Source: Minisyncoccota bacterium
Lineage (GTDB): Bacteria > Patescibacteriota > Minisyncoccia > Phycocordibacterales > Phycocordibacteraceae
NCBI GenBank assembly: GCA_018062765.1
Contig: JAGORR010000001.1
Location: 217,249-281,248, forward strand
Direction of reading: 5' to 3'
DNA length: 64,000 nucleotides
A program made the translations under genes and the position numbers. The notes below the pieces were generated by a model. It had not been told where the DNA came from, ran no database searches, and worked only from the letters and a program-made list of their open reading frames with translations. Below are positions 1-64,000 of this stretch, piece by piece; within the stretch, counting starts at the first letter, position 1; each line of letters starts with the position of its first letter.

Positions 1-269
1 AACATTGTGACCGATGATACGAGTGCAGAAAATTTCTCACGTACGTTTCCTGCGAGCTCTGCTGCTGATGATTCTGAAAGATAGGTCCCCGCAGCCATTG
101 AGAATGCCTCTACAAAAATAAGCACAGTGCCGGTAAGTAAGATGGTCTCAACTGGCACACCTGCGAGTGCGATGCCGGACAGAAGCCCAACCGTGGAGAC
201 GAGGCTATCCTCGACACCGAATATGAAGTTCCTGAAATGCGCGATGGTACGCGCTTCGTGCGTACGCAT
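1..269 (-). CDS. VIT1/CCC1-family Fe/Mn transporter, N-terminal part (gene runs off window start)
   Basis: Minus-strand translation from ATG (complement 267-269): MRTHEARTIAHFRNFIFGVEDSLVSTVGLLSGIALAG...ILLTGTVLIFVEAFSMAAGTYLSESSAAE. The DSLVST and AFSMA.G.Y motifs are typical of the VIT family. Not in the ORF track because it runs off the edge. Confidence 0.55.
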   Translation of the reverse strand, partial: MRTHEARTIAHFRNFIFGVEDSLVSTVGLLSGIALAGVPVETILLTGTVLIFVEAFSMAAGTYLSESSAAELAGNVREKFSALVSSVTM

Positions 270-271
270 AA

Positions 272-493
272 CTAAAGTTTCTCAATCTCCTTTAAGTCCT
301 TATCGGGCAGATAAAGGAGGAGAAGGCCAAGTATGATGCCGCCTATCGCAGTTACCGTATGGTCGCCCGCAAAGAGCCACAGGTCGATGCTGTCCGCCAC
401 ATACCAAATACCACGCCAAATAAGCACAAGGCCTATGGCGATCGGTACGCTTCGAGCCAGCTGCCGAAAAAAAGAATAGTGAGCCTGAGTCAT
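272..493 (-). CDS. small hydrophobic membrane protein, hypothetical
   Basis: 73-aa ORF with two predicted TM helices, directly upstream of and co-oriented with the VIT gene. Confidence 0.35.
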   Translation of the reverse strand: MTQAHYSFFRQLARSVPIAIGLVLIWRGIWYVADSIDLWLFAGDHTVTAIGGIILGLLLLYLPDKDLKEIEKL

Positions 494-495
494 GA

Positions 496-1185
496 TTAGA
501 AATCAGAAAGTTCTCGCAGGGAGCGGTTGCGGTGGATGAGCTCGTCGTTTCGAACGAGCTCGAAGAACTCGTACTCGCTTCTTACGTTCCTTCCGTAGAA
601 GTCGAGGAACTCCGACATAATCGGCCGGTCCTTAAGGGTTTCCTCATTTTGCTCAAGGAACCGAGAGTATTCCTCATACGCGTGGCGCTCGAAGGCATAA
701 TTAAGCTCGTGCGCAGTCTTCCGGGAGAAGAGGTAGATAAGGAAGGTCGCGACGAAGTAGAAGAAGGCAAACAGGAATGGAATCACGGTGTGCCGTACCA
801 CTCCGGCGCAGCGGTACTTACGCACGAGCTGGCTCAACACGACGACGTGCATCGTTTCGTTATCCTGCGCCATACGGCAGAAGGCCCGAGTTTTGGCGAG
901 CTCCATGGCGCGCTTCTCGTTCGTGTAGAAAAGCGTCAGCAGGGTATAGGTCGCGATTTCCCAGGACTGATACGGGACCCGGGCGATGACCTCTATCGCT
1001 TTGAACTTTTCATAGGATGGCCTTCTGCCGTAGAAAACGGTACCCGCAGCAATAAGTAGCCAGCCGAGGGCTCCTGCAACTATGTTTACGCGGTAGTCGT
1101 CATAGGGGCGCGCGTATTCCGTCCTGAGGGCGGGCTCAAGCAGGGTGCGCGCAAGCTCCTCGTGTTCAGCGTAGCTCTCGGTCAT
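496..1185 (-). CDS. alternative oxidase (AOX/PTOX)-like di-iron carboxylate protein
   Basis: Four-helix di-iron ligand pattern in the correct order: IEVIARVPY (E), DNETMHV (ExxH), FERHAYEEY (E/ExxH), RNDELIHRN (ExxH). These resemble AOX LET..VPG, NERMHL, LEEEA, RADEAHH. Confidence 0.55.
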   Translation of the reverse strand: MTESYAEHEELARTLLEPALRTEYARPYDDYRVNIVAGALGWLLIAAGTVFYGRRPSYEKFKAIEVIARVPYQSWEIATYTLLTLFYTNEKRAMELAKTRAFCRMAQDNETMHVVVLSQLVRKYRCAGVVRHTVIPFLFAFFYFVATFLIYLFSRKTAHELNYAFERHAYEEYSRFLEQNEETLKDRPIMSEFLDFYGRNVRSEYEFFELVRNDELIHRNRSLRELSDF

Positions 1186-1304
1186 TTTCTAAAAGCCTAA
1201 CACGGCCGCTCTATAGGCAGTGCCTGCCTATTGACCTTGGCGCCATGAGGAGTAGTTTCCTAAGCAGGGACGCCGTTCCTGGGAAAATCAACAGGGGATT
1301 ACAG

Positions 1305-2015
1305 ATGAAAATGCTCGTCGTAGAACCCGACCGCAGTACGTCGGATAGCATACAGATGTTTCTCTCGTCCGAGGGTTTCGTCGCCGACTTCACAGACCTC
1401 GGGGAAGATGGCATCGATATCGCGAAACGCTATGAATATGATGCCATTGTCCTCGAGCTTCTGCTCCGGGACATGTCAGGATTTGATGTCATCCGCTCGT
1501 TGCGGGCCGGCAAATGTGATACGCCGATCATTGTGCTCACCGGAACCTCGTCCGTGGAGAACAAGGTCAAGGCTCTCCGGCTTGGCGCGGATGACTATCT
1601 CACCAAGCCGTTCCACAAGGACGAGATGGTCGCTCGCATCCATGCCATCGTGCGCCGCGCGAATCGCATGACGCACTCATCGGTCGCTATCGGCAATATG
1701 GTCGTGGATCTCGCGAATCGGTATGTTACGGTCGACGGCGCATTCGTGCGGCTCGCAGGTCTGCAGTACAGCGTCCTCGAGCTCTTGGTGACGCGCATCA
1801 ACCGGCTCGTGAAGAAGGAGCTCGTGATGGATCACCTCTATGGCGGCCGAGCGGATGAGCCCGACGAAAAAATCGTGAGTGTTATCGTCTGCAAGCTGAA
1901 GCAGAAGCTCGAGGAAGCAGGCTTCGATACTCGCGCAATTGTGAACGTTTGGGGACACGGTTACCGACTCGAGCACTCGCTCGTAAACGGCAGCGCCCCC
2001 ATGTTGACGCACTAA
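1305..2015 (+). CDS. OmpR/PhoB-family response regulator, atypical receiver (phospho-acceptor Asp replaced by Glu)
   Basis: Receiver plus winged-helix domains (LTKPF, GHGYRLE). Aligned to PhoB, DLILLDWMLPG corresponds to DAIVLELLLRD here. Thr and Lys of the receiver are conserved. Internal ATG chosen after a GGGGA RBS. Confidence 0.75.
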   Translation: MKMLVVEPDRSTSDSIQMFLSSEGFVADFTDLGEDGIDIAKRYEYDAIVLELLLRDMSGFDVIRSLRAGKCDTPIIVLTGTSSVENKVKALRLGADDYLTKPFHKDEMVARIHAIVRRANRMTHSSVAIGNMVVDLANRYVTVDGAFVRLAGLQYSVLELLVTRINRLVKKELVMDHLYGGRADEPDEKIVSVIVCKLKQKLEEAGFDTRAIVNVWGHGYRLEHSLVNGSAPMLTH

Positions 2016-2080
2016 CGCTTCGACAAGTCCATGAACAAAAGGGTCACGGTTTAACCGTGGCCCGTTCTCTTTTCATGCAG

Positions 2081-3907
2081 CTACTCGACCGTCACAGACT
2101 TTGCGAGGTTCCTGGGCTGGTCTATCGGGAGGTCACGAGCGTGCGCCACATGGTAGGCAAAAAGCTGCACAGGTATCGCCGTCAGGATGGGAAGAAACGC
2201 CTCATGCGTCTTCGGTACTGCGATGATATCGTCAGCAAGTTCTCTGAGATCCTCCTCCTTGCCCTCCGTGGTAATCGCAAGCACCTTACCGCCGCGCGCC
2301 TTTATTTCTTGAATGTTTGATTTCGATTTTTCATACAAAGAATCATCGGGCGCAAGCACAACCGAGAGGAAGGACGGCTCGATAAGCGCAATCGGTCCGT
2401 GTTTCATCTCGCCTGAGGCATACCCCTCCGCATGTATGTAGGAAATTTCCTTGAGCTTTATCGCGCCTTCAAGTGCGATAGGGAATTGGTACTTGCGCCC
2501 TAGGTAGAATGCGTTTTCCGCGTCCTTATATTTTTGCGAAAGCTTCCTGATTTCCTCGCTCTTCTTAAGGATAGAACGCGCAAGGTCTGGAAGTTTTGCG
2601 AGTTCCTCGATACGTTCTTGTCCTTCTCCGACCGACATTCCGCGTCCGCGCGCAAATAGTATGGAAATCATCGCGAATACCGCCATCTGCGAAATCATCG
2701 CTTTTGTCGAAGCGACGCTAATCTCCGGCCCCGCGTGGTTGTAGACGCCCGCATCCGTCTCACGTGCGATAGAAGATCCGACGACGTTGACGACGCCGAG
2801 CGTGGTAACACCATTGCGTTTTGCTTCGCGGATTGCCTCTATGGTGTCGAGCGTTTCTCCTGACTGCGAAACCGCGATAAGTATCGTGTCTGCCGGGTTC
2901 ATTGTGTTCTTGCGGTATCGCAACTCCGACCCAAGCTCAACCTCGGTGGGGATTCCCGCGAACTCCTCGAGCATAAGTTCGCCCACGCGCCCGGCGTAGG
3001 ACGCGCTTCCGCAGCCGGTAATGATGACGCGAGACTTCTCCTGAAGTGTGGGCAGGATGTCGATGAGTCCACCGAGTCGTACCGAGCCCTCCGCCATGAG
3101 GAGTCGACCACGAAGCGTGTTCTCAAGGGCCTCAGGTATCTCCATCATTTCTTTCAGCATGAAATGCTCGTACCCCTTCTTTTGGGCCGCCTCGAGGTCC
3201 CACTCTAGGGTCTCGACCGTGGCACTTCGTGATTCACCCGCCAAGGTGCGGATGTCGTAGCCGTTTTCAGTTAGTACGGCGATATCTCCATCGTCGAGGT
3301 ATACAACGTCTCGCGTATGTCGCAAGACAGGCGTCGCGTCAGACGCAATGTAATACTCACCATCTCCTATCCCGAGCATTACAGGGCTTGAAAATCGCGC
3401 GGCAACGAGTTTCCCTGGCTCACGCACGCTTGCCGCTACGAGTCCGTATGTGCCGCGCACGCGACTAAGTGCTTTAGCGACTGCGTCCTCAAGCAACACT
3501 CCCTCGCCATACTCCGCGTAGATAAGATTCGCGAGTACTTCGGTATCGGTGTCCGAGTGAAAAGCGACGCCGGAGGACGCAAGCTCAGCCTTTAGGTCTG
3601 CGTAATTCTCGATAATGCCATTGTGAACGATCGAGACCGTTCCCGAGGCGTCCGTATGAGGATGCGCGTTCTTCTCGACTGGCGGGCCGTGTGTGGCCCA
3701 GCGTGTATGAGCGATTCCGAGAGTACCTGAGAATCCTTCCGGCACCGCCTCACGCAAGGTTGCCACTTTTCCGGCGCGTCGTACTACACCTTTACCTTCG
3801 ACATAAATACCGGCGGAATCATACCCACGGTATTCGAGCGCCGAGAGCCCATCAAGAAGGAAGGGAGTTGCGTTCCGCGAACCTACGTATCCGACGATGC
3901 CACACAT
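2081..3907 (-). CDS. glmS: glutamine--fructose-6-phosphate aminotransferase
   Basis: N-terminal MCGIVGY Ntn-amidotransferase domain and two SIS domains; 608 aa. Confidence 0.95.
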   Translation of the reverse strand: MCGIVGYVGSRNATPFLLDGLSALEYRGYDSAGIYVEGKGVVRRAGKVATLREAVPEGFSGTLGIAHTRWATHGPPVEKNAHPHTDASGTVSIVHNGIIENYADLKAELASSGVAFHSDTDTEVLANLIYAEYGEGVLLEDAVAKALSRVRGTYGLVAASVREPGKLVAARFSSPVMLGIGDGEYYIASDATPVLRHTRDVVYLDDGDIAVLTENGYDIRTLAGESRSATVETLEWDLEAAQKKGYEHFMLKEMMEIPEALENTLRGRLLMAEGSVRLGGLIDILPTLQEKSRVIITGCGSASYAGRVGELMLEEFAGIPTEVELGSELRYRKNTMNPADTILIAVSQSGETLDTIEAIREAKRNGVTTLGVVNVVGSSIARETDAGVYNHAGPEISVASTKAMISQMAVFAMISILFARGRGMSVGEGQERIEELAKLPDLARSILKKSEEIRKLSQKYKDAENAFYLGRKYQFPIALEGAIKLKEISYIHAEGYASGEMKHGPIALIEPSFLSVVLAPDDSLYEKSKSNIQEIKARGGKVLAITTEGKEEDLRELADDIIAVPKTHEAFLPILTAIPVQLFAYHVAHARDLPIDQPRNLAKSVTVE

Positions 3908-4064
3908 AGTGAGTATGATAACCGTTTGGGCGAGGAAAAGTTGCGTGGTATAAAGGCGTGACCGGACGAGTTGCCGCTGTCAGTTTCTCCTCGCAGACTC
4001 AGAAAACTGCCATCGTGCTCGTTCGGCGCTCGAACTCGTGCCAGCACGGTTCGATGCCTCTCTC

Positions 4065-4318
4065 GCCGATGTAGCTCAGCTGGTAGAGCACGTCCATGGT
4101 GGGTCGCAAAGCCCTGCCCACGTTTTCAGTAATGAGAGCGTGAATCCCGAATTACGGTTAATAGCCCCACAGGCCAAGACCGTGGCGCATAGCGCCCGAA
4201 CGACTGACAAGGGTATCCGTTCCGGATAAAGATACAGTCTAGCCCTCTTTCGCGTGGCAGTTAGGAAAAGAGGTGTAAGCGAAGGACGGGGTCGCCGGTT
4301 CAAGCCCGGCCATCGGCT
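4065..4318 (+). tRNA. tRNA gene interrupted in the anticodon loop by an approximately 180-nt insertion (candidate group I intron); anticodon not confidently assignable (possibly Arg)
   Basis: 5' half GCCGATG-TA-GCTCAGCTGGTAGAGC-A-CGTCC-AT at 4065-4097. 3' half CGAA-GGACG-GGGTC-GCCGG-TTCAAGC-CCGGC-CATCGGC-T ending at 4318. Acceptor (GCCGATG/CATCGGC), D, anticodon (CGTCC/GGACG) and T stems are all perfectly paired. About 181 nt are inserted after U33/N34. Confidence 0.6.
4098..4279 (+). ncRNA. group I-like intron within the tRNA anticodon loop
   Basis: Contains GCCAAGACCGTGG (4171-4183), GAACGACTGACAAGGGTATCC (R-like, 4197-4217) and AAAGATACAGTCTAGCC (S-like, 4228-4245), with a P7-like GACUG/CAGUC pairing. 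These resemble the conserved cores of Tetrahymena, Anabaena tRNA-Leu and Azoarcus tRNA-Ile introns. Exact splice sites are uncertain. Confidence 0.45.
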
Positions 4319-4324
4319 CAGATA

Positions 4325-4526
4325 CACGAGAAACGCGCCCCTGCGGGGCGCGTTTCTCGTGTATCTGAGACCCTATTAAACTCCGTTAGAACCCATTTTG
4401 CAAAGGAGCCCTGATTACTCGCGCCTCGCGGACTCGGCGCTCGCCCCGACCCCTGTCCGCACTAAAATCCTTTTCTTTTTTCGCGGGGGGGGGGGAATCC
4501 AAAAATCCGGGCTCGGAGCGGCAGGG
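4325..4526. repeat. left copy of a ~200-bp near-identical inverted repeat (IR-L)
   Basis: Reverse complement of 9030-9227. Contains a 37-nt perfect palindrome cacgagaaacgcgcccctgcggggcgcgtttctcgtg at its outer end and a G11 homopolymer (G8 in the partner). Confidence 0.85.
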
Positions 4527-4544
4527 AGAGGGTCATAATCCTTA

Positions 4545-4575
4545 TTGACGCAATATACCCCTTAGGGGTATATTG
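4545..4575 (+). promoter_or_regulatory. sigma70-like promoter overlapped by a CsoR-type operator palindrome; the transcript is probably leaderless
   Basis: TTGACG (4545-4550), 18-nt spacer, TATATT (4569-4574). Operator CAATATACCCC-tta-GGGGTATATTG (4551-4575) matches the ATACCC..GGGTAT CsoR consensus. csoR ATG at 4581. Confidence 0.55.
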
Positions 4576-4580
4576 CGTTT

Positions 4581-4847
4581 ATGCAACAAGCTCACAAGAA
4601 AAGTTTGCTCTCCCGGTTGCGCCGGATCGAAGGCCAAGTTCGGGGCCTTATCCGACTGGTTGAGAAGGATACCTACTGCATAGATGTTATTACCCAAACG
4701 TCGGCAATAAAAAGTGCTCTCTCAAGCGTCGAAGATCTCCTTCTAGAAAATCACTTGGAAACGTGCGCATCGAATCAGATCAAGTCGGGGAATATAAAAA
4801 AGGCGAAGCAGGAGATTCTTGCCGTGTATCGGCTTAAGCGCAAATAG
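4581..4847 (+). CDS. csoR: CsoR/RcnR-family copper-sensing transcriptional repressor
   Basis: 88 aa. RIEGQVRGL, the conserved Cys in YCIDV, and the H..E..C metal ligands (LENHLETC). Confidence 0.8.
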
Positions 4848-4848
4848 C

Positions 4849-7143
4849 ATGAACGATCGTCGAACGTATCGAGTAAAGGGCATGCATTGCGCTTCGTGCG
4901 CAAGCATTATTGAGCGCGCGGTCAAGAAAGTCGATGGAGTAGAGCACGTTGAAGTGAACTACGGCACCGAGACAGCAAAAATCGCCTTTGATGAGAGTAA
5001 AACCAACCCTCACCACCTTTCCGAGCAACTCAAGCCACTTGGCTATTCGTTTGTGGTTCCTACGGCAGAGTCGATGGGAATGTCAGCCGAAGAGCATGCC
5101 GCGCATACGGGACTAGGGCAGTCAAAAGCCGAGAAGCTTGCCGAAATAGAAGAGATGCGATGGAGAGTATTTTCGGTGCTTCCGTTAGCTGCGTTTAGTA
5201 TTTTTGTAATGGGCTGGGAGATGTTCGCTCAGTTGGGCACTCTAAGCCCAATACCGGAAATCTGGAATGAATTTTTCCATCACCTTCTGCCGATCTTTGC
5301 CACGTACACGTTCATTGTCGTAGGAAAGCCGTACGCGCTTGGTTTCTACCGCTTTGTCCGCTACGGCAAGGCGAATATGGATACGCTGATCGGGATAGGC
5401 ACTTCCGTAGCCTTCGTGTACAGCTTCATTCTTTCCGCTTTCGAAGAGCCGCTTCGCCCGTTTCTTAATGTTGATCAGACCTATTACGACGTAACTATTG
5501 TCGTGATCGCGTTTATCGCGCTTGGCAAATACCTCGAAGCTCGTTCGAAGCTCAAGACTGGAGATGCAATCGAGAAACTACTCGGTCTTCAAGCAAAAAC
5601 CGCCTTGGTAGTGAAAAACGGAAAAGAGGTGGAGATTCCAGTAGATCAGGTAGCCCATGGCGATCTCATCGTAGTAAAACCGGGCGGCAAGATACCTGTT
5701 GATGGCGTACTCACCGAAGGCAGTTCGTATGTAGACGAGTCGATGGTCACGGGTGAATCTATGGCAGTCGAAAAGAACGTCGGCGATACGGTCGTGGCAG
5801 GAACCATAAACACCAAGGGACATTTCGTATTTAAGGCTACGAAGGTGGGTTCCGAGACCTTGCTTGCACATATCATCAAGATGGTTGGGGAAGCGCAGGG
5901 AAGTAAGGCGCCCATTCAGGGGCTTGCGGACAAGATTTCAAGCGTGTTCGTCCCCATCGTTCTTGTCTTTTCGATTCTCGTATTTGCCGCATGGCTTCTG
6001 TTTGGCATACCGACACTCGGTCTTGCGCAGGCGCTCACGCTCGGCCTAACCTCGTTTGTGGGTATTTTAGTCATTGCGTGTCCGTGTGCTCTTGGTCTTG
6101 CAACGCCGATTGCCGTAATCGTCGGTGTCGGCAAAGGAGCGCAGGAGGGGATTCTCATCAAGGATGCCGCCACTCTCCAAAAGCTCCGAAGCGTCGATAC
6201 GGTAGTGATTGATAAGACCGGCACCATAACGAAAGGCACGCCGGAAGTGATAGAAGTCGTTGTGCAGGGAAATCGCGGCAAGGACGAATTGATTTCCATC
6301 TTGGCCTCGCTTGAAAAGAAGTCCGAACACCCGCTTGCAACTGCAATCCTTGCATACGCTGAACGTAGAAATATATCGCTCAAATCAGTAGAGCATTTCG
6401 AAATGCTTTCCGGAAGAGGTGTGCGAGGAACTATAGAGGGGGTGGAATACCTCGCGGGTAACACAACGCTCATGCAAGAATACTCCGTTGCATTTGATAA
6501 CTCTTCTCTTAAAGAACGAACCGAGAAAGGAAGGACGCCGGTATTTCTTGCTACGAAGAAAAGTGTTGTTGGGATAGTATTTGTGGCCGATGCGGTAAAA
6601 CCTGAAGCCGTCACTGCCATTCAAAAACTTCATAAGATGGGAATCAAAACCGTTATGCTTACCGGCGATAATCGCCAGACAGCGGAATCTATCGCGAAAG
6701 AAGTCGGTATAGACGACGTGGTGGCACAGATGTTGCCTGACGAGAAGCTCAACAAGATCAAAGAACTTCAAGCCGAGGGGCGTGTGGTCGCAATGGCGGG
6801 GGATGGCGTGAATGATGCTCCTGCACTTGCGCAGGCTGATGTGGGTATTGCCATGGGCACCGGAACCGATGTTGCCATAGAAACCGCAGGCATTACGCTT
6901 CTTGGCGGGGATATTGGGAAGGTCGTAAAAGCGATACGGCTTTCGCGCTTTACCATGACCGGCATTAAGCAAAATCTGTTCTGGGCATTCATCTACAATC
7001 TCGTTGGGATACCGATTGCAGCAGGAATTCTTTATCCGTTTACGGGATGGCTTTTGTCGCCCGTTGTCGCAGGTCTTGCAATGGCGTTTTCAAGCGTGTC
7101 GGTGGTACTCAATTCACTGCGACTAAAAGCCGTTAAACTATAA
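4849..7143 (+). CDS. copA: copper-translocating P1B-type ATPase with an N-terminal HMA domain
   Basis: GMHCASCA (CxxC HMA), TGES, CPC ([10 protein letters not shown]), [18 protein letters not shown] at 4849 directly after the csoR stop. Confidence 0.95.
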
Positions 7144-7150
7144 CTAACTC

Positions 7151-8170
7151 ATGAAATCCTACACTTTCCACGTACACGGGATGCACTGCAATTCTTGCGT
7201 GGTGCTTACCGAGGGTGAACTCAAAGACCATGCGTCTGTAGAGCATGCAGTTGCTGACCTAAAGACGTGCTGCGTCGAAGTTCGAGGTGATTTCGGAGAC
7301 AAAAGCCACACGGAAGTCGCGCAGGAACTCTCGCCGCTTCTTGAAAAGCACGGGTACAAACTCTCCACGGAGAAAGAGCAGAAGGGAGTGAAGTGGTCTG
7401 ATTTTGGTATCGCAGTCCCGGCGACGCTCGGGTTCATGGCATTTTTCGTCATATTGCAAAAGCTCGGGCTGGTGAATCTCGTTTCAAGCGGCGAAGTGAA
7501 TTACGGAACAGCATTCCTCATAGGACTTATTGCTTCCGTCTCGACCTGTATGGCGGTTGTGGGGTCGCTTGTCCTTTCGGTTTCGGCGAACTATGCGAAA
7601 GAAGGGGATAAGGTGCGTCCGCAAGTCCTGTTTCATATCGGACGCCTTGCCGCGTTCTTCCTGCTTGGCGGCATTATCGGCGCGGTCGGTTCAGCGTTTC
7701 AGTTGGGGACAGTCGGCATATTTGTGATGACCTTTGTCGTTGCGCTTGTGATGCTCATACTCGGCATCAACCTGCTTGATATCTTTCCGTGGGCGAAGAA
7801 ACTTCAACCGACGTTTCCGAAGTTCATTTCAAATCACCTACTTGAGATTAAAAAAGTAAACCACACGCTCACACCAGTGTTGCTCGGTATCGTCACATTC
7901 GTTCTCCCATGCGGATTCACGCAGTCAATGCAACTCTACTCACTTACGACGGGAAGCTTCTGGGGAGGGGCAACGACGATGTTCGTATTTGCGCTTGGTA
8001 CTTTGCCAGTACTCGCGCTTTTGAGTTTCGGTTCACTAGGAATTCGCGATAAAGCGACATCAAGCGTGTTCTTCAAGACGGCGGGACTGGTCGTGATCAT
8101 ATTCGCCCTCATGAATCTGGTAAATAGCTTCGTGATAATTGGGTTCATACCACCTATCTTTAATTTCTAG
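7151..8170 (+). CDS. HMA metal-binding domain fused to a DsbD_2/CcdA-like two-cysteine transmembrane domain
   Basis: N-terminal GMHCNSC HMA fold. Six or more TM helices, with conserved Cys in the TM segments (ASVSTCMAVVG and VLPCGFTQ). Confidence 0.55.
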   Translation: MKSYTFHVHGMHCNSCVVLTEGELKDHASVEHAVADLKTCCVEVRGDFGDKSHTEVAQELSPLLEKHGYKLSTEKEQKGVKWSDFGIAVPATLGFMAFFVILQKLGLVNLVSSGEVNYGTAFLIGLIASVSTCMAVVGSLVLSVSANYAKEGDKVRPQVLFHIGRLAAFFLLGGIIGAVGSAFQLGTVGIFVMTFVVALVMLILGINLLDIFPWAKKLQPTFPKFISNHLLEIKKVNHTLTPVLLGIVTFVLPCGFTQSMQLYSLTTGSFWGGATTMFVFALGTLPVLALLSFGSLGIRDKATSSVFFKTAGLVVIIFALMNLVNSFVIIGFIPPIFNF

Positions 8171-8174
8171 TACC

Positions 8175-8570
8175 ATGGATACGAGCATGAAAGCGACTAT
8201 TGCGGCAGTTATTTTCGGAGGGCTTTTGATCGGTGGAGCATTGCTTCTCTCGGGTAGTTCCGCTACTGACGCTGTCGAGGGAGTCAATGTGAGCGTAGTT
8301 GATGGGAAACAAATAATCGAAATTGGTGCCAAGGGAGGTTATTCTCCGAGAGAGACTATTGCAAAAGCAGACATCCCAACAGTCCTGCGCGTTGCAACGA
8401 AAGGAACGTTCGATTGTTCGTCGGCACTTACTATCCCGGCGATTGGATATCAAAATAGTCTGCCTCCCTCCGGTACTACCGACATAGAAATTCCTCCACA
8501 AAAACCCGGTACGACTCTCCAGGGACTCTGTGCGATGGGAATGTACAACTTTTCCATTAAATTTAACTAG
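8175..8570 (+). CDS. membrane-anchored cupredoxin-like protein (putative Cu-binding), hypothetical
   Basis: N-terminal TM anchor, beta-rich domain, Cys/Met cluster (FDCSS, GLCAMGMY). Position in the cop operon. Homology is tentative. Confidence 0.35.
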   Translation: MDTSMKATIAAVIFGGLLIGGALLLSGSSATDAVEGVNVSVVDGKQIIEIGAKGGYSPRETIAKADIPTVLRVATKGTFDCSSALTIPAIGYQNSLPPSGTTDIEIPPQKPGTTLQGLCAMGMYNFSIKFN

Positions 8571-8635
8571 GGAGCCCCGCCGCATCCTCGCGGCGGGATA
8601 TGCGCGCACGGGTGGGGGCAAGCATGTATGAATTT

Positions 8636-8936
8636 GCCTCGGGGCTGTTTCCGCTATGAGCGTCCATGGCTAAAGGACGAAGGCCGACGTTCGCCGGAGG
8701 CACTCTCTTCCGAAGCGGAAGCGACACAACGAACACCCGTATGCAATGGAGGATGGGGGTTGTGCGAGGCCGGACTCCGAAGGAACGAGGAGGAGGCCGA
8801 AGCTGGGGGAAGGATTCCTTCCTTCCCCCAAACAAGAGCCGCCCCGAAGCTCCCGCCCCGCAGGGCGGAGAGCAAGGAAAACGGCGGCACAGAGGAATCT
8901 AGGCCTTCGTAGCCATAGCGGAAACAGCCCCGAGGC
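8636..8936. repeat. 301-bp GC-rich element bounded by perfect 23-bp inverted repeats (MITE-like element or highly structured RNA)
   Basis: gcctcggggctgtttccgctatg (8636-8658) is the exact reverse complement of 8914-8936. The interior carries multiple local hairpins (cttccgaagcggaag, gggggaagg...ccttccccc). ORFs occur in all six frames, indicating no coding capacity. Confidence 0.5.
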
Positions 8937-9029
8937 GGATGCCGAGGGGTGAATCTCTTTAGTCAGGGGCGCTTCAAAGCGGATAAAAACAGACACGAGA
9001 CCACTGGGTATTTTGGGCTACCCCCGAGC

Positions 9030-9227
9030 CCTGCCGCTCCGAGCCCGGATTTTTGGATTCCCCCCCCGCGAAAAAAGAAAAGGATTTTAGTGCGGACAGG
9101 GGTCGGGGCGAGCGCCGAGTCCGCGAGGCGCGAGTAATCAGGGCTCCTTTGCAAAATGGGTTCTAACGGAGTTTAATAGGGTCTCAGATACACGAGAAAC
9201 GCGCCCCGCAGGGGCGCGTTTCTCGTG
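9030..9227. repeat. right copy of the ~200-bp inverted repeat (IR-R)
   Basis: Reverse complement of 4325-4526; differs essentially only in poly-G/C tract length. Confidence 0.85.
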
Positions 9228-9241
9228 GTAGATTCTAAGTA

Positions 9242-10240
9242 ATGATGCGTCACTTTCTTGTGCCGACACTGGTGTCGGCGCTCATACTTATAGCGCTTGG
9301 CGTATGGCTTGGGCCCGCGGCGTTCGTCACTGCCGTTCTCCTTGTCATTCTTGAGGTCACGCTTTCCTTTGATAATGCGGTCGTAAACGCCCGCATCCTT
9401 AAGGGTATGACGCCGGTGTGGCAGCGACGCTTCCTGACCTGGGGCATGCTCTTTGCTGTTTTTGGTACACGTCTCGTCCTTCCGATACTCATCGTCGCGG
9501 CTTCTGCATGGATGTCACCTTTGGCGGTTGCCTACATGGCCGGATTCGATCCTGAGGCGTATGCGCATCTTCTAGAGGGAACGAAGCACGCGATATACAG
9601 CTTCGGTGCCGCGTTCCTCCTTATGGTGTCCTTGAAGTATTTCTTCGACCAGGAGAAGGAGCTCCATTGGATAGGAATCATCGAGAAGCATTTGTCCCGC
9701 TGGGGTCGCATCGAGGCTTTGGAAATCGGATTTGGCCTTCTCATTCTCCTCGGGTTCTCATTCCTGGTCCCGTCTGCGGAGCAGGGAATCGTGCTCTCCT
9801 CAGGCATTATCGGCATCGCGCTCTTTATCCTCATGCAGGGTATCGCAAGCTCGTTCGCGGTAGAGACGGACACCATCGCGACGACGGCCGCGGGCGCCGG
9901 CCTCGCGCTCTTCATTTACCTCAACATTCTCGACTCCGCATTCTCCCTTGATAGCGTGGTGGGTGCCTTCGCACTCTCAACCGCCATACCCGTTATCGTC
10001 GCAGGCCTCGGTATTGGCGCCTGGTTCGTGCGTTCTCTCACCATCTACTTCGTGCAGAAGGGAACACTCGACACCCTGCTCTACCTTGAGCACGGCGCGC
10101 ACTGGGCCATCCTTGGTCTCGCCCTCTCGATGTACGCCGGGCTCTTGTTCCATGTACCGGAGACGATTACCGGCACCATAGGACTAGCATTTGTCGTCGC
10201 GGCCTATTATTCGTCGCTTCGCGTGAAGAAACATGCTTGA
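9242..10240 (+). CDS. TerC/DUF475-family integral membrane protein
   Basis: EVTLSFDNAVVNA motif; multi-pass membrane protein; 332 aa. Confidence 0.65.
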   Translation: MMRHFLVPTLVSALILIALGVWLGPAAFVTAVLLVILEVTLSFDNAVVNARILKGMTPVWQRRFLTWGMLFAVFGTRLVLPILIVAASAWMSPLAVAYMAGFDPEAYAHLLEGTKHAIYSFGAAFLLMVSLKYFFDQEKELHWIGIIEKHLSRWGRIEALEIGFGLLILLGFSFLVPSAEQGIVLSSGIIGIALFILMQGIASSFAVETDTIATTAAGAGLALFIYLNILDSAFSLDSVVGAFALSTAIPVIVAGLGIGAWFVRSLTIYFVQKGTLDTLLYLEHGAHWAILGLALSMYAGLLFHVPETITGTIGLAFVVAAYYSSLRVKKHA

Positions 10241-10907
10241 AAAGAACGATAATTTGCCGCCGCTTCCCACAACACGCGAGGTGGTGAAGAACCTATTCAT
10301 CCTTGCGATTGTCATCGTGCTCGCGTATGTCGTCACGGTGGTGATTGGTGTGGAGCGGTTGCGGGAACTTGCGATCACACTCGGTCCTTGGGGCGCGCTC
10401 CTCGTCATCGTAGTCAAAATGACCACCATCATTGTTGTGCCCTTGGGAGGCGGCATCGTCTATCCGATTGCAGGCGCGGTGTACGGATTCTGGTACGGGT
10501 GGGCGCTGACCTTAATTGGGGATTTTTTGGGGTTTGCCACCGCGTTCTACCTATCGCGCGCATTTGGTCGGCCTATCGCGCGCTTCTTTGTTCCGCAGAG
10601 CCAGTGGGGTACCTTCGAGCGCGTACTCGCAAAAAGCTCATCTTGGAAGACCCTCATCAAGGCCCGAATCGCGTTTTCACCCCTACCAGAGCTTTTCGCG
10701 TACGCAGCAGGTCTTACCAAAGTGTCGTTCATCGTGTTCATCACCATCATGATGGTGCTCCAGATTCCAGGCACGGCAATCTTCACCTTATTCGGAGACT
10801 TGCTCCTTGCGGGTGACTTCGTCGCGCTCGCGCTTGCTGGGGTTGTTGGTGCGGTGCTTATGTTCGGCGGTGGCTGGCTTCTCCATAAGGACCTCGCCAA
10901 GGACTGA
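10233..10907 (+). CDS. DedA/SNARE-associated (TVP38/TMEM64) family membrane protein
   Basis: GDFLGFATAFYLSRAFGRP motif region and hydrophobicity pattern typical of DedA. Confidence 0.7.
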   Translation: MLEKNDNLPPLPTTREVVKNLFILAIVIVLAYVVTVVIGVERLRELAITLGPWGALLVIVVKMTTIIVVPLGGGIVYPIAGAVYGFWYGWALTLIGDFLGFATAFYLSRAFGRPIARFFVPQSQWGTFERVLAKSSSWKTLIKARIAFSPLPELFAYAAGLTKVSFIVFITIMMVLQIPGTAIFTLFGDLLLAGDFVALALAGVVGAVLMFGGGWLLHKDLAKD

Positions 10908-11094
10908 CCTTGCGGTACGCGGGACCAAGAGTATAGTCCAGGGACCGGTGCTTCGTCGCTACGAATTTTCACCTCGAAGGCGAAGTAAAGGAGCCACCCG
11001 GGCGTTGCGGTAATGTGAGCCAGACCTTGCGGCCACCCTCCCCACCTCGCCCGGGTGGTTTTTCTTTTGCAGGCGATTCGCGCATACTCTTTTT

Positions 11095-11976
11095 ATGACT
11101 GATGATGCGAGGGAGAAGCGTTTAGAGGAACTCGAGCTTTTGATGGGCACGCCCGATTTCTGGGCCAACAAGGACGAGGCGCAGGCGCGCGTTGCCGAAT
11201 ACCAGGCGCTTAAAGAAGGAGGGTCAGGTGACCCGACGGATGCGGGCGGAGCGACCATCACGATACTTGCCGGCGCCGGAGGGGACGATGCAGAAGATTT
11301 TGCGGCGATGCTTCTCCGGATGTACGAAGGCTACGCGACCAAGAAAGGTTGGAGGTGGCGAGTGCTCGATGATAACGAGAACGATCACGGCGGATACCGC
11401 AACGTTGTTGCGGAAGTCGCGGGGGCGGGGGCGTATGGGCGCGTGAAGCACGAGGCAGGAGTCCATCGTCTGGTACGTATCTCGCCTTTTAACGCGCAGG
11501 ATAAACGGCAGACCTCATTCGCGATGGTCGAGGTCCATCCAGCTCTCGGAAAGCATATGAAGGTGGAACTCAAGCCGGACGACCTGGAGATTACGTTCGC
11601 GAAGGCGGGTGGAGCCGGCGGCCAGAACGTCAACAAGCGCGAGACGGCGGTGCGCATCATTCATAAACCCACTGGGCTTTCCGTGCACGTATCGTCGGAG
11701 CGGAGCCAGCAAGCGAACCGAGAGAAAGGCATGGAGCTTCTTTCTGCAAAGATTCACATGCGAGAAGCGGAGGTGAGGGAGGCTGAGCGCGCAGGGCGTT
11801 CGATATCTGCGACAACCGCCAACGAATGGGGAAGCCAGATACGCTCCTATGTGCTCCATCCCTACAAGATGGTGAAGGATCATCGCACCGAGCATGAGTC
11901 ATCTAACCCCGACAAGGTGCTTGCAGGCGATATCGACGATTTTATAGACGCAGCAGCCGCGAAAACCGTTGCATAA
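11095..11976 (+). CDS. prfB: peptide chain release factor 2 (no programmed frameshift; short N-terminus)
   Basis: SPF tripeptide (RISPFNA), GGQ motif ([11 protein letters not shown]), WGSQIRSYV. No in-frame TGA or CUU-UGA-C frameshift site upstream. Confidence 0.85.
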
Positions 11977-12060
11977 TCCGCTATCCACACGGAAGCGCCT
12001 CGCTCCTCGGCCGATTTCCTAGACGCGCTCTAAGCAGGTGGGGTAGAATAGGCGGGTTAC

Positions 12061-12741
12061 ATGATCTATTTCGACAAGGTCACGAAGCGCTACGGCGACA
12101 ACACTCCAGCCATAGAGGATGTGACCGTCTCCATCGCCCCGAAGGAATTCGTCTCCATCGTCGGGCACTCGGGCGCCGGGAAAACTACCCTCATTAAACT
12201 CCTTCTTGCAGAGGAGCGACCTTCAGACGGCTCAGTATTCTACGAGTCTGTCGACGTACATACGCTCCCCTCAAACGCGCTGTATCACTACCGTCGGAAA
12301 ATCGGCACCGTCTTTCAGGATTTCCGCCTCATCCCGAATAAGACCGCGTACGAGAACATTGCGTTTGCAATGGAGGCCGCAGGACGTCCTGACGATGAGA
12401 TTGCTTCTGACGTGCCGCACATCCTCGAGCTTGTTGACCTCGCGGATAAGGCGAATCACTTCCCTCGGCAGTTATCTGGTGGAGAGCAGCAGAGGGTTGC
12501 TATCGGCCGCGCCATCATCAACCAGCCGGACATCATCATCGCGGACGAGCCTACTGGGAATCTCGACCCTATAAATACGTACGAGGTCGTAGAAATCCTG
12601 AAGAAGATTAACGAGATAGGCACCACGGTCATCATCACGACTCATAACAAGGGTGTCGTTGATGCCATCGGCAAGCGCGTTATCACGATGGACAAGGGCC
12701 GATTGGTGCGCGACGATAGTTCTGGCCACTACCTCCTATGA
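12061..12741 (+). CDS. ftsE: cell-division ABC ATPase FtsE
   Basis: Walker A GHSGAGKTT, LSGGEQQRVAIGRAI, Walker B IIIADEPTGNLD; followed by ftsX with an ATGA overlap. Confidence 0.9.
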   Translation: MIYFDKVTKRYGDNTPAIEDVTVSIAPKEFVSIVGHSGAGKTTLIKLLLAEERPSDGSVFYESVDVHTLPSNALYHYRRKIGTVFQDFRLIPNKTAYENIAFAMEAAGRPDDEIASDVPHILELVDLADKANHFPRQLSGGEQQRVAIGRAIINQPDIIIADEPTGNLDPINTYEVVEILKKINEIGTTVIITTHNKGVVDAIGKRVITMDKGRLVRDDSSGHYLL

Positions 12742-13673
12742 CCAACAATCTCTGGCTTTCCGTACGAAGAGTGATGCAGGGTGGCGCGAAGAATTTCGTG
12801 CGCGGCGGGGCGGTGACGGTGGCGACGATGATTGTGATGACCGTCACTCTCTCCATCATCGGACTCCTCCTTTTCATGTCAGCGCTTCTGACCTTCACCC
12901 TTGAAGCCGTGCGCGAGAAGGTCGATATCAATATCAACTTCCTGACAACCGCCTCAGAAGGAGAGATACTCGCGTTCGCCGATGAGCTCCGGGGACTGCC
13001 TGAAGTGGCAGAAGTCGTATACACCACCCGCGAGCAGGTGCTCGCGGATTTCCGTGCGAGCCATCAGAACGACCAGCTCATTCTCCAGTCCCTCACCGAG
13101 ATTGGAGACAATCCGTTCGGTGCTTCCTTGGGCGTGCGCGCGAAGGATCCTGACCAGTACGAGGCCATCAAGCGCTTCCTCGACGACCAGACCGCGCTCT
13201 CCTCGGAAGGTTCCTCCATTATCTATGACGATAACTTCGATCGTAACCGCGAGACCATTGCCAGGCTTTCTGGCGCCATCACGGCGACTGAGCGTACGGG
13301 ACTTGCCATCGTCATCCTATTCTCTCTTGCGAGCGCCATCATCACCTTCGCGACAATACGGCTTGCTATCTACTCCTCGCGCGACGAAATAGGCGTCATG
13401 CGCCTGGTGGGTGCCTCAAACATGTACATCCGCGGGCCATTCATCATCGCTGGCGTTATCGCCGGAGTCCTCTCGGCGCTCATCACGCTCTTGGCGTTCT
13501 TCCCAATATTCTGGTACCTGGGCCGAATCTCTGAGGATTATCTCGGCGGGTTCAATCTGTTTACGTACTACGCGACGAATTTCCCGTGGATATTCCTTGT
13601 CATCGTCGGTTCAGGCATCTTGCTTGGCGCGGTCGCAAGTTACCTCGCGGTGCGCCGCTACCTCAGAGTCTAG
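12738..13673 (+). CDS. ftsX: cell-division permease FtsX
   Basis: N-terminal TM, periplasmic domain, three C-terminal TMs; position after ftsE. Confidence 0.85.
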   Translation: MTNNLWLSVRRVMQGGAKNFVRGGAVTVATMIVMTVTLSIIGLLLFMSALLTFTLEAVREKVDININFLTTASEGEILAFADELRGLPEVAEVVYTTREQVLADFRASHQNDQLILQSLTEIGDNPFGASLGVRAKDPDQYEAIKRFLDDQTALSSEGSSIIYDDNFDRNRETIARLSGAITATERTGLAIVILFSLASAIITFATIRLAIYSSRDEIGVMRLVGASNMYIRGPFIIAGVIAGVLSALITLLAFFPIFWYLGRISEDYLGGFNLFTYYATNFPWIFLVIVGSGILLGAVASYLAVRRYLRV

Positions 13674-13724
13674 GTATGTCTGAGTACCTAACAGCTAACA
13701 GCTCGCAGCTCGCAGCTTTTTGAT

Positions 13725-15374
13725 ATGGCTAAGGAGGGTCATAAGTACGTCTTCGTCCTCGGGGGCGTCATGAGCGGGGTGGGTAAGGGCGTCGCTTCTT
13801 CCTCAATGGCGCTCATTCTCAAGGAACGCGGCTTCGAAGTGAACCTTGTGAAGATTGATCCGTACCTAAACGTCGATGCAGGTACGATGAATCCGACTGA
13901 GCACGGCGAAGTGTTCGTCCTTGCCTCAGGCCTTGAGACCGATCAGGATATGGGCAACTACGAACGCTTTTTGGGCCGCGACTTGGGGCCTGAGGACTAC
14001 ATGACCTCCGGCATGGTCTATCGCTCCGTTATCGATAAGGAGCGAGCGCTCAAGTACGGAGGGAAGTGTGTCGAGGCCATCCCGCATGTCCGGGACGAGA
14101 TTATCGAGCGCATCGAGGCAGCGGCAAGCCATAATGGCAGCCAGGTATCGGTCATCGAGATAGGCGGTACCGTAGGGGATTTCCAGAACGCGCTTTTTAT
14201 CGAGGCGGCGCGCGTGATGAAGATGCGCCACCCGGACGATGTCATCTTCGTGATGGTCTCCTACATGCCTATTCCCTCCACACTGGGCGAGATGAAGACA
14301 AAGCCAACGCAGAACGCGGTTAGGCAGCTGAACTCGTACGGCGTGCAGCCGGACTTTTTGGTGGCGCGCGCAAAGTTTCCGCTTGACGACAAACGCAAGG
14401 AGAAGCTCGCAATAGCAGTATCGGTACGTGCTGACCGAATCATCTCGGCGCCCGACGTCGATTCCATATACGACGTGCCGCTCAATTTCGAGAAGGACGA
14501 GATCGGTGATGCGCTCCTTAAAGCCCTGTCCCTCGAGCCCAAGAAGGATTCAGAACTCCAGGAGTGGAAAGCGTTCGTGGACGCCGTGAAGGCGGGAGGT
14601 CCGGAAGTCAGGATTGGGATTGTCGGGAAGTATTTCGATACGGGCGATTTCGTCCTTTCTGACGCGTACCTCTCTGTTATCGAGGCTATTAAGTTCTCCG
14701 GAGCGACGGTTGGCGTGCGTCCCATTATCGAGTGGATAAACGCGAAAGATATCGAGCGCGCGGGGAACGCGGACGTGCTCTCGGGCTATCACGGCATCAT
14801 TGTGCCAGGAGGGTTTGGCGAGACCGGTATCGAAGGGAAGATTCTTGCAGCGCGCTACGCGCGAGAGAATAAGGTTCCGTACTTCGGCCTTTGCTACGGC
14901 ATGCACATGCAGGTGATTGAGTACGCGAGGAACGTACTCGGGCTTTCGGGCGCTCATACGGTAGAGATTGATAAAGATGCGCCGCACCCTGTCGTTGACG
15001 TGATGCCAGATCAGAAGGCTCTTATAAAGGAGGGGAAGTACGGCGGCACCATGCGCCTTGGTGTCTACGAGGCGAAGCTCGGCAAGGGGACGATTGCACG
15101 TGAAGCATATGGCGCGGACTCTGTGATGGAGCGCCACCGCCACCGTTACGAAATCAATCCGGAATATATAGAGCGGATAGAGAACGCAGGGCTCGTATTC
15201 TCTGGTCGCTCCCCGGATGGCGTCCTTATGGAAATCGCGGAGCTACCGCGCACCGAGCATCCGTTCTACCTTGGCTGCCAGTTCCATCCGGAACTGCAGG
15301 CGCGCCCATTGTCCCCGCACCCTTTGTTTACGCGGTTTATCGAGGCGGCGCGTGCTCGCGGAGAAACGAAATAG
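13725..15374 (+). CDS. pyrG: CTP synthase
   Basis: N-terminal synthetase domain (VFVLGGVMSGVGKG) and C-terminal glutamine amidotransferase domain (GLCYGMHM, H-E); AAGGAGGG RBS. Confidence 0.95.
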   Translation: MAKEGHKYVFVLGGVMSGVGKGVASSSMALILKERGFEVNLVKIDPYLNVDAGTMNPTEHGEVFVLASGLETDQDMGNYERFLGRDLGPEDYMTSGMVYRSVIDKERALKYGGKCVEAIPHVRDEIIERIEAAASHNGSQVSVIEIGGTVGDFQNALFIEAARVMKMRHPDDVIFVMVSYMPIPSTLGEMKTKPTQNAVRQLNSYGVQPDFLVARAKFPLDDKRKEKLAIAVSVRADRIISAPDVDSIYDVPLNFEKDEIGDALLKALSLEPKKDSELQEWKAFVDAVKAGGPEVRIGIVGKYFDTGDFVLSDAYLSVIEAIKFSGATVGVRPIIEWINAKDIERAGNADVLSGYHGIIVPGGFGETGIEGKILAARYARENKVPYFGLCYGMHMQVIEYARNVLGLSGAHTVEIDKDAPHPVVDVMPDQKALIKEGKYGGTMRLGVYEAKLGKGTIAREAYGADSVMERHRHRYEINPEYIERIENAGLVFSGRSPDGVLMEIAELPRTEHPFYLGCQFHPELQARPLSPHPLFTRFIEAARARGETK

Positions 15375-15452
15375 GCCTAGAGTTGGTTTGTATAAGTAGA
15401 AGCGGTGCCGTAGAGTTGCGGCAGTCAGTCATTTACAAAGAAAGGAGGGCCG

Positions 15453-15785
15453 ATGGCCACCCATGACCATGTCATCATCGACCCTCGGAGCGTCTCCGAG
15501 CTTGGTGAGAGGAATAAGTACGGGCACCACCGGTATGAGTGGAACGCGGACGGAAGGCTTCGTTGGCAAACGCGCAGTCTGTTTGACAACGAACTCTATC
15601 CGCTCACGCATGCGGGATATGAAGTCATCCTCCGCCGCTATGGCCTCGATGACGTCGACCGCGTGAAGCTCGACCGCGACACGCTTTCCATCACTGGGCC
15701 TGAAGCACTCCGGAACTGGAAACGTCGTCCTCTGTGGACACGCATACGCAAAGCGCTTCACCTTGATGAGCCCGAACACGCCTGA
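15453..15785 (+). CDS. hypothetical protein
   Basis: 110-aa ORF with an AAGGAGGG RBS 8 nt upstream and a terminator hairpin immediately downstream. Confidence 0.4.
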   Translation: MATHDHVIIDPRSVSELGERNKYGHHRYEWNADGRLRWQTRSLFDNELYPLTHAGYEVILRRYGLDDVDRVKLDRDTLSITGPEALRNWKRRPLWTRIRKALHLDEPEHA

Positions 15786-15806
15786 GCGCGACCCAAAAGG
15801 TCGCGC
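15786..15806 (+). terminator. rho-independent terminator
   Basis: GCGCGACC-caaaa-GGTCGCGC followed by TCATTGTCTTT. Confidence 0.5.
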
Positions 15807-16076
15807 TCATTGTCTTTAGCGAAGCTAATGCTAGGGTTGTCTCGGGTGTCCAAGCACTGTGGTGGGCTACTAGGGAGGGAACAGTAGGCCAGCCCGAATA
15901 CCCGCGACAGCCAGTGACTTTTGACCGGCTCGGAAGGTCGCTCTAGTCTGCGAAGCAGGCGAAAAGCGTACGCCGCGCACGTCGTCCGTAACGATAACGG
16001 ACCGGTCACTGGGGCTTGGGCGCCTGCTTGATGGCATTTTTTGAGCAACGCCAGGCGAACGTACGGAGGAAGTGAG

Positions 16077-16388
16077 ATGTGCAATCTGAAGGCCGGCGAT
16101 ATGGTCGAGTGCATCTTCGCCGGGAAGATCCATCAGTGGAGCAAGAAGGTAATGCCGGTAGAGGGTCAGCGATACACCGTGGAATCGGTACGACCGCTCG
16201 GAGACGGATACAGCGTGCGGTTGCTTGAGCTGACACCGCACTGCAATGACGACAAGCCGTGCAAGTGCGGCAACTGCGGATGGGATTCGACCCGGTTCCG
16301 CAAAATCAACCCGCCCAAGAAGGAGCTTCCGTCGGTCCTGACCGACCTCCTCCTGGTGCCGGACAGGAAGGTCCTGGAGCCTGTCTGA
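16077..16388 (+). CDS. hypothetical small protein (CxC..C cluster)
   Basis: Internal ATG after a GGAGGAAG RBS. Cys-rich C-terminal half (HCNDDKPCKCGNCGW). Confidence 0.4.
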   Translation: MCNLKAGDMVECIFAGKIHQWSKKVMPVEGQRYTVESVRPLGDGYSVRLLELTPHCNDDKPCKCGNCGWDSTRFRKINPPKKELPSVLTDLLLVPDRKVLEPV

Positions 16389-16478
16389 CTCGGACGCGGG
16401 TTACCTCAAAATTACCGCCCCAGCCTATGCTGGGGCGGCTTTCTTATGTTGCGCCTGCTACCTGAAGTAAGTAGATAC

Positions 16479-16775
16479 TTATCGAATGCGGAGCCTGAAT
16501 GCAACGGTGTCCTCGTCGAGGATGTCCTCGGATTTACGCACCTTTGCTTTTAAGGGAAGGAGATAGGTTCCGGATTTTTTATCAGGGAATATGGAAGTGT
16601 CCCAGGTGGTTTTGCCGACAGTTACCGCCACAGGAAGCGAACCCCAACCCTTAGCAGATTTTCCGTACTTCTCTTTAATCTCGGCTGCTTCTTTCTTGGG
16701 AAGGTAAAGGAAGCGCCACCCGCCCATGCCGAGATATACAACCACTTTTGATTTCAGAGTATAGGTCCTACGCAT
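16479..16775 (-). CDS. DUF1905-family protein
   Basis: GKTTWDTSIFPDKKSGTYLLPLKAKVRK matches the DUF1905 signature. Confidence 0.5.
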   Translation of the reverse strand: MRRTYTLKSKVVVYLGMGGWRFLYLPKKEAAEIKEKYGKSAKGWGSLPVAVTVGKTTWDTSIFPDKKSGTYLLPLKAKVRKSEDILDEDTVAFRLRIR

Positions 16776-16989
16776 CAGCAGGCTTTGCCTCGAACTCGCT
16801 CTGCATACGCGCCATCCACTGCTCTCTATTCTCGCCAGTCCTCTCCTCGAGGCTCATGACATGCGCGGTATGTTCCTGGTCGGTCATGATGTGCCCCATA
16901 CCTTGCTGTACGATTCCGTCGAAGGTGTCGGCCGAGAATGAGGTGTCGCAGATTCCGCCAAGTTCCCGGCAGGTGAAGGTTTTAGTCAT
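16768..16989 (-). CDS. DUF1059-family small protein
   Basis: [25 protein letters not shown]...H...H pattern of DUF1059. Confidence 0.45.
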
Positions 16990-17013
16990 AGGGGCAGTAT
17001 AATCTCCTCAACC

Positions 17014-17385
17014 ATGAAGAAACAAGCAGATGCCGCAAAAAAGCATCGTGTCTACACCATGAGCTTCGCGAGCGTCTACCCGCTTTATGTGAAGAAGGCT
17101 GAAAAGAAGGGGCGCACGAATGCAGAGGTAGACGAAGTTATCGGTTGGCTCACGGGCTACACCAAGAAGGGGCTTGCGGCAGAGCTCAAGAAGGGGACGG
17201 ATATCGAGACGTTCATAAAGAAGGCTCCAAAACTGAACCCTGCTCGAAAACTGATCACGGGTGTCGTTTGCGGCGTGCGCGTAGAGGAGGTCAAGGAAAA
17301 AACGATGCGGGAGATTCGGTACCTGGATAAGCTCGTGGACGAGCTTGCGAAGGGCCGGGCGATGGAAAAAGTTTTGCGGAAGTAA
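17014..17385 (+). CDS. DUF2200-family protein
   Basis: [20 protein letters not shown]...WLTGY signature. Confidence 0.45.
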
Positions 17386-19179
17386 CTACGCATTTTTAAA
17401 CAGGTACACATAGTTGCCGTACCCCTCTTCCTCCATCGACTCCTTAGGAACAAAGCGGAGCGAAGCTGAGTTAGTGCAGAACCGTCTCCCGCCTTCGTCT
17501 ACGGGGCCGTCTTCAAATACGTGTCCGACGTGTCCGGCGTCGCTCCGTATCTCGGTTCGTGTCGTCGAGAGCGAGTTGTCTTCATGCATCGTGACCGAAT
17601 CGTCATCAATGGTGCGCCAGAAGCTCGGCCATCCGGTTCCGGAGTCGTACTTGTGAGTACTTGAAAAGAGCGGCTTGCCCGTCACGATATCGACGTAGAT
17701 TCCTTCTGCCTTATTGTCCCAATACTTGTTATTGAATGGCGACTCGGTGCCGCTCTCTGCAACGACGTGGTAGGCGAGCGGGTCGAGGTGCTTGAGCTTC
17801 TCCACGATTTCCTCGTCGGTATATTCGTACGCGGCGCGCGATTCCGTTGCGGCGGCTTCTTGCTTGGACTCGAGAAACTGTATGGCAGCGTCCTTGGCCC
17901 ATGTCTCCTCAACGAATCCGGCTCTTCCTGATGCCTTCTTGTAGCGTTCGTAGTGGTCAGCTGCTTTCTGATAGTAATCCTGATGGTACGTTTCTGCCTC
18001 AAAGAATGTGGTGAGTGGGATAATTTCGGTGGCGATTGGCGCAGTAAAAAGTCCGCTCTTCTCCAAACGACTTTTTGAATCGAGCGCTGCTTCCTTCTGC
18101 TCGTCGTTTTGATAGAAAATCGCGGTCGTGTACTGGAAGCCCGTGTCAGCAAACTGCCCATCGGTGTCGGTCGGGTCGATGTGTGACCAGTAGATGTCGA
18201 GTATCTCTTCAGTCGTGATGATTTCCGGGTCATAGGTTATCTGCACCGACTCTCGATGCTTGGTCGCTCCCGTCGCAACCGTGATATACGAGGCAGTCAC
18301 TGCATCGCCTCCGGCGTACCCAGAGATCGCACTAACAACACCCGGCTGCTCCTGAAAGTAAGCTTCAGTGCACCAGAAGCATCCTCCGGCAAGGGTAATC
18401 ACTTCATGCACTCCATCTGCGCGCTTCTCATCCTCATTCATGCTGGTGGGAGCGAATCGCTCGATAAGGTTGTTCTCGAGCTGTATCGTCGCGCCGTACC
18501 CAGAATCGAGGATGAATGTCTCTATCTTCTTGTCGAATCCAGTTAGTATCGCGACTCCGACGAGGATAATTAGAACACCGAAGACCTGCTTTATTTTTCC
18601 GGCAGCGTGCATGCGGGAATCAAGTGCGGTAACGATGCGCTGCCCGAAGTACGCGATAGCAAGGAGCGCGAGCGCGAGTCCGAACGTGAAGCCAAGAAGG
18701 TACAGGAGGCCGGTGAGGAAGGTCGCAGGGAGCGCAGTCGCGATGATGAAGAGGTACGTGGGCGAGCAAGTGGTAAACACAGGACCAAGCGCGAGTCCTA
18801 TGAGAGCGTCACCCGCATAACTCTTCTTGCCGTACCCGGCACCTACCGCCTTGTTACTCGCGCGGCTCAACGCGTTCACGAGCGGCACGCGCGCCCAGAG
18901 CGCAGGGAACACAATTGCGATACCTACCAGAATCACGATGCTGCCTGAGAACCAGCTCCAGAATGCGGTTGGGATATCGATAAGAAGCGTCGATGCCTTA
19001 AGTAGCAAGGTGAAGACGATAACCGATACCGAGAGTGAGCCGATGACCACGACGGCGCGCTTCGAGATGTACCGCCCATCGTTCTCCGAGGCACCTATGA
19101 CGACCGGCAAGAAGGGGAGTATGCACGGCGCGAGCACCGTGAATACGCCCGCCAAGATTGATATGCCGAGGAAGATCAT
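17386..19179 (-). CDS. msrAB: CcdA-like thiol-disulfide transmembrane domain fused to MsrA and MsrB
   Basis: N-terminal six-TM CcdA/DsbD domain (APCILPFLP, TTCSPTYL). MsrA domain with GCFWC; MsrB/SelR domain with the GTGWPSF, HxGHVF and RFC motifs. Start chosen at MIFLGISIL, immediately after the upstream gene's stop. Confidence 0.9.
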   Translation of the reverse strand: MIFLGISILAGVFTVLAPCILPFLPVVIGASENDGRYISKRAVVVIGSLSVSVIVFTLLLKASTLLIDIPTAFWSWFSGSIVILVGIAIVFPALWARVPLVNALSRASNKAVGAGYGKKSYAGDALIGLALGPVFTTCSPTYLFIIATALPATFLTGLLYLLGFTFGLALALLAIAYFGQRIVTALDSRMHAAGKIKQVFGVLIILVGVAILTGFDKKIETFILDSGYGATIQLENNLIERFAPTSMNEDEKRADGVHEVITLAGGCFWCTEAYFQEQPGVVSAISGYAGGDAVTASYITVATGATKHRESVQITYDPEIITTEEILDIYWSHIDPTDTDGQFADTGFQYTTAIFYQNDEQKEAALDSKSRLEKSGLFTAPIATEIIPLTTFFEAETYHQDYYQKAADHYERYKKASGRAGFVEETWAKDAAIQFLESKQEAAATESRAAYEYTDEEIVEKLKHLDPLAYHVVAESGTESPFNNKYWDNKAEGIYVDIVTGKPLFSSTHKYDSGTGWPSFWRTIDDDSVTMHEDNSLSTTRTEIRSDAGHVGHVFEDGPVDEGGRRFCTNSASLRFVPKESMEEEGYGNYVYLFKNA

Positions 19180-19180
19180 C

Positions 19181-19678
19181 CTAGATAATTTGGGCGAGTG
19201 CGCCTGCGAGCGTTGGACTGCCGCTCCACTTCTTAATGAGTGTGCCGTCGGCGGCAACCTGCACGAGGGTGTGCTGGTACGTCACGCCATATTTCTTCTT
19301 GAGCTCTGACTCCGTATCGTAGTCAACCTTCAGTATGCTGACCTCTTCCGGTATGGAGTCTCGATTGGCCTCGATATCGGCATTAAGCCCGCGACATGAC
19401 GGGCACCAAGAGGCGTGGAAAAACAGAACGACATCACCGCTCTCCGCGCGAGCAAGTTTTTCAGCCGAGTACGATTCATAGGAGCCTTTCATCATCGACT
19501 CCTTTTCGTCCATCATGCCAGTGTCTTCCTTCATCATCTTGTCTTCTTCCATGCTCGAAGATTCCTGCATCTTCTTATCCATCATTCCGTCCTCAGGCTT
19601 CTGTATGGACGCGTAGGCGACTCCTCCAATCAATACAATGAGTACAAGTCCGATGGCGACTACGATGGTTTTGTTCAT
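19181..19678 (-). CDS. membrane-anchored thioredoxin-like protein with a Met-rich linker
   Basis: TM anchor, a 45-aa segment with 13 Met (MMDKKMQESSSMEEDKMMKEDTGMMDEKESMMK), then a Trx fold with WCPSC. Confidence 0.75.
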   Translation of the reverse strand: MNKTIVVAIGLVLIVLIGGVAYASIQKPEDGMMDKKMQESSSMEEDKMMKEDTGMMDEKESMMKGSYESYSAEKLARAESGDVVLFFHASWCPSCRGLNADIEANRDSIPEEVSILKVDYDTESELKKKYGVTYQHTLVQVAADGTLIKKWSGSPTLAGALAQII

Positions 19679-19783
19679 GGTGAATCAATAAGTACTAATG
19701 CCTTGTATGAAGATAAGTGTAGTAAAGAAAAACGCGCATGTAAAGCATACTTTACATGCGCGTTGTGGATAGAAAGCGCTTCT

Positions 19784-20146
19784 CTACAGGTTTTTATCGG
19801 TCCAGATACGCGTCAGAATCTTTACGATAATCATCGTAATCAGTGTCACTACGAGCCAGGGGTCAACAGAATGCGTGTACCCTTGCACGACTATCGCTAA
19901 CGTTAGTATTCCGGAACCCGCGAGGTATGCATTCCTGCCAGCGAGCGTACGGTGAAGCGCGTCACGCTCATCCGTCATTCGCTCGCGCAGTACGAAACTT
20001 GCGAAAATCCCGAAGAGAGCGAGTGTACAAGCGAGCATCGCGAGCACCATCATGTCCGGCATCCAGAAGTGGAAGGGATTAAGGAGGAGTACGGCGAGCG
20101 CAACCAAGCACAGCGTCACGATAGCTTCTAGAAGATTATTTTTCAT
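19784..20146 (-). CDS. small multi-pass membrane protein, partner of the upstream XRE regulator
   Basis: 120 aa, four predicted TM helices. Overlaps the XRE gene by 11 nt, a typical HTH plus membrane-protein pair. Confidence 0.5.
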   Translation of the reverse strand: MKNNLLEAIVTLCLVALAVLLLNPFHFWMPDMMVLAMLACTLALFGIFASFVLRERMTDERDALHRTLAGRNAYLAGSGILTLAIVVQGYTHSVDPWLVVTLITMIIVKILTRIWTDKNL

Positions 20147-20348
20147 AGGTTACTTTAAACAGCTTTTCGACGGGCAGTTTGAAAAAGCCCGCTATCTTAA
20201 GCGCGAGTAGGATGGATGGCGTGTAGTTGCCCTTCTCAAGAGCGATGATGGTCTGCCGACTCACTCCCGCCTTGGATGCGAGTTCTTCCTGGGTCACGCC
20301 CATCTGATTCCTGTGCTTGCTAACGGTGTTCTCTATCCGCTCCTGCAT
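20136..20348 (-). CDS. XRE-family helix-turn-helix transcriptional regulator
   Basis: LASKAGVSRQTIIALEKG HTH motif; 70 aa. Confidence 0.7.
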   Translation of the reverse strand: MQERIENTVSKHRNQMGVTQEELASKAGVSRQTIIALEKGNYTPSILLALKIAGFFKLPVEKLFKVTYEK

Positions 20349-20620
20349 GGCACCAAGTATAGATGCTCAGTAGGAAGTAGTAAAGTTAACTTTACGTGTA
20401 CGCTAGCGAGACTAGGAGTTTCTCTCACAAAATACTTTCGCCGTCGCAAAGACTAGGATTCTGTCACGGTTTGCGGCTAGATTCGTCCAAGCATTCCGAA
20501 TCTAGCTCGCAACCCCGACCCGGACTCGTCGCTTAACCCTGCCCCGCAGGCGCGACTCCGTCTTTCGAATCCTAGTCTCCCAGACAAGCGAAAGACCGCC
20601 TTTCGGCGGCTTTCGTCTTG

Positions 20621-20691
20621 CTGCGAGACTAGGATTCGAACCTAGATAAACGGATTCAGAGTCCGTTGTCCTACCATTAGACGATCTCGCA
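20621..20691 (-). tRNA. tRNA-Gln (anticodon CUG)
   Basis: Minus-strand sequence TGCGAGA-TC-GTCT-AATGGTA-GGAC-A-ACGGA-CTCTGAA-TCCGT-TTAT-CTAGG-TTCGAAT-CCTAG-TCTCGCA-G. U1-A72 pair is typical of bacterial tRNA-Gln. No encoded CCA. A terminator hairpin lies downstream (20590-20618). Confidence 0.85.
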
Positions 20692-20801
20692 ATGCCTTTG
20701 ATTCTACCAAAGTAGACGACGGCAGAGCCGTCGTGCCCCGAAACGATACGACAAAAGAGGGGAGCGGACAACCCTTGGATACCGGGTGCCTAGGGCAGGA
20801 C

Positions 20802-20830
20802 TTGATTTCTTAATACCTGTGTGCTATAAT
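20802..20830 (+). promoter_or_regulatory. strong sigma70-type promoter with an extended -10
   Basis: TTGATT (20802-20807), 17-nt spacer, TGcTATAAT (20822-20830), 22 nt before the ATG at 20853. Confidence 0.5.
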
Positions 20831-20852
20831 TAATACACGTAATAAATCACCA

Positions 20853-21365
20853 ATGGCTTACTTCAAGAATGACCGTAATGACCGCTTCAAGAAGCCCTCG
20901 TTCAATCGGGGTAATGACCGTCGCGACATGCGCGACGATGGCGCTCCTAAGCAGCTTTTCCAGGCTGAGTGCAGCAACTGCCACGCGGGCTGCGAAGTCC
21001 CGTTCCGCCCAGACGGCGTAAAGCCAGTCTTCTGCCGCAACTGCTTCTCTAAGGGCATGGGCCGCGAGCCGGGCGCGCGCGACACTCGTCCTCCACGCCG
21101 CGAATTCTCACCGCGTCCTTCATATGGCGCACCAGCTCGCGAGTCCTTTGCGCCACGTGCGCAGAGCGCCGCCCCTGCCGCGCCCGACCGCCGCATCGAC
21201 GGACTCGCACGTTCCATCTCAGCGATCGAGCAGAAACTCGACCGCCTCACGGCGCTCGTCGAGAGCACGCGCACTGCCGCTCCTAAGGCAGCAAAGATAA
21301 CGTCTGCAGCAAAGCCCGCTAAGGCACCTGCAAAAAAGGCTGTTACGAAGACAAAGAAGAAGTAA
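20853..21365 (+). CDS. CxxC...CxxC zinc-ribbon protein with a basic N-terminus and an Ala/Lys-rich histone-H1-like tail
   Basis: CSNCHAGCEVPFRPDGVKPVFCRNCF. C-terminus AAKPAKAPAKKAVTKTKKK. A terminator hairpin follows (21379-21408). Confidence 0.5.
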   Translation: MAYFKNDRNDRFKKPSFNRGNDRRDMRDDGAPKQLFQAECSNCHAGCEVPFRPDGVKPVFCRNCFSKGMGREPGARDTRPPRREFSPRPSYGAPARESFAPRAQSAAPAAPDRRIDGLARSISAIEQKLDRLTALVESTRTAAPKAAKITSAAKPAKAPAKKAVTKTKKK

Positions 21366-21460
21366 GACCACATACATAAGAGGAAAAGGCGCGGCTGCGG
21401 CTGCGCCTTTTCGTTTGCCTCGATTGGCCGCCGCTCGCTACAGATGGTAGCGTAGAAGAA

Positions 21461-22948
21461 ATGGCGGACAGGAAGAACCATACGAGCGCGCAACCAGCGC
21501 GCGAGACCCTCATGCGTTTCGATGAGGTGTCTTTCGATTATGGCCCGAAGCACCCGATACTCGACGCTGTGTCTTTCTCCGTTCGTCGGGGGATGAAGGT
21601 GACGCTGATGGGGCAGAATGGCGCCGGGAAGTCGACCCTGTTCAAATTGATATCGGGCGAGCTCACTCCAGAGAGCGGAAAGCTCATCGTAATGCCAGGG
21701 ACTTCTATAGCGATGGCGCGCCAGGTGGTGCCACTCGAGCTTCGTGATAAGACGGTGCGTGCCTTTTTTGAAGCGAGCTTTACCGAGAAAATCTATGACA
21801 TCGACCCGCGCATCGACGAGGTGTTGGAAGTAGTCAATCTCGTCGCTCCCAAGGACCGCATCATTTCTTCTTTCTCAGGCGGTCAGCAGGCGCGCCTCTT
21901 GCTTGCGAGCGCCCTCATTCAGGACCCAGACCTGCTTCTCCTTGACGAGCCCACGAATAATCTCGATAAGGCGGGCATCGAGCACCTGACGGATTTCCTC
22001 AAGGACTATGATAAGAGCTGCCTCGTTATCTCCCACGACGCGGAGTTCTTGAATTCATTTACGGACGGCGTCCTATATCTTGATATCCATACCCGGAAAG
22101 TCGAGCAGTATATTGGTACGTACTTTGACCTGCTGAAGGAAATCACGGCACGTATCGAGCGCGAGAACCGGAAGAACGCGCAGCTTGCCAAAAAGATTCA
22201 GGAGAACAAGGACAAGGTGAACTTCTTTGCGGCCAAGGGAGGGAAGATGCGCCTGGTCGCGAAGCGCATGCGCGACGAGATAGAGGAGATGGAGGAGGAG
22301 AAGGTGGATGTGCGCCGTGAAGACAAAACGATACGGCCGTTTACGATTCCCATTCCTGAAAGTCTGCTCGGAGTGCTTTTGTCCATGGAGTCATACACGA
22401 CGATGGACCCCAAGAAGCACGTGCCGAAGGTGCATAAGAAGAAGCTCGAGATACGTAAGAACACACACCTTCTGTTACGAGGGCCTAACGGTATCGGAAA
22501 GACGACACTTCTCGAATCCTTGGCCAAGGGTACGAGTGAGGGTGCGAAGATTCTCCCGGGGGTCAAGGTTGGGTATTACCGCCAGGATTTCTCCACGTTG
22601 AATTTTGAGCACACCGTGTACGAGTCCTTGATGTCCGCAATGCAAAAGCAGGACGAGGAGGCGATGCGCGCGACCGCAGCAGGGTTCCTGATAACCGGAG
22701 ACGTTATCGGCAAAAAAATCGGTGTGCTTTCAGAAGGGCAGAAGGGGTTGGTCGCGTTCGCGCGCCTCGTCTTGGAACGTCCCGGCATCCTGTTTCTAGA
22801 TGAGCCCACGAATCACATAAACTTCCGCCATCTGCCGATAATCGCAAAAGCCCTGAGCGACTACCAAGGTGCGATGGTGCTCGTCTCCCACGTGCCGGAA
22901 TTCGTAGAGCAGATCCGTATCGACGAGATACTCGACCTCGGGAAATAG
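21461..22948 (+). CDS. ABC-F family ATPase (tandem ABC domains, no TMD)
   Basis: Two NBDs: GQNGAGKST/LSGGQQ/LLLDEPTNNLD and GPNGIGKTT/LSEGQKG/LFLDEPTNHIN, with an inter-domain linker. Start may be the internal ATG at 21512. Confidence 0.9.
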   Translation: MADRKNHTSAQPARETLMRFDEVSFDYGPKHPILDAVSFSVRRGMKVTLMGQNGAGKSTLFKLISGELTPESGKLIVMPGTSIAMARQVVPLELRDKTVRAFFEASFTEKIYDIDPRIDEVLEVVNLVAPKDRIISSFSGGQQARLLLASALIQDPDLLLLDEPTNNLDKAGIEHLTDFLKDYDKSCLVISHDAEFLNSFTDGVLYLDIHTRKVEQYIGTYFDLLKEITARIERENRKNAQLAKKIQENKDKVNFFAAKGGKMRLVAKRMRDEIEEMEEEKVDVRREDKTIRPFTIPIPESLLGVLLSMESYTTMDPKKHVPKVHKKKLEIRKNTHLLLRGPNGIGKTTLLESLAKGTSEGAKILPGVKVGYYRQDFSTLNFEHTVYESLMSAMQKQDEEAMRATAAGFLITGDVIGKKIGVLSEGQKGLVAFARLVLERPGILFLDEPTNHINFRHLPIIAKALSDYQGAMVLVSHVPEFVEQIRIDEILDLGK

Positions 22949-22974
22949 ACGTTTGTTCGCTAAGGCATGAGAAA

Positions 22975-22999
22975 AGGCGGCCCGATAATCGGGCCGCCT
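22975..22999. terminator. bidirectional rho-independent terminator
   Basis: GGCGGCCC-gataatc-GGGCCGCC between convergent genes. Confidence 0.5.
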
Positions 23000-23009
23000 C
23001 GTTGTGTGG

Positions 23010-23441
23010 CTATCCTTCCTTCGCCATCGTGCGGATGAGGTCGAGGACAGCCTGGCGCGATTTCTTCGACATCTTCGCGAACGCGCGGTTGAGGGCGAGG
23101 CCCTCGGGGCTCTGTACGAACTCCATGATGCTGATGCTGGTGTCACCGGCCCGGATTTCGTCCCATGCCGCCTTATTGAGTGCGTCGATGCCCTCAAAGA
23201 AGTACGAGATCGGAACGTCGAGCGCCTTGCCGATTTCCCAGAGCTTCGAGGCCGAGACGCGGTTTGCGCCCCGCTCGTACTTCTGGATTTGCTGGAAGGT
23301 GACGCCGAGCGCTTCCCCGAGCTTCTCCTGGCTCACGCCAAGAAGCATGCGGCGCAGCCGCACCCGCGAGCCGACATGTCCGTCTATAGGCCTTGCGGCG
23401 CGGACAGATATCTTTTTGGGCATCAAGTACTCCTCTGTCAT
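23010..23441 (-). CDS. XRE-family HTH transcriptional regulator
   Basis: [30 protein letters not shown]; 143 aa. Confidence 0.65.
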
Positions 23442-23580
23442 CCCCGGAATAGGGAATCTCTGGTGATTATAACACTATAAATGCATTAAGCAAGGTCTGT
23501 ATCGTTATCCACGTAGCGTTCATAGCGGTAGTTGAAACCTGTCACAATAAAGGGGAACCATTACCCGTTCACCTCTACTC

Positions 23581-23964
23581 ATGGTATCCACCGTATTTCT
23601 CGCATCCCTCTGGGGCCCCGCGATTCTTGCTATCGGCCTTGGCATGATGCTTAACAAGGCGTACTACGTGAAGATTTATCGCGGCATACAAAACGAGATG
23701 CTTGCGGTGCTTATCCTGGGGCTCGGCGGTATTGCTGCTGCTCTTGCGCAGATACAGGCGCACAACGTATGGGGAACGCTTCCGGAGATACTTGTGAGCT
23801 TCCTCGGATGGGGGCTCCTCGTAAAGGGTATCGCCATGGCGGTCTTCCCGAAGTTCGCGGATAAGGGTGGGGACTTTGCGGCAAACACAAAGATTGTGCC
23901 GTCCGTCGCCATCATCCTCATCCTCCTCGGCGTCTATCTCTCCTGGTTCGCCTACCTCGGCTAA
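23581..23964 (+). CDS. hypothetical four-TM membrane protein
   Basis: 127 aa, hydrophobic; no recognisable motif. Confidence 0.4.
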   Translation: MVSTVFLASLWGPAILAIGLGMMLNKAYYVKIYRGIQNEMLAVLILGLGGIAAALAQIQAHNVWGTLPEILVSFLGWGLLVKGIAMAVFPKFADKGGDFAANTKIVPSVAIILILLGVYLSWFAYLG

Positions 23965-24045
23965 GTACCGCGTAGCGGGCCGCAAAACCGGGTGAAAGCC
24001 CGGTTTTGCTATACTTATGTCACGTTGTCCCTAACGCGCATCCCT

Positions 24046-24534
24046 ATGCAAAAGATCATCCCAAATCTCTGGTTCGACGGGAAGGTGGAAGAAGCCGTGG
24101 ATTTCTACATCTCCGTATTCAAGGAGGGAAAGGTCCTCTCAACGCTGCGCTACGGCGCGTCGAGCGCCGAGGTCTCAGGCCAGCCTGAAGGCTCGATACT
24201 CACGATCGAATTCGAGCTCAAGGGGCAGAAGTTCGTCGCGATAAACGGCGGTCCTCTCTTCAAGTTCAGCGAGGCGGTCTCGTTCCAGATTGATTGCGCC
24301 GATCAGGCGGAAGTCGATTACTTCTGGGAGAAATTGACTGCGGACGGCGGAGAAGAGAGCCAGTGCGGCTGGCTCAAGGATAAGTACGGGCTGTCGTGGC
24401 AGGTCGTACCGGTCGGATTTACCGAAATGGTGAACCGGGGCGAGCCCGAGAAGCTCGAGCGGGCGATGAAGGCGATGCTCGAGATGAAGAAGCTCGATCT
24501 CGCCGCGCTTGAAGCTGCGTATAACGGCGCGTAA
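24046..24534 (+). CDS. VOC-superfamily PhnB-like protein (3-demethylubiquinone-9 3-methyltransferase-like domain)
   Basis: IIPNLWFDGKVEEAVDFYISVF...GWLKDKYGLSWQVVP signature. Internal ATG chosen. Confidence 0.65.
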   Translation: MQKIIPNLWFDGKVEEAVDFYISVFKEGKVLSTLRYGASSAEVSGQPEGSILTIEFELKGQKFVAINGGPLFKFSEAVSFQIDCADQAEVDYFWEKLTADGGEESQCGWLKDKYGLSWQVVPVGFTEMVNRGEPEKLERAMKAMLEMKKLDLAALEAAYNGA

Positions 24535-24543
24535 CATACGAGT

Positions 24544-25185
24544 ATGACAATCAAACGAATCCTCATCATTGCCGGCGCGGCCGTCATCATATTCGCCCTC
24601 GCCTGGGTCTTCTTCCTCGCAAAGGTGGTATTCCCGCCAGCCGCATACGACGGCCGCATGGTCTCGTTTATGTATCCGGGAGATCAGGTAGTAAAGGAAT
24701 ACGGTCTTCGCTCTGTCCTTGTAGGTAACGAGAGCCAAGAGACCGGCTTCATGCCGTTTGTGGAGATTGTGGAGTACCGACAGGACCCGAACGCGCCAAC
24801 ACCTACTGACTACGACTATTTCCTCGCTGCACAGATGTTCGCGCTCTGCGGCACGGACTCTCCGGGTGTTACGGTCGTCTGTAACGACACAGAAGTAGAG
24901 CCGTACGAGACGGAGAGCGGAGCAGTGGGTGAGCGCTACTATCTCTCCCTAATCCGAACGAATACGGAAAGCGGCGCGAAGGAGGAGATGCGCTACGGCC
25001 CCATCTACGCGTTCAATCACACGCGTGCGGCAACCGAGCATAACCCTCTTGAATACAAGGCGCTCCTCGTCTATCCGTCTCTCTCCTCGTATCTTGCGGG
25101 AGAGGATGCGGCTGATGTCGTGGAGTACATCATGGATACTCTGGTCGTGAAGGAGGAACAGAGCGAGGTTGTTGAGGAACTCTAG
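24544..25185 (+). CDS. hypothetical membrane-anchored protein
   Basis: N-terminal TM then a soluble domain; 213 aa; followed by a bidirectional terminator. Confidence 0.4.
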   Translation: MTIKRILIIAGAAVIIFALAWVFFLAKVVFPPAAYDGRMVSFMYPGDQVVKEYGLRSVLVGNESQETGFMPFVEIVEYRQDPNAPTPTDYDYFLAAQMFALCGTDSPGVTVVCNDTEVEPYETESGAVGERYYLSLIRTNTESGAKEEMRYGPIYAFNHTRAATEHNPLEYKALLVYPSLSSYLAGEDAADVVEYIMDTLVVKEEQSEVVEEL

Positions 25186-25220
25186 CCAGCGCGAGGTGCA
25201 AACCGGCACCTGACGTGTAA

Positions 25221-25246
25221 AGCCCCGGCCAGTATTGGCCGGGGCT
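25221..25246. terminator. bidirectional rho-independent terminator
   Basis: GCCCCGGCC-agtatt-GGCCGGGGC followed by TTTTGG. Confidence 0.55.
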
Positions 25247-25257
25247 TTTGGTGTGTG

Positions 25258-25641
25258 TCAGAGCGCGAGCTCGCGTTCACCGCGCACTTCGATAACGGGC
25301 TCTGGGGCCGTTTCCGACGCCACAATGTCCGGGAAGACGCCCTTCATCGCGTTTGGAAAATAGCGGAGCGCAGCCGCACGTGGCACCGAGAATTGGAACC
25401 CGCCGCGCCGCAAGTTCTTCGCGAGGTAGAGCTTCGTGTCTCGGACAAAGCATGTACCGCCGAAGAAATTTATACCCTCGCCGTTTACAGCGCGGTACAC
25501 GTTCCGATCTGCCCGGAGTACGTTTGAGACGCGTGGGTAACAGATGGTTCCAATCATCTCGCCGTCGGTTGTGATGGCGATGTGAATCAAAGAGCCGGCC
25601 TGTATCTTCCGGCCGGTTTCGCGGCACATGAGCAAGGCCAT
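25258..25641 (-). CDS. hypothetical protein
   Basis: 127-aa ORF; no confident family assignment. Confidence 0.35.
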   Translation of the reverse strand: MALLMCRETGRKIQAGSLIHIAITTDGEMIGTICYPRVSNVLRADRNVYRAVNGEGINFFGGTCFVRDTKLYLAKNLRRGGFQFSVPRAAALRYFPNAMKGVFPDIVASETAPEPVIEVRGERELAL

Positions 25642-25772
25642 GGCAGTCCTCCATTCGGGTTCAATCTGTTTCTGACTATCTCACTGCCTGAGTCTCGTGC
25701 AAGCGAGACTCGCTTTCTGCATTAAATATGGCATAATGCAGAAAGACACTGAAACAATCTGGGGGATTTGAA

Positions 25773-26270
25773 ATGGGTGATGAAAATGTAATCCGTCCCG
25801 CCTTCGGGAAGGGCGGGTTCAAGCCGAAGGTGGTCGCGAAGGACCCTGAGCCGGTGCGTACGCTCCGGCCGGAATCGAAGTCTGCCGCGAAGACGCCTGA
25901 ACGGGTAATCGATGAGGCGGAGGAATACGAGGAGCCGACCGAAGAGGAGCTGGCTTCTCCCGAATTCCTGCGCGACTTCAAGTTCTGCTTCATGAACATG
26001 GAGATCATGCGTTCGTTCAATGAGCGGGGTACCGAACTGACCGATTTCGTCATCGACGTCCTCGAGTATCCGGGTTTCCGGCAGGAATCGCTCGCGCTCC
26101 GGCGAGGAGTGTTCCGAGAGCACTCTCTGGAGCAGATTTGCGAACTCCTCCTTTGCTCTGGGAAGCCGGAATGGCAAGCGAAGCCTGCCTGGTACGGCGC
26201 CATCTACATCGAGGGGCATATGAGGCAGCGCAAGCTCATCGGCAGCCTGCCGAAGGAGACCTCGGATTAA
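25773..26270 (+). CDS. hypothetical protein (acidic, charged N-terminus)
   Basis: 165 aa; GGGGA RBS; terminator hairpin at about 26296-26325. Confidence 0.4.
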   Translation: MGDENVIRPAFGKGGFKPKVVAKDPEPVRTLRPESKSAAKTPERVIDEAEEYEEPTEEELASPEFLRDFKFCFMNMEIMRSFNERGTELTDFVIDVLEYPGFRQESLALRRGVFREHSLEQICELLLCSGKPEWQAKPAWYGAIYIEGHMRQRKLIGSLPKETSD

Positions 26271-26404
26271 GAGGGGTAGTGTGTGGAAGATAAAGGACCC
26301 TGGGGTTTTGCCCCGGGGTTTTTCGTATGTAGCTGGTCCAGGACGCACCCCTCGACATGGCTACTTAGAGAGGTAGGGGTCGATTTCTAAAAAGAAGTTT
26401 TTGT

Positions 26405-27091
26405 GTGATTATTCAATCAATGGCCCTGGGTAATATAACGAGTCAAGTAATCTCAAAACAACGTGTTTCCGACCATGGTGAGGTACTAACGGCTGAGCGA
26501 GAGGTAAACGCCATGCTCGACATGGTGCGCCATGAGACCGAACGCATTGACTCCCGTTTCCTCGAGCCAGCTTGCGGCACAGGCAATTTCCTAGCTCCAG
26601 TGTACGAAAAAAAGCTTGCCGTCATTAAAAAGCGCTACGGTAAAAGCCAGCTAGAGTTTGAACGCTACGCCGTTACAGGCACAGGCTCCATCTATGGAGT
26701 GGACATTCTTGAGGACAACATAAAACTCTGCCGCAAGCGCCTGTTCGACATCTTTAACGAGCTCTACACGGCGCTCTACAAGAAAAGAAGCAAGGATGCT
26801 GTCCGCAGTGCAGTCCGCTTTGTTCTCAACAGAAACATTTTGTGGGGTGATGCACTTTCTCTTAAAACGGTGTCAAAACAGCCGATGCCCATCGTGTTCT
26901 CCGAGTGGTCTATGGTACGCGGTAGCATGATGAAAAGGCGCGACTTCTCGTTTGAGGAGCTTATGCCCGACAGCGCGGCAAAAGTGAGCCTGTTCAAGCA
27001 AGCAGAAATATCCGATCTTGGGACACCAGCGTTCATACCGACCCCTGTAAAAGAGTACCCACTTACTCATTTCCTTTCACTACACGTATGA
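26405..27091 (+). CDS. Eco57I/gamma-class N6-adenine DNA methyltransferase homolog lacking catalytic motif IV (SAM-binding pseudo-methyltransferase?)
   Basis: Motif X-like HGEVLTAEREV and a canonical motif I FLEPACGTGNFL. The expected (D/N)PP(Y/F) position reads NRNILWGD. 228 aa; may start at the internal ATG at 26420. Confidence 0.55.
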   Translation: MIIQSMALGNITSQVISKQRVSDHGEVLTAEREVNAMLDMVRHETERIDSRFLEPACGTGNFLAPVYEKKLAVIKKRYGKSQLEFERYAVTGTGSIYGVDILEDNIKLCRKRLFDIFNELYTALYKKRSKDAVRSAVRFVLNRNILWGDALSLKTVSKQPMPIVFSEWSMVRGSMMKRRDFSFEELMPDSAAKVSLFKQAEISDLGTPAFIPTPVKEYPLTHFLSLHV

Positions 27092-28578
27092 AAGTTCCGA
27101 CGAGCTACAACCCCGATGTTCTTACGTGTCTTGCCAACCTTAGCAACGACGAGGTGTTCACACCGCCAGCGTTGGTGAACCAAATACTCGACACCTTGCC
27201 GTCCGAAATTTGGCGAGACAAAACTGCCACTTTTCTTGATCCAGTCTCTAAGACAGGTGTTTTTCTGCGCGAAATAGTCCGCCGCCTCAATGATGGTCTG
27301 GTCAAAGAAATCCCCGACGCACAAGCACGGCTCGATCATATTTACACCAAGCAGGTGTTCGGCATCGCCATCACCGAGCTCACGGCACTGCTCTCGCGAC
27401 GCTCGCTTTACTGCTCGAAAGACGCAAGCGGCAAGTATTCAGTAAGTGAGGCGTTCAAAAGTGCTGACGGCAATGTACGCTTCGAGCGCACCGAGCATAG
27501 CTGGAAAGACGGTAAATGTGCCTTCTGTGGTGCAGGCCAGGCCGAGTATGATCGCGCCGAGGCGCTTGAGACCCATGCTTACCAGTTTATTCACACCGAC
27601 AACCCTAGTACACTGTTTAATAATATGAAGTTTGATGTAATTGTCGGCAATCCACCATATCAGTTGAGCGATGCTGGCGATAGCACGGGCGCATCGCCGA
27701 TATATCAACTCTTTGTTGAGCAAGCAAAGAAACTTCAACCACGCTTTTTGACAATGATTATTCCGTCGCGTTGGTTTGCAGGAGGGAAAGGGCTTGAGGG
27801 TTTTCGTGAAGATATGTTGAACGACGGACGAATCTCACATTTGGTGGACCATCCAATCGCGTCAGATGTTTTCCCCGGTATCAAATTGAATGGTGGTGCT
27901 TGCTATTTCCTATGGAATCGCGAATATCAGGGAGAATGCGAAGTAACCATAAAGATGAGCGGCATGGAGGATACAACAAAACGGCGACTCAATCAGTTCG
28001 ATACATTTGTTCGTTTCAACAAGGCAATCTCAATTTTGGATAAGGTGCAGTCGAAAAAGTATTCATCGTTGAGTGAGCTGGTATCACGACAAAAGCCGTT
28101 TGGACTCCGTACTTTTGAGCGTCCAACAGGAAAGGGTACTGTAAAGCTATACGCGAACAAAACCATTGGAAAGATTGAAAAGTCTGCAATAACCGTCGGG
28201 TTCGATATGTTGGATTCGTGGAAAGTATTTATTTCGATGGGCTATGGTGAAGGTGGCGAGGCGCGCGAATATCCGCGCATGATTTTGGGTAAACCCATCG
28301 TTGCTGCCCCGGGAATTGCATGTACAGAGACATATATTGTTGTTGGGAAATATAAGACAGAAAAAGAGGCAGAAAATCTTGCTAAATATTTACAAACGAA
28401 GTTCTTGCGATTCTTGGTCGCTCTTCGTAAAAACACGCAACACGTTACTAGAGATCGGTTTTTATTTGTGCCCGATTTGCCAATGAAAGAAGAATGGACA
28501 GACGAAAAGCTTAACAAGCTTTTCCGTCTGACAAAAGAGGAGATCGAATTCATTGACATGATCGTTCGTCCCATATAG
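27088..28578 (+). CDS. N6-adenine DNA methyltransferase, gamma class (Eco57I family)
   Basis: Motif X DEVFTPPALV, motif I region LDPVSKTGVFL (non-canonical), motif IV VIVGNPPYQ; 496 aa; start overlaps the upstream stop (ATGA). Confidence 0.8.
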   Translation: MKVPTSYNPDVLTCLANLSNDEVFTPPALVNQILDTLPSEIWRDKTATFLDPVSKTGVFLREIVRRLNDGLVKEIPDAQARLDHIYTKQVFGIAITELTALLSRRSLYCSKDASGKYSVSEAFKSADGNVRFERTEHSWKDGKCAFCGAGQAEYDRAEALETHAYQFIHTDNPSTLFNNMKFDVIVGNPPYQLSDAGDSTGASPIYQLFVEQAKKLQPRFLTMIIPSRWFAGGKGLEGFREDMLNDGRISHLVDHPIASDVFPGIKLNGGACYFLWNREYQGECEVTIKMSGMEDTTKRRLNQFDTFVRFNKAISILDKVQSKKYSSLSELVSRQKPFGLRTFERPTGKGTVKLYANKTIGKIEKSAITVGFDMLDSWKVFISMGYGEGGEAREYPRMILGKPIVAAPGIACTETYIVVGKYKTEKEAENLAKYLQTKFLRFLVALRKNTQHVTRDRFLFVPDLPMKEEWTDEKLNKLFRLTKEEIEFIDMIVRPI

Positions 28579-28580
28579 CT

Positions 28581-31094
28581 ATGGCCGATTTTTTTCCGCC
28601 ACGGCCGGAGGCAAAGCCTACTATCTACGCCTACAAGCTCAAAGGTGTGGAAACGCATGCTCATCTCCTCAAGGTGGGCTACACGACGCGCGATGCGCAA
28701 AGCCGCATTGCCGAACAGCTCACCACCGCGCGTTTGCAATACGAAATTGTTTTTGAAGAACCGGCTATGCGTGCCGATGGTTCGACATTTACAGATACCG
28801 ACGTGCATCGCCACTTGCGCGGAAAGCGCATCACGAATCCGGAAGGAGAGTGGTTTGAGTGTGGAGTGAAAGACGTGCGAGCAGCGTACGTTGCCATACG
28901 AGAGGGTGTGTTCAACGAAGAAAACCGCACACAAACATTCGGAATGCGCCCAGAGCAAGCCGATGCTGTGGTAAAAACCGCCGCGTATTTTACCGAGGCG
29001 CATGCTGACGGCAAGCAAACACCGCATTTTTTATGGAATGCCAAAATGCGCTTCGGGAAAACATTCACCACGTACCAGCTCGCCAAAAAGATGGGATGGA
29101 GGAGGGTGTTAGTGCTCACCTTTAAGCCCGCCGTGCACAATTCCTGGCACGAGGATTTGATGAACCATGTAGATTTTGAGGGATGGCAGTTTGTCTCGCG
29201 ACGGGGGAATACGCTCAATCATGCTGACATTGATGAAAAGAAACCATTTGTCGTATTTGGTTCGTTCCAGGATTTTCTCGGAAAAAACAGCGCAGGCGGG
29301 ATAAAAGCAAAGAATGAGTGGGTACACGAGACAACATGGGATGCTGTCGTCTTTGATGAATACCACTATGGTGCGTGGCGCGAGAGCGCGAAGGATTTGT
29401 TTGTCGGTGAGGAAAAAGACGTACGCAAGGACGAAGAGGGTGAGGCGTTGGAGTACTTTGACGAGCGCGCAGTGCCGATAAAGACCGGCGCGTATCTCTA
29501 CCTTTCGGGTACCCCATTTCGGGCTATTGCGAGCGGAGAATTTATCGAAGAGCAGATTTTCAACTGGACGTACAGTGACGAACAGCGGGCAAAAGAAGAG
29601 TGGGACAGTGCGAAGGGACCCAACCCATATGCGTCGTTGCCACGGATGGTGATGCTCACCTATCAGTTACCTGATGCTATACGTGAAGTGGCGATGGGTG
29701 GGGAGTTCAATCAGTTTGATTTGAGCCAGTTTTTTGCTGCAGAAGGAAAGGGCAAGAGCGCGAAATTTTTGTATAAAGACGAAGTGCAAAAGTGGCTGGA
29801 TTTGATTCGCGGTGCGTTTGCTGAAACTACCGTAGACAATTTGAAGCTGGGAGCGAAGAAGCCTGCGTTGCCGTTTTCTGACACGCGGCTTTTGAATGTG
29901 CTATCGCACACGTTTTGGTTTTTGCCGAGTGTAGCGGCCTGTCATGCTATGGCGAATTTGCTCAAGCAACGACAGAACAAGTTTTTTAACGAGTACGAGG
30001 TGATTGTGGCAGCGGGTACGGCGGCGGGAATTGGCGTGGCGGCGCTTGAGCCTGTGCTGAGGAAGATGGGCGAGCCCTTGAAGACGCGCACAATTACGCT
30101 TTCGTGCGGCAAACTGACGACGGGTGTATCCGTGAAGCCATGGACAGGTATTTTTATGCTGCGCAATGTAGCGAGCCCCGAGACATATTTTCAGGCGGCT
30201 TTTCGCGTGCAGACACCGTGGACTGTGCCGAATCCGGAGGGCAACGCGCCAAATCGTGAAGAAATCATCAAGCAGGAATGCTATGTTTTCGATTTTGCTC
30301 CGGATCGCGCTTTGCGACAGATTGCCGAGTATAGTTCTAGACTCAATTTGGATGATTCGGTCAGTCCCGAGAAAAAGGTGGAGGAGTTTATTCACTTCTT
30401 GCCGGTCTTGGCCTATGACGGAAGCGCGATGAATCAGATAGACGCGGCGGGAATTTTGGATATGGCGATGAGCGGGACCACTGCCACGTTGCTTGCGCGG
30501 CGTTGGGAGAGTGCGCTTTTGGTGAATGTCGACAACTATACTCTGGCGCGCTTGATGAACAGTGATGAAGCGATGCAGGCATTGATGAGTATTGAAGGCT
30601 TTCGTGCTCTGAATCAAGATATTGAGACTATCATCAACAAGTCCGGTGTGGTGGAGAAACTGAAAAAAGAAGCGAACGATCGGACGTTGACGAAGAAAGA
30701 AACAGAGTCATTGAGCGACGCCGAAAAAGAATTGAAGGGCAAGCGTAAGCAGGTGCAGGAAAAGCTCATCAAATTTGCAACTCGCATTCCGGTGTTTATG
30801 TATCTCACCGACTACCGCGAGCATACTTTGAAGGACGTAATCAATGAGCTTGAGCCGGACTTGTTTAAACGCGTTACCGGTCTTACTAAAAAGGACTTCG
30901 AGCTCTTGGTGAGCTTAGGTGTATTCAACGATTCGTTGATGAACGACGCGGTTTACAAATTCCGTCGATATGAGGATGCGAGTTTGGCGTACACCGGCAT
31001 AAACAGGCACGAAGGGGAGAATGTTGGTCTTTTTAGCACAGTCCTTTCTGTAAAAGAATACGACCAAACATTCATAAATACTCCAGAAGAGTAG
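28581..31094 (+). CDS. GIY-YIG (T5orf172-like) nuclease domain fused to an SF2 (SNF2/ResIII-like) helicase
   Basis: N-terminus TIYAYKLKGVETHAHLLKVGYTTRD...EGEWFE. Helicase motifs: Q-like TFGMRPEQADAV, I NAKMRFGKTFT, II VVFDEYHYG, III LSGTPF, V LTTGVSV, VI QAAFRVQTP. 837 aa. Confidence 0.6.
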   Translation: MADFFPPRPEAKPTIYAYKLKGVETHAHLLKVGYTTRDAQSRIAEQLTTARLQYEIVFEEPAMRADGSTFTDTDVHRHLRGKRITNPEGEWFECGVKDVRAAYVAIREGVFNEENRTQTFGMRPEQADAVVKTAAYFTEAHADGKQTPHFLWNAKMRFGKTFTTYQLAKKMGWRRVLVLTFKPAVHNSWHEDLMNHVDFEGWQFVSRRGNTLNHADIDEKKPFVVFGSFQDFLGKNSAGGIKAKNEWVHETTWDAVVFDEYHYGAWRESAKDLFVGEEKDVRKDEEGEALEYFDERAVPIKTGAYLYLSGTPFRAIASGEFIEEQIFNWTYSDEQRAKEEWDSAKGPNPYASLPRMVMLTYQLPDAIREVAMGGEFNQFDLSQFFAAEGKGKSAKFLYKDEVQKWLDLIRGAFAETTVDNLKLGAKKPALPFSDTRLLNVLSHTFWFLPSVAACHAMANLLKQRQNKFFNEYEVIVAAGTAAGIGVAALEPVLRKMGEPLKTRTITLSCGKLTTGVSVKPWTGIFMLRNVASPETYFQAAFRVQTPWTVPNPEGNAPNREEIIKQECYVFDFAPDRALRQIAEYSSRLNLDDSVSPEKKVEEFIHFLPVLAYDGSAMNQIDAAGILDMAMSGTTATLLARRWESALLVNVDNYTLARLMNSDEAMQALMSIEGFRALNQDIETIINKSGVVEKLKKEANDRTLTKKETESLSDAEKELKGKRKQVQEKLIKFATRIPVFMYLTDYREHTLKDVINELEPDLFKRVTGLTKKDFELLVSLGVFNDSLMNDAVYKFRRYEDASLAYTGINRHEGENVGLFSTVLSVKEYDQTFINTPEE

Positions 31095-31103
31095 TAAAAA
31101 TCT

Positions 31104-31991
31104 ATGGCACTTTTTCAATCAAAAAACGATAAGGTTACACAGGTCGGTATAGACCTGTCGCAATTTAGAAACGAGGCTGCCCTACGAGATTTTTTTGCTG
31201 GAAATCTTGAGGAACTTTTAGGACTTCGATTTCTTGCGAATGAATACAGAACCACAGATGGGCGTATAGACACCTTGGCAATTGATGAGGTGGGTACTCC
31301 GGTAATAATTGAGTACAAATGGGATGAGAACGATGCTATTCTCCCGCAAGGCTTGTCCTACATGGCTTGGCTAAAAGACAATAAACGTTTATACGATTTG
31401 CTCGTATCAGATAGACTAGGGAAAGATATCAAAGTGTTTTGGGACATTCCGCGTCTCATTCTTGTAGCACAGCGCTTTGATCGTCGCACGCTCGCTGCCG
31501 CCGGAGAAGCGAAAAATAGTGTTGAACTCATTAAATATACACCTTACGACTCGGGCATATTACATCTTGAAACAGTTTACGGTTCTGAAAAAGTAAGAAC
31601 AGTTTCAGAAACAGTAGCTAAATTGTCATCAAAAGGTGTCAAATATTCTCTCGACCATCATTTAAATAGGGTAAACGAGGATGTTAAGCAGATGTTCTAC
31701 GCTCTTCAAGCAGAAATTCTTAAATGGACAAACGTAGACGAGAGGATCGATCAAAAAGTAGGGATAACGTATCGTACGACCAAGAGTTTCGTCCGTTTCG
31801 AGTTCGGTAAGAGCTATGTGAATGTTTTGGTACGAGACCCACGCTACGATCACAAAATTGACCCGAAAGGTCTATTGAAGGATGTGTCCTCGTTCGGCTG
31901 GGGTTATAAGGGGGTTGCTAAATTGAAATCGAAAGAGGATGTACAGGATGTTCTTGAGTTAGTGCGGGCATCGTACGAATCTACCCTATAA
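31104..31991 (+). CDS. PD-(D/E)xK (NucS/DUF91-like) nuclease domain plus a DUF5655-like C-terminal domain protein
   Basis: GRIDTLAIDEVGTPVIIEYKWDE fits a D...(E/D)xK core. C-terminal region resembles DUF5655. 295 aa. Confidence 0.45.
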   Translation: MALFQSKNDKVTQVGIDLSQFRNEAALRDFFAGNLEELLGLRFLANEYRTTDGRIDTLAIDEVGTPVIIEYKWDENDAILPQGLSYMAWLKDNKRLYDLLVSDRLGKDIKVFWDIPRLILVAQRFDRRTLAAAGEAKNSVELIKYTPYDSGILHLETVYGSEKVRTVSETVAKLSSKGVKYSLDHHLNRVNEDVKQMFYALQAEILKWTNVDERIDQKVGITYRTTKSFVRFEFGKSYVNVLVRDPRYDHKIDPKGLLKDVSSFGWGYKGVAKLKSKEDVQDVLELVRASYESTL

Positions 31992-32147
31992 CGAGAGGCA
32001 ATTTATATTGCATGTTGCTAAACCTAGTTCTAAGCAGGTGCTAGTTTCAATCAATAGATAAGCGATATTTTTGGCTATTTACATGACAAATGGCTGTGAG
32101 ACAATTATTGGGAATCGGCGTAAGAAACCGCTCCTCACATCGTCTTC

Positions 32148-33518
32148 ATGCAAGTGTCTGTCATTTTCCGCGCTCTTGGTGCTTTCATAGCGCTTTTGGG
32201 ACTTCTCCTTACCCCGTACTCCGCATTCGCCTCACTTAACGGCGATGCGGGCGTATACGCGGACGCTTCTGATCGCCGCGGGCTTTCTGTCTCAGCGTCT
32301 ACCGCCATCGATGGTCTTGGTACTAGCCCCGCATCTGTCGTACCCATGCCGATTCTTTTCGGCGTTTCGGTAGCGAATGTAAAGTCGGATTTCGGGGACC
32401 CGCGCGGCGGGGGAACGCGCACGCACGAGGGCCAGGACTTTATGGCACCTTCCGGGACGCCTATCGTCTCTCCAACTGATGCCGTAGTGCTTAAAACCGG
32501 CTCTGGTCCGACCTCAGGCAAGTACGTCTACACCGCAAACCCGGGCGGGGAGACCTTCGTTTACATGCACCTCTCCGAGATTGCGACTATCGCGGCCGGA
32601 CAGAAGCTTGAGGCGGGGGACGTCATCGGGTACGTAGGGGACACGGGGAACGCAAAGGGTGCTGGCGCGCACCTTCACTTTGAGATTCGTAAGAACCGCG
32701 TGCCGCAGGACCCGTACCCGCGCCTTGCCGACGAGTTTTCTATAGAAGAGAAAATGGAATTTCTCGCAGGTGTGTTTAAGGATTCGGACAACGACACGAG
32801 GCTCGCGGAGCTTCTGGTTGAGACGAGCCGAGGCGAGTTCCTACTAGCGAAGAAAGAGGGTATCGATATTCCAAGCTCGATAGAAGTCGCGCTTGGAGGT
32901 ACGCCAACCAAGAAAGTTGCGGAGGCTGACGATGAAGAGCTTTCGAATGCATCTTCCGTCACTACATCCGTTGGAACTTCTGACCTCGAGCTTGAGGACG
33001 AGGGCCCTGAAGTGGTTGCGATGCAGAAGCTTCTTATTGCGGCAGGAACGGGCCCTGCAGCTAAAGCGCTCGCGGAGGCGGGCGCGACCGGATTCTTTGG
33101 CCCGGCAACCGAGAAGGCACTCATCGAATACCAAAAGACTACAGGGATAAGTCCTGCAGCCGGGTACTTTGGAGCAAAGACGCGCGCAGCGCTTGCGCAT
33201 GGCGCGCCAGCAAAAGCCGCAACTGTCGCCGCTGCAACTCCATCTCCCAAGCCCGCAGCAGACGCATCTGTCGCGAGGGTACTTCCAAATGTTGACCTAG
33301 AAGCGGGTGCTTCCGGTTCCGAGGTGAAGGCTCTTCAGAACGTCATAATTTCGCTGGCAGCAGGAGAGAAAGCAGCGGCACTTAAGGAGGCGGGAGCGAC
33401 CGGATACTTCGGCCCTGCAACGCGCGAGGCACTTGTTGAGCTTCAGAAAGCGAGGGGTATCGCGCCAGCCACAGGGTACTTCGGCAGCCTGACCCGTAAT
33501 ACGCTCGCGGCAAAATAG
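32148..33518 (+). CDS. secreted M23/LytM-family metallopeptidase with two C-terminal peptidoglycan-binding (PG_binding_1) domains
   Basis: Signal peptide. HEGQDF...GDTGNAKGAGAHLHFEI (HxxxD / HxH). Two repeats of G.EV.A.Q..L...G.....G..GFFGPAT..AL..YQ. Confidence 0.85.
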   Translation: MQVSVIFRALGAFIALLGLLLTPYSAFASLNGDAGVYADASDRRGLSVSASTAIDGLGTSPASVVPMPILFGVSVANVKSDFGDPRGGGTRTHEGQDFMAPSGTPIVSPTDAVVLKTGSGPTSGKYVYTANPGGETFVYMHLSEIATIAAGQKLEAGDVIGYVGDTGNAKGAGAHLHFEIRKNRVPQDPYPRLADEFSIEEKMEFLAGVFKDSDNDTRLAELLVETSRGEFLLAKKEGIDIPSSIEVALGGTPTKKVAEADDEELSNASSVTTSVGTSDLELEDEGPEVVAMQKLLIAAGTGPAAKALAEAGATGFFGPATEKALIEYQKTTGISPAAGYFGAKTRAALAHGAPAKAATVAAATPSPKPAADASVARVLPNVDLEAGASGSEVKALQNVIISLAAGEKAAALKEAGATGYFGPATREALVELQKARGIAPATGYFGSLTRNTLAAK

Positions 33519-33540
33519 ATTTTCATATACATAGTTGAAA

Positions 33541-33568
33541 AGGCCCTTCGTAAGAAGGGCCTTTTGTG
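33541..33568. terminator. bidirectional terminator
   Basis: AAAAGGCCCTTC-gtaa-GAAGGGCCTTTT. Confidence 0.5.
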
Positions 33569-33892
33569 TCAGGAGGTTGGTAGCTCGAATTTCTCGCGGA
33601 GCAGGTGGGCGATTCCCGCGATCATCAGGCGCCGCGTCAGTGGCGATGGTATGGGACCATTCGCAAGCCAGTTATCGATGGTTACAGGCGCCGTGCCAAG
33701 CTCTCTGTTGAGTTCCTCGTACGTGACGCCGTACGCGAGCGCGAGTCGGATGGTGGTGAGCCAGGCTTCGCTCTGCGCCTCGGACTCGGTCCACCAGCCG
33801 TCCGCTTGCTCCTCAAGCATCTTCACGAACGCCGGAATTGACGCGCGCACGAAGCTCGTAACCGCCTCGGGCAAATCAGGTACTTTGGACAT
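33569..33892 (-). CDS. hypothetical HTH-containing protein
   Basis: GVTYEELNRELGTAPVTIDNWLANG HTH-like segment; 107 aa. Confidence 0.4.
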   Translation of the reverse strand: MSKVPDLPEAVTSFVRASIPAFVKMLEEQADGWWTESEAQSEAWLTTIRLALAYGVTYEELNRELGTAPVTIDNWLANGPIPSPLTRRLMIAGIAHLLREKFELPTS

Positions 33893-34333
33893 CTAGATTC
33901 TCCGCTTTATGTCTGTCGGCACGCTACCACAGCGCGGCTTGCCGCGCGAGGCAGTGAAGCGTACGCTCGGGGCAGGCAGTACAGGAGGGAATTATGTATG
34001 ACGCGATACTCGTTGCCTCGGTAAACGAGGCACTGCGCGCGGGAATCTTATTTCCCGCGATTGCTATCCCGTTTGGGGCTGGCGACGGAGAACTCTGTTA
34101 CTGCTTTCGGGAATCGGGCGAGATGACGGATGAGGCGGTCGAGGACCTGCTTTCGCGCTCGGTGGTCCATAAGGGCCGGGGTGAGCGAGTCTTTCATCTG
34201 CAGCACATGGCGTCGTCCTCGAATAATCCGCTCCCGTTTGGTCTCACGTTCCTCTACTTCGCGACCTGACGCGGCAGCCCATGGCTGCCGCGTTTTCATT
34301 GCGCGCCACTCCTGACGCGCATAGTATAAGACC

Positions 34334-34699
34334 ATGCATACACACCTATATATCGTTGCTGGACTTGCGCTGGTTATTGGATTTGCAGGAGGGCATTATT
34401 TCGGGAACAAGGGCTCGTATATGGAGGAGAGAAAGGAGCACAGAAGCGGAGAGTACAGCATGCACGGGCAGATGGATGATATGACTGCCTCCTTGTCAGG
34501 AAAAACGGGTGACGAATTCGACAAAGCCTTTCTCGAAGAGATGATTGTGCACCACGAGGGTGCGGTCGACATGGCGAATATGGCGCTTGCGAGCGCCGGA
34601 CACGAAGAAATCAAGGCCATGTCGCGCGATATTATCGACGCGCAGACCAAGGAGATTGCAACAATGAAGGAATGGCTGAATACCTGGTACGCTGAGTGA
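34334..34699 (+). CDS. DUF305-family (CopM-like) metal-binding protein
   Basis: DxxFLEEMIVHHEGAVDMA....HEE...SRDIIDAQTKEIATMKEWL pattern of DUF305. N-terminal TM. His/Met-rich segment. Confidence 0.7.
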   Translation: MHTHLYIVAGLALVIGFAGGHYFGNKGSYMEERKEHRSGEYSMHGQMDDMTASLSGKTGDEFDKAFLEEMIVHHEGAVDMANMALASAGHEEIKAMSRDIIDAQTKEIATMKEWLNTWYAE

Positions 34700-34700
34700 T

Positions 34701-35087
34701 ATGAAAATTGATGCTATCGGAGTGACGAGCCGGAACCTAGTGAAATCGGTCGCGTTCTATACGGTTCTCGGGTTCAAGTTCCGGAAGCCCAAAGTTGATG
34801 ACCTCCATATTGAAGCGAAGCGGCGCGCAGGTGAGCCGCGCTTCATGATAGACAGTGCAAAACTTATGACCGAGATTATCGGAGCGCCCTCGCGCCCTGC
34901 AAACCACGCAGCGTTCGCACTCCTCTGTAAGAATGCGAAGGAAGTAGACGCGGTAGCGGCAAAGGTAAAGAAGGCGGGTTTCAAAATCGAGAAAAAGCCG
35001 TGGGACGCGGTATGGGGCCAGCGCTACGCTGTCGTCCGTGACCCGGACGGCTATTTGGTCGACCTCTTCGCGCCCCTCAAGAAATAG
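34701..35087 (+). CDS. VOC/glyoxalase-bleomycin-resistance family protein
   Basis: 128 aa; beta-alpha-beta-beta-beta module pattern (ALLCKNAKEVDAVAAKV...RDPDGYLVDL). Confidence 0.65.
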   Translation: MKIDAIGVTSRNLVKSVAFYTVLGFKFRKPKVDDLHIEAKRRAGEPRFMIDSAKLMTEIIGAPSRPANHAAFALLCKNAKEVDAVAAKVKKAGFKIEKKPWDAVWGQRYAVVRDPDGYLVDLFAPLKK

Positions 35088-35092
35088 CCGCA

Positions 35093-35584
35093 ATGGACGT
35101 TGTCGAGGGCAAGTCGAAAATCAAAGGCGGCGGGCTGTTCGCCGCACGCGCCTTTCGGCGCGGTGGGCGCATCATCAGGATGAGCGGGAAGCGCATGAGC
35201 GAGCGACAGATCGACAAACTCATCGAACGTGGGAAGTTGCGACTCGATGATCCGTTTGAGATTAGTAACGGCCGGTACATTGTGCTGGACCCGTTACCGC
35301 TTCTCGCCAATCACTCCTGTAACCCGAACGCCGGCGTACGCGGCATTGACGAACTTGTCGCGCTCCGCGCTATCAAGAAGGGCGAAGAGATTACCTACGA
35401 CTACTCCACGATGGTGGGGGACACGGCGCCCCACGAAACTCCTTGGACGATGCGTTGCCGCTGCGGAGGAAAAACATGCCGCACGAAGGTGGGCAATTGG
35501 CGCACTATCCCACCCGCGCGCCTCGCGCACTATAAGCGCCAAGATGCGCTTCCGACTTTCGTACAGAAGCTCGCCAATGGGTAA
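35093..35584 (+). CDS. SET-domain protein (putative protein lysine methyltransferase)
   Basis: GGGLFAARAF, NHSCNPN, ELVALRAIKKGEEITYDY and a post-SET Cys cluster CRCGGKTC. Confidence 0.8.
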   Translation: MDVVEGKSKIKGGGLFAARAFRRGGRIIRMSGKRMSERQIDKLIERGKLRLDDPFEISNGRYIVLDPLPLLANHSCNPNAGVRGIDELVALRAIKKGEEITYDYSTMVGDTAPHETPWTMRCRCGGKTCRTKVGNWRTIPPARLAHYKRQDALPTFVQKLANG

Positions 35585-35599
35585 GTTAGCAAGAACACC

Positions 35600-36133
35600 T
35601 CACGCAACTCGTAGGAACGTTCTCTTTGCGATAAGAAACGCGACGTAGCCAGTTGCGACACCAATTATGATTCCGCCCAAGATATCGGTCGGGTAGTGGA
35701 CGCTTGCAGCAATACGCGAAATGACGATGAGCGCGGAGCCCGCGAACATGAGCGCCCCGAGCCGCTTGTCGTATAAGTAGATAACGGTCGAGAACGCGAA
35801 CATGAATGTGGAGTGTCCGGACGGAAACGATGGCGCGTCGACGAAGAGGAGCTGATTCACATCATGCGAGAGGAACGGGCGAGGCCGCTCATAGAGCCGC
35901 CATATGACGCCCGTAATCGCGAAGCGTGCGAAGGTGGCCGTCGCTATCGCGAATAGGAGGACGTATATACGCTGCCGCAAGGGCTTCTGGTGACGAATTA
36001 AGAGGAGGTGCCCGAGGATAAGTATCAAGAGATAGGGCAGGGTTTCCGCAAAGAAGACGATGAACCAGTCGAGGGCGGGCCCCCGCCCGGCAAGGCCGTT
36101 CACGAGCATGAATAGGGCAAGGTCAAACGACAT
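35600..36133 (-). CDS. PAP2-family phosphatase (undecaprenyl-diphosphatase-like)
   Basis: KX6RP-like, PSGHS, SRIAASVHYPTDILGG motifs. Internal ATG (MSFDLALF) chosen. Confidence 0.75.
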   Translation of the reverse strand: MSFDLALFMLVNGLAGRGPALDWFIVFFAETLPYLLILILGHLLLIRHQKPLRQRIYVLLFAIATATFARFAITGVIWRLYERPRPFLSHDVNQLLFVDAPSFPSGHSTFMFAFSTVIYLYDKRLGALMFAGSALIVISRIAASVHYPTDILGGIIIGVATGYVAFLIAKRTFLRVA

Positions 36134-36156
36134 CACGCTATTATACTGAAAACCCC

Positions 36157-36399
36157 ATGGCGTATTACGTGTACATGCTCGAATGCCGCGACGGCTCCTT
36201 ATATACCGGCATCGCCACCGATGTATCACGGCGGGTCAAGGAGCATAACGAGTCTCCACGGGCGGCGAAATATACGAGGAGCCGCAGGCCCGTGAAGCTC
36301 CTGCGCAAGGAGCGCTTCATGTCGCGCGGGAAGGCGCTTTCGCGGGAAGCGGCCATAAAGCGTCTCCCCAGGTCGGCGAAGCTGGCTCTGATAGGATAA
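36157..36399 (+). CDS. stand-alone GIY-YIG nuclease-domain protein (YhbQ-like)
   Basis: YYVYMLECRDGSLYTGIATDVSRRVKEHN; 80 aa. Confidence 0.8.
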   Translation: MAYYVYMLECRDGSLYTGIATDVSRRVKEHNESPRAAKYTRSRRPVKLLRKERFMSRGKALSREAAIKRLPRSAKLALIG

Positions 36400-36692
36400 T
36401 GCGTATGCAAGGAAACGAAGAAGAGCCGGTCATCGTTGCGACTGTGGACGAAGGGAAGGAGGAGCTTGAGAAGCTTACCGAGATCTCCAACGAGCTCGAG
36501 GAGATTAAGCACAAGGTAGCGCCCACGCGCTGGCGGGTTCTTCGTAACGGCCTCTATCAGGGCGCGGGCGTCGTCCTCGGAGGCGCAATCGCGGTCGTCC
36601 TTATCGGATGGCTCCTCGCGTTCCTGGGAGTCATCCCTGGCTTTCATGACACTGCAGAGTACTTGCGGGGCATCGTAGAGACACGCCGCTAG
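36399..36692 (+). CDS. hypothetical membrane-anchored protein
   Basis: Acidic N-terminus, one TM; 97 aa. Confidence 0.4.
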   Translation: MRMQGNEEEPVIVATVDEGKEELEKLTEISNELEEIKHKVAPTRWRVLRNGLYQGAGVVLGGAIAVVLIGWLLAFLGVIPGFHDTAEYLRGIVETRR

Positions 36693-36693
36693 T

Positions 36694-37116
36694 ATGTGGA
36701 TGATCTATGCTGGCGGGTCTGCGGTCGCAGCGGCCTTGGTCGCGATATTCGGGAAGATAGGACTCAAGGACGTCGACCCCACGCAAGCGACCGTGGTGCG
36801 CGGCGTCATCATGGCGGCCATACTCGTGCTGTCCGCGCTCGCGTTCCGGAAGTTCGATGGGTTCTCGCTCGAGACATTCGGCTCGAAGGCATGGCTCTTC
36901 ATCGTGCTTTCCGCGGCTGCTGGTGCATTATCGTGGCTGTTGTACTTTATCGCGCTTCGCGAAGGGCCCGCAGGGGCGGTCGCGGTCCTCGATAAGATGA
37001 GCGTGGTATTCGTCATCCTCTTGGCGGCCCTGTTCTTGGGGGAGGCACTGACCTGGAAGAGCGTGCTCGGACTCGTTCTGACCGTGGCCGGCACCCTCCT
37101 CATCCTCTTCAAGTAG
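36694..37116 (+). CDS. EamA/DMT-family small transporter (single EamA domain)
   Basis: Four TM helices, 140 aa, EamA-like pattern. Confidence 0.6.
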   Translation: MWMIYAGGSAVAAALVAIFGKIGLKDVDPTQATVVRGVIMAAILVLSALAFRKFDGFSLETFGSKAWLFIVLSAAAGALSWLLYFIALREGPAGAVAVLDKMSVVFVILLAALFLGEALTWKSVLGLVLTVAGTLLILFK

Positions 37117-37148
37117 TTCTACAAGCTAATCGCTAAAAGCTCTCATAT

Positions 37149-37544
37149 ATGGCCGGATACACCACCAACATCGAACGTGACACCCTGGAGAACGAGGCAT
37201 TCCGTAAAGTCCTCTATACCGGCTCATACTTGCAGCTCGTCCTTATGAGTGTCGCTGCCGGGGATGAGATAGGCGAGGAGGTTCACGGGCAGGATCAATT
37301 CATTCGTGTCGAGGAGGGGGAAGGCAAGGCAGTGCTCGACGGCGAGGAGCACGCTCTCTCTGACGGATTCGTGGTTGTGATTCCTGCCGGGACGAAGCAC
37401 AACATCATAAACACCTCCGCATCAGATGCATTGAAGCTCTACACCATATACGCGCCACCTCACCACGCAGACGGCACGGTGCACCAGACGAAGGCGGAGG
37501 CGGATAAGGCTGAGGAGGAATTCCACGGCGACACCTCGGAATAG
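37149..37544 (+). CDS. cupin-domain protein
   Basis: G(x)5HxH...E..G.G....P.G..H motif arrangement (EEVHGQDQF ... IPAGTKHNI). Confidence 0.6.
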   Translation: MAGYTTNIERDTLENEAFRKVLYTGSYLQLVLMSVAAGDEIGEEVHGQDQFIRVEEGEGKAVLDGEEHALSDGFVVVIPAGTKHNIINTSASDALKLYTIYAPPHHADGTVHQTKAEADKAEEEFHGDTSE

Positions 37545-37803
37545 TTACGGAGTTTCCGACTGCAGGTAGTAGTAGGAAGGCTCTGGCTCATCTTCTAGAT
37601 AGGAGATAACGACAGGGATCGCGATAGCTGCCAGGATAACTACGACGAGCAGTAAGTAATTGCGGTTGAAAAGTCCGCGAACGAACGTCTCGATGTCGTT
37701 GTATGTCATGGCCAAAGTATGCCACGGGCTTGCGTAGCTACTGCTGGACAGCCGGGCCTCGGGTGGTAGGTTGGAGCCAGCCTGAACATTAAAGGAGGGT
37801 CTG

Positions 37804-38178
37804 ATGACGCCTGCCACGATAGAGTTCTCGTTTCTTACTTCCGCAAAAGGCGAGCCGCGCACATTCGAAAACTGGTGGTTTCCGGATTTCGAGGGCCAGC
37901 TCATTGCTGTTCGGTACGAAGCGCTCCAGAGAAAAAGCATCACCTGGGCATTCTTCGGGCTTTACCTCACCCTCCTCGAATACGACCTCAAGGAGTTGTG
38001 CCTTACGAGGCTCCGCGTCCTGATGAAGGAGGGCGGACTGATAGGGAGGCCGCGTCTCGGAGGGTCCCCGATTCCCATTCCGCCAAAGGAGCTTGCAGAG
38101 GGGTATGAGCGCGCGAAGCGCACGCATCCGCACGACATCCGCATCCGCCTGCTGCGGCCGCTCTTCCCGAACGGCTAG
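37804..38178 (+). CDS. hypothetical protein
   Basis: Strong AAAGGAGGG RBS 6 nt upstream. A terminator hairpin follows (38179-38212). Confidence 0.45.
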   Translation: MTPATIEFSFLTSAKGEPRTFENWWFPDFEGQLIAVRYEALQRKSITWAFFGLYLTLLEYDLKELCLTRLRVLMKEGGLIGRPRLGGSPIPIPPKELAEGYERAKRTHPHDIRIRLLRPLFPNG

Positions 38179-38292
38179 ACCTTCAAATCCCCGGCACTCA
38201 CGTGCCGGGGATTTCGCTATAGGGATTGCTAACTGACAAATTAATGGCATTATAATCCACAGAACGAACCTTAGAGACGGGGGAGCAACAAC

Positions 38293-38745
38293 ATGGAGCG
38301 TACCGGACTGCCGTGCCAAATCGACGTGAAGTGCGTGCTGCCGGTCGGCAGCGTTGAAATTCATCCGGCGATTCGATTCACCGACTTTCCCGACCGCAGA
38401 ATCGAGAGTGCTGTCGATTTCTACGCATCACATCCTATGCGCATGATTCCGACTGGCGACGCGCTCATGCAAGCTGAGGACGAGCGCCGCAGGTTGTACC
38501 AATTCGCGGTGACGTGGCTTCGGAAGGCCATCCAGGAATGCGTTCACGCATCCTTGCTCGGTCCTCATCCTGAGGCGGTGTACTGGGAGATGCGTGACGG
38601 ATCGTTTCGGGTGGTGCAATCAGGGGAGTATCGACCGCTCGCAAGGTACCTCGACCGCGTCACGAAGTTCAGGCTCGAGCTCACTCGCTACGTCTACAAC
38701 GGTCGCGAAGCGACCCCCTGCCTGTTCTACTCATGCGAATTCTGA
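38293..38745 (+). CDS. hypothetical protein
   Basis: 150 aa; a terminator hairpin follows (38750-38785). Confidence 0.4.
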   Translation: MERTGLPCQIDVKCVLPVGSVEIHPAIRFTDFPDRRIESAVDFYASHPMRMIPTGDALMQAEDERRRLYQFAVTWLRKAIQECVHASLLGPHPEAVYWEMRDGSFRVVQSGEYRPLARYLDRVTKFRLELTRYVYNGREATPCLFYSCEF

Positions 38746-38949
38746 CTCAAAGGACCCCGGCCAAACGGCTCGGGGTCCTTCTGTATTCATAATTCATAAG
38801 CTTTTCATCTTGAATACGTCACTCTTTCATTAGAAATCAATAGGGGACAAGGAGTTCTTGACGCTCAATGGACAGAGTTCATAGTACAAGTGTAGTCCAA
38901 GGGGGCTCAGGGGACGCTTACTACGTTTGATCCGTTTATCTTAATACGT

Positions 38950-41900
38950 ATGACTCATATTACTTTCGCTTCGCGATCGGCTATCGCCCGATTCGCAAGC
39001 GCGCTCACGGTGTTCGCGCTCGTCGCGACACCGTTCATGACTCTTATTCCTGCATCGGCGCATGCGACCGCGCCGACACCAGCAAGCATTTCGATTGATA
39101 CTGTCGAAGATGATAATGGCTCATATACTTCGCCTTTTGATTTCTCATGCCCTGTAGATGGTAATGAAGGAGAAATAACCATCTACGGTAGCGGAGCGAG
39201 CGCAAGCAACTCCCCGGGGCAGATTGAAGACTATGCCGTTGCAATAGATTGGGGAGATGGGAGCGCAACAACCACAGATCTTGGCACGTTCACTCCTCCT
39301 TCAGGGACGTCTACGTTCACGTACGAATTCACAGCTTCCCATTCGTATTCCTCCTACGGACCAAAAACTGTCACTGCATACCTTTACCATGGAAGCCTAA
39401 ATGGAAACGATGGTGATGCTGTGGCGACAATCACTTTATCTCCTTGCAGCACCGATCCGGGTGTGACCACCGACGCTGCAGACAACATCAGCCACACGGA
39501 CGCTACTATGCACGGTACCAACGGGCCTGTAGCAGCGACAAACTCCTCGTACTGGGTCTCCCTTGCGCCGATTGATACCGGCTCGTCCTCCATTCCGCCA
39601 GGCGTCTACTCAACCCCGACTCAGGGAGCGGTAGCTGCTAATGGCGCCCTTGCCGGGACGCCCCTTTCTTCTGTCGCGACTTCCGGCATCCCAGGAAACA
39701 TCCCAGGCGGTATACAACCAGATACCACGTACTACTTCGTTGCGTGGATCGAAGTCGGCGGAGACTGGTATCCGGGCGAAGTCCTCTCTGTCACGACCCT
39801 CCCTGATCCTGAAGTACCGCCGGCCTGCGGAATCATGGATAACACCACGTTCGACGGATTCTCTCTCGGCAGCGTAAACGGCCAGGGCGGATGGGGTATA
39901 ACCGGTCCCTACGACCACGCTATCGTCGATAACACCTACGGCTTCCCAACTTTCGGTTGTAAGACGCTTCGTATCTCGAACGCCGTAACCGCTGGTTCGT
40001 TCGGTGACCAAATCTTCTCCTACTCAGTCGCCAACGAGGCAGGTGAGACTGTTGCTGAGAATAACGGCATGTCAGGGGGTACTCGCCAGGAGCGCTTCGA
40101 GGCAGAGTTCGATATCGCCTCCGCTGATGCAGACGTTTACCAGCCGGGCCTCGCTGTCACTGTCTCTCCCGACCGGGGTGATGGCGCTCGCATGAGCTAT
40201 CTTCGCTTCGAGGATTCCCCGGACGGTATCGATGTCTATTTCTACGACGTGCAGAGCTCGACTGATCCTGCGAACTTCGTCCAGACCCAGATCGCAAATG
40301 ATCTTCCGCGCACCTCGCCGCACACGGTGAAGCTCGTCATGGATTTCGTTGACGGCCCGGTAAGTCCGGCAGCGCTCCCTGCGAACGATGTCGTCGAAGT
40401 CTTCATCGACGGCGTCTCCGAGCATATCGGGACAAGCTGGGAAAACTATTACCGCTACGATAATGAGTCGAACCCTGGCCTTATCGACACGAGCCGCACC
40501 GTCGACTCGCTCCTCTTCCGTGTCGCTGGCACGGCTGCTCCGGAAACGGATGAGGAGGGCTTCCTCTTCGACAATGTCTCCATAGAGACCGGCCCTACAC
40601 CAGGCCCTGTCGTAGAGACCTCGACCGTGACCCTCTGTAAGTACGCAGACACGTACCCCGAGGAGACTCCACTCCCAGGATGGACGCTCACTCTTACCGG
40701 CGACACCGTACAGGAAAGTTTCGCCGTCCCTGTTGCAGACCCTGTAGGTGTTAACTCAAATCCTCTCGTAGCCGGAGTTTCCTACGTGGCAACGGCGATG
40801 GGTACTTGGCTCAATGACCGGCCAGATGATGCGCCTGAAGGAAACGATGTCGACGCTGAGTACTCGACGATCGACGAGTGGGTAACCCAGATGGACGGCT
40901 ACGACGGATTCGGTACCAATATCCTTGAGCTCGAGATCAATGAGACCGATGGCGAGTGGGGTACATACAACAGCAGCCATACGTACGCACAGGCCTTCAC
41001 CGTTGCTGCTGACGGCCCTGCGAACTTCCGGATCTTCGATGGCGACGGTGCGCATGTTCAGCAGCCAAGCTGGTTTGCCGACAACAAAGACAGCACGCTC
41101 GAAGTAGAGATCTCCGAAGGATATGCCGGCGTAACTGGAGAGAACGGCTGCGTAACGTTCGAAGATGTGCCATTCGGTAGCTACGAAGTAGGCGAGGTCA
41201 TGCAGGACGGCTGGGAGAACGAATCCGGACTTGGCGAGGTAACGGTGGATGAGGAGGAAATGGTCTTCGATGTCGTCAATCATAACGACGACTTCGGCAA
41301 TGATTCCTGCATGCTCGTAAGCGACACAACGACCCTCGAGGGTGGTACTGCTTCCGACCTCGTGCCGGAGCCGCATCATGAATCATGGACCGCCGTAGTA
41401 GACATGCTCGCGATGTGGATCTGGGGAGATGAGGAAGTCACTGATCCGACTGGTGAGGAGACTCAGGTCTTCACGAAGACGTTCTGGCTTGAGTCCGTAC
41501 CAGCGTCTGACGCGACCCTGGTCATCGGAGCCGATAACTCGTACGAAGTCGAACTCAATGGCACTCCAGTGGGTAACGATGCCAACGAGGACAACTACAC
41601 TAACGCTGAAAAGGACACGATTACGATTCCTATGGCGGACTTCGAGCTCGGTGCGAACACGCTCGTCTTCACGGTGAAGAACATCGCGTTTGGCGGCGGC
41701 ACGCAGGAGACGAATCCGGCCGGACTCATCTACAAGCTCACTATCCCAGGAACGGAGTGTCAGCAGACGCCTCCTGACCAGGCGGAGCTACAGGTCCACA
41801 TCTACAAGTACATCCAGGATGAGAACGATGCTATAGCGCTCGCAACCGAGGGAAGCTTCCCAATGAGCGCGACCTGGGACGCTGCCAACATCGGCGCGGG

Positions 41901-43257
41901 CTCCGGCAACTACGCGCTTAACGCGGGGAACAGCTATCACGCTGCAACGAGCCCGATGTCACAGCAGGCCGACTACAGCACCTACGAAGTCACGGATGGA
42001 AATCCTGTCATGCCTGCGGACAGTAATAGCTGTCCGGCGGATAAGTACCGACTCGTAGGCTACAAGACCGGAGATACGCTCATCGAAGCTGAGAACGACG
42101 CAATAGACGACGACTTCCCGGTCTTCGATAGTCTCGACGCTGATAAGTATGTAATCGTAGTCAACGAAGATTGTGATGACCTTGATATCCCACCTACCGA
42201 GCAGGTGAAGGTTCACATCTACAAGTACCTCGAGGATGAAAACGATGTAGCGACGCAGATTCCTGACAATGCGGAGATAGCGCCGTTTGCGATGACGGCG
42301 ACATGGACCGCAGATAACCTAAATAGCGGGACCGAGTCTTCCGGTGAGTATGTCCTCGGTAACAATCACGGCGGAACATCGCTTACGTACGCTGCGGATA
42401 CATCACCGATGGATGTCGGCGCTGATTACACGACTTCGGAGATTACCGGCGAGAACGGTGTCCTTCCGGTTGGTGGTGAGTGCGTTGAGGGTGCGTATCG
42501 CCTCGTGGGCTACAAGTCGGGCACGACCCTTGAAGAGGCAGAAGGCGGCGTCGTAACAGCAGCCGCACCAATCTTCACCGACCTCCAAACTGACCAGCAC
42601 GTTATCGTCGTCAACGAGGACTGCGATGACGTATTCGACGACAGTACTCCATCCGAAGAGCAGTTCACTATCACCTCGACGGTTGAAGGAGATGGAACGG
42701 TGACCCCGTTAGGCGCAATCGTCGTTAATGAGGGTGACAATCAGATGTTCACTTTTACTGACGGTGGCCAGTCGCTCGTCGAAGTTCTGATAGACGGCGT
42801 CGATATCGGAAGTCCTGCTGATTACACCTTCTCCAGTGTTAACGCGAACCATACGGTGCACGCACGATTCGCAACGAATGGAGGTGGCGGTGGTGGAGGA
42901 GGCGGAAACAATAACGGTGGTCAGGTTCTCGGTGCATCCACCGACGACATGTGCATCCCGCTCCTCCATACGTATATGCGCATGGGTATAGTGAACGACG
43001 CACAAGAGGTTATGGACCTTAAGGGCTTCCTTAACGAGGAAATGGGACTGACGCTTCCGATTGACTCGAACTTCGACGCAGCGACGGATGCTGCGGTGCG
43101 TGCATTCCAGACGAAGTACAAGACCGAAGTGCTTGATCCGTGGACACCGTTTGGCTTCAATGATCAGCCGACCGGCTACGTGTTCAAGCTGACCCAGTGG
43201 AAGGTAAACTCAATCCACTGTGCTCCAACGATTTATCCGTTCCCAGCGCTCCCATAA
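38950..43257 (+). CDS. giant (1435 aa) secreted cell-surface protein with tandem ~130-aa domain repeats, poly-Gly linker and C-terminal peptidoglycan-binding domain
   Basis: Signal peptide. Internal duplicated module (VHIYKY[IL][QE]DENDA...YRLVGYK[TS]G.TL.EAE...HVIVVNEDCDD, twice). GGGGGGGGGNNNGG linker. C-terminal PG_binding_1-like domain (AVRAFQTKY). Confidence 0.8.
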   Translation: MTHITFASRSAIARFASALTVFALVATPFMTLIPASAHATAPTPASISIDTVEDDNGSYTSPFDFSCPVDGNEGEITIYGSGASASNSPGQIEDYAVAIDWGDGSATTTDLGTFTPPSGTSTFTYEFTASHSYSSYGPKTVTAYLYHGSLNGNDGDAVATITLSPCSTDPGVTTDAADNISHTDATMHGTNGPVAATNSSYWVSLAPIDTGSSSIPPGVYSTPTQGAVAANGALAGTPLSSVATSGIPGNIPGGIQPDTTYYFVAWIEVGGDWYPGEVLSVTTLPDPEVPPACGIMDNTTFDGFSLGSVNGQGGWGITGPYDHAIVDNTYGFPTFGCKTLRISNAVTAGSFGDQIFSYSVANEAGETVAENNGMSGGTRQERFEAEFDIASADADVYQPGLAVTVSPDRGDGARMSYLRFEDSPDGIDVYFYDVQSSTDPANFVQTQIANDLPRTSPHTVKLVMDFVDGPVSPAALPANDVVEVFIDGVSEHIGTSWENYYRYDNESNPGLIDTSRTVDSLLFRVAGTAAPETDEEGFLFDNVSIETGPTPGPVVETSTVTLCKYADTYPEETPLPGWTLTLTGDTVQESFAVPVADPVGVNSNPLVAGVSYVATAMGTWLNDRPDDAPEGNDVDAEYSTIDEWVTQMDGYDGFGTNILELEINETDGEWGTYNSSHTYAQAFTVAADGPANFRIFDGDGAHVQQPSWFADNKDSTLEVEISEGYAGVTGENGCVTFEDVPFGSYEVGEVMQDGWENESGLGEVTVDEEEMVFDVVNHNDDFGNDSCMLVSDTTTLEGGTASDLVPEPHHESWTAVVDMLAMWIWGDEEVTDPTGEETQVFTKTFWLESVPASDATLVIGADNSYEVELNGTPVGNDANEDNYTNAEKDTITIPMADFELGANTLVFTVKNIAFGGGTQETNPAGLIYKLTIPGTECQQTPPDQAELQVHIYKYIQDENDAIALATEGSFPMSATWDAANIGAGSGNYALNAGNSYHAATSPMSQQADYSTYEVTDGNPVMPADSNSCPADKYRLVGYKTGDTLIEAENDAIDDDFPVFDSLDADKYVIVVNEDCDDLDIPPTEQVKVHIYKYLEDENDVATQIPDNAEIAPFAMTATWTADNLNSGTESSGEYVLGNNHGGTSLTYAADTSPMDVGADYTTSEITGENGVLPVGGECVEGAYRLVGYKSGTTLEEAEGGVVTAAAPIFTDLQTDQHVIVVNEDCDDVFDDSTPSEEQFTITSTVEGDGTVTPLGAIVVNEGDNQMFTFTDGGQSLVEVLIDGVDIGSPADYTFSSVNANHTVHARFATNGGGGGGGGGNNNGGQVLGASTDDMCIPLLHTYMRMGIVNDAQEVMDLKGFLNEEMGLTLPIDSNFDAATDAAVRAFQTKYKTEVLDPWTPFGFNDQPTGYVFKLTQWKVNSIHCAPTIYPFPALP

Positions 43258-43275
43258 AGACCTAGCGTCTTAGCA

Positions 43276-43303
43276 AAAAGCCCGCCCACAAGGCGGGCTT
43301 TTT
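43276..43303 (+). terminator. rho-independent terminator
   Basis: AAAAGCCCGCC-cacaa-GGCGGGCTTTTT. Confidence 0.55.
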
Positions 43304-43332
43304 GCTATCTGGTGGCTGCTATCATGGAGTGA

Positions 43333-44382
43333 ATGGCGAAGAAGGTCTTAAAACGAGTAGCGCCGCCGCGTGTCAGGAAGCGGCGGAAGCACGGTGTGAC
43401 GCTGTGGCTTTATGACCACTTCGTCCCGCACGCTGGGAACGGACATGAGCCCCACTACTTCCGCACGGGTTCCCTTATCGCGCTCGCACTCGGGGTCCTT
43501 ATGCTCCAGGGCCTTTATCTGGGAGCGACTAAGTTCGTATTCCTCCAGACGAATTTCCTCGCATCCGTCCTTCCTGGCGTCCTCGTCTCCTTAGCAAATG
43601 AGGACCGTGCCGAGAATGGGGTAGGAGCGCTTGAGGAGGACCCTGAGCTTTCTGCAGCAGCGCAGGTGAAGGCGAATGATATGGCAGCACGCGGGTACTT
43701 CTCCCACGCAACCCCTGAGGGGCAGCCGCCCTGGTACTGGTTCCGGCTTGCCGGATACGAGTATGCGCACGCGGGAGAGAACCTTGCGGTGAATTTCACC
43801 GATTCGATAGATGTGCAGGAAGCGTGGATGGAGTCCCCGACCCATCGTGCGAACATAGTGAAGCCTGTGTATACGAAGGTCGGGATAGGTGTCGCCGAAG
43901 GCACTTTTGAGGGGAAGCGGGCGACGTTTGTCGTGCAATTTTTTGCGACGCCACCGGCGGCGCCTATACCCGCGCCAGCCGAAAGTCGGCTTGCGGTCAC
44001 GGTCGCGGAGCCTGTTCCTGAAACGGAGCCTGTTGTCGCATCCGCGCCACCTGCTGCGACTGAAGTCCTGGGAACGGAGGCAGCTACGCCTGCGCCGACT
44101 ACGCGTCAGACGACTAGCTTCTGGCAGAAGTTTATGACCGAGATTACGAGCCCGACTGCGCTCCTTGTCTCAGCACTTACCGGATTCCTCTCGCTCACCA
44201 TCGTCGCCTTGCTTGCCATTATGCTCGTGCACTTCCGTATCCCACACCCGCGCGTCGTTCTGGGGAGTGCGGCGCTCACCGTCCTCTTCCTCGTAGCGCT
44301 CTACATGAACGCCTCGGCTATCATCCCGGTCACGCTGCCTGAGGACGCAGGGGTTGCTAACGCGATATCCGCGACTAGATAG
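43333..44382 (+). CDS. membrane-anchored CAP/SCP/PR-1-like domain protein
   Basis: GYFSH..P.G, GENLA, WMESPTHRANI, KVGIGV CAP signatures. N-terminal and C-terminal TM helices. Confidence 0.75.
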   Translation: MAKKVLKRVAPPRVRKRRKHGVTLWLYDHFVPHAGNGHEPHYFRTGSLIALALGVLMLQGLYLGATKFVFLQTNFLASVLPGVLVSLANEDRAENGVGALEEDPELSAAAQVKANDMAARGYFSHATPEGQPPWYWFRLAGYEYAHAGENLAVNFTDSIDVQEAWMESPTHRANIVKPVYTKVGIGVAEGTFEGKRATFVVQFFATPPAAPIPAPAESRLAVTVAEPVPETEPVVASAPPAATEVLGTEAATPAPTTRQTTSFWQKFMTEITSPTALLVSALTGFLSLTIVALLAIMLVHFRIPHPRVVLGSAALTVLFLVALYMNASAIIPVTLPEDAGVANAISATR

Positions 44383-44439
44383 ACGAGATGCAAAAACCGC
44401 CACAGCCCGTAGGGGCTGCGGCGGTTTTGCTTGTGAACG

Positions 44440-44787
44440 CTAGTATCCGAGCTCGCGGTCTAATTCCGCCATATCAGCGTCGAACGATTCGAGGTCAGCC
44501 TCGTTGAGGTCGGACTCGATATCCGCTTCGGCGGTCGAAGTGCTATCAGCAGACAGAGTGTTGAGACGCTCTTCGGTAGTGGCAGTCGACTCCATAACTG
44601 CAGCATCGCGTTCCTCTTCGCTTACGGCGCTAAAGAATCCCTGATCCCACGCGAACCAGCCGACAGCGGGAAGAATCGCAATGAGGAGGATAACAACGAG
44701 CGCAGGCAACATACCCTGTTTTTTGGGTGGCATCACCGGCGCAGGGGCAACTGGTGCCTGGGGAACCTGATTCTGGTCTTCATTCAT
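44440..44787 (-). CDS. hypothetical membrane-anchored acidic protein
   Basis: Pro-rich N-terminus, one TM, acidic tail; 115 aa. Confidence 0.4.
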   Translation of the reverse strand: MNEDQNQVPQAPVAPAPVMPPKKQGMLPALVVILLIAILPAVGWFAWDQGFFSAVSEEERDAAVMESTATTEERLNTLSADSTSTAEADIESDLNEADLESFDADMAELDRELGY

Positions 44788-44797
44788 AGTCGTGAGA

Positions 44798-45616
44798 TTA
44801 GATTACTGGCTCTACGGCAGGCTCCGTCTCTGGCTCCGTTTCCTCCTCATCCGGCTCTACTTCGGGACGAGAAGCCTTAAGTGCAGTAATCGCACTTCGG
44901 AGTGCTTCGCCCGCTGCCTTTACAGATTCATGGGCTGTCTTTGCAGCTGCGCGGAACGAATCGCGCTCACTGGCTGGGTCCTCGCTTTCCTTGAGCGCTG
45001 CTGCAGCTGCCTTCGCGCTTCCAATCGCACCTACGGCGTCTGCAATCTTTCCTTCAGCGTCAGCAAGCGCCGCAGAAGCTTCCGACATATCCGCACCCCT
45101 GCCTTCAAGCTCGTCGATGCGGGAGGCGACGCGGTCTGCGATTCCTTCGAGGAAGGTGACGCGTGCTGCAAGCAGGCGTAGGATGTTATCGGTAAAGACA
45201 CCCACGCGCTCCTTCACCGCTTCAGTGAAATTCACCTTGCGCACCTGGCGAGACTCACCTAGTGCTGCTTTCTGTTCCTCTATCTTTGCTTTTATCTCCT
45301 CAGGGGTTGCTCCAGACTCACGGAGTGCCTGCACTTCTGCTTTTGCAGCTTCGCGTGCCTCCATGGCGCCCTTGCGCGCCTCCATCATATCGGCGCGGAA
45401 TTCGCCGCGCGTCGTCGATGCATTCTCGCGTATGTCTTTGCGAGCTTCTATCAGATTTTCGCGAACCTCCTTTCGGGCTTCTGCGCGCGGCGCTACTGGG
45501 CGCTCCCGAGGGAACTCGGGCTTAGTGGGAGTAGTCGTATTCTCCTCGGCAGAAACGCTTGCGGAGCCTAGCAAAAGAAGGGTCGCAAGGCCGATAGTGA
45601 TGAGACGGATATGCAT
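44798..45616 (-). CDS. secreted alpha-helical (coiled-coil-like) protein, hypothetical
   Basis: Internal start at MHIRLITIGLATLLLLGSASVSA (signal peptide). Repetitive EARK/EAR heptad-like segments. Confidence 0.45.
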   Translation of the reverse strand: MHIRLITIGLATLLLLGSASVSAEENTTTPTKPEFPRERPVAPRAEARKEVRENLIEARKDIRENASTTRGEFRADMMEARKGAMEAREAAKAEVQALRESGATPEEIKAKIEEQKAALGESRQVRKVNFTEAVKERVGVFTDNILRLLAARVTFLEGIADRVASRIDELEGRGADMSEASAALADAEGKIADAVGAIGSAKAAAAALKESEDPASERDSFRAAAKTAHESVKAAGEALRSAITALKASRPEVEPDEEETEPETEPAVEPVI

Positions 45617-45731
45617 AGCGAGATAAAGTATGAGTGATAGACGAACGAGCGTTCGTACTTCTCTAGGATAGCTTGAGATTACCCAGTGTGGCTCCTCGAG
45701 TAGGGGATTACGTCGCGTCTTGCGTGTCGAT

Positions 45732-45759
45732 TTGTTAAATTTAAGAGCCATGGTATAAT
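45732..45759 (+). promoter_or_regulatory. sigma70-like promoter with an extended -10
   Basis: TTGTTA, 16-nt spacer, TGgTATAAT, about 35 nt before the ATG at 45794. Confidence 0.4.
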
Positions 45760-45793
45760 ATTCATCAGACAAGGTTTTTTGGAGGGCTAAGGA

Positions 45794-46339
45794 ATGACTG
45801 CGTTATCACACTCTGCGGTGCGGCCATCGAATCCGCTTACATCGCTTGAGACGCCACTCACCTACGTTGCGGCGTCAGACGATATGGTCGTTGTCGACGA
45901 CCTCATCGGGAAGCGGCGGCGCTTTGGGAATGCCACAGTGCACGCGGGAGTCGGATTCGTTCGCGCGTTCGCGGGATTCATCGCACGGAACCCCACAAGC
46001 GGCGTCATCGACTTCTTCAAGGTCGGAAGCGACGACTTCCGACCGAAGCGGCACGACGCGAAGGACCTTCTGCCGCATCTTGTGGCGTTCGACTCGATGC
46101 CGCTTGCGGGACTCGAGGCTGCGGTCGCGTGGCACCTTTCACCCGGAACCCTCAACAGGTACCACGGCTTCACGGCGTTCATCATGAACCACCGGAGGGA
46201 GCTCTGGGCGGTGAGGGCATCGTGTCACTTCATGAAATTCGCGGCCGTGCAGGAATGCACACTCGACGCGATGCCAGCAACCGACGGCTTCTACAGCGGC
46301 CCCGATTGCTTGCTCCGATTCAGACCGGTGCGCTCCTGA
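45794..46339 (+). CDS. hypothetical protein
   Basis: 181 aa; a terminator-like hairpin follows (46344-46370). Confidence 0.35.
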   Translation: MTALSHSAVRPSNPLTSLETPLTYVAASDDMVVVDDLIGKRRRFGNATVHAGVGFVRAFAGFIARNPTSGVIDFFKVGSDDFRPKRHDAKDLLPHLVAFDSMPLAGLEAAVAWHLSPGTLNRYHGFTAFIMNHRRELWAVRASCHFMKFAAVQECTLDAMPATDGFYSGPDCLLRFRPVRS

Positions 46340-46410
46340 ACATGCGACCCGGCGCTACGCGCCGGGTTTTCTGTTTTCCATACTTCATCCACCCCGTTAT
46401 ACTGGAGCAA

Positions 46411-47793
46411 ATGATTGAGAACCGTTCGCCTTGGCTCCATCAATTGAATCGTAAGCGCCCCGTCGTCGCTATCGATTCGCATCACGCGGCGGACCTTGCG
46501 ATTGTTGGTGGCGGCATCGCGGGGGTGGCGACCGCGTATTTTGCGCTCCGGGACACTAAAGAGACTGTGGTGATGCTTGAGGCGGACAAAGTCGCCCATG
46601 GGGCCACCGGCCACAACGCGGGTCAGATTGCGAGCTACTTCGAGCGCCCGTTGTCGTCCTTAGCAAAGGAATTTGGCGAGGAGAAAGCTGCGGCAGCGCA
46701 GAAATCGGTCGAAAGCGCATGGCTTTTGATAGACGAGATACTTGCTGAGACGAGGCTTACCACTCCAGTGTATCGATTCACTGGCTACGCGGGTGTCTCT
46801 TGCCTCAATCACGTCATCACGCGCCTTAACGATAACCGCATCCGCACCAAGGGAGGACTCGCACCAGAAAGTCTTATGGTTTCCGAGGAGTGGGCGGACC
46901 GGGCGAAGATTCCTCACGAATATGCGGAGGAATACTCGGTAGTGCCGCATAAGGACATCATGGCGCTTCTCGACGCTTCTAACCCCGACTACATCGCGGC
47001 GAGTTCCTACCAGAAGGGGTGCACCAATAGCGCACTGCTTTGTGAAGAGATTATCGCGTACCTGCTTGCGACGTATCCGGAGCGATTCACGCTCCGGGAG
47101 GGGAGTCCGGTTACCCGTGTGAAGCTTTCTGCTGCGGACGTCACCCTCATCGTAAAAGAGCACGAAGTGAAGGTGAGTCGCGTGGTACTCGCGACAAATG
47201 GATTCGAGAATTTTCATATCTTTCATGAGTCCGGGCCCCAAATCGATACGACTTTCCATCACGACGTCACCGGACGCATCGGCTACATGGCCGCATATGT
47301 TGAACCCTTATCGAATCCACCTACCGCGATAAGTTATTTCCCAAAGGGTGCCGACATGACCGGAGACCCAACCGGCGAGAGCTACTTCTACCTCACTCGT
47401 CGCCCACACGAAGCTGAAGGAATGCCTACGACTAACCTGGTATGTGTGGGTGGCCCCGACATGCCGCTTCCAAACCAGGCGCTCTATGTCCGCGATGAGG
47501 TATCGCAGGACCATATACCTGGGGTTATAGACCAGTTCATGCGCGAGAATTACCGACTCTACCCGGTAGACAAGCCAGAGTACCCGTATCACTGGAACGG
47601 GCTCATGGGCTACACGCCGGGCGGCGTGCGGCGCGTAGGGCCCGAGCCCGTGAATCCGCGTCTTTTATATAATCTCGGCTGCAACGGCGTCGGTATTCTG
47701 CCGTCCATATGGGGCGGGAAGCGTATCTCGGAGTTTCTCCTTGGAGGCGCTGTAGAACCCTCTCTTTTTGACCCTCGCGATCAGCGTTCATAA
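46411..47793 (+). CDS. FAD-dependent oxidoreductase (DAO/glycine-oxidase-like)
   Basis: DLAIVGGGIAGVATAY Rossmann dinucleotide motif. Internal ATG after a GGAG RBS. Confidence 0.7.
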   Translation: MIENRSPWLHQLNRKRPVVAIDSHHAADLAIVGGGIAGVATAYFALRDTKETVVMLEADKVAHGATGHNAGQIASYFERPLSSLAKEFGEEKAAAAQKSVESAWLLIDEILAETRLTTPVYRFTGYAGVSCLNHVITRLNDNRIRTKGGLAPESLMVSEEWADRAKIPHEYAEEYSVVPHKDIMALLDASNPDYIAASSYQKGCTNSALLCEEIIAYLLATYPERFTLREGSPVTRVKLSAADVTLIVKEHEVKVSRVVLATNGFENFHIFHESGPQIDTTFHHDVTGRIGYMAAYVEPLSNPPTAISYFPKGADMTGDPTGESYFYLTRRPHEAEGMPTTNLVCVGGPDMPLPNQALYVRDEVSQDHIPGVIDQFMRENYRLYPVDKPEYPYHWNGLMGYTPGGVRRVGPEPVNPRLLYNLGCNGVGILPSIWGGKRISEFLLGGAVEPSLFDPRDQRS

Positions 47794-47831
47794 CCCCATC
47801 CACACCAGGGGAACACTACTTGCGTGCTACG

Positions 47832-49391
47832 ATGATATTCATGAAGATTTCATCGAAAATCTTCGGCGTTCTTGCTACCCGGGTGTTCGCAGGAATATTC
47901 ATCGCAGGCATTGCCGGCGTGCTTTTCTTCGGTAATTTCTTTACCACACGAGGTCCGGTCGAGGCATCCGCCGACACGTACTACCCAACGTTCTGTCTTG
48001 GCGGCTGGGAGAATCCGAAGCTCGCAAGTGAGAAGCCAGCGATAAATCCTAAGGATCTCGGTGCCTTTACGCCAGAGAACTCCGCATTCCTTGCGGATGA
48101 TATTTCCGCACAGATATTTTGCGGATACTTTCCCGTCGTTGGGCGCGACAAACTCCCCATGTCTGCGCGCGTGTCGTTCAACTGGCTGCTTGTTGGCGAG
48201 CCGATTGCGCCTGTTGTTGAGGAAGCTCCGGCAGAGGAGGCTCCGATAGAGAGCGGTGAAGGAGAGGTGCTTGGCGAGGAAACTCAAACTGGTGATACTC
48301 CCGCTGACGTACCGGAGCCCGCACCAGACACCACACCCGCGCCGTCTGATACCACTCCGACTGAGTCGGAGTCACCTGCGCCAGCGTCCGACGCGCCCTC
48401 TGGTGACACAGGCGAAAGTTCTGGTGGAGAATCGTCGAGTGAGTCTGGCGGAGATAGTGGCGGAGGTGATTCTGGTGCCGGAGACTCGGGCGGAGGAGAT
48501 GGAGGAGGCGATTCCGGTGGCGGCGATAGTGGCGGTGATGCTGGCGGCGGGGACTCGGGGGGAGGGGACTCGTCTGCGTCCAGTGTTTTCGATGAGCTTG
48601 CGTCGCTCGTACGCTCGCGCGCGAGCGCCGCGTTTGCGGAAGACGCCCCATCGATTGGTAACGATCTGCTCGATGTGAGCTACAGCTTCGATGGCGTGCG
48701 GTGGCAGTCTGCGGGGCGGGTCGGCAGGGATAACTGGCGCGATTTCAGCATACTCATTCCTGCGACCTCGTGGCAGGAACTTCAGAACCTACAGGTCATG
48801 GTTTCCGCGCTTCCGACCCTCGATACGCGCCCGGCGATTTACCTCGAGTCGATGATGCTGCGTGTCTCGGTGGATCGTACTTTTGCGGAGCTTGCTACCG
48901 ACAGTTTTGCGGCAGTGGGAGATGTCGTCGAAGGACTTTTCACTCTGCCTGCGCCCGTAGCTGCTGTAGTCGAGGCACCCGTCTATCAAGCGCCACCAGC
49001 TAAAGAGAAAAAGCTTTCATTCCGAGTTGCCGGAAGTCCGCTCGATACGCTCGGGAAGAACTTGCCCGCACCAAATGTTTCTGCGAGCGGCGACGGACTT
49101 AGCCTTACCGTTTCCGGGAAGTGCAGTATGCCGTACTTTGTGGTGCTGACCTACCGTAGTCGAGAAGATTTCGAGAAGCGTCCGCGCCAGTTCGCCTCTA
49201 ATTATGCGGGCCCTTGTAAGGGTGGGTCGTTTACGTACGACATGGAGCACCTTCCGACTGATACCCCGGAGGACGTGTACTACCTTGTTGTGGGCGAGCA
49301 GAGCGACACAGAGCCATGGCGGGCAACCACCGAGCTCGTGCCGGTCGAGGTGCGTACGGTAGAGATAACGCCAGGGTCCCTCGACGAGTAG
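47832..49391 (+). CDS. membrane-anchored surface protein with a (G/D/S)-rich low-complexity tract
   Basis: TM anchor. GGDSGGGDSGAGDSGGGDGGGDSGGGDSGGDAGGGDSGGGDS repeat tract. No known domain. Confidence 0.45.
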   Translation: MIFMKISSKIFGVLATRVFAGIFIAGIAGVLFFGNFFTTRGPVEASADTYYPTFCLGGWENPKLASEKPAINPKDLGAFTPENSAFLADDISAQIFCGYFPVVGRDKLPMSARVSFNWLLVGEPIAPVVEEAPAEEAPIESGEGEVLGEETQTGDTPADVPEPAPDTTPAPSDTTPTESESPAPASDAPSGDTGESSGGESSSESGGDSGGGDSGAGDSGGGDGGGDSGGGDSGGDAGGGDSGGGDSSASSVFDELASLVRSRASAAFAEDAPSIGNDLLDVSYSFDGVRWQSAGRVGRDNWRDFSILIPATSWQELQNLQVMVSALPTLDTRPAIYLESMMLRVSVDRTFAELATDSFAAVGDVVEGLFTLPAPVAAVVEAPVYQAPPAKEKKLSFRVAGSPLDTLGKNLPAPNVSASGDGLSLTVSGKCSMPYFVVLTYRSREDFEKRPRQFASNYAGPCKGGSFTYDMEHLPTDTPEDVYYLVVGEQSDTEPWRATTELVPVEVRTVEITPGSLDE

Positions 49392-49392
49392 T

Positions 49393-50016
49393 ATGGCAAT
49401 AGTTGCGCGCATACTCGAGAACACGACTGCCGTCGCCGTAGCGGCGCAGCCGCCCTTAAAGACACCGGAGCCGACGGCCGTATTCGCGCTATTTGCTCCT
49501 GAGGAGCAGTCAGGTGCGCGTTTTTTTGACGACACTGCGCTTGGGGTACGCTCCTTCACTCTTCCTGCGTTGGACCTCCGACTTATCTTCGAGCCTACGC
49601 GCGTCAGGCTCGAGGCAACCGCGCCTAAGCCGGTCGATGTGCTTCCGTTGGGTACACGCCTAGCAAATGTCGTCGCGGCCATATATCCCAATGTTCCGTT
49701 TCTTCGCTATGGATTCAACTACGACCGCACGTTCCAATACGACGCCGTCATCCCACAGCGCCACATCATGGAGGCGTTCATGGACGCGGAGGCCGTGAAT
49801 GCGATGACGCATTTTGGCTGGCAGTGCACCTTGCAGAAAGAGAAGGGTAAGCGGAAGGAAACCTACTTCTTCAAGGTCGTCTCGCCGCTTGAGATACGAA
49901 TCCTCGCGAATATCGAGTTCGATCGGGTACTTCCAGAAGCAGGCAAGTGCCAGACAGAGTTCGCGCAGTGCGCGGATGACGCGATGCATATCGTCGAACG
50001 TCTCCGTTTTTCCTAA
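49393..50016 (+). CDS. hypothetical protein
   Basis: 207 aa, translationally coupled to its neighbours. Confidence 0.4.
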   Translation: MAIVARILENTTAVAVAAQPPLKTPEPTAVFALFAPEEQSGARFFDDTALGVRSFTLPALDLRLIFEPTRVRLEATAPKPVDVLPLGTRLANVVAAIYPNVPFLRYGFNYDRTFQYDAVIPQRHIMEAFMDAEAVNAMTHFGWQCTLQKEKGKRKETYFFKVVSPLEIRILANIEFDRVLPEAGKCQTEFAQCADDAMHIVERLRFS

Positions 50017-50017
50017 C

Positions 50018-51484
50018 ATGACCGTAACCCGCAACGGCGTACGACTTACGAGGCGGAGCAAGCGCTGGTGGCGGCTTGCGTTCATACTTGCTGCCGAGGG
50101 TGTGCTTTCCGCGTTCGTCTACATGTCCTTGGCGGCGCATATCCTCTGGCCAGAAGACTCTAAAGCTGCCACCGGCGTCTCCGCGATGCTCTCCTATGAG
50201 GGAAGGCTTATGGACGCGTCGGGGAACCCGCTTGGCGGCACCGGCACCCCATACTGCTTCCGCTACTCCATATACGACGCAGCCTCGGGTGGCACGAAGC
50301 TCTGGCCCGCAGGCACCCCTAATACATCGCTCGCCACTTCTACCGACGGCGTGTTCTCGTCCCTCATTGGCCAGGCGGATGCGCTTACCTATAACTTTTT
50401 TGATAGCGATACTGTCTACCTCAACGTCGATGTGTACACGGTGGCAGCGTCTGGAGGCACCTGCTCGGGCGGTTCGTGGGAGAGTCTCACGCCCCGTCAG
50501 CAGATTGCCTCAACCGGCTACGCGCAGACCGCAAAAAACACCTACGGCGGCTCGATACAGGTGGGTGACGGCGCCGGCGTAACGCTCAATTATCTTGCGC
50601 TCGACGTGAAGAATACGGACGACTACATCGGTCAGTCCTGCACCACAAGCGGCACCGTGTGGTACAACTCCGCGATATCAAAGACACTCGTCTGCGAGAA
50701 CTCGGTCATACAGGCGATTTCGAATGCGTCTGCGACGACGACGATTGCGGGCATCACAACGAACACTGCCGCTGCAGCATCTACCGGTACCATCGTTTTC
50801 AGTAACGCAAACGGCGTTACCTTCGGCATCAACGGACAGACCATCACTGCTTCTGTTGCCGCCGCTGGCGGCGGCATCACCTACAGCGGATATGCACCTG
50901 ATCATTTGGGTAAGGAGCTCGTCGCGGGTCAACAGGGACAAGGGACCTTCTTTGTTCAGCCGATGTGGAACGCTCCCTCGTTCCAGTTCGATAGACTCGT
51001 TTTGCCCATCAACTTCTCCAACACCTCAAACCTTTCGGGAAGCGGCACCGTCTCGTTCTGGATTGGCATTTACAGCAGAAACGTATCGTCGCTTTCGCTC
51101 GTGATGAGCACTTCCATATCAACGAACGTCACGATGTCTGGGACGGTCGGTAGCTATTCGCTCTACGCTGGACCGAGAAACCTTGCTATTCCATGGACGA
51201 GCACCGTATCCGGAAGCGACTACTGGATTGGCATCGGCTCTCGTACGACCACGGGCGGCGCCGCGATGTCGATCTCACAATTCCTGGCTTCACAACCGAA
51301 CTCAAACTATTCGGGAAATTTCGGTTCAGCGAACAATGCCACCAAAGGAATGATTATGGGACAAGGTTTCTATAGTGCTACGACATCAGCAGTCCCGGCT
51401 TCGATCGCCTTCACGCAAATCAATGGAACGGGTTCGCTCAATAGGCGCCCCCCAGTGTATTACTTCATGAGCGGTACGATATGA
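50018..51484 (+). CDS. membrane-anchored Ser/Thr/Gly-rich surface protein, hypothetical
   Basis: Internal ATG one nt after the upstream stop. N-terminal TM. Long S/T/G/N-rich beta-rich region. Confidence 0.45.
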   Translation: MTVTRNGVRLTRRSKRWWRLAFILAAEGVLSAFVYMSLAAHILWPEDSKAATGVSAMLSYEGRLMDASGNPLGGTGTPYCFRYSIYDAASGGTKLWPAGTPNTSLATSTDGVFSSLIGQADALTYNFFDSDTVYLNVDVYTVAASGGTCSGGSWESLTPRQQIASTGYAQTAKNTYGGSIQVGDGAGVTLNYLALDVKNTDDYIGQSCTTSGTVWYNSAISKTLVCENSVIQAISNASATTTIAGITTNTAAAASTGTIVFSNANGVTFGINGQTITASVAAAGGGITYSGYAPDHLGKELVAGQQGQGTFFVQPMWNAPSFQFDRLVLPINFSNTSNLSGSGTVSFWIGIYSRNVSSLSLVMSTSISTNVTMSGTVGSYSLYAGPRNLAIPWTSTVSGSDYWIGIGSRTTTGGAAMSISQFLASQPNSNYSGNFGSANNATKGMIMGQGFYSATTSAVPASIAFTQINGTGSLNRRPPVYYFMSGTI

Positions 51485-52209
51485 AATCGGGCGTTATTTT
51501 TGAGAACCTCAATCTGGGTCTGCATAACGCAGACTTGGAGGCGACGGTCGCGCGTCTTGAGCAGGGGAAGTCGTACCGCGACCTTTCCACCATTATCATC
51601 TGTCCGACTCGCGGCATGATACCGGACCGTGTGGTCCAGAGTTGGATGGGGCTTATACGCCCCATGAATCAGAAGGTCATCGGCCCCATCTTCTTTCGCG
51701 GGTATGAAGTTGGGGAAGCGTACACGATGGCAATCGATTTCGTTCTTTCGAATCCAGAGCTTTCCACTTGGAAATACATACTGACGATAGAGGAGGATAA
51801 CCTCCCGCCGCCTGATGGGCTTCTGAAGCTCTATGAGAGCATGGACACGTATGATGTCGTCGGTGGCCTCTACTGGACCAAGGGCGAGGGAGGGCAGCCC
51901 ATGATCTACGGCGACCCAAAGGTTGCGCCCTTAAACTTCATTCCCCAGAAGCCAGTTGCCGATACCGTGCAACCTGCAAACGGACTTGGCATGGGCTTCA
52001 ATCTGTTCAAAATCGAGATGTTCAAGGATGAGCGTCTGCGCAAGCCCTGGTTCAAGACCCTACAGGGCGTAGTGCCTGGCGAAGGACCCAAGCTCTATAC
52101 GCAGGATTTGTATTTTTTCGAGGATGCAGGCAAACTCGGGTACAAGTTCGCCTGCGACACGCGCGTCAAGGTCGGGCACCTAGACCCATCAACCGACGTA
52201 ATCTGGTAG
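51481..52209 (+). CDS. putative GT-A-fold glycosyltransferase
   Basis: ICPTRG...YILTIEEDN (DxD-like)...QDLYFFEDA pattern resembling the GT2 family; tentative. Confidence 0.35.
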   Translation: MKSGVIFENLNLGLHNADLEATVARLEQGKSYRDLSTIIICPTRGMIPDRVVQSWMGLIRPMNQKVIGPIFFRGYEVGEAYTMAIDFVLSNPELSTWKYILTIEEDNLPPPDGLLKLYESMDTYDVVGGLYWTKGEGGQPMIYGDPKVAPLNFIPQKPVADTVQPANGLGMGFNLFKIEMFKDERLRKPWFKTLQGVVPGEGPKLYTQDLYFFEDAGKLGYKFACDTRVKVGHLDPSTDVIW

Positions 52210-52218
52210 CTGGCACCC

Positions 52219-53184
52219 ATGAAATACTTCATTTTCGTCCTTAGTTTGCTCCTCATCGGCGGAGCCGGCTGGTATTTCGGGAGCGTTTCGAACGTTGCCG
52301 AGGGTATCCGAGCTTCAGTAGTGCAGGATGATTCAAGTCTTACGTCTGGCAACTACCCACTCATCAATGAGACGGTTACCTCCGGCCTCGGGAAGCACTA
52401 CATCATCAATATGCAGCCGCTCAGGGAAAGGTTGGTTGCGATAGCGGAGGAGTATAGCTACAAGAAGCATGTCTATTTCGCCTACCTGAATAACGACTCC
52501 TGGATTGGTATCAACGAGCGCGAGTACTTCACTGCCGCATCGACCATCAAGGTGCCGCTTGCGATGAGTATTATGCACGCGGTCGAGGAGCGAAAAATAT
52601 CTCTTGATGATACGTACACCGTACAGAGCGAGGATTTGGATGATAACTTCGGTGAGCTCTACAAGACTGCTGAGGGTAAGACATTCACGATACGGGAGCT
52701 GATGAAGATTACGCTCGAGGAGTCCGATAACACAGCCTCGTCCGCTCTCTTCCATGCACTTCAGGAAATTGGCATCCAAGATCCATTTTCAAATGTGTAC
52801 ACATTCATGGGATGGGACAACTATCCCGGTGTTGGAGAGTCGCCAGAATACTTCGATGTCAATCTTAAGATTCTCTCGAACATGTTTCTCGCGCTCTACA
52901 ACGCAAAGTATGTCGATGTCGATTCATCACAGGAGATTCTCGACTATCTCGATAACGAGAATTTCAATGAGCAGATAGTGGCCGGCGTCCCGGACGGGAT
53001 CCCTGTCGCGCACAAAAGCGGCGTACAGACAGAATCAGACTCGTATTCAGATTGCGGAATCGTATATGCTCCGAACCGTCACTACCTGCTCTGCATAGGC
53101 TCCGAGGGCGCACCAAAACCAGTGGCAGATGCATTCATGAAGGAAATTTCTAAAACGGTGTACGATTACATCATCAATAACTAG
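52219..53184 (+). CDS. class A beta-lactamase-family serine hydrolase, membrane-anchored
   Basis: S-x-x-K (ASTIKV), SDN (ESDNTAS), KSG (HKSGV) motifs; N-terminal TM. Confidence 0.75.
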   Translation: MKYFIFVLSLLLIGGAGWYFGSVSNVAEGIRASVVQDDSSLTSGNYPLINETVTSGLGKHYIINMQPLRERLVAIAEEYSYKKHVYFAYLNNDSWIGINEREYFTAASTIKVPLAMSIMHAVEERKISLDDTYTVQSEDLDDNFGELYKTAEGKTFTIRELMKITLEESDNTASSALFHALQEIGIQDPFSNVYTFMGWDNYPGVGESPEYFDVNLKILSNMFLALYNAKYVDVDSSQEILDYLDNENFNEQIVAGVPDGIPVAHKSGVQTESDSYSDCGIVYAPNRHYLLCIGSEGAPKPVADAFMKEISKTVYDYIINN

Positions 53185-53276
53185 GCGGGGCGTATGAAAC
53201 TAGATATCGTGTGGGGTCCCCGGTACCATAAGCCTCTTACACGGCTTAGCTACGGGGCTGGCGACATAAGAGAAAT

Positions 53277-53783
53277 ATGAAATTAGACATAGCATGCGGA
53301 CAGAACAAACGTCCTGGCTTCGTTGGGATTGATATTGCGCCTGGTGAAGGTGTCGATATCGTGCATGACCTTGAGGTATACCCGTGGCCCATCAAAGACC
53401 ACTCGGTTTCAGAAATGCATGTGTCGCATTACGTCGAGCATGTAAAGGACCTCATGAATTTCATGAACGAGTGCCATCGAATAGGGGAGAATGGCGCGAA
53501 ACTCACCATCATCGGTCCCTATTACACCTCCATACGCGCGTGGCAGGATCCGACTCATGTGCGTGCCTTGTCGGAGGCGACGTGGATGTACTTCAATAAG
53601 GCGTGGCGCGAAACGAACAAACTCGCTCATTATCCCATCACGTGCGATTTCGATATCACGAACATGGTCGTGTTCTTCAATGAGCCGTGGAATCAGAAGT
53701 CAGAGGAGGCACGACAGTTTGCGCAGAAACACTATTTTAATGTTGTATCGGACATCATGGCGGAGCTTACGGTACGCAAATGA
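53277..53783 (+). CDS. small class I SAM-dependent methyltransferase
   Basis: LDIACGQN motif I-like G-loop; 168 aa. Confidence 0.55.
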   Translation: MKLDIACGQNKRPGFVGIDIAPGEGVDIVHDLEVYPWPIKDHSVSEMHVSHYVEHVKDLMNFMNECHRIGENGAKLTIIGPYYTSIRAWQDPTHVRALSEATWMYFNKAWRETNKLAHYPITCDFDITNMVVFFNEPWNQKSEEARQFAQKHYFNVVSDIMAELTVRK

Positions 53784-54265
53784 TGACGAGGCCGGAGCAA
53801 AAGCACATCGTTCGCGTTGCTGCGTTTGCCACCATTCTCCTTACTTCTCTCGGAGCATTCTTTTTCCTGCGCACATCCGATACGAGTGACACGCCGGTAG
53901 AGGAGTGGCAAGTTGTGGAGAGCACAGCCCCCGGATCAGTTACCTCCGAGCCGGGAGTGCGCGCACCGCACCTGCGAGAGTACCCAGAGCCTGACTCATT
54001 TGCGCACTTTTCCTTTTCAGGTGATGAATCTCGGACCGTTACTGGGGAGTGCAAGGATGCGTATTTCACCGTGCTCATATATCCGGTCGACGTAGATTAT
54101 CGAGAGAATCCACGCGCCGCGTTCCATAATAAAGCAGAGCCTTGCGTGAGGGGAGAATTCTCGGTATCGGTGCCGACACCGTCGCCTCCCTACGTCATCG
54201 GGAGCGAATACTATGTGATTCGCGCGCATCAAGCACTCGACCGTGAGTGGTATGATGCCTATTAG
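53780..54265 (+). CDS. hypothetical membrane-anchored protein
   Basis: 161 aa, N-terminal TM. Confidence 0.4.
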   Translation: MMTRPEQKHIVRVAAFATILLTSLGAFFFLRTSDTSDTPVEEWQVVESTAPGSVTSEPGVRAPHLREYPEPDSFAHFSFSGDESRTVTGECKDAYFTVLIYPVDVDYRENPRAAFHNKAEPCVRGEFSVSVPTPSPPYVIGSEYYVIRAHQALDREWYDAY

Positions 54266-54268
54266 CCT

Positions 54269-54697
54269 ATGCCCATCATCGATATTCCGGCCATGCAGCA
54301 ACGCCGCCAAGGCTATCGCGTCACGTGGCGCACGTTCGTAATCCCCCTAATTGCGTTCGCTGTTGTCCTCGCGCTCTGGGGCTCGTCGCTTGCGTCGTTC
54401 TTCACGCTCCACATCGCGCAGTACACCGACGACCGCTACGCGTTCTACCTTGATACGGGGAATGTGTTCTATGGAAAGGTGATGGCGGCGGGCCCCGGAA
54501 GCGTGACTTTGACCGACGCGTACACGTTCCAGGCAGTCTCTGTAGGGGAGACCTCGACGAATAATCTCCAGGCGCAAACGGGGAATCCGCTGACGCTTCC
54601 GGAGAACTGGGTCACCCTCAACTGGGAGCACGTGATCTTCTATGAGCGCATCGGGGAGGAGGCCTCGGTGCAGAAGCTCATCCGGCAGGGACGATAA
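54269..54697 (+). CDS. hypothetical membrane-anchored protein
   Basis: 142 aa, N-terminal TM. Confidence 0.4.
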   Translation: MPIIDIPAMQQRRQGYRVTWRTFVIPLIAFAVVLALWGSSLASFFTLHIAQYTDDRYAFYLDTGNVFYGKVMAAGPGSVTLTDAYTFQAVSVGETSTNNLQAQTGNPLTLPENWVTLNWEHVIFYERIGEEASVQKLIRQGR

Positions 54698-54702
54698 TCG
54701 GT

Positions 54703-56070
54703 ATGAAGCGGCTCCTTCCGCTCATCCTCCTCGGGCTTATCCCAACCGCGGCTTTTGCATGGAATGCTACTTCGACGTCCTTTTACGTACGTCAGAATAT
54801 CCAATCGATTTCAGGGGGTAACGCGACCTCCTCCTACAGCACCTCGACATCGTTCATGCTGCTTTCTGCGGGCGGACAGACGGCCGTCGGCACCTCGTCA
54901 CCTGGAGCGACCTATAGCCTTGGGAGCGGGATACTGCAGAACTTGAATGAGAGCGTGCGTCCGGAGTACACGCTTGCTCACTACCATTGGCGGCAAGATG
55001 ATGGTAACGAAGCAGCCGCGACTTCCGCGACCGGAAGCGAGGATACGCCTAACTCGACCATTACCAAGCTCGCGACCGCGCGTCTGCGCATCGCGGTCTC
55101 TAACGAGGGCGGGACCGAGGCAGCGTACGCTGCGCAGACACTCCGTCTTGAATACGGAGTCAAGGCGACGACCTGTGCGGATATCGTGAGCTGGACGGAC
55201 GTAGGGGAGAATGGCGGCCACTGGGATATGTCGGACTCTGCGAATCTCACGAACGGCGCGAACACCACGAATATCGCAACCGCAACTGGCGGTGTCTCAG
55301 ACCCAAATCACACATTCATCTCTTCTAACGCAGGCGTGCGCGATACCGGAAGCTCCTTGGGTGCGCTCTCTATATCAAGCGATTCATTTGTTGAAGCGGA
55401 ATTTTCAATCGAGGCGACGTCGTCTGCGACGGATGATGGTGATTATTGCTTCCGGGTCACGAACGCAGGGTCGACCACCGACTTCGTGTATGAAGAATAT
55501 CCGGAAGCGACGATATCAGTCGCAATGTCTTTCTCCACTACGCATACGAATTTCCCTTCAATCACTCCTGGGATACCCACTTTTGCCACAACCACGCTTT
55601 CGGTCTCAACCAGCAACTCCTCGGGCTGGAACGTTATCCTTTCAGGTGACGATCAGGGGCCGTCGGACACGGTAATGGACCTTACGACTGACGCCGCGGT
55701 GGGTATCGCGGACCAACTCGAGTGGATACCGGGCGCGGCGACCACCTCCGCCGGAAACGCGGTCCGCATAAACTCCTTCGATAACTCGGGCGACGTCCTT
55801 GCGTTTCGCGTTATGACAGCGTCAGGAACGACTGCATTTCGCGCTTCTTCCTGGTGGGGAAGCACGGACTCGTATGTGGATTCCGCGACAACACTTTGGG
55901 CTGGCATCGCTTCCTCGACCGCAACCAACAAGAAAATCGGTAACACTAACGTTTCGTCAGGCGGCAGTCCCGTCCTCTCCTCTGTGGTGTATTACCTTGA
56001 TGTCCCGGCAAACCAGCAGCAGGGCAGCTACTCGGGAGACATAACCTACACCGCAAGTGCGAACCCATAA
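54703..56070 (+). CDS. secreted WxL-like domain surface protein (paralog A)
   Basis: Signal peptide. C-terminal ~190 aa paralogous to the next gene. SGWNVILSGDDQG and terminal YSGDITYTASANP resemble WxL motifs (G.W.L.... / GdYtstltWtLtdaP). Confidence 0.5.
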   Translation: MKRLLPLILLGLIPTAAFAWNATSTSFYVRQNIQSISGGNATSSYSTSTSFMLLSAGGQTAVGTSSPGATYSLGSGILQNLNESVRPEYTLAHYHWRQDDGNEAAATSATGSEDTPNSTITKLATARLRIAVSNEGGTEAAYAAQTLRLEYGVKATTCADIVSWTDVGENGGHWDMSDSANLTNGANTTNIATATGGVSDPNHTFISSNAGVRDTGSSLGALSISSDSFVEAEFSIEATSSATDDGDYCFRVTNAGSTTDFVYEEYPEATISVAMSFSTTHTNFPSITPGIPTFATTTLSVSTSNSSGWNVILSGDDQGPSDTVMDLTTDAAVGIADQLEWIPGAATTSAGNAVRINSFDNSGDVLAFRVMTASGTTAFRASSWWGSTDSYVDSATTLWAGIASSTATNKKIGNTNVSSGGSPVLSSVVYYLDVPANQQQGSYSGDITYTASANP

Positions 56071-56123
56071 TGGGGATAACCAGTGTCTAGACATGGCGAG
56101 GGTAAGGTAATATGGATTTCATG

Positions 56124-56801
56124 AAGATTTCATCTGACTCCTTGGAGACTATTAAGACCGGGTCTGCAGCGCTTCTTATTGCTACCTTCGTCTTCTCCTC
56201 TTTCTACGCGTACCGAGCGCACGGCGAGGCCGTTTCGCTTTCGGTCTCCGTCGCTTCCGCACTCACCTTTACTACGACTACAGACCAGTTCGGTACCCTT
56301 ACCCCAGGAACCTATAAAATCGCAACCACGACGCTTTCGGTAACCACGAACAATACCGCAGGGTGGAATATCACTCTGTACGGAGATGATCAGGGATCTT
56401 CAGACACGGTCCTCGACCTCACAACTGACGCTGCGGTTGGTATCACGGACCAGACTGAGTGGGTACCTGGAGGCGCGACAACTTCCGGAGGTAATGCTGT
56501 CGTTCGTGGTTCACTCGATAGTTCCGGTGACGTGCTTGCGTTCCGTGTGATGAGTGCATCCTCCTCAAACGGTACACCATTCCTTTCAACCGGGTGGTGG
56601 GGAACTTCAGACGCCGACGGCACGGCTAAGTTCGCCGGCATCGCTTCCTCCACTGTCGGTCGCCAGATTGGTAACGCGGGTACAGGCTCCTATAGCGCCA
56701 CGGCGCACCTTAACACCGTCCAGTACTACCTGGACGTCCCAGCCTCCCAGCAGACCGGTTCTTACGACGGCGGGCTTACCTACACAGCAACGGCCAACTA
56801 G
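56124..56801 (+). CDS. secreted WxL-like domain surface protein (paralog B)
   Basis: AGWNITLYGDDQG ... YDGGLTYTATAN. Shares 60-70% identity over about 190 aa with the C-terminus of the upstream gene. Confidence 0.5.
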   Translation, partial: KISSDSLETIKTGSAALLIATFVFSSFYAYRAHGEAVSLSVSVASALTFTTTTDQFGTLTPGTYKIATTTLSVTTNNTAGWNITLYGDDQGSSDTVLDLTTDAAVGITDQTEWVPGGATTSGGNAVVRGSLDSSGDVLAFRVMSASSSNGTPFLSTGWWGTSDADGTAKFAGIASSTVGRQIGNAGTGSYSATAHLNTVQYYLDVPASQQTGSYDGGLTYTATAN

Positions 56802-56818
56802 GGTAGGATAGGCGCACC

Positions 56819-57730
56819 ATGAATACAGCGAGGATCCTTGGCACTCTCGCTCTCTCGATACTATTCGCCGCTAGCCCCGTCGGAGCGTATGCCGCCTCGA
56901 CCGGACTCACCATACAGCCGATAAAGGCGTCTTACACGCTTGCTCCTGGGGCAAGCGTGTCGGGCGCTATATCGCTTACTAACGCGTCGACAAACGCGGC
57001 CGTACAAGTCGAGCTTAAGGTAGAAGACTTCATTCCGCTTGCCGGGAGCGACCAGTTGCAATTCGTCTCGCGCGCACCAGGCGTCACGACCGTGCGCGAT
57101 TGGGTAACCCTTAATGGGGGCGAGCATGTTATTCGGCTTGAGAAGGGGGAGAGTATCGCGGTTCCGTTTACCATCACGGCGCCCGCGGACGCGGAGCCGG
57201 GAAGCCACTTTGGTGCTGCCTTCTTTAAGGCGATAGATATTGCTGATGTTGATAAGCAGCTCAAGGTCGGCACACAGGTCGGCATGCTCATGTTCGTCAC
57301 GGTTCCTGGAAATTACGCGCAGAAGGGAGAAATTACGTCGTTTACTGCGCCTCGGTTCGTGCAGCGTACCCCGTTCGATTTCAAGATTGGCTTTACGAAC
57401 ACCGGTACCGTGCACTTTGAGCCCAAGGGATCAGTCACGGTACGTAACATTTTTGGTTCGGTAGTCGCTGAGGTGCCGGTCGAAGGACAGGTGGTACTCC
57501 CGACTGGCTCTAAGGAACTCACTGCGCGCTTTGCAACCGACAGCTTCCTTTTAGGTAGGTACGCTGCCATCGTGCATCTTGCTGACGGTGAAGGGAACCC
57601 GCTGACGTCTGAGGAGCGCACCTTCTACGTATTTCCGGTGTGGTACACGCTCGGCTTCATCCTTTTCGCACTCTTCCTATTCTTCGGGCTTCGCTTCCTC
57701 AAGCGGCGCGTGCGCATCAGCCTAAAATAA
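56819..57730 (+). CDS. DUF916/DUF3324-like cell-surface protein with a C-terminal TM anchor (WxL-locus partner)
   Basis: Signal peptide, two Ig-like beta domains, C-terminal TM plus RRVR stop-transfer. Architecture matches the membrane partner of WxL operons. Confidence 0.45.
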   Translation: MNTARILGTLALSILFAASPVGAYAASTGLTIQPIKASYTLAPGASVSGAISLTNASTNAAVQVELKVEDFIPLAGSDQLQFVSRAPGVTTVRDWVTLNGGEHVIRLEKGESIAVPFTITAPADAEPGSHFGAAFFKAIDIADVDKQLKVGTQVGMLMFVTVPGNYAQKGEITSFTAPRFVQRTPFDFKIGFTNTGTVHFEPKGSVTVRNIFGSVVAEVPVEGQVVLPTGSKELTARFATDSFLLGRYAAIVHLADGEGNPLTSEERTFYVFPVWYTLGFILFALFLFFGLRFLKRRVRISLK

Positions 57731-57733
57731 TGA

Positions 57734-58744
57734 ATGACGCGCTACCTTGCCACCCTTCTCGGGTTTCTTGCGCTCCTTACGCCATTCTCAGCGTACGCTG
57801 ACCTTGTCGGCTCTTCCGAAGTGAACTTGTCAGTGACCGTTGCTGCGCTCGCCGCATGTCAGGACGGTATCGACAACGATAGCGACCTCTTGATCGACTA
57901 CCCCGACGATACGGGGTGTTCAAGCGCAACTGATACGACCGAGACAGTCGAATCTTCCGGAGGTGGTGGAGGCGGCGGAGGCGGGGGTGGAGGCGGCGGG
58001 GGAGGTGGATCGGGGAGTACACAAGCGGTGTTTCGTGGCCGCGCGTACCCGGGCAGCAAGGTGACCGTGCTTAAGGACGCCCGCATCATCGTCTCCACCG
58101 TCGCCTCTCCTGACGGTACCTTCGATGTCACCGCTAAGAAAATCACGCCAGGAACGTATACCTTCAGCGTCTACGGTACTGACAAGCGCGGTGTGCAGTC
58201 TGCAACGCATGCATTTACGGTTGCGATGACGGCGAATGTGACCAATATCGTGAGCGGTATCTTTTTGCCGCCCACCATGACCATCGACAAAAAGGAGGTG
58301 CGCTGGGGAGAGGTGCTCGTTACTATCGGGCAGACGAACCCGTCGTCTGAGGTGACTATCTTCGTCAATTCCGAACGCGAAGTGGTGAAGAAGGTGTTCG
58401 CTTCTGCTGACGGCTCATGGCTTCTAAATTTCGATACGACCGAGATTGAACGCGGCAACCACAGCACACAGTCGCGTGCCGCAAAGCAGGGGGAGATAAG
58501 CCCCTTATCAAAGCCGCTTTCATTTAAGGTGGGCGACCGCACGGTGTATGCGGAAAGCGAGAGCGAGTCACAGGCGACAAGTAAGGGAGACGTAAACGGG
58601 GACAGTCGCGTGAACCTTGTCGACTTCTCGGTTGTAGCGTATTGGTTTAAGCGCGCGAACCCCCCGGCAACCGCTGACCTTAACGGGGACGGGCAGGTGA
58701 CGCTGGTGGACTTTTCGATACTTGCCTATAACTGGAACGGTTGA
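57734..58744 (+). CDS. secreted protein with poly-Gly linker, Ig-like domains and a C-terminal type-I dockerin
   Basis: GDVNGDSRVNLVDFSVVAYWF ... ADLNGDGQVTLVDFSILAYNW are the two Ca-binding dockerin repeats. G17 linker. Confidence 0.75.
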   Translation: MTRYLATLLGFLALLTPFSAYADLVGSSEVNLSVTVAALAACQDGIDNDSDLLIDYPDDTGCSSATDTTETVESSGGGGGGGGGGGGGGGGGSGSTQAVFRGRAYPGSKVTVLKDARIIVSTVASPDGTFDVTAKKITPGTYTFSVYGTDKRGVQSATHAFTVAMTANVTNIVSGIFLPPTMTIDKKEVRWGEVLVTIGQTNPSSEVTIFVNSEREVVKKVFASADGSWLLNFDTTEIERGNHSTQSRAAKQGEISPLSKPLSFKVGDRTVYAESESESQATSKGDVNGDSRVNLVDFSVVAYWFKRANPPATADLNGDGQVTLVDFSILAYNWNG

Positions 58745-58745
58745 T

Positions 58746-59729
58746 ATGGACGATTCACGTGAAAATCGCGAGCTGCAGCGTTACGGGTCCCTCCGCTCCG
58801 CTCCGCCGTATAGCCTATACGTCTACGCGAAGCTTAGTCCCGCGCCTGGCATCTCATCGATTTTCACGCGAATCGTAGTGGCTGCGATGTGCGCGCTACC
58901 CCTTCTGTCGATACCAGCATTGGTGGAAGCTGCGGAGATACATTTCAATCCTCAGGACAGCTCGATTGGTACCGAGGGGGAATTCCTGGTCGGAGTTAAT
59001 CTCACGTCCGAAGAGCGGGTTAACGCCATTTCACTCGTGCTTCCTATTCCGACAGGGCTCCGGCTCATGGGCGTGTCTGACGGCAACTCCATTGTCACTC
59101 TTTTCGTAGAGTCGCCTGCGTTTGATGAGGACGAGCGAAGCCTCTCGTTCTCAGGAGTCATTCCTAATGGATTTTCTGGAGAGGAGGGGCGGCTCGTGAC
59201 ACTCACGTTTGCGCCTGAGAAGCGCGTAGGGTCCGCCACGTTCGTCCTCGACCCGGGAAGCGAGGCGTACGCCAAGGAGGGTGAGCCAGTCGCTTTGTAC
59301 GGACGTGCGCTCACCCTTCCGTTTGCCGCAGGGAAGCGCAACCTGCAGGACTTTCCGCCAGACCGCGATCCTCCGGAGGAGTTCGATCCCGTTCTCATAC
59401 CTGATCCGTCGCCGCAAGGAAGCGGTCTCCTTATCGCATTCTCTACAGTAGACAAAGCCTCCGGCATCGAACGCTACGAGGTGAAGGAAAGTGTTTGGGG
59501 AAATTGGTTCCCGTCATACGGATGGCAAGAGACAACGAGTCCACATCGCTTAACGGATGCAACGCGCACGAGTTGGGTGTATGTGCGCGCGACTGATGAG
59601 GCGGGTAACAGTTATGTTGCGATGATTCCGCCGGAGCGCTCACCGTTTGTTGTATACATCCCAATCTTGCTTGGAATCATCGTGCTACTCTTTATCGTAT
59701 ATGCACGTTACGCGCGTAGGTCGCGCTAG
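58746..59729 (+). CDS. membrane-anchored cohesin-like domain protein
   Basis: GEFLVGVNLTSEERVNAISLVLPIP.GLRLMGV ... GRLVTLTFAPEKRVGSATFVLD cohesin-like beta-sandwich pattern. C-terminal TM. Confidence 0.5.
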   Translation: MDDSRENRELQRYGSLRSAPPYSLYVYAKLSPAPGISSIFTRIVVAAMCALPLLSIPALVEAAEIHFNPQDSSIGTEGEFLVGVNLTSEERVNAISLVLPIPTGLRLMGVSDGNSIVTLFVESPAFDEDERSLSFSGVIPNGFSGEEGRLVTLTFAPEKRVGSATFVLDPGSEAYAKEGEPVALYGRALTLPFAAGKRNLQDFPPDRDPPEEFDPVLIPDPSPQGSGLLIAFSTVDKASGIERYEVKESVWGNWFPSYGWQETTSPHRLTDATRTSWVYVRATDEAGNSYVAMIPPERSPFVVYIPILLGIIVLLFIVYARYARRSR

Positions 59730-61521
59730 CGCCGTTCTCATTCTTTTTTTCGCACTCACTGGGAGTGCTTCGGCAGCAACGCTGTCCGTGGGTTCTGTCT
59801 CTGGCACAGTAGGGCAGACGGTGTCGGTACCGGTCACTGTCTCTGCTGGGTCTGGTGAATCTCTGAACGCCGTTTCAGTAAACATATCGTTCCCGACCGA
59901 TAAGCTCTCTCTCACCTCGATATCAAAAGCTTCATCGATAATCAGTTTGTGGGCGCAAGAGCCTGTCTATTCAAACGTTAACGGCACTGCGGCGCTTGAG
60001 GGCATTATCCCGAACCCTGGGTACTCAGGCTCCTCAGGGCGAGTCGCGCTTCTGACTTTTACGATAAAGGCAGCGGGAAGCGCGACCGTTTCTTTTTCAA
60101 GCGCTTCGGTGCTTGCAAATGACGGCCAAGGCACCAACATCCTACGCTCGAGCAATCCAGGAACGATAACCGGCTCTGCAGGAGCCGCGCCAGCTCCCAC
60201 GCCTGCACCGGCTGCGCCTTCCTCTACGGAGCCGGCTGAAGAATCCGAGGACGAGTCAGTCGAATCAGATGAGGGGCTACCAAAATCCGCGTTTACTATC
60301 ACAAGCAAGACTCATCCTGAACAGCTTTCGTGGTATCGCGCAGACACCGGTACCTTCTCGTGGCCAGTGCCGCCAGGCGCCTCTGCTACGCGCCTCTTGT
60401 TGAGTCAGTCTGCGTCAGCAATTCCATCGGTGGCGTACCCAAACGCGATAGGGGAAAAGACGATTGACGAGCTTCCTGAGGGCACGAGCTACCTTGCGGT
60501 GCAGCATCAGGTGGGTGGCGTCTGGGGTGAGGTGGGGCGCTATCGCGTGAATGTGGACACGACGCCACCTCGCTCATTCCGTATAACGTTCCCGCACGGC
60601 TCGGAAGGATTCAACCCGCAACCGATTATCCTTTTCAATACGCTCGATGGGGAGTCGGGCATCGATCACTACGACGTGCGCGTTGGCGCGGGCGACCTCC
60701 TGCGGAAGACGGCGGCGGCTGACTCAAACCCATACATGTTGCCGATGCTTGAGCCTGGCACCCATACCGTGCGTGTTACCGCGTACGACCGCGCTGGTAA
60801 TGAGACTTCGGATGAGGCGTCAGTAGAGGTCGAAGGAATCGAAGCACCTCGCTTCACCCACTACGAGGAGGTGGTCACGACTGCTGATAATCTCAAGCTC
60901 CGCGGCATCACCTATGAGAATGCGGATGTAAATGTTCATATCTACGACGAGGATGGCGTCCTGGTGACCGAGGAATTCACCCGCTCCAACACACTCGGAG
61001 ACTTCGCCGTTCTTATCTCGAAGCACCTATCTGCGGGCGAATACACCGTAACTGCTCGCGTGACCGATGATCGTGGCGCACGCAGTCTCGAATCCAGTCC
61101 GCTACCGTTTACCATAGAGGGCCGGTTCTTTACGATACTTCAGGAACTCCTCTACGATTACTTGGCGCCTCTCATCGTCTTCGTCACCGCGGTTGGCGGA
61201 GCGCTTTACGTACTCTTCATTGCCGCTGAGCGCCTATTGCGCAGTATGAAGGGCCTCAACGCTCTTGGACTTACTGTGCGTCGCGAGCCGAGCCCGGAGG
61301 ACACAACTCACAAAGCGTTCATGCTCCTCAAGCAGGACCTCGCATCCTACCGTCGCATTCTTGCCGCCGCTAAAAAGCATCGAGAGCTTACCGGCGAGGA
61401 GGAAGCATTCCTCGAGCGATTCAAGGAAGACCTTACGGACGCGGAGTCCGTGATAACCGAGACCATCAAGAAGCGACGTGCGCCGCGACGTGTGAAGAAA
61501 CTCGAGGTTACTGAGGAGTAG
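59701..61521 (+). CDS. membrane-anchored cohesin-domain protein with additional Ig-like domains
   Basis: ATLSVGSVSGTVGQTVSVPVTVSAGSGESLNAVSVNISFPTDKLSLTSI...GRVALLTFTIKAAGSATVSFSSASVLANDGQG is a close match to the cohesin consensus. C-terminal TM plus charged tail. Confidence 0.7.
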   Translation: MHVTRVGRASAVLILFFALTGSASAATLSVGSVSGTVGQTVSVPVTVSAGSGESLNAVSVNISFPTDKLSLTSISKASSIISLWAQEPVYSNVNGTAALEGIIPNPGYSGSSGRVALLTFTIKAAGSATVSFSSASVLANDGQGTNILRSSNPGTITGSAGAAPAPTPAPAAPSSTEPAEESEDESVESDEGLPKSAFTITSKTHPEQLSWYRADTGTFSWPVPPGASATRLLLSQSASAIPSVAYPNAIGEKTIDELPEGTSYLAVQHQVGGVWGEVGRYRVNVDTTPPRSFRITFPHGSEGFNPQPIILFNTLDGESGIDHYDVRVGAGDLLRKTAAADSNPYMLPMLEPGTHTVRVTAYDRAGNETSDEASVEVEGIEAPRFTHYEEVVTTADNLKLRGITYENADVNVHIYDEDGVLVTEEFTRSNTLGDFAVLISKHLSAGEYTVTARVTDDRGARSLESSPLPFTIEGRFFTILQELLYDYLAPLIVFVTAVGGALYVLFIAAERLLRSMKGLNALGLTVRREPSPEDTTHKAFMLLKQDLASYRRILAAAKKHRELTGEEEAFLERFKEDLTDAESVITETIKKRRAPRRVKKLEVTEE

Positions 61522-61620
61522 GTACGGAGCGAATATAAAAGTTATGCACCCAACTTCTGCCACAGGAGCAGGGAGGTGCTACGCTCTAGGTATTAGCCAC
61601 TGGTTCTTAAACGCAATCCA

Positions 61621-62007
61621 ATGACCACGCTTTTTCTCGCACAGCTGTTCGGACTCTACTTCATTCTTATAGGTCTTGTCGTTCTCTTGCGCCGAGGTTC
61701 TATCCTTCCGACCATCCGGGAGATTATTTCCAACCGCGCGCTTCTCTTCGTGGTTGCGGTTATCGAGCTTGCTGCGGGTCTCGCGCTCACCCTGTCGTAC
61801 CCGTCAATCATGCTTTCAGTCGAGGGTGTCCTTTCCTTGATCGGTTGGATGCTCATCGTCGAAGGAGTCCTCTACATGCTTCTTCCGGTGAAGGATGTGA
61901 AGAAGATGGTGAACTCCTTTAATAAGCCTTCTTGGTATCTTTCGGGAGCGGTATTGTCCGTCCTCATAGGTTGTTACCTTGCAGCCACGGGGTTTGCGCT
62001 GATATAG
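61621..62007 (+). CDS. hypothetical four-TM membrane protein
   Basis: 128 aa, hydrophobic. Confidence 0.4.
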   Translation: MTTLFLAQLFGLYFILIGLVVLLRRGSILPTIREIISNRALLFVVAVIELAAGLALTLSYPSIMLSVEGVLSLIGWMLIVEGVLYMLLPVKDVKKMVNSFNKPSWYLSGAVLSVLIGCYLAATGFALI

Positions 62008-62189
62008 CCGGTTAAAAGGCCCGTCTGCATCGTTGCGGAGTCCACCCGATAGCCTTCACCGTATACCCATACGGCTTAGGCTATCTTAGCTCCTCGCCTT
62101 GCATACGGGCCTTTTCTCGCGGCTCTATCGCTGGTTAAATGGAGCAGGAAGGTCAGGGCACATCGGGTTACTCACTTATTTTTGGAACT

Positions 62190-62750
62190 ATGCATTCACA
62201 GAAAGGATTCGCAGTAGCAGCGTGGATTGCGATTGCGGCGGTCGTGCTTATTGGCGGTGGGGCATACATCTACACGAACCCGGAGGTATTCTCCGGAATG
62301 AAGGCAGATACCGAGACGGGCGACGAGAGCGAAACGGGCGCTTCTCTCGACGCGAACTTCGAGGGCTCCCTCACTGCAGAGGAGCTGCTTTCGCGTGGCC
62401 AGAACGTTACCTGCACCTATGCATTCTCTGGAGGTGACTCGGAGACCACTGGTACTGTCTTTGTTGCAGACGGCAAGTTGCGCAGCGATTCGCGCACGAT
62501 CGCTGGCGGCGATACGTACCTATCGCACGTCATCATCCGTGACGGTAAGGCCAATATGTGGACAGATGGCATGACGATGGGCTTCACTTCGTCTATCTCT
62601 GGGGCCGTATCAAGCGGATCCTCTGACCAAGCACCAGACCTCAACTCCAAGCTCGACTACACGTGTGTGCCTTGGACTGCGGACGACTCGAAGTTCGAGC
62701 TTCCTGCAAGCGTGAATTTCCAGGCAATCGTCGTGCCTTCAGCGTCGTAA
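62190..62750 (+). CDS. hypothetical membrane-anchored protein
   Basis: Internal start (MHSQKGF...) chosen. N-terminal TM. A terminator follows (62776-62806). Confidence 0.35.
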   Translation: MHSQKGFAVAAWIAIAAVVLIGGGAYIYTNPEVFSGMKADTETGDESETGASLDANFEGSLTAEELLSRGQNVTCTYAFSGGDSETTGTVFVADGKLRSDSRTIAGGDTYLSHVIIRDGKANMWTDGMTMGFTSSISGAVSSGSSDQAPDLNSKLDYTCVPWTADDSKFELPASVNFQAIVVPSAS

Positions 62751-62869
62751 CTCTTCGCGAAGCGAAAGAAAACCGCGCGGCCAGTGGCCGCGCGGTTTTG
62801 CTTTGGAACGAGGGTGATTGGGTATCGACTGTAAGACCCGGGCCAACCGGCTCGGAGGGTAGGAGATTC

Positions 62870-64000
62870 CTAATCACCCGAGTGATGATCCCAACCTTTC
62901 CCGGGCCAGCGGTGGTAGAGAACTGGGATGAGAATAAGGGTCAGCACCATGGACCACGCGAGGCCGAACATGATGGAGAAGGCGAGAGGTCCCCAGAGAC
63001 TCGAAGCGAACGAGAGCGGAATCATGCCGACCACGGTCACAACGGTGGTGAGGATGATTGGGCGGAAGCGCACCGAGGCTGCCTCGACGACGACGTCGGT
63101 CGTGGAGAGCTCCGGACGGTTTCGATGGATATGCGCGATTGAGTCCATGAGGATAATCGCATGGTTGATTATGACGCCGGCGAGTGCGATGACACCGAGC
63201 ATTGATGGGAAGGAAAGCGGCGCGCCCGTTATCATGAGCCCCACCAGGACGCCGATAAGGGAGAGCGGAATGATGGAAAGTAGGTAGAAGGAGTAGCGGA
63301 AGGAATTGAACTCAAGGACGAGGATGGCAAGCATGAGGGCTGCGCCCGCAAGCAAGGCGATTCCCATTTCCGCAAATGACTGATTCACATCCTCGCTCTC
63401 GCCACCGGTAGAAAGGAATACGCCTTCCGGAAGCGCCTGTGCCTCCATGTGAGAGAGGAATTCATTCGTCGCCTCGATAGCGGTCGTCTCCGGAGACACA
63501 TCTGCGGAGATGGTCGCGATGCGCTTGCCGTCTTCATGGCGTATGACGCTTTCGGCAGACTCATAGGTAACGGATGCGATAGAGGAGAGCGGAACAGGGC
63601 CCTTGCTGCCGGTAACCGTAAGCTCCTGCACTGCCTCGATAGTGGCGCGGGTCACTTCCGAAGGGTCGCGATACTCAGGGTTGAGATCAAGCAGTGTGCG
63701 CACCTCTATTTCATCCTCGCCCGTGCGAATGTCGAGAGCTTTGGCGCCAAAGAGCGCGGTGCGCAGTGTGTCCGCCGCGATAAGTGGAGAGACGCCGCGA
63801 TCAACCGCCTTCGCGGCGTCAATGCGGATGACAAACTCGGTGCCGTCATCCTTCGTTGAGGTCTGTACGTTTACTACGCCTGGCATCGAAGCGAGCACCA
63901 ATGCTCCCTGATTTACTGCCTCTGAAAGCTTACCGAGGTCTTCGCCCGTAAAGGTCGCAGCGATGGCGGTACCCGTAGGAGGGCCCCCCGAGGGCTCCGT
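62870..64000 (-). CDS. RND-superfamily (AcrB/HAE-like) transporter, C-terminal part (gene continues beyond window end)
   Basis: C-terminal TM bundle (GVIINHAIILMDSI...RFRPIILTTVVTVVGMIPL). The reading frame remains open to position 64000 upstream of the first TTG reported by the ORF track. Confidence 0.8.
   Translation of the reverse strand, partial: TEPSGGPPTGTAIAATFTGEDLGKLSEAVNQGALVLASMPGVVNVQTSTKDDGTEFVIRIDAAKAVDRGVSPLIAADTLRTALFGAKALDIRTGEDEIEVRTLLDLNPEYRDPSEVTRATIEAVQELTVTGSKGPVPLSSIASVTYESAESVIRHEDGKRIATISADVSPETTAIEATNEFLSHMEAQALPEGVFLSTGGESEDVNQSFAEMGIALLAGAALMLAILVLEFNSFRYSFYLLSIIPLSLIGVLVGLMITGAPLSFPSMLGVIALAGVIINHAIILMDSIAHIHRNRPELSTTDVVVEAASVRFRPIILTTVVTVVGMIPLSFASSLWGPLAFSIMFGLAWSMVLTLILIPVLYHRWPGKGWDHHSGD

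What the first reader, a model, noticed from the sequence alone, without database searches (positions are those of the whole stretch)
54703..57730. WxL-like surface-protein triad (two WxL-like paralogs plus a DUF916/DUF3324-like membrane anchor protein)
Two secreted proteins share a ~190-aa C-terminal domain with (A/S)GWN(I/V)(T/I)L.GDDQG near its start and a Y(S/D)G(D/G)(I/L)TYTA(S/T)AN(P) terminus. This parallels the two W-x-L motifs of Firmicutes WxL domains, with the second Trp replaced by Tyr. The next gene has a signal peptide, two beta domains and a C-terminal TM plus basic tail, exactly like the membrane partner of WxL operons. WxL complexes mediate non-covalent attachment to peptidoglycan and have been described almost exclusively in low-GC Gram-positives. 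A divergent version in a high-GC genome would extend that system.
Basis: partly seen in the sequence, partly recalled or inferred. Interest (0 to 1): 0.55.

Follow-up and report, generated by a model that had tools for sequence, protein, structure and literature searches.

The report
Pilus-like operon in a Paceibacteria genome
The three genes are real and belong to a conserved six-gene operon of an ultra-small CPR (Paceibacteria) bacterium that most likely builds a thin surface fibre by strand-swapping between subunits, using a membrane-tethered helper protein that is a true distant relative of the WxL-interacting protein of Gram-positive bacteria.

Summary
A (54703-56070) and B (56112-56801) share a C-terminal ~200-aa domain (54% identity, E 2e-64). 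C (56819-57730) has a signal peptide, two beta-sandwich domains and a C-terminal TM helix.

- C is a genuine remote homologue of Firmicutes WxLIP (DUF916/DUF3324). hhalign gives 96% probability over 220 columns, and the best PDB fold match is EfmWxLIP1 (9i25_C). PapD/FimC-type pilus chaperones follow.
- The A/B domain is not detectably a WxL domain. No PF13731 hit appeared in the family scans, and hhalign gives 1.5-25%, covering only the last ~25 residues.

The genome is CPR (Paceibacterota), not a high-GC Gram-positive.

The unit is six genes. Downstream D (dockerin) carries the same post-signal-peptide strand as B, and E/F are membrane-anchored cohesin proteins.

Best model (inferred): an usher-less donor-strand-exchange fibre, with A at the tip, B as shaft, C as chaperone, and D-E/F as anchor.

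I class it as a new variant of a known kind. It also points to a link between WxL clusters and Pam pili.

The parts
54703..56070 (+). Gene A, the large subunit (455 aa). It has a signal peptide (aa 1-19), a variable N-terminal domain (aa 20-269, two Cys) and the shared C-terminal pilin-like domain (aa 270-455, nt 55510-56067).
   Evidence: ORF. Shared domain. The family HMM hits only A and B in the whole window. Large family members have unrelated N-terminal parts (propellers, fn3, Laminin_G_3) and lack the amphipathic N-terminal strand.
56112..56801 (+). Gene B, the small subunit (229 aa). It has a signal peptide (aa 1-38, AHG|EA), an amphipathic N-terminal extension EAVSLSVSVASA (aa 39-50, nt 56226-56261) that is the candidate donor strand, and the pilin-like domain (aa 51-229).
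56819..57730 (+). Gene C (303 aa), a membrane-tethered WxLIP/PapD-like two-domain protein. It has a signal peptide (aa 1-25), beta domain 1 (aa 29-163, with a long hairpin at 128-162), beta domain 2 (aa 170-271), a TM helix (aa 274-297) and a basic tail.
   Evidence: AF2 pLDDT 91. Foldseek hits: 9i25_C WxLIP 3.8e-10, RbmA, CfaA, FimC, CsuC, Caf1M. hhalign against WxLIP gives 96%. 36 of 72 members give weak PF06030 hits.
57734..58744 (+). Gene D (336 aa). In order: signal peptide; an orphan strand SEVNLSVTVAALA (aa 29-41, nt 57818-57856); an acidic Cys repeat; a run of 16 Gly; Big_6/Big_13 Ig domains; and a C-terminal dockerin (aa 284-330). Proposed role: strand-donating terminator and anchor adaptor.
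   Evidence: Pfam Dockerin_1 36.1 bits and Big_6 37.7 bits. The strand motif matches B's N-terminal extension and recurs in D homologues. D follows C in 6 of 7 independent contexts.
58746..59729 (+). Gene E (327 aa from the ATG at 58746). It has a cohesin-like N-terminal domain and a C-terminal TM helix. Proposed role: membrane receptor for D's dockerin.
   Evidence: The N-terminal ~130 aa are homologous to the cohesin region of F (E 5e-15 to 3e-9). The TM segment is visible in the translation. The position is conserved.
59701..61521 (+). Gene F (606 aa from the ATG at 59701). It has a cohesin domain, OmpL47-like and Big_13 Ig domains, a TM segment and a charged C-terminal tail.
   Evidence: Pfam Cohesin 38.3 bits and Big_13 37.5 bits. 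The position is conserved.

Best explanation
A-F form one conserved operon of a Paceibacteria (CPR) bacterium. It most likely encodes an usher-less, chaperone-assisted surface fibre built by donor-strand exchange. It is a divergent relative of the Pam pili recently solved in the CPR bacterium Ca. Mycosynbacter amalyticus.

Proposed sequence of events (steps 2-5 are inferred, not shown):
1. All six proteins are exported by Sec.
2. The shared C-terminal domain of A and B is an incomplete Ig-like pilin fold. C sits in the membrane by its C-terminal helix and holds this fold open by lending a strand from its long 128-162 hairpin, as PapD/FimC chaperones do and as WxLIP does for WxL.
3. A has a variable N-terminal adhesin-like domain and no free donor strand, so it starts the fibre and ends up at the tip.
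4. B carries the N-terminal strand EAVSLSVSVASA. It inserts that strand into the previous subunit and polymerises as the shaft.
5. D carries the same kind of strand, followed by a flexible Gly/Cys linker. D plugs the last B subunit, and its C-terminal dockerin binds the cohesin domains of the membrane-anchored E and F, tying the fibre to the cell.

The likely function is reach and attachment to a host cell or a surface.
For: What the sequence and family data show:
- A and B are paralogous in their C-terminal domain.
- The domain lies at the extreme C-terminus in all 129 of 129 full-length family representatives, in proteins of roughly 200 to 3569 aa.
- All 70 of 70 B-family members hit NCBIfam NF058581 'Pam pilus system pilin subunit' (best 6e-8), and some distant members also hit PamT.
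- The C model (pLDDT 91) matches WxLIP, then RbmA and the CfaA, FimC, CsuC and Caf1M chaperones at E 1e-10 to 1e-7. It is a profile-level homologue of WxLIP at 96%.
- PamC and PamD are described as FimC/PapD-like chaperones with a C-terminal TM helix (bioRxiv 10.64898/2026.03.03.709456).

Support for the donor strand and the anchor:
- Small family members have an amphipathic post-signal-peptide strand. The hydrophobic fraction is 0.96/0.60/0.78 at alternate positions against 0.06-0.12 between them. Large members lack it (0.45/0.28/0.28).
- D and its homologues carry the same strand directly after their signal peptides, followed by low-complexity linkers. The strict motif occurs 17 times more often in their first 75 aa than in the rest of the protein.
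- In L002 the gene after C is unrelated to D, but it has the strand plus a C-terminal TM helix. That resembles PamR.

Synteny:
- The gene order large/small/C/D/E/F is conserved in independent contigs.
- In L003 the cluster abuts the ATP synthase operon, as reported for pam operons.
Against: - No polymer, complex or strand insertion was modelled or observed, because the multimer-capable structure jobs were exhausted.
- NF058581 scores are below NCBI's cutoff (24.3 bits against 55), and A itself does not hit the model.
- No NCBIfam Pam model matched the C family.
- My simple alternation score for the strand in D is met by only 38-61% of D homologues, and beta-rich controls also score on it.
- L073 has no small-subunit gene between the large gene and C.
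- Pam pilins use an NTD-linker-CTD design in which the linker is the donor strand. In the family here the large proteins appear to lack such a strand, so the assembly logic is closer to classical chaperone-usher pili than to Pam.
Confidence: 0.58

Rival explanations
1. A WxL-type, non-polymeric surface complex. A and B would sit on the peptidoglycan through their C-terminal domains. C (the WxLIP homologue) would stabilise them. A's N-terminal domain would be displayed. No fibre would form.
For: C is a true WxLIP homologue. The large/small/WxLIP layout and the strictly C-terminal domain match the WxL cluster definition (PMC10599100). The only region of the domain that aligns with WxL is the C-terminal motif L-x-V-P...G-x-Y-x-G-x-h-T-[YW], with probability up to 24.9%.
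Against: No PF13731 similarity was detected. The W-x-L residues are not conserved. The WxL chain 9i25_A is not among the 50 best Foldseek matches of B, whereas pilins are. The conserved N-terminal strand on B and D is unexplained by a static platform. Peptidoglycan binding is untested.
Confidence: 0.17
2. A capped, short heteromeric adhesin rather than a long pilus. C would stay permanently bound to A or B by strand complementation and would itself be the membrane anchor. D-E-F would be an independent cohesin-dockerin display module that merely shares the operon.
For: C has its own TM anchor. RbmA, the fold relative of the proposed Pam terminator/anchor PamR, is its second-best Foldseek match. 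2 of 80 scanned Firmicutes WxL-cluster proteins (presumably WxLIPs) hit the PamR model NF058578 at 8.8e-6. L073 lacks the small subunit.
Against: B is very strongly conserved (60-93% identity across Parcubacteria), as expected of a packing-constrained major subunit. The strand shared by B and D and the strict D-E-F co-occurrence argue for one system.
Confidence: 0.17
3. A TasA/camelysin-like self-assembling fibre that needs no chaperone. C would then have an unrelated surface role.
Against: These scores are no better than those for chaperone-usher pilins. C is adjacent in every context examined and belongs to a chaperone-like fold class.
Confidence: 0.05

Closest known systems
Pam pili of CPR bacteria (PamA/B/E/T pilins, PamC/D chaperones, PamR; Ca. 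Mycosynbacter amalyticus; bioRxiv 10.64898/2026.03.03.709456)
   Same: Both occur in CPR hosts. Both have a C-terminal truncated-Ig pilin domain (sub-threshold NF058581 hits in 70 of 70 members). Both have single-domain and two-domain subunits in one operon. Both have a PapD/FimC-like two-domain helper with a C-terminal TM helix and no usher. Both have an anchor protein that starts with an extra N-terminal strand. Both can be adjacent to the ATP synthase operon (L003).
   Different: Scores are below NCBI's cutoff, and the C family matches no Pam model. [quoted passage not shown] The large subunits here seem to lack a donor strand, and the small subunit carries it, so the logic is closer to classical tip-adhesin-plus-shaft. 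The proposed anchor works through dockerin and cohesin (D-E/F) instead of an RbmA-like TM protein.
WxL / Csc clusters of Lactobacillales and Bacillales (small WxL, large WxL, WxLIP = DUF916+DUF3324+TM, small LPXTG protein)
   Same: The helper protein is homologous (hhalign 96%; the best PDB fold match is EfmWxLIP1). The four-part layout is the same: a large subunit with N-terminal adhesin domains, a small subunit, a TM-tethered two-Ig protein, and an anchor protein that shares the small subunit's N-terminal strand. The domain is always C-terminal. There is a shared C-terminal motif, L-x-V-P...G-x-Y-x-G-x-h-T-[WY]-x-h...P.
   Different: No PF13731 similarity was detected, and the dual W-x-L residues are not conserved. 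C lacks the WxLIP signature NQIDKxxxYFDLK and falls below the PF06030 and PF11797 thresholds. The anchor is a dockerin rather than LPXTG. The host is a CPR bacterium. Peptidoglycan binding is unknown.
Archaic (sigma) chaperone-usher pili such as Csu and CupE (SCPU-domain pilins)
   Different: There is no outer membrane and no usher. The chaperone is membrane-tethered. There is no detectable sequence similarity.

Membership tests
WxL domain (Pfam PF13731) | Match to the PF13731 profile | tested here: not met
   No hit at E<=10 for A or B. PF13731 is not among the families reported for the 70 close or 50 distant family members. As a positive control, 39 of 40 Firmicutes small WxL proteins hit it, best 1e-72.
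WxL domain (Pfam PF13731) | Two invariant Trp-x-Leu motifs | tested here: not met
   The first position is W46/Y46/F33 among 129 representatives. The second is Y86/F27 and never W. In true WxL both W residues are invariant.
WxL domain (Pfam PF13731) | Profile-profile homology to verified WxL domains | tested here: inconclusive
   hhalign gives 1.5-3.4% against small WxL. It gives 24.9%, E 7.8e-4, against large-WxL domains, but over the last 26 columns only. A relaxed alignment puts all motifs in the same order without any significant score.
WxL domain (Pfam PF13731) | Domain always at the C-terminus, in a small and a large protein next to a WxLIP gene | tested here: met
   129 of 129 domains end within 5 residues of the C-terminus. 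The large/small/C gene order is seen.
WxL domain (Pfam PF13731) | Non-covalent binding to peptidoglycan | not testable with these tools
   Needs a pull-down with the recombinant domain.
WxLIP (PF06030 DUF916 + PF11797 DUF3324 + TM helix) | PF06030 and PF11797 above the gathering score | tested here: not met
   C scores 13.4 bits on PF06030 against a cutoff of 27.3, and has no PF11797 hit. 36 of 72 family members give sub-threshold PF06030 hits, best 7.4e-5.
WxLIP (PF06030 DUF916 + PF11797 DUF3324 + TM helix) | Homology to verified WxLIP across both domains | tested here: met
   hhalign gives 95.8-96.0%, E 5-8e-9, over 220 columns. Unrelated control pairs give 0.3-1%.
WxLIP (PF06030 DUF916 + PF11797 DUF3324 + TM helix) | Two Ig-like domains followed by a C-terminal TM helix; fold match to solved WxLIP | tested here: met
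   AF2 model with pLDDT 91. Top Foldseek hits are 9i25_C and 9i1y, which are EfmWxLIP1.
WxLIP (PF06030 DUF916 + PF11797 DUF3324 + TM helix) | Conserved N-terminal motif NQIDKxxxYFDLK | tested here: not met
   The hhalign alignment shows an 11-residue gap in C at this motif.
Pam pilus system (CPR) | Pilin C-terminal domain matching NF058581 at NCBI's cutoff | tested here: not met
   B scores 24.3 bits against a cutoff of 55, and A has no hit. However, 70 of 70 family members hit the model at E down to 6e-8. One distant member (P0331) aligns over positions 3-145 of the 148-position model.
Pam pilus system (CPR) | Truncated Ig-like pilin fold completed by a donated strand | tested here: inconclusive
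   The fold matches are donor-strand pilins, and a candidate donor strand exists. No complex was modelled. The PamA/B coordinates (25PZ, 25QA) do not appear among the PDB matches returned.
Pam pilus system (CPR) | PapD/FimC-like chaperone with a C-terminal TM helix in the same operon | tested here: met
   Foldseek matches to CfaA, FimC, CsuC, Caf1M, SafB and DraB at E 7e-9 to 5e-7. TM helix at 274-297.
Pam pilus system (CPR) | RbmA-like terminator/anchor PamR (N-terminal strand plus TM helix) | tested here: inconclusive
   NF058578 is not among the matches reported for the cluster proteins D, E, F or for the C family. D has the N-terminal strand but a dockerin instead of a TM helix. The L002 neighbour has the strand plus a TM helix.
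Classical chaperone-usher pili | Outer-membrane usher gene in the operon | tested here: not met
   No usher family appears among the Pfam or NCBIfam hits of A-F or the neighbouring genes.

The most novel reading that the evidence does not exclude
This Paceibacteria operon, the Pam pili of Saccharimonadia and the WxL/Csc clusters of Firmicutes would all be versions of one ancient system. That system would be an usher-less donor-strand-exchange fibre of bacteria without an outer membrane. On this reading the WxL 'peptidoglycan-binding' domain is really a pilin domain and WxLIP is its membrane-tethered chaperone. The three lineages would differ mainly in how a strand-donating terminator is anchored: by an LPXTG stalk, by dockerin-cohesin, or by a TM helix. 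The present family is the sequence bridge. Its helper protein is WxLIP-like, and its subunit domain is Pam-pilin-like.
Probability: 0.35. Interest if true: 0.8.

Novelty: new variant of a known kind. Interest (0 to 1): 0.62.

Why it matters
Parcubacteria/Paceibacteria are among the most abundant and least understood bacteria in groundwater and sediments. How they attach to hosts is unknown.

If the model is right, it assigns a function to a six-gene operon that is widespread there and is mostly annotated as hypothetical. There are at least 394 clusters at 90% identity for C and at least 445 for B.

It would also extend the newly described Pam pilus idea to another CPR class. The assembly logic would differ (tip adhesin plus shaft), and the cohesin-dockerin anchor has not, as far as I could find, been described before.

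Finally, it gives a concrete and testable reason to re-examine Firmicutes WxL loci, which are virulence and adhesion factors in Enterococcus and Listeria, as chaperone-assisted strand-exchange assemblies rather than simple peptidoglycan-bound platforms.

Tried and rejected
- The afdb50 fold library was not available, so B could not be compared with AlphaFold models of WxL proteins.
- Sequence profiles of the B and C families against all PDB sequences gave nothing useful.
- A small-WxL profile finds the solved WxL chain 9i25_A only at E 0.0024. The solved chain is a divergent 'long WxL' domain and is not a good proxy for PF13731.
- Pam protein sequences could not be obtained. The preprint supplement holds none, and the 25PZ/25QA entries did not appear among the PDB matches returned. 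As a result C could not be compared directly with PamC, PamD or PamR.
- A broader family profile (129 representatives, Neff 5) did not improve the WxL comparison.
- Plain HMMs of Firmicutes WxL and WxLIP run against all window ORFs give only E 0.028 for C and nothing for A or B.
- The promoter and terminator scan of 53-62.5 kb was uninformative: 0 promoters, and terminator-like sites at the chance level.
- My alternation score for the N-terminal strand is not specific enough to serve as a statistical test, because beta-rich controls also score.
- I considered an actinobacterial or other high-GC Gram-positive origin and rejected it. All homologues come from CPR bacteria.
Full report
**1. Observation**

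All are on the + strand, separated by 41 and 17 nt. A and B share a C-terminal domain at 54% identity over 202 residues, E 2e-64. The quoted motifs are present. C has a signal peptide. Its AlphaFold2 model (pLDDT 91.0) shows two all-beta domains and a C-terminal helix at 274-297 followed by KRRVRISLK.

**2. Whose genome**

The window is about 55% GC. It carries ordinary chromosomal genes such as CTP synthase, a P-type ATPase, Msr, an ABC-F protein and an M23 peptidase. Every named homologue of B, C and D comes from the Candidate Phyla Radiation: Patescibacteria, Parcubacteria, Kaiserbacteria, Sungbacteria and Nomurabacteria. nr holds a 100%-identical fragment of D from 'Candidatus Paceibacterota bacterium'. 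This is therefore not a high-GC Gram-positive.

**3. The third gene really is WxLIP-like**

C alone gives only a weak PF06030 hit (E 0.084, 13.4 bits, cutoff 27.3). However, 36 of 72 family members give the same hit, best 7.4e-5.

To make a proper reference, I fetched 68 Firmicutes loci by the WxLIP signature NQIDKxxxYFDLK. From these I extracted 40 WxLIP and 40 small WxL proteins and verified them. All 40 WxLIP hit PF06030 and PF11797, and 39 of 40 WxL hit PF13731.

- Profile-profile comparison of the C family with these WxLIPs gives 95.8-96.0% probability, E 5-8e-9, over 220 columns covering both domains. Unrelated control pairs give 0.3-1%.
- The best PDB fold match of the C model is EfmWxLIP1 in complex with a long WxL (9i25_C, E 3.8e-10). 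Next come RbmA and a long list of pilus chaperones: CfaA, FimC, CsuC, Caf1M, SafB and DraB.
- C lacks the NQIDK motif (there is a gap) and stays below the Pfam thresholds.

C is therefore a distant relative of WxLIP, not a member in the curated sense.

**4. The two paralogues are not detectably WxL; they are pilin-like**

- PF13731 does not appear among the matches reported for A, B, 70 close relatives or 50 distant relatives.
- hhalign against small WxL gives 1.5-3.4%.
- Against the C-terminal domains of large WxL proteins it reaches 24.9% (E 7.8e-4).
- A relaxed alignment places the GW-h-h motif in register too, but without statistical support.
- The first aromatic residue is W/Y/F across the family, and the second is never W.

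In contrast, all 70 B-family members hit NCBIfam NF058581, 'Pam pilus system pilin subunit'. The scores are below cutoff (B scores 24.3 bits against 55; best E 6e-8). Some distant members also touch the PamT model.

The Pam system is described in bioRxiv 10.64898/2026.03.03.709456. Its pilins have a truncated Ig-like C-terminal domain and assemble by donor-strand exchange. Its FimC/PapD-like chaperones PamC and PamD have C-terminal TM helices. Its RbmA-like anchor PamR has an extra N-terminal strand.

The B model (pLDDT 79.9) resembles donor-strand subunits most:
- CanX, EcpD, FimA and Caf1
- TasA fibre and Csu by Foldseek

The solved WxL chain 9i25_A is not among B's 50 best Foldseek matches.

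**5. Family anatomy**

An exhaustive profile search found 222 representatives at 50% identity. The domain ends within 5 residues of the C-terminus in 129 of 129 full-length matches. The host proteins are about 200 to 3569 aa long. The long ones carry propellers, fn3, Laminin_G_3 and other adhesin-type N-terminal parts.

Small proteins (262 aa or fewer) have an amphipathic strand x-T-L-T-V-T-V between the signal peptide and the first conserved strand (LTF). The hydrophobic fraction is 0.96/0.60/0.78 at alternate positions and 0.06-0.12 in between. Large proteins (320 aa or more) lack it (0.45/0.28/0.28). B has EAVSLSVSVASA there. A has a 5-residue deletion and YEEYPEA instead.

This is the pattern of classical chaperone-usher pili. 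The shaft pilin has an N-terminal donor strand, and a two-domain tip adhesin has none.

**6. The unit is six genes**

In independent contigs the order is: large subunit, small subunit, C, D, E, F (L001, L003, L004, L074, L075). L073 lacks the small gene. L002 replaces D-F with one unrelated gene.

- D has Big_6/Big_13 domains and a dockerin.
- F has a cohesin domain.
- E shares F's cohesin-like N-terminal domain.
- E and F each have a TM segment.

D begins, right after its signal peptide, with SEVNLSVTVAALA. An acidic Cys repeat and 16 glycines follow. Its homologues begin with ASTTLTVTVSGG, SGTVLTVTIAST, SSILTVTVAG, GGVTLTVTVS, and so on. The strict motif is 17 times more frequent in the first 75 aa of D proteins than in the rest of the protein. 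My looser score is not specific, however.

The L002 substitute has GDVVLTANVAE after its signal peptide and a C-terminal TM helix. That is the PamR design. An isolated strand followed by a flexible linker has no fold of its own and is best explained as a strand donated in trans.

**7. Mechanism proposed**

Only the anatomy is shown; the steps are inferred.
- C holds the incomplete pilin domains of A and B at the membrane.
- A starts the fibre and becomes the tip.
- B subunits add by strand exchange.
- D caps the last subunit with its N-terminal strand and docks onto the membrane-anchored cohesins E and F.

In L003 the cluster abuts the ATP synthase operon. The preprint reports the same neighbourhood for pam operons.

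**8. A wider link noticed on the way**

In the verified Firmicutes WxL clusters, the small LPXTG protein has a simple layout: signal peptide, one short strand (TKGTISFKEE, AEVGISFSG and so on), a spacer, and the LPXTG motif. The small WxL proteins start with the same strand followed by a proline-rich linker. 45 of the 80 WxL-cluster proteins scanned hit the EF0750 LPXTG-protein model NF053819 (best 3.6e-8); in the one member whose table is shown the match is to this N-terminal part. Two of the 80, presumably WxLIPs, hit the PamR model.

AlphaFold2 already predicted that a WxLIP strand completes the WxL sandwich (PMC10599100), and a WxLIP-WxL complex is now in the PDB (9i25).

The four-part logic is therefore the same in all three systems: a large subunit, a small subunit with a strand, a tethered two-Ig helper, and a strand-bearing anchor. 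The Pam preprint does not mention WxL. I found no paper that connects WxL domains with donor strands.

**9. Verdict**

The finding is real. That domain is Pam-pilin-like and chaperone-usher-pilin-like.

It is best filed as a new variant of a known kind: a Paceibacteria version of the CPR donor-strand pilus with a WxLIP-type chaperone and a probable dockerin-cohesin anchor. Confidence in the fibre model is about 0.6. The main gap is the absence of any modelled or observed complex.

Noticed in passing
window 57734-61521 (genes D, E, F): A dockerin protein (D) is followed by two membrane-anchored cohesin-type proteins (E, F). The trio is conserved directly downstream of the triad in most related contigs. 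D starts with the same post-signal-peptide strand as the small subunit B, followed by an acidic Cys repeat and a run of 16 glycines.
   Followed up: partly
L005-L072 (Firmicutes WxL clusters fetched as reference): Small LPXTG proteins of WxL clusters consist of a signal peptide, one short strand, a spacer and LPXTG. They share that strand motif with the N-termini of small WxL proteins. 45 of the 80 WxL-cluster proteins scanned hit NF053819. This suggests a strand-donating, sortase-anchored terminator.
   Followed up: partly
L005-L072 (WxL-cluster proteins in alignment A7): Two of the 80 scanned Firmicutes WxL-cluster proteins (presumably WxLIPs) hit the CPR model NF058578 (PamR, RbmA-like) at E 8.8e-6. 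This hints that WxLIP and the Pam anchor or chaperone proteins are related.
   Followed up: no
L003 11614-17600: In this related contig the pilus-like cluster is followed immediately by the complete F-type ATP synthase operon. The Pam preprint reports the same neighbourhood for pam operons. The window itself does not show it.
   Followed up: no
L073 5665-9954: This relative has a 1108-aa large subunit directly followed by the C homologue, with no small-subunit gene in between.
   Followed up: no
window 26400-32000: A low-GC island (0.46-0.48 against about 0.56) carries an Eco57I-type methylase gene and a T5orf172/ResIII gene. It is probably an acquired restriction-modification or defence module.
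   Followed up: no
window 49814-51484: A 556-aa Ser/Thr/Gly-rich secreted ORF gives a weak hit to the Bdellovibrio mosaic adhesive trimer fibre N-terminal model (E 0.0017). The Pam preprint mentions a tail-fibre-like protein as a conserved neighbour of pam operons.
   Followed up: no
window 32148-33518 and 38950-43257: An M23 peptidase with two PG_binding_1 repeats, and a 1435-aa protein ending in a PG_binding_1 domain. Both are possible cell-wall-active proteins of an epibiont.
   Followed up: no
window 52219-53184: A class-A beta-lactamase-like (Beta-lactamase2) gene lies upstream of the cluster. It is found in the same place in L004 and, more distantly, in L001.
   Followed up: no

Follow-up and report, generated by a model that had tools for sequence, protein, structure and literature searches.

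The window, a 64-kb stretch of a metagenome-assembled Candidatus Pacebacteria genome of ~638 kb (Patescibacteria), carries three adjacent genes: g1 codes for a secreted protein with a C-terminal dockerin, g2 and g3 for two membrane-anchored proteins tipped by cohesins (Table 1). Spacing is close throughout: 3 nt before g1, 1 nt between g1 and g2 and then a 29-nt overlap between g2 and g3, and the surface-protein genes upstream are tightly packed with the trio. The open reading frames of the original prediction were all recovered in place. It had also proposed a single surface locus running from 47.8 to 61.5 kb, of which a core of ~54.7-61.5 kb is kept across relatives, whereas the part beginning at 47.8 kb is found only in close relatives such as L072.

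Table 1. Genes and features of the surface-protein locus (window coordinates).
Feature	Coordinates	Strand	Description and evidence
i455	54703..56070	+	Large secreted protein; extra N-terminal domain and a C-terminal pilin-like domain in common with j229
j229	56112..56801	+	Small secreted pilin-like protein; strand-like N-terminus and C-terminal domain only
k303	56819..57730	+	WxLIP-like (chaperone-like) protein; C-terminal transmembrane helix, residues 269-295
g1	57734..58744	+	Secreted adaptor; Big_6 and Dockerin_1 (Pfam), family alignment, conservation by region
g1 N-terminal beta-strand-like segment EVNLSVTVAAL	57818..57850	+	Mature N-terminus; candidate donor strand
g1 poly-glycine linker, 17 Gly	57959..58009	+	Gly run kept in homologues
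g1 dockerin module, two Ca2+-loop plus helix repeats	58583..58741	+	PF00404 match
g2	58746..59729	+	Short membrane-anchored cohesin stalk; paralogy to g3
g2 cohesin-fold domain	58929..59336	+	AlphaFold2 model and Foldseek
g3	59701..61521	+	Long membrane-anchored cohesin stalk; Pfam Cohesin and Big_13, AlphaFold2 model, family alignment
g3 cohesin module	59779..60168	+	PF00963 match; ends in nearly invariant SVLANDGxGT motif

The g1 product (336 aa) opens with a signal peptide and a strand-like N-terminus, continues through a Cys-rich acidic repeat and a poly-Gly stretch to two Ig-like domains, and ends in the dockerin. The duplicated dockerin segments that had been picked out from the sequence alone, GDVNGDSRVNLVDFSVVAYWF / ADLNGDGQVTLVDFSILAYNW, indeed form the C-terminus, and Pfam reports Dockerin_1 (PF00404) at 36.1 bits (cut-off 22.9, E 7.7e-9) along with Big_6 at 37.7 bits. 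A profile of the g1 dockerin family matches the solved type I dockerins 2y3n_B (E 9.7e-5), 5nrm_B and 1daq_A, and the tandem Ca2+-loop-helix arrangement of that type is present: loop positions 1, 3, 5, 9 and 12 are occupied by D286, N288, D290, N294 and D297 in the first repeat and by D315, N317, D319, T323 and D326 in the second. Position 323, a T here, is D or N in 82% of homologues; the other Ca-ligand positions are 84-100% conserved (55 homologues). Within g1, conservation is highest in the dockerin (0.8) and falls to 0.22-0.38 in the variable N-terminal region, where lineages carry acidic disulfide repeats, FN3-like domains or an 'SSTNF' domain. Five or more consecutive glycines stand at the same place in 54 of the 55 homologues.

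For g3, translation from the ATG at 59701 gives 606 aa, 100% identical to P0001 from a metagenome-assembled Ca. Pacebacteria genome; the most likely start of g2 is the ATG at 58746 (327 aa), by analogy with P0121, which is 95% identical. Along the g3 protein, a signal peptide precedes the cohesin; a disordered linker then leads to three Ig/FN3-like domains, and the transmembrane helix (487-510) and a conserved helical cytoplasmic tail complete the chain. Its cohesin passes the Pfam model comfortably (PF00963, 38.3 bits, cut-off 24.1, E 1.8e-9), Big_13 is also reported and the AlphaFold2 model has a pLDDT of 84. The g2 protein is shorter: its signal sequence is followed by a cohesin-fold domain and one Ig-like domain, and a transmembrane helix (residues 297-324) lies at the C-terminus. 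The Pfam scan returned no match for g2 itself, but 7 of 64 g2-family members match PF00963 (E <= 0.01). Paralogy is evident from BLASTP (30% identity over 142 aa, E 1e-9) and from profile-profile comparison of the two families (probability 100%, E 7e-47). The AlphaFold2 model of the g2 domain (pLDDT 91.3) has a cohesin-type beta-sandwich fold: cohesins alone stand at the top of two PDB fold searches, and with Foldseek the top 50 matches are cohesins only, the best being 2xdh (E 1.6e-7, TM 0.78). These data show that g2 and g3 are paralogues and type I membrane proteins, in each of which a single cohesin-fold module tops an Ig-like stalk. The predicted folds, stalks and anchors thus stand, but the g3 helix is not C-terminal, being followed by the cytoplasmic tail of ~96 aa.

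The two cohesins differ in a conserved motif. The motif block at the C-terminal end of the cohesin is the most conserved part of g3 (0.82), and its NDGxG motif is kept in 25 of 26 g3 relatives as against 23 of 64 g2 relatives. In the family comparison the motif was not found in the g2 of the window, and this g2 may therefore not bind the dockerin.

A scan of one genome per species returned 384 g3 relatives. Synteny was assessed on the 63 loci that are not duplicates and have at least 2.5 kb of sequence 5′ of g3. Across Patescibacteria the order g1-g2-g3 is almost invariant (g2 in 61/63 loci, g1 in 60/63), and the trio usually stands downstream of one or two genes for Pam-type pilins and of a gene for a membrane-anchored WxLIP-like protein. 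In 24 of 37 loci the gene directly 5′ of g1 is a k303 relative, most often preceded by two pilin-cluster ORFs. In at least five loci (L003, L030, L041, L048 and L053) the trio has just a small ~135-aa gene upstream, and pilin or WxLIP genes were not found nearby; the trio may therefore work alone. Fusions of g2 with g3 occur in at least five independent clusters (P0148 and others), and the membrane topology read from the P0148 sequence would work. One protein (L077:5206-5964) unites this type of cohesin with a dockerin. Considering all ORFs of the window and of 83 loci, dockerins are confined to g1-family proteins and this L077 protein; within the window, g1 is the sole dockerin-bearing ORF.

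Judging from these sequences, the g1 dockerin would bind the g3 cohesin in a Ca2+-dependent manner, and possibly the g2 cohesin too, so that g1 would be tethered to a membrane stalk of g2 and g3, perhaps a heterodimer. We consider it improbable that the partners do not bind each other at all, with the dockerin-like module serving as a Ca2+-binding, stabilising element or a glycan binder and the cohesin-like domains binding cell wall, S-layer or host surface. The g3 family profile does match PDB cohesins only weakly (E 0.29-0.39) and the conserved NDGxGT motif has no assigned role, both of which would suit such independence, as would the fact that many non-cellulosomal dockerins have, to our knowledge, no known partner. 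It sits poorly, however, with the strict adjacency of the dockerin gene and the two cohesin genes in ~95% of loci, with the cohesin-plus-dockerin protein of L077, and with the conservation pattern, which peaks at the dockerin in g1 and at the C-terminal cohesin block in g3.

The classical setting of such pairs is the cellulosome, and the original prediction had already remarked that no glycoside hydrolases lie nearby. None was found among the scanned window neighbours of g1-g3. These neighbours include a beta-lactamase-family protein, a weak methyltransferase-like match and a FAD oxidoreductase. A cellulosome scaffoldin, with several cohesins and usually a CBM and a wall anchor, does not describe g2 or g3, which have one cohesin each and a transmembrane anchor; nor does g1 resemble a cellulosomal dockerin enzyme, its other domains being Ig-like only. 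Pfam reported no CBM or SLH domain in g1, g2 or g3, and no sortase signal was seen in the cassette proteins. Compared with cellulosome type I pairs (C. thermocellum CipA Coh2-Xyn10B dockerin, PDB 1OHZ; C. cellulolyticum 2VN5), the dockerin protein here lacks an enzyme, there is one cohesin per protein, anchoring is by transmembrane helix, the host is a Patescibacterium and identity to solved cohesins is very low (9-21%).

A cellulosome-like enzyme display, in which g2 and g3 would be scaffoldins for hydrolases encoded elsewhere and g1 one of several ligands, therefore has to draw on the rest of the genome, the window being just 64 kb of it, and we regard it as very improbable. An essential dockerin-domain protein known from another Patescibacterium could be counted in its favour: SEML1_0315 of the saccharibacterium Southlakia epibionticum, which is important for epibiotic growth (Wang et al. 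2023, PMC10633639). Like g1, this is a dockerin-annotated envelope protein of a non-cellulolytic Patescibacterium, but it is a stand-alone Ig-repeat protein of 927 aa with three Ig-like domains, and it is flanked by a tRNA gene and a hydrolase gene rather than by cohesin genes. Single cohesins without a carbohydrate-binding module, the lack of a glycoside hydrolase among the scanned genes and the restriction of dockerins to the g1 family and one cohesin-dockerin protein all speak against enzyme display.

Non-cellulosomal cohesins and dockerins are reportedly the subject of a survey by Peer et al. from 2009. Solved examples are the Archaeoglobus fulgidus cohesin 2XDH and the Clostridium perfringens toxin-complex cohesins 2VO8, 2JH2 and 2W1N. 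The genes presented here differ from these in forming a fixed three-gene cassette with two membrane-anchored paralogues, kept across a superphylum lineage and linked to pilin-type genes.

The genes upstream of g1 had been called WxL-like, a description that partly holds. Their architecture fits (large protein, small protein, WxLIP-like protein with a transmembrane helix), but none of the 14 i455/j229-family members matches the Pfam WxL domain at E <= 0.1, and i455 and j229, which have a C-terminal domain in common, probably belong with the pilins of CPR Pam pili. Against the NCBIfam model NF058581 (CPR_Pam_pilin_C), j229 gives E 2.7e-5 at 24.3 bits, below the cut-off of 55, and i455 gives no match; the model is matched by 6 of the 14 j229-family members and by 22 of 48 ORFs 5′ of g1 in related loci, with which i455 clusters. 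ORFs occupying the corresponding position in L001 and L014 reach 86.9, 75.4 and 63.8 bits against the same cut-off, and both j229 and i455 fall in one single-linkage cluster with these genes. The k303 match to Pfam WxLIP_PGBD (PF06030) is weak (E 0.084, 13.4 bits, cut-off 27.3); 19 of the 30 members of its family match, the best at 3e-7, and the family profile aligns with EfmWxLIP1 (PDB 9i25_C/9i1y_A, E 0.0027) over chain residues 23-253 of 277. On these similarities, a CPR Pam-type pilus or WxL-cluster module is probably the better description of the upstream genes.

Conservation of the trio beside pilus-type genes suggests a plug-and-socket anchor for a fibre rather than a machine for degrading cellulose. 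Our reading, held with slightly better than even confidence, is that the locus is the 3′ part of a CPR-type (Pam/WxL-cluster-like) surface-fibre operon, that the assembly it encodes is a non-cellulosomal cohesin-dockerin system on the cell surface, and that this assembly anchors the fibre. The cohesin-dockerin pair would act as the joint by which a thin surface fibre is held at its base to the cell membrane, with the poly-Gly stretch of g1 as a flexible hinge and the conserved tail of g3 linking the structure to something intracellular; its likely role would be attachment to a host or surface. This fibre-anchor reading is weakened because the pilin-like genes of the window are sub-threshold for the Pam pilin model (24.3 vs 55 bits).

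A donor-strand role is proposed for the g1 N-terminus. The strand motif [VIL]x[VIL][TS][AGV]x[VIL] occurs within residues 13-65 of 21 of the 55 g1 homologues as against 1.3% of other 53-aa windows, a ~30-fold enrichment, and the strand is similar to 'VAVTATV', a pilin segment that lies ahead of the C-terminal domain in the same loci. Long g1 variants also have an N-terminal domain in common with a Pam-pilin-C protein (E 1.2e-9). By this resemblance, the mature N-terminal strand of g1 could be donated to the last pilin (i455 or j229), the role already proposed for PamR in the Pam pilus. We tentatively extend this to Paceibacteria and related CPR classes, as a possibility toward which we lean less than away: a Pam-type donor-strand-exchange fibre would end in g1, the strand capping the last pilin, the dockerin plugging into a g2/g3 cohesin heterodimer and the g3 tail coupling it to the cell interior.

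Alternatively, g1 docked on g2/g3 could be an adhesin in its own right, with the variable Cys-rich or FN3-like N-terminus as the host-binding tip and the pilin and WxLIP genes forming a separate system, co-located because both serve the envelope. The variability of the g1 N-terminal region beside a conserved dockerin, its change of architecture between lineages and the loci in which the trio lacks pilin and WxLIP genes nearby would all be expected of such a protein. We nevertheless find it rather unlikely, since most loci keep a tight pilin-pilin-WxLIP-g1-g2-g3 order, the mature g1 N-terminus looks like the linker strand of the pilins and a Pam-type pilin has the N-terminal domain of the long g1 variants.

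The fibre-anchor reading finds its closest counterpart in the Pam pilus of CPR bacteria, which combines membrane-anchored chaperones with an N-terminal strand anchor, PamR (Troman et al. 2026, bioRxiv 10.64898/2026.03.03.709456). [quoted passage not shown] The anchor here would however be split, g1 and g2/g3 being joined by cohesin and dockerin, and the window pilins are sub-threshold.

Firmicutes WxL clusters, which combine a small WxL, a large WxL and a WxLIP whose hairpin inserts into WxL (Hassan et al. 2023, PMC10599100), offer a second comparison. There too, a large and a small protein with a common C-terminal domain are followed by a two-domain protein with a transmembrane helix, and the k303 family matches both Pfam WxLIP_PGBD and the solved EfmWxLIP1. 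In contrast, the i455/j229 family has neither a Pfam WxL match nor Trp-x-Leu motifs, and cohesin-dockerin genes are not described in the Firmicutes clusters (PMC10599100).

In the literature searched, this cohesin-dockerin variant is undescribed and we found no report of a cohesin-dockerin pair anchoring a pilus. If true, the pilus-base reading would connect three systems so far treated apart, namely the cohesin-dockerin pairs of cellulosomes, CPR Pam pili and Firmicute WxL clusters, and would add the anchoring of surface appendages to the known roles of cohesin-dockerin in enzyme display and toxin complexes. Such a divergent and compact pair might also serve as an orthogonal protein connector, and the hypothesis can be tested with recombinant domains, without cultivation. 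Patescibacteria account for a large part of bacterial diversity, and most of them are believed to be attached to other cells, yet almost nothing is known of how their envelope structures are assembled. Present in hundreds of species beside a filament system recognised only in 2026, the cassette offers a hypothesis for how a fibre may be fixed on a cell that has no outer membrane.

Every gene from 54.7 to 61.5 kb is on the + strand, in a tightly packed array (coordinates are tabulated below): two pilin-like genes (i455 and j229), a WxLIP-like gene (k303), the gene for a secreted dockerin protein (g1) and those for two membrane-anchored paralogues with cohesin-bearing stalks (g2 and g3). The gap between k303 and g1 is 3 nt and that between g1 and g2 is 1 nt, while g2 and g3 overlap by 29 nt. 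The tabulated ATG is the likely start of g2, since it yields a product of 327 aa, the length of the 95%-identical homologue P0121. In a metagenome-assembled Candidatus Pacebacteria genome, the hypothetical protein P0001, encoded on a contig of 637,994 bp, shares 100% identity with the g3 product. A horizontally acquired island was considered and rejected, as the GC content at 54-62 kb (0.56-0.57) falls inside the range of most of the window. A promoter scan (one promoter-like site against 6.4 expected) and a terminator scan (terminators at chance level) were uninformative.

Positions in the window of the cassette genes, their upstream neighbours and two segments within the cassette
Feature	Position	Strand	Remarks
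i455	54703-56070	+	pilin-like, large
j229	56112-56801	+	pilin-like, small
k303	56819-57730	+	WxLIP-like
g1	57734-58744	+	dockerin protein
g1 poly-Gly run	57959-58009		17 glycines
g2	ORF listed from 58722; probable start ATG 58746	+	start based on homologue P0121
g3	ATG 59701 to 61521	+	606-aa product
SVLANDGxGT motif	60100-60140		g3 residues 136-148

The original prediction that g1 ends in a dockerin was borne out, with a Pfam Dockerin_1 match of 36.1 bits (cut-off 22.9) in the canonical form of two loop-helix repeats. The Ca2+-ligand positions of repeat 1 (D286, N288, D290, N294, D297) and repeat 2 (D315, N317, D319, D326) are 84-100% conserved among 55 homologues, and the family profile finds the solved type I dockerins 2y3n_B (E 9.7e-5), 5nrm_B and 1daq_A. 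Both repeats carry LVDFS[VI]xAY and are nearly symmetrical, which would permit a dual binding mode or the bridging of two cohesins. Ahead of the dockerin, g1 begins with a signal peptide and a short segment resembling a beta-strand (EVNLSVTVAAL); then come a Cys-rich acidic repeat, which is variable, a run of glycines and two well-conserved Ig-like domains. The protein also matches the Ig-like Pfam family Big_6. Column conservation is highest in the dockerin (0.80-0.84, against 0.22-0.38 in the N-terminal region). A run of at least five glycines occupies the same position in 54 of the 55 homologues, although its flanks are poorly conserved; hinge, spacer and processing site are candidate roles.

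This dockerin is restricted in the DNA sampled. Within the window, g1 is the sole ORF with a double Ca-loop pattern, and the g1-family dockerin HMM, run against the ORFs of the window and of 83 related loci, returned g1-family proteins and one further ORF, L077:5206-5964 (a search for homologues of the isolated 63-aa dockerin, aimed at further dockerin proteins of this genome, gave 14 short fragments, nothing else, and was uninformative). The glycoside hydrolases said to be missing from the vicinity were indeed not found among the window genes scanned. On the 64 kb of genome covered, a cellulosome-like display of enzymes was rejected when cellulosome membership was tested, and we regard it as highly improbable.

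The cohesin modules predicted in the two following genes were likewise confirmed. Directly, g3 matches Pfam Cohesin (38.3 bits, cut-off 24.1) along with Big_13. Its neighbour g2 has no Pfam match itself, but its alignment to g3, the family profile and PF00963 matches within the family (7 of 64 members) agree in placing a cohesin there. Aligned to the N-terminus of g3, g2 shows 30% identity over 142 aa (E 1e-9), and the two family profiles align with a probability of 100% (E 7e-47) across the cohesin-like domain and the following Ig-like domain, DTTPP...SGIDHY...AGN. Searches of PDB sequences found no match with g2, and the g3 profile reached solved cohesins at no better than E ~0.3. Foldseek hits to a model of g3 over its full length (whole-model pLDDT 84) were mostly generic multi-Ig adhesins and did not inform on the cohesin domain; the g2 domain was therefore modelled alone. 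The best structural match is 2xdh, a non-cellulosomal cohesin. Within the window, g2 and g3 are the sole ORFs with the CPR-type cohesin.

In g2 the cohesin stands between the signal sequence and a single Ig-like domain, and the protein has a transmembrane helix at its C-terminal end (residues 297-324). In the longer g3, a disordered linker of ~35 residues connects the cohesin, which comes after a signal peptide, to three Ig/FN3-like domains; beyond them lie a transmembrane helix (residues 487-510) and a conserved cytoplasmic tail of ~96 aa, predicted to be helical. Conservation in g3 peaks (0.82) where the cohesin reaches its C-terminal end, in the block SVLANDGxGT. This motif is present in 25 of 26 g3 relatives, is degenerate in most g2 paralogues (retained in 23 of 64) and has gone from the window's g2; it is a candidate dockerin contact or Ca2+ site.

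Relatives of g3 are numerous. A word-indexed search returned over 150 full-length proteins, from Patescibacteria wherever the source was named, and an HMM search of 1.84 billion cluster representatives gave 6,113 proteins at E <= 1e-30, the best 150 of which (all E <= 1e-171) are mostly full-length (~570-600 aa), the remainder being giant repeat proteins and g2-g3 fusions. Scanning one genome per species, we found 384 stretches encoding a g3 relative, nearly all in genomes that were assembled from metagenomes and bear the labels of Patescibacteria lineages (Paceibacterota, Kaiser-, Taylor-, Nomura-, Campbell-, Jorgensen-, Wolfe-, Uhr-, Magasanik-, Falkow- and Komeilibacteria, among others); the records of a few bear a different label, such as 'uncultured Gammaproteobacteria'.

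Gene order is near-invariant. Window proteins were searched against the ORFs of 80 fetched loci, and among the 63 loci (duplicates excluded) whose DNA upstream of g3 spans 2.5 kb or more, g2 lies directly upstream of g3 in 61 and g1 precedes g2 in 60. The exceptions are L063 and L083, where g3 has neither g2 nor g1 upstream, and L077, where g2 is present and g1 absent. The dockerin ORF of L077 encodes a single 252-aa chain made of a signal anchor, a cohesin of the CPR type and a C-terminal dockerin; at this locus, which lacks the usual g1, pilin-like and WxLIP-like genes lie downstream. Fusions of g2 with g3 (~870-900 aa) occur among g3-profile matches in five or more clusters, independent at the 50% identity level (P0148, P0153, P0155, P0160, P0245). 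P0148 keeps g2 complete with its transmembrane helix (probability 100%, E 1.2e-59) and continues into the signal peptide of g3 and then the whole of g3, an arrangement that, read from this protein, would give a workable three-pass membrane topology, which argues that g2 and g3 act together.

We propose that the g3 cohesin, and perhaps that of g2, receives the g1 dockerin, an arrangement that would set g1 atop a g2/g3 membrane stalk; the poly-Gly run would serve as a hinge, and the g3 tail would contact something in the cytoplasm. That cohesin and dockerin modules sit side by side here without binding each other seems improbable to us.

The genes upstream of the trio had been called WxL-like, a description that suits their architecture and fails as family membership, i455 and j229 having no Pfam WxL match. 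These two proteins have a common C-terminal domain. Neither their profile nor a bona fide Pam pilin matched any PDB sequence; j229 matches the NCBIfam Pam pilin model NF058581 (CPR_Pam_pilin_C) weakly (E 2.7e-5, 24.3 bits, below the cut-off of 55), and an iterated HMM of its domain reached only 7 loci. The link to Pam pilins therefore comes from NCBIfam and from clustering the ORFs upstream of g1 across 37 loci, where the typical order is two pilin-cluster ORFs, a k303-like gene, g1, g2 and g3. NF058581 is matched by 22 of the 48 pilin-cluster ORFs (best 6e-46), with scores above the cut-off for the pair that directly precedes the k303-like gene in L001 (86.9 and 75.4 bits) and for one gene in L014 (63.8 bits). 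No NCBIfam model matched g1, g2, g3 or k303 as a Pam component. The k303 protein has a C-terminal transmembrane helix, 19 of 30 members of its family match Pfam WxLIP_PGBD, and the family profile matches the solved EfmWxLIP1 (9i25_C) with an alignment that spans residues 23-253 of the 277-residue chain (E 0.0027).

Pam pili are described as CPR-specific donor-strand-exchange filaments, found mainly in Saccharimonadia and Microgenomatia, whose PapD-like chaperones carry a C-terminal transmembrane helix, whose linker strand, a participant in donor-strand exchange, is placed just before the pilin C-terminal domain and whose proposed anchor, PamR, puts an N-terminal strand into the last pilin (2026 preprint, bioRxiv 10.64898/2026.03.03.709456). 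The mature N-terminus of most g1 homologues is an alternating beta-strand (e.g. ITVEITATVPGC, TVLSVTVVAL, VSVTATV), a strict form of this pattern occurring in 21 of 55 g1 N-termini against 1.3% of other 53-aa windows, and pilins of the same loci have a very similar QVAVTATVDQ directly before the C-terminal domain. In a second g1 architecture (430-455 aa; L003, L028, L030, L034, L041, L042, L048, L053, L070, L080) the short strand is replaced by an N-terminal 'SSTNF..PV..GG..STNF..GFxYFP' domain, with an added FN3-like domain; the SSTNF-type domain recurs at the N-terminus of a Pam-pilin-C protein, L014:5718-6746 (E 1.2e-9).

On balance we lean towards a cohesin-dockerin surface assembly that belongs to a fibre operon. 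More tentatively, the g1 strand would cap the last Pam-type pilin, which would make the cohesin-dockerin pair the joint at the foot of a thin surface fibre, a reading we hold to be possible and short of probable. A stand-alone adhesin complex with the variable g1 N-terminus as its tip has in its favour those loci where the trio lacks pilin or WxLIP genes nearby: in at least five with the second architecture (L003, L030, L041, L048, L053), only a small gene of ~135 aa lies upstream. We consider it unlikely.

Other envelope genes lie upstream, encoding an M23 peptidase with PG_binding_1 repeats (32148-33518), a 1435-aa protein (38950-43257; PG_binding_1 sub-threshold, 22.6 bits, cut-off 23) and a CAP-domain protein (43333-44382). 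A beta-lactamase2-family (serine hydrolase) gene at 52219-53184 has counterparts within a few kb of the cassette in at least 13 related loci, upstream in all but one, which hints at a wider conserved envelope neighbourhood. The NCBIfam model Bdello_MAT_N, which describes a mosaic adhesive trimer fibre protein, matches the 556-aa ORF at 49814-51484 weakly, at E 0.0017 and well short of the cut-off; the ORF could encode another fibre-like surface protein. Farther away, an Eco57I-type methylase gene and a T5orf172/ResIII helicase-like gene (27088-31094; GC 0.46-0.48 against ~0.56 elsewhere) may form an acquired restriction or defence island.

Cohesins and dockerins outside cellulosomes are already known. 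One of them, 2xdh, is the best structural match, and a number of g3 relatives carry the NCBI label 'cohesin domain-containing protein'; finding these domains is therefore nothing new in itself. A literature search found no paper joining dockerin and cohesin with Parcubacteria, and titles and abstracts on dockerins in Patescibacteria do not describe the cassette. The best-ranked literature for dockerin paired with Parcubacteria-lineage names did not contain the word 'dockerin', and that for dockerin, pilin and donor strand held no dockerin-pilus link. SEML1_0315, an essential dockerin protein of the saccharibacterium Southlakia, was rejected as an instance of the same cassette, being a stand-alone gene (927 aa).

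In Firmicutes, WxL clusters combine a small WxL, a large WxL and a WxLIP protein, a hairpin of which is predicted to insert into WxL (PMC10599100). The layout is the same as that of i455, j229 and k303, namely large, small and membrane-anchored two-domain protein. The Pam preprint (bioRxiv 10.64898/2026.03.03.709456) makes no mention of cohesin, dockerin, WxL or Paceibacteria, and neither it nor PMC10599100 links Pam to WxL. This common layout, together with the match of k303 relatives to EfmWxLIP1, suggests that the Pam and WxL systems may be akin.
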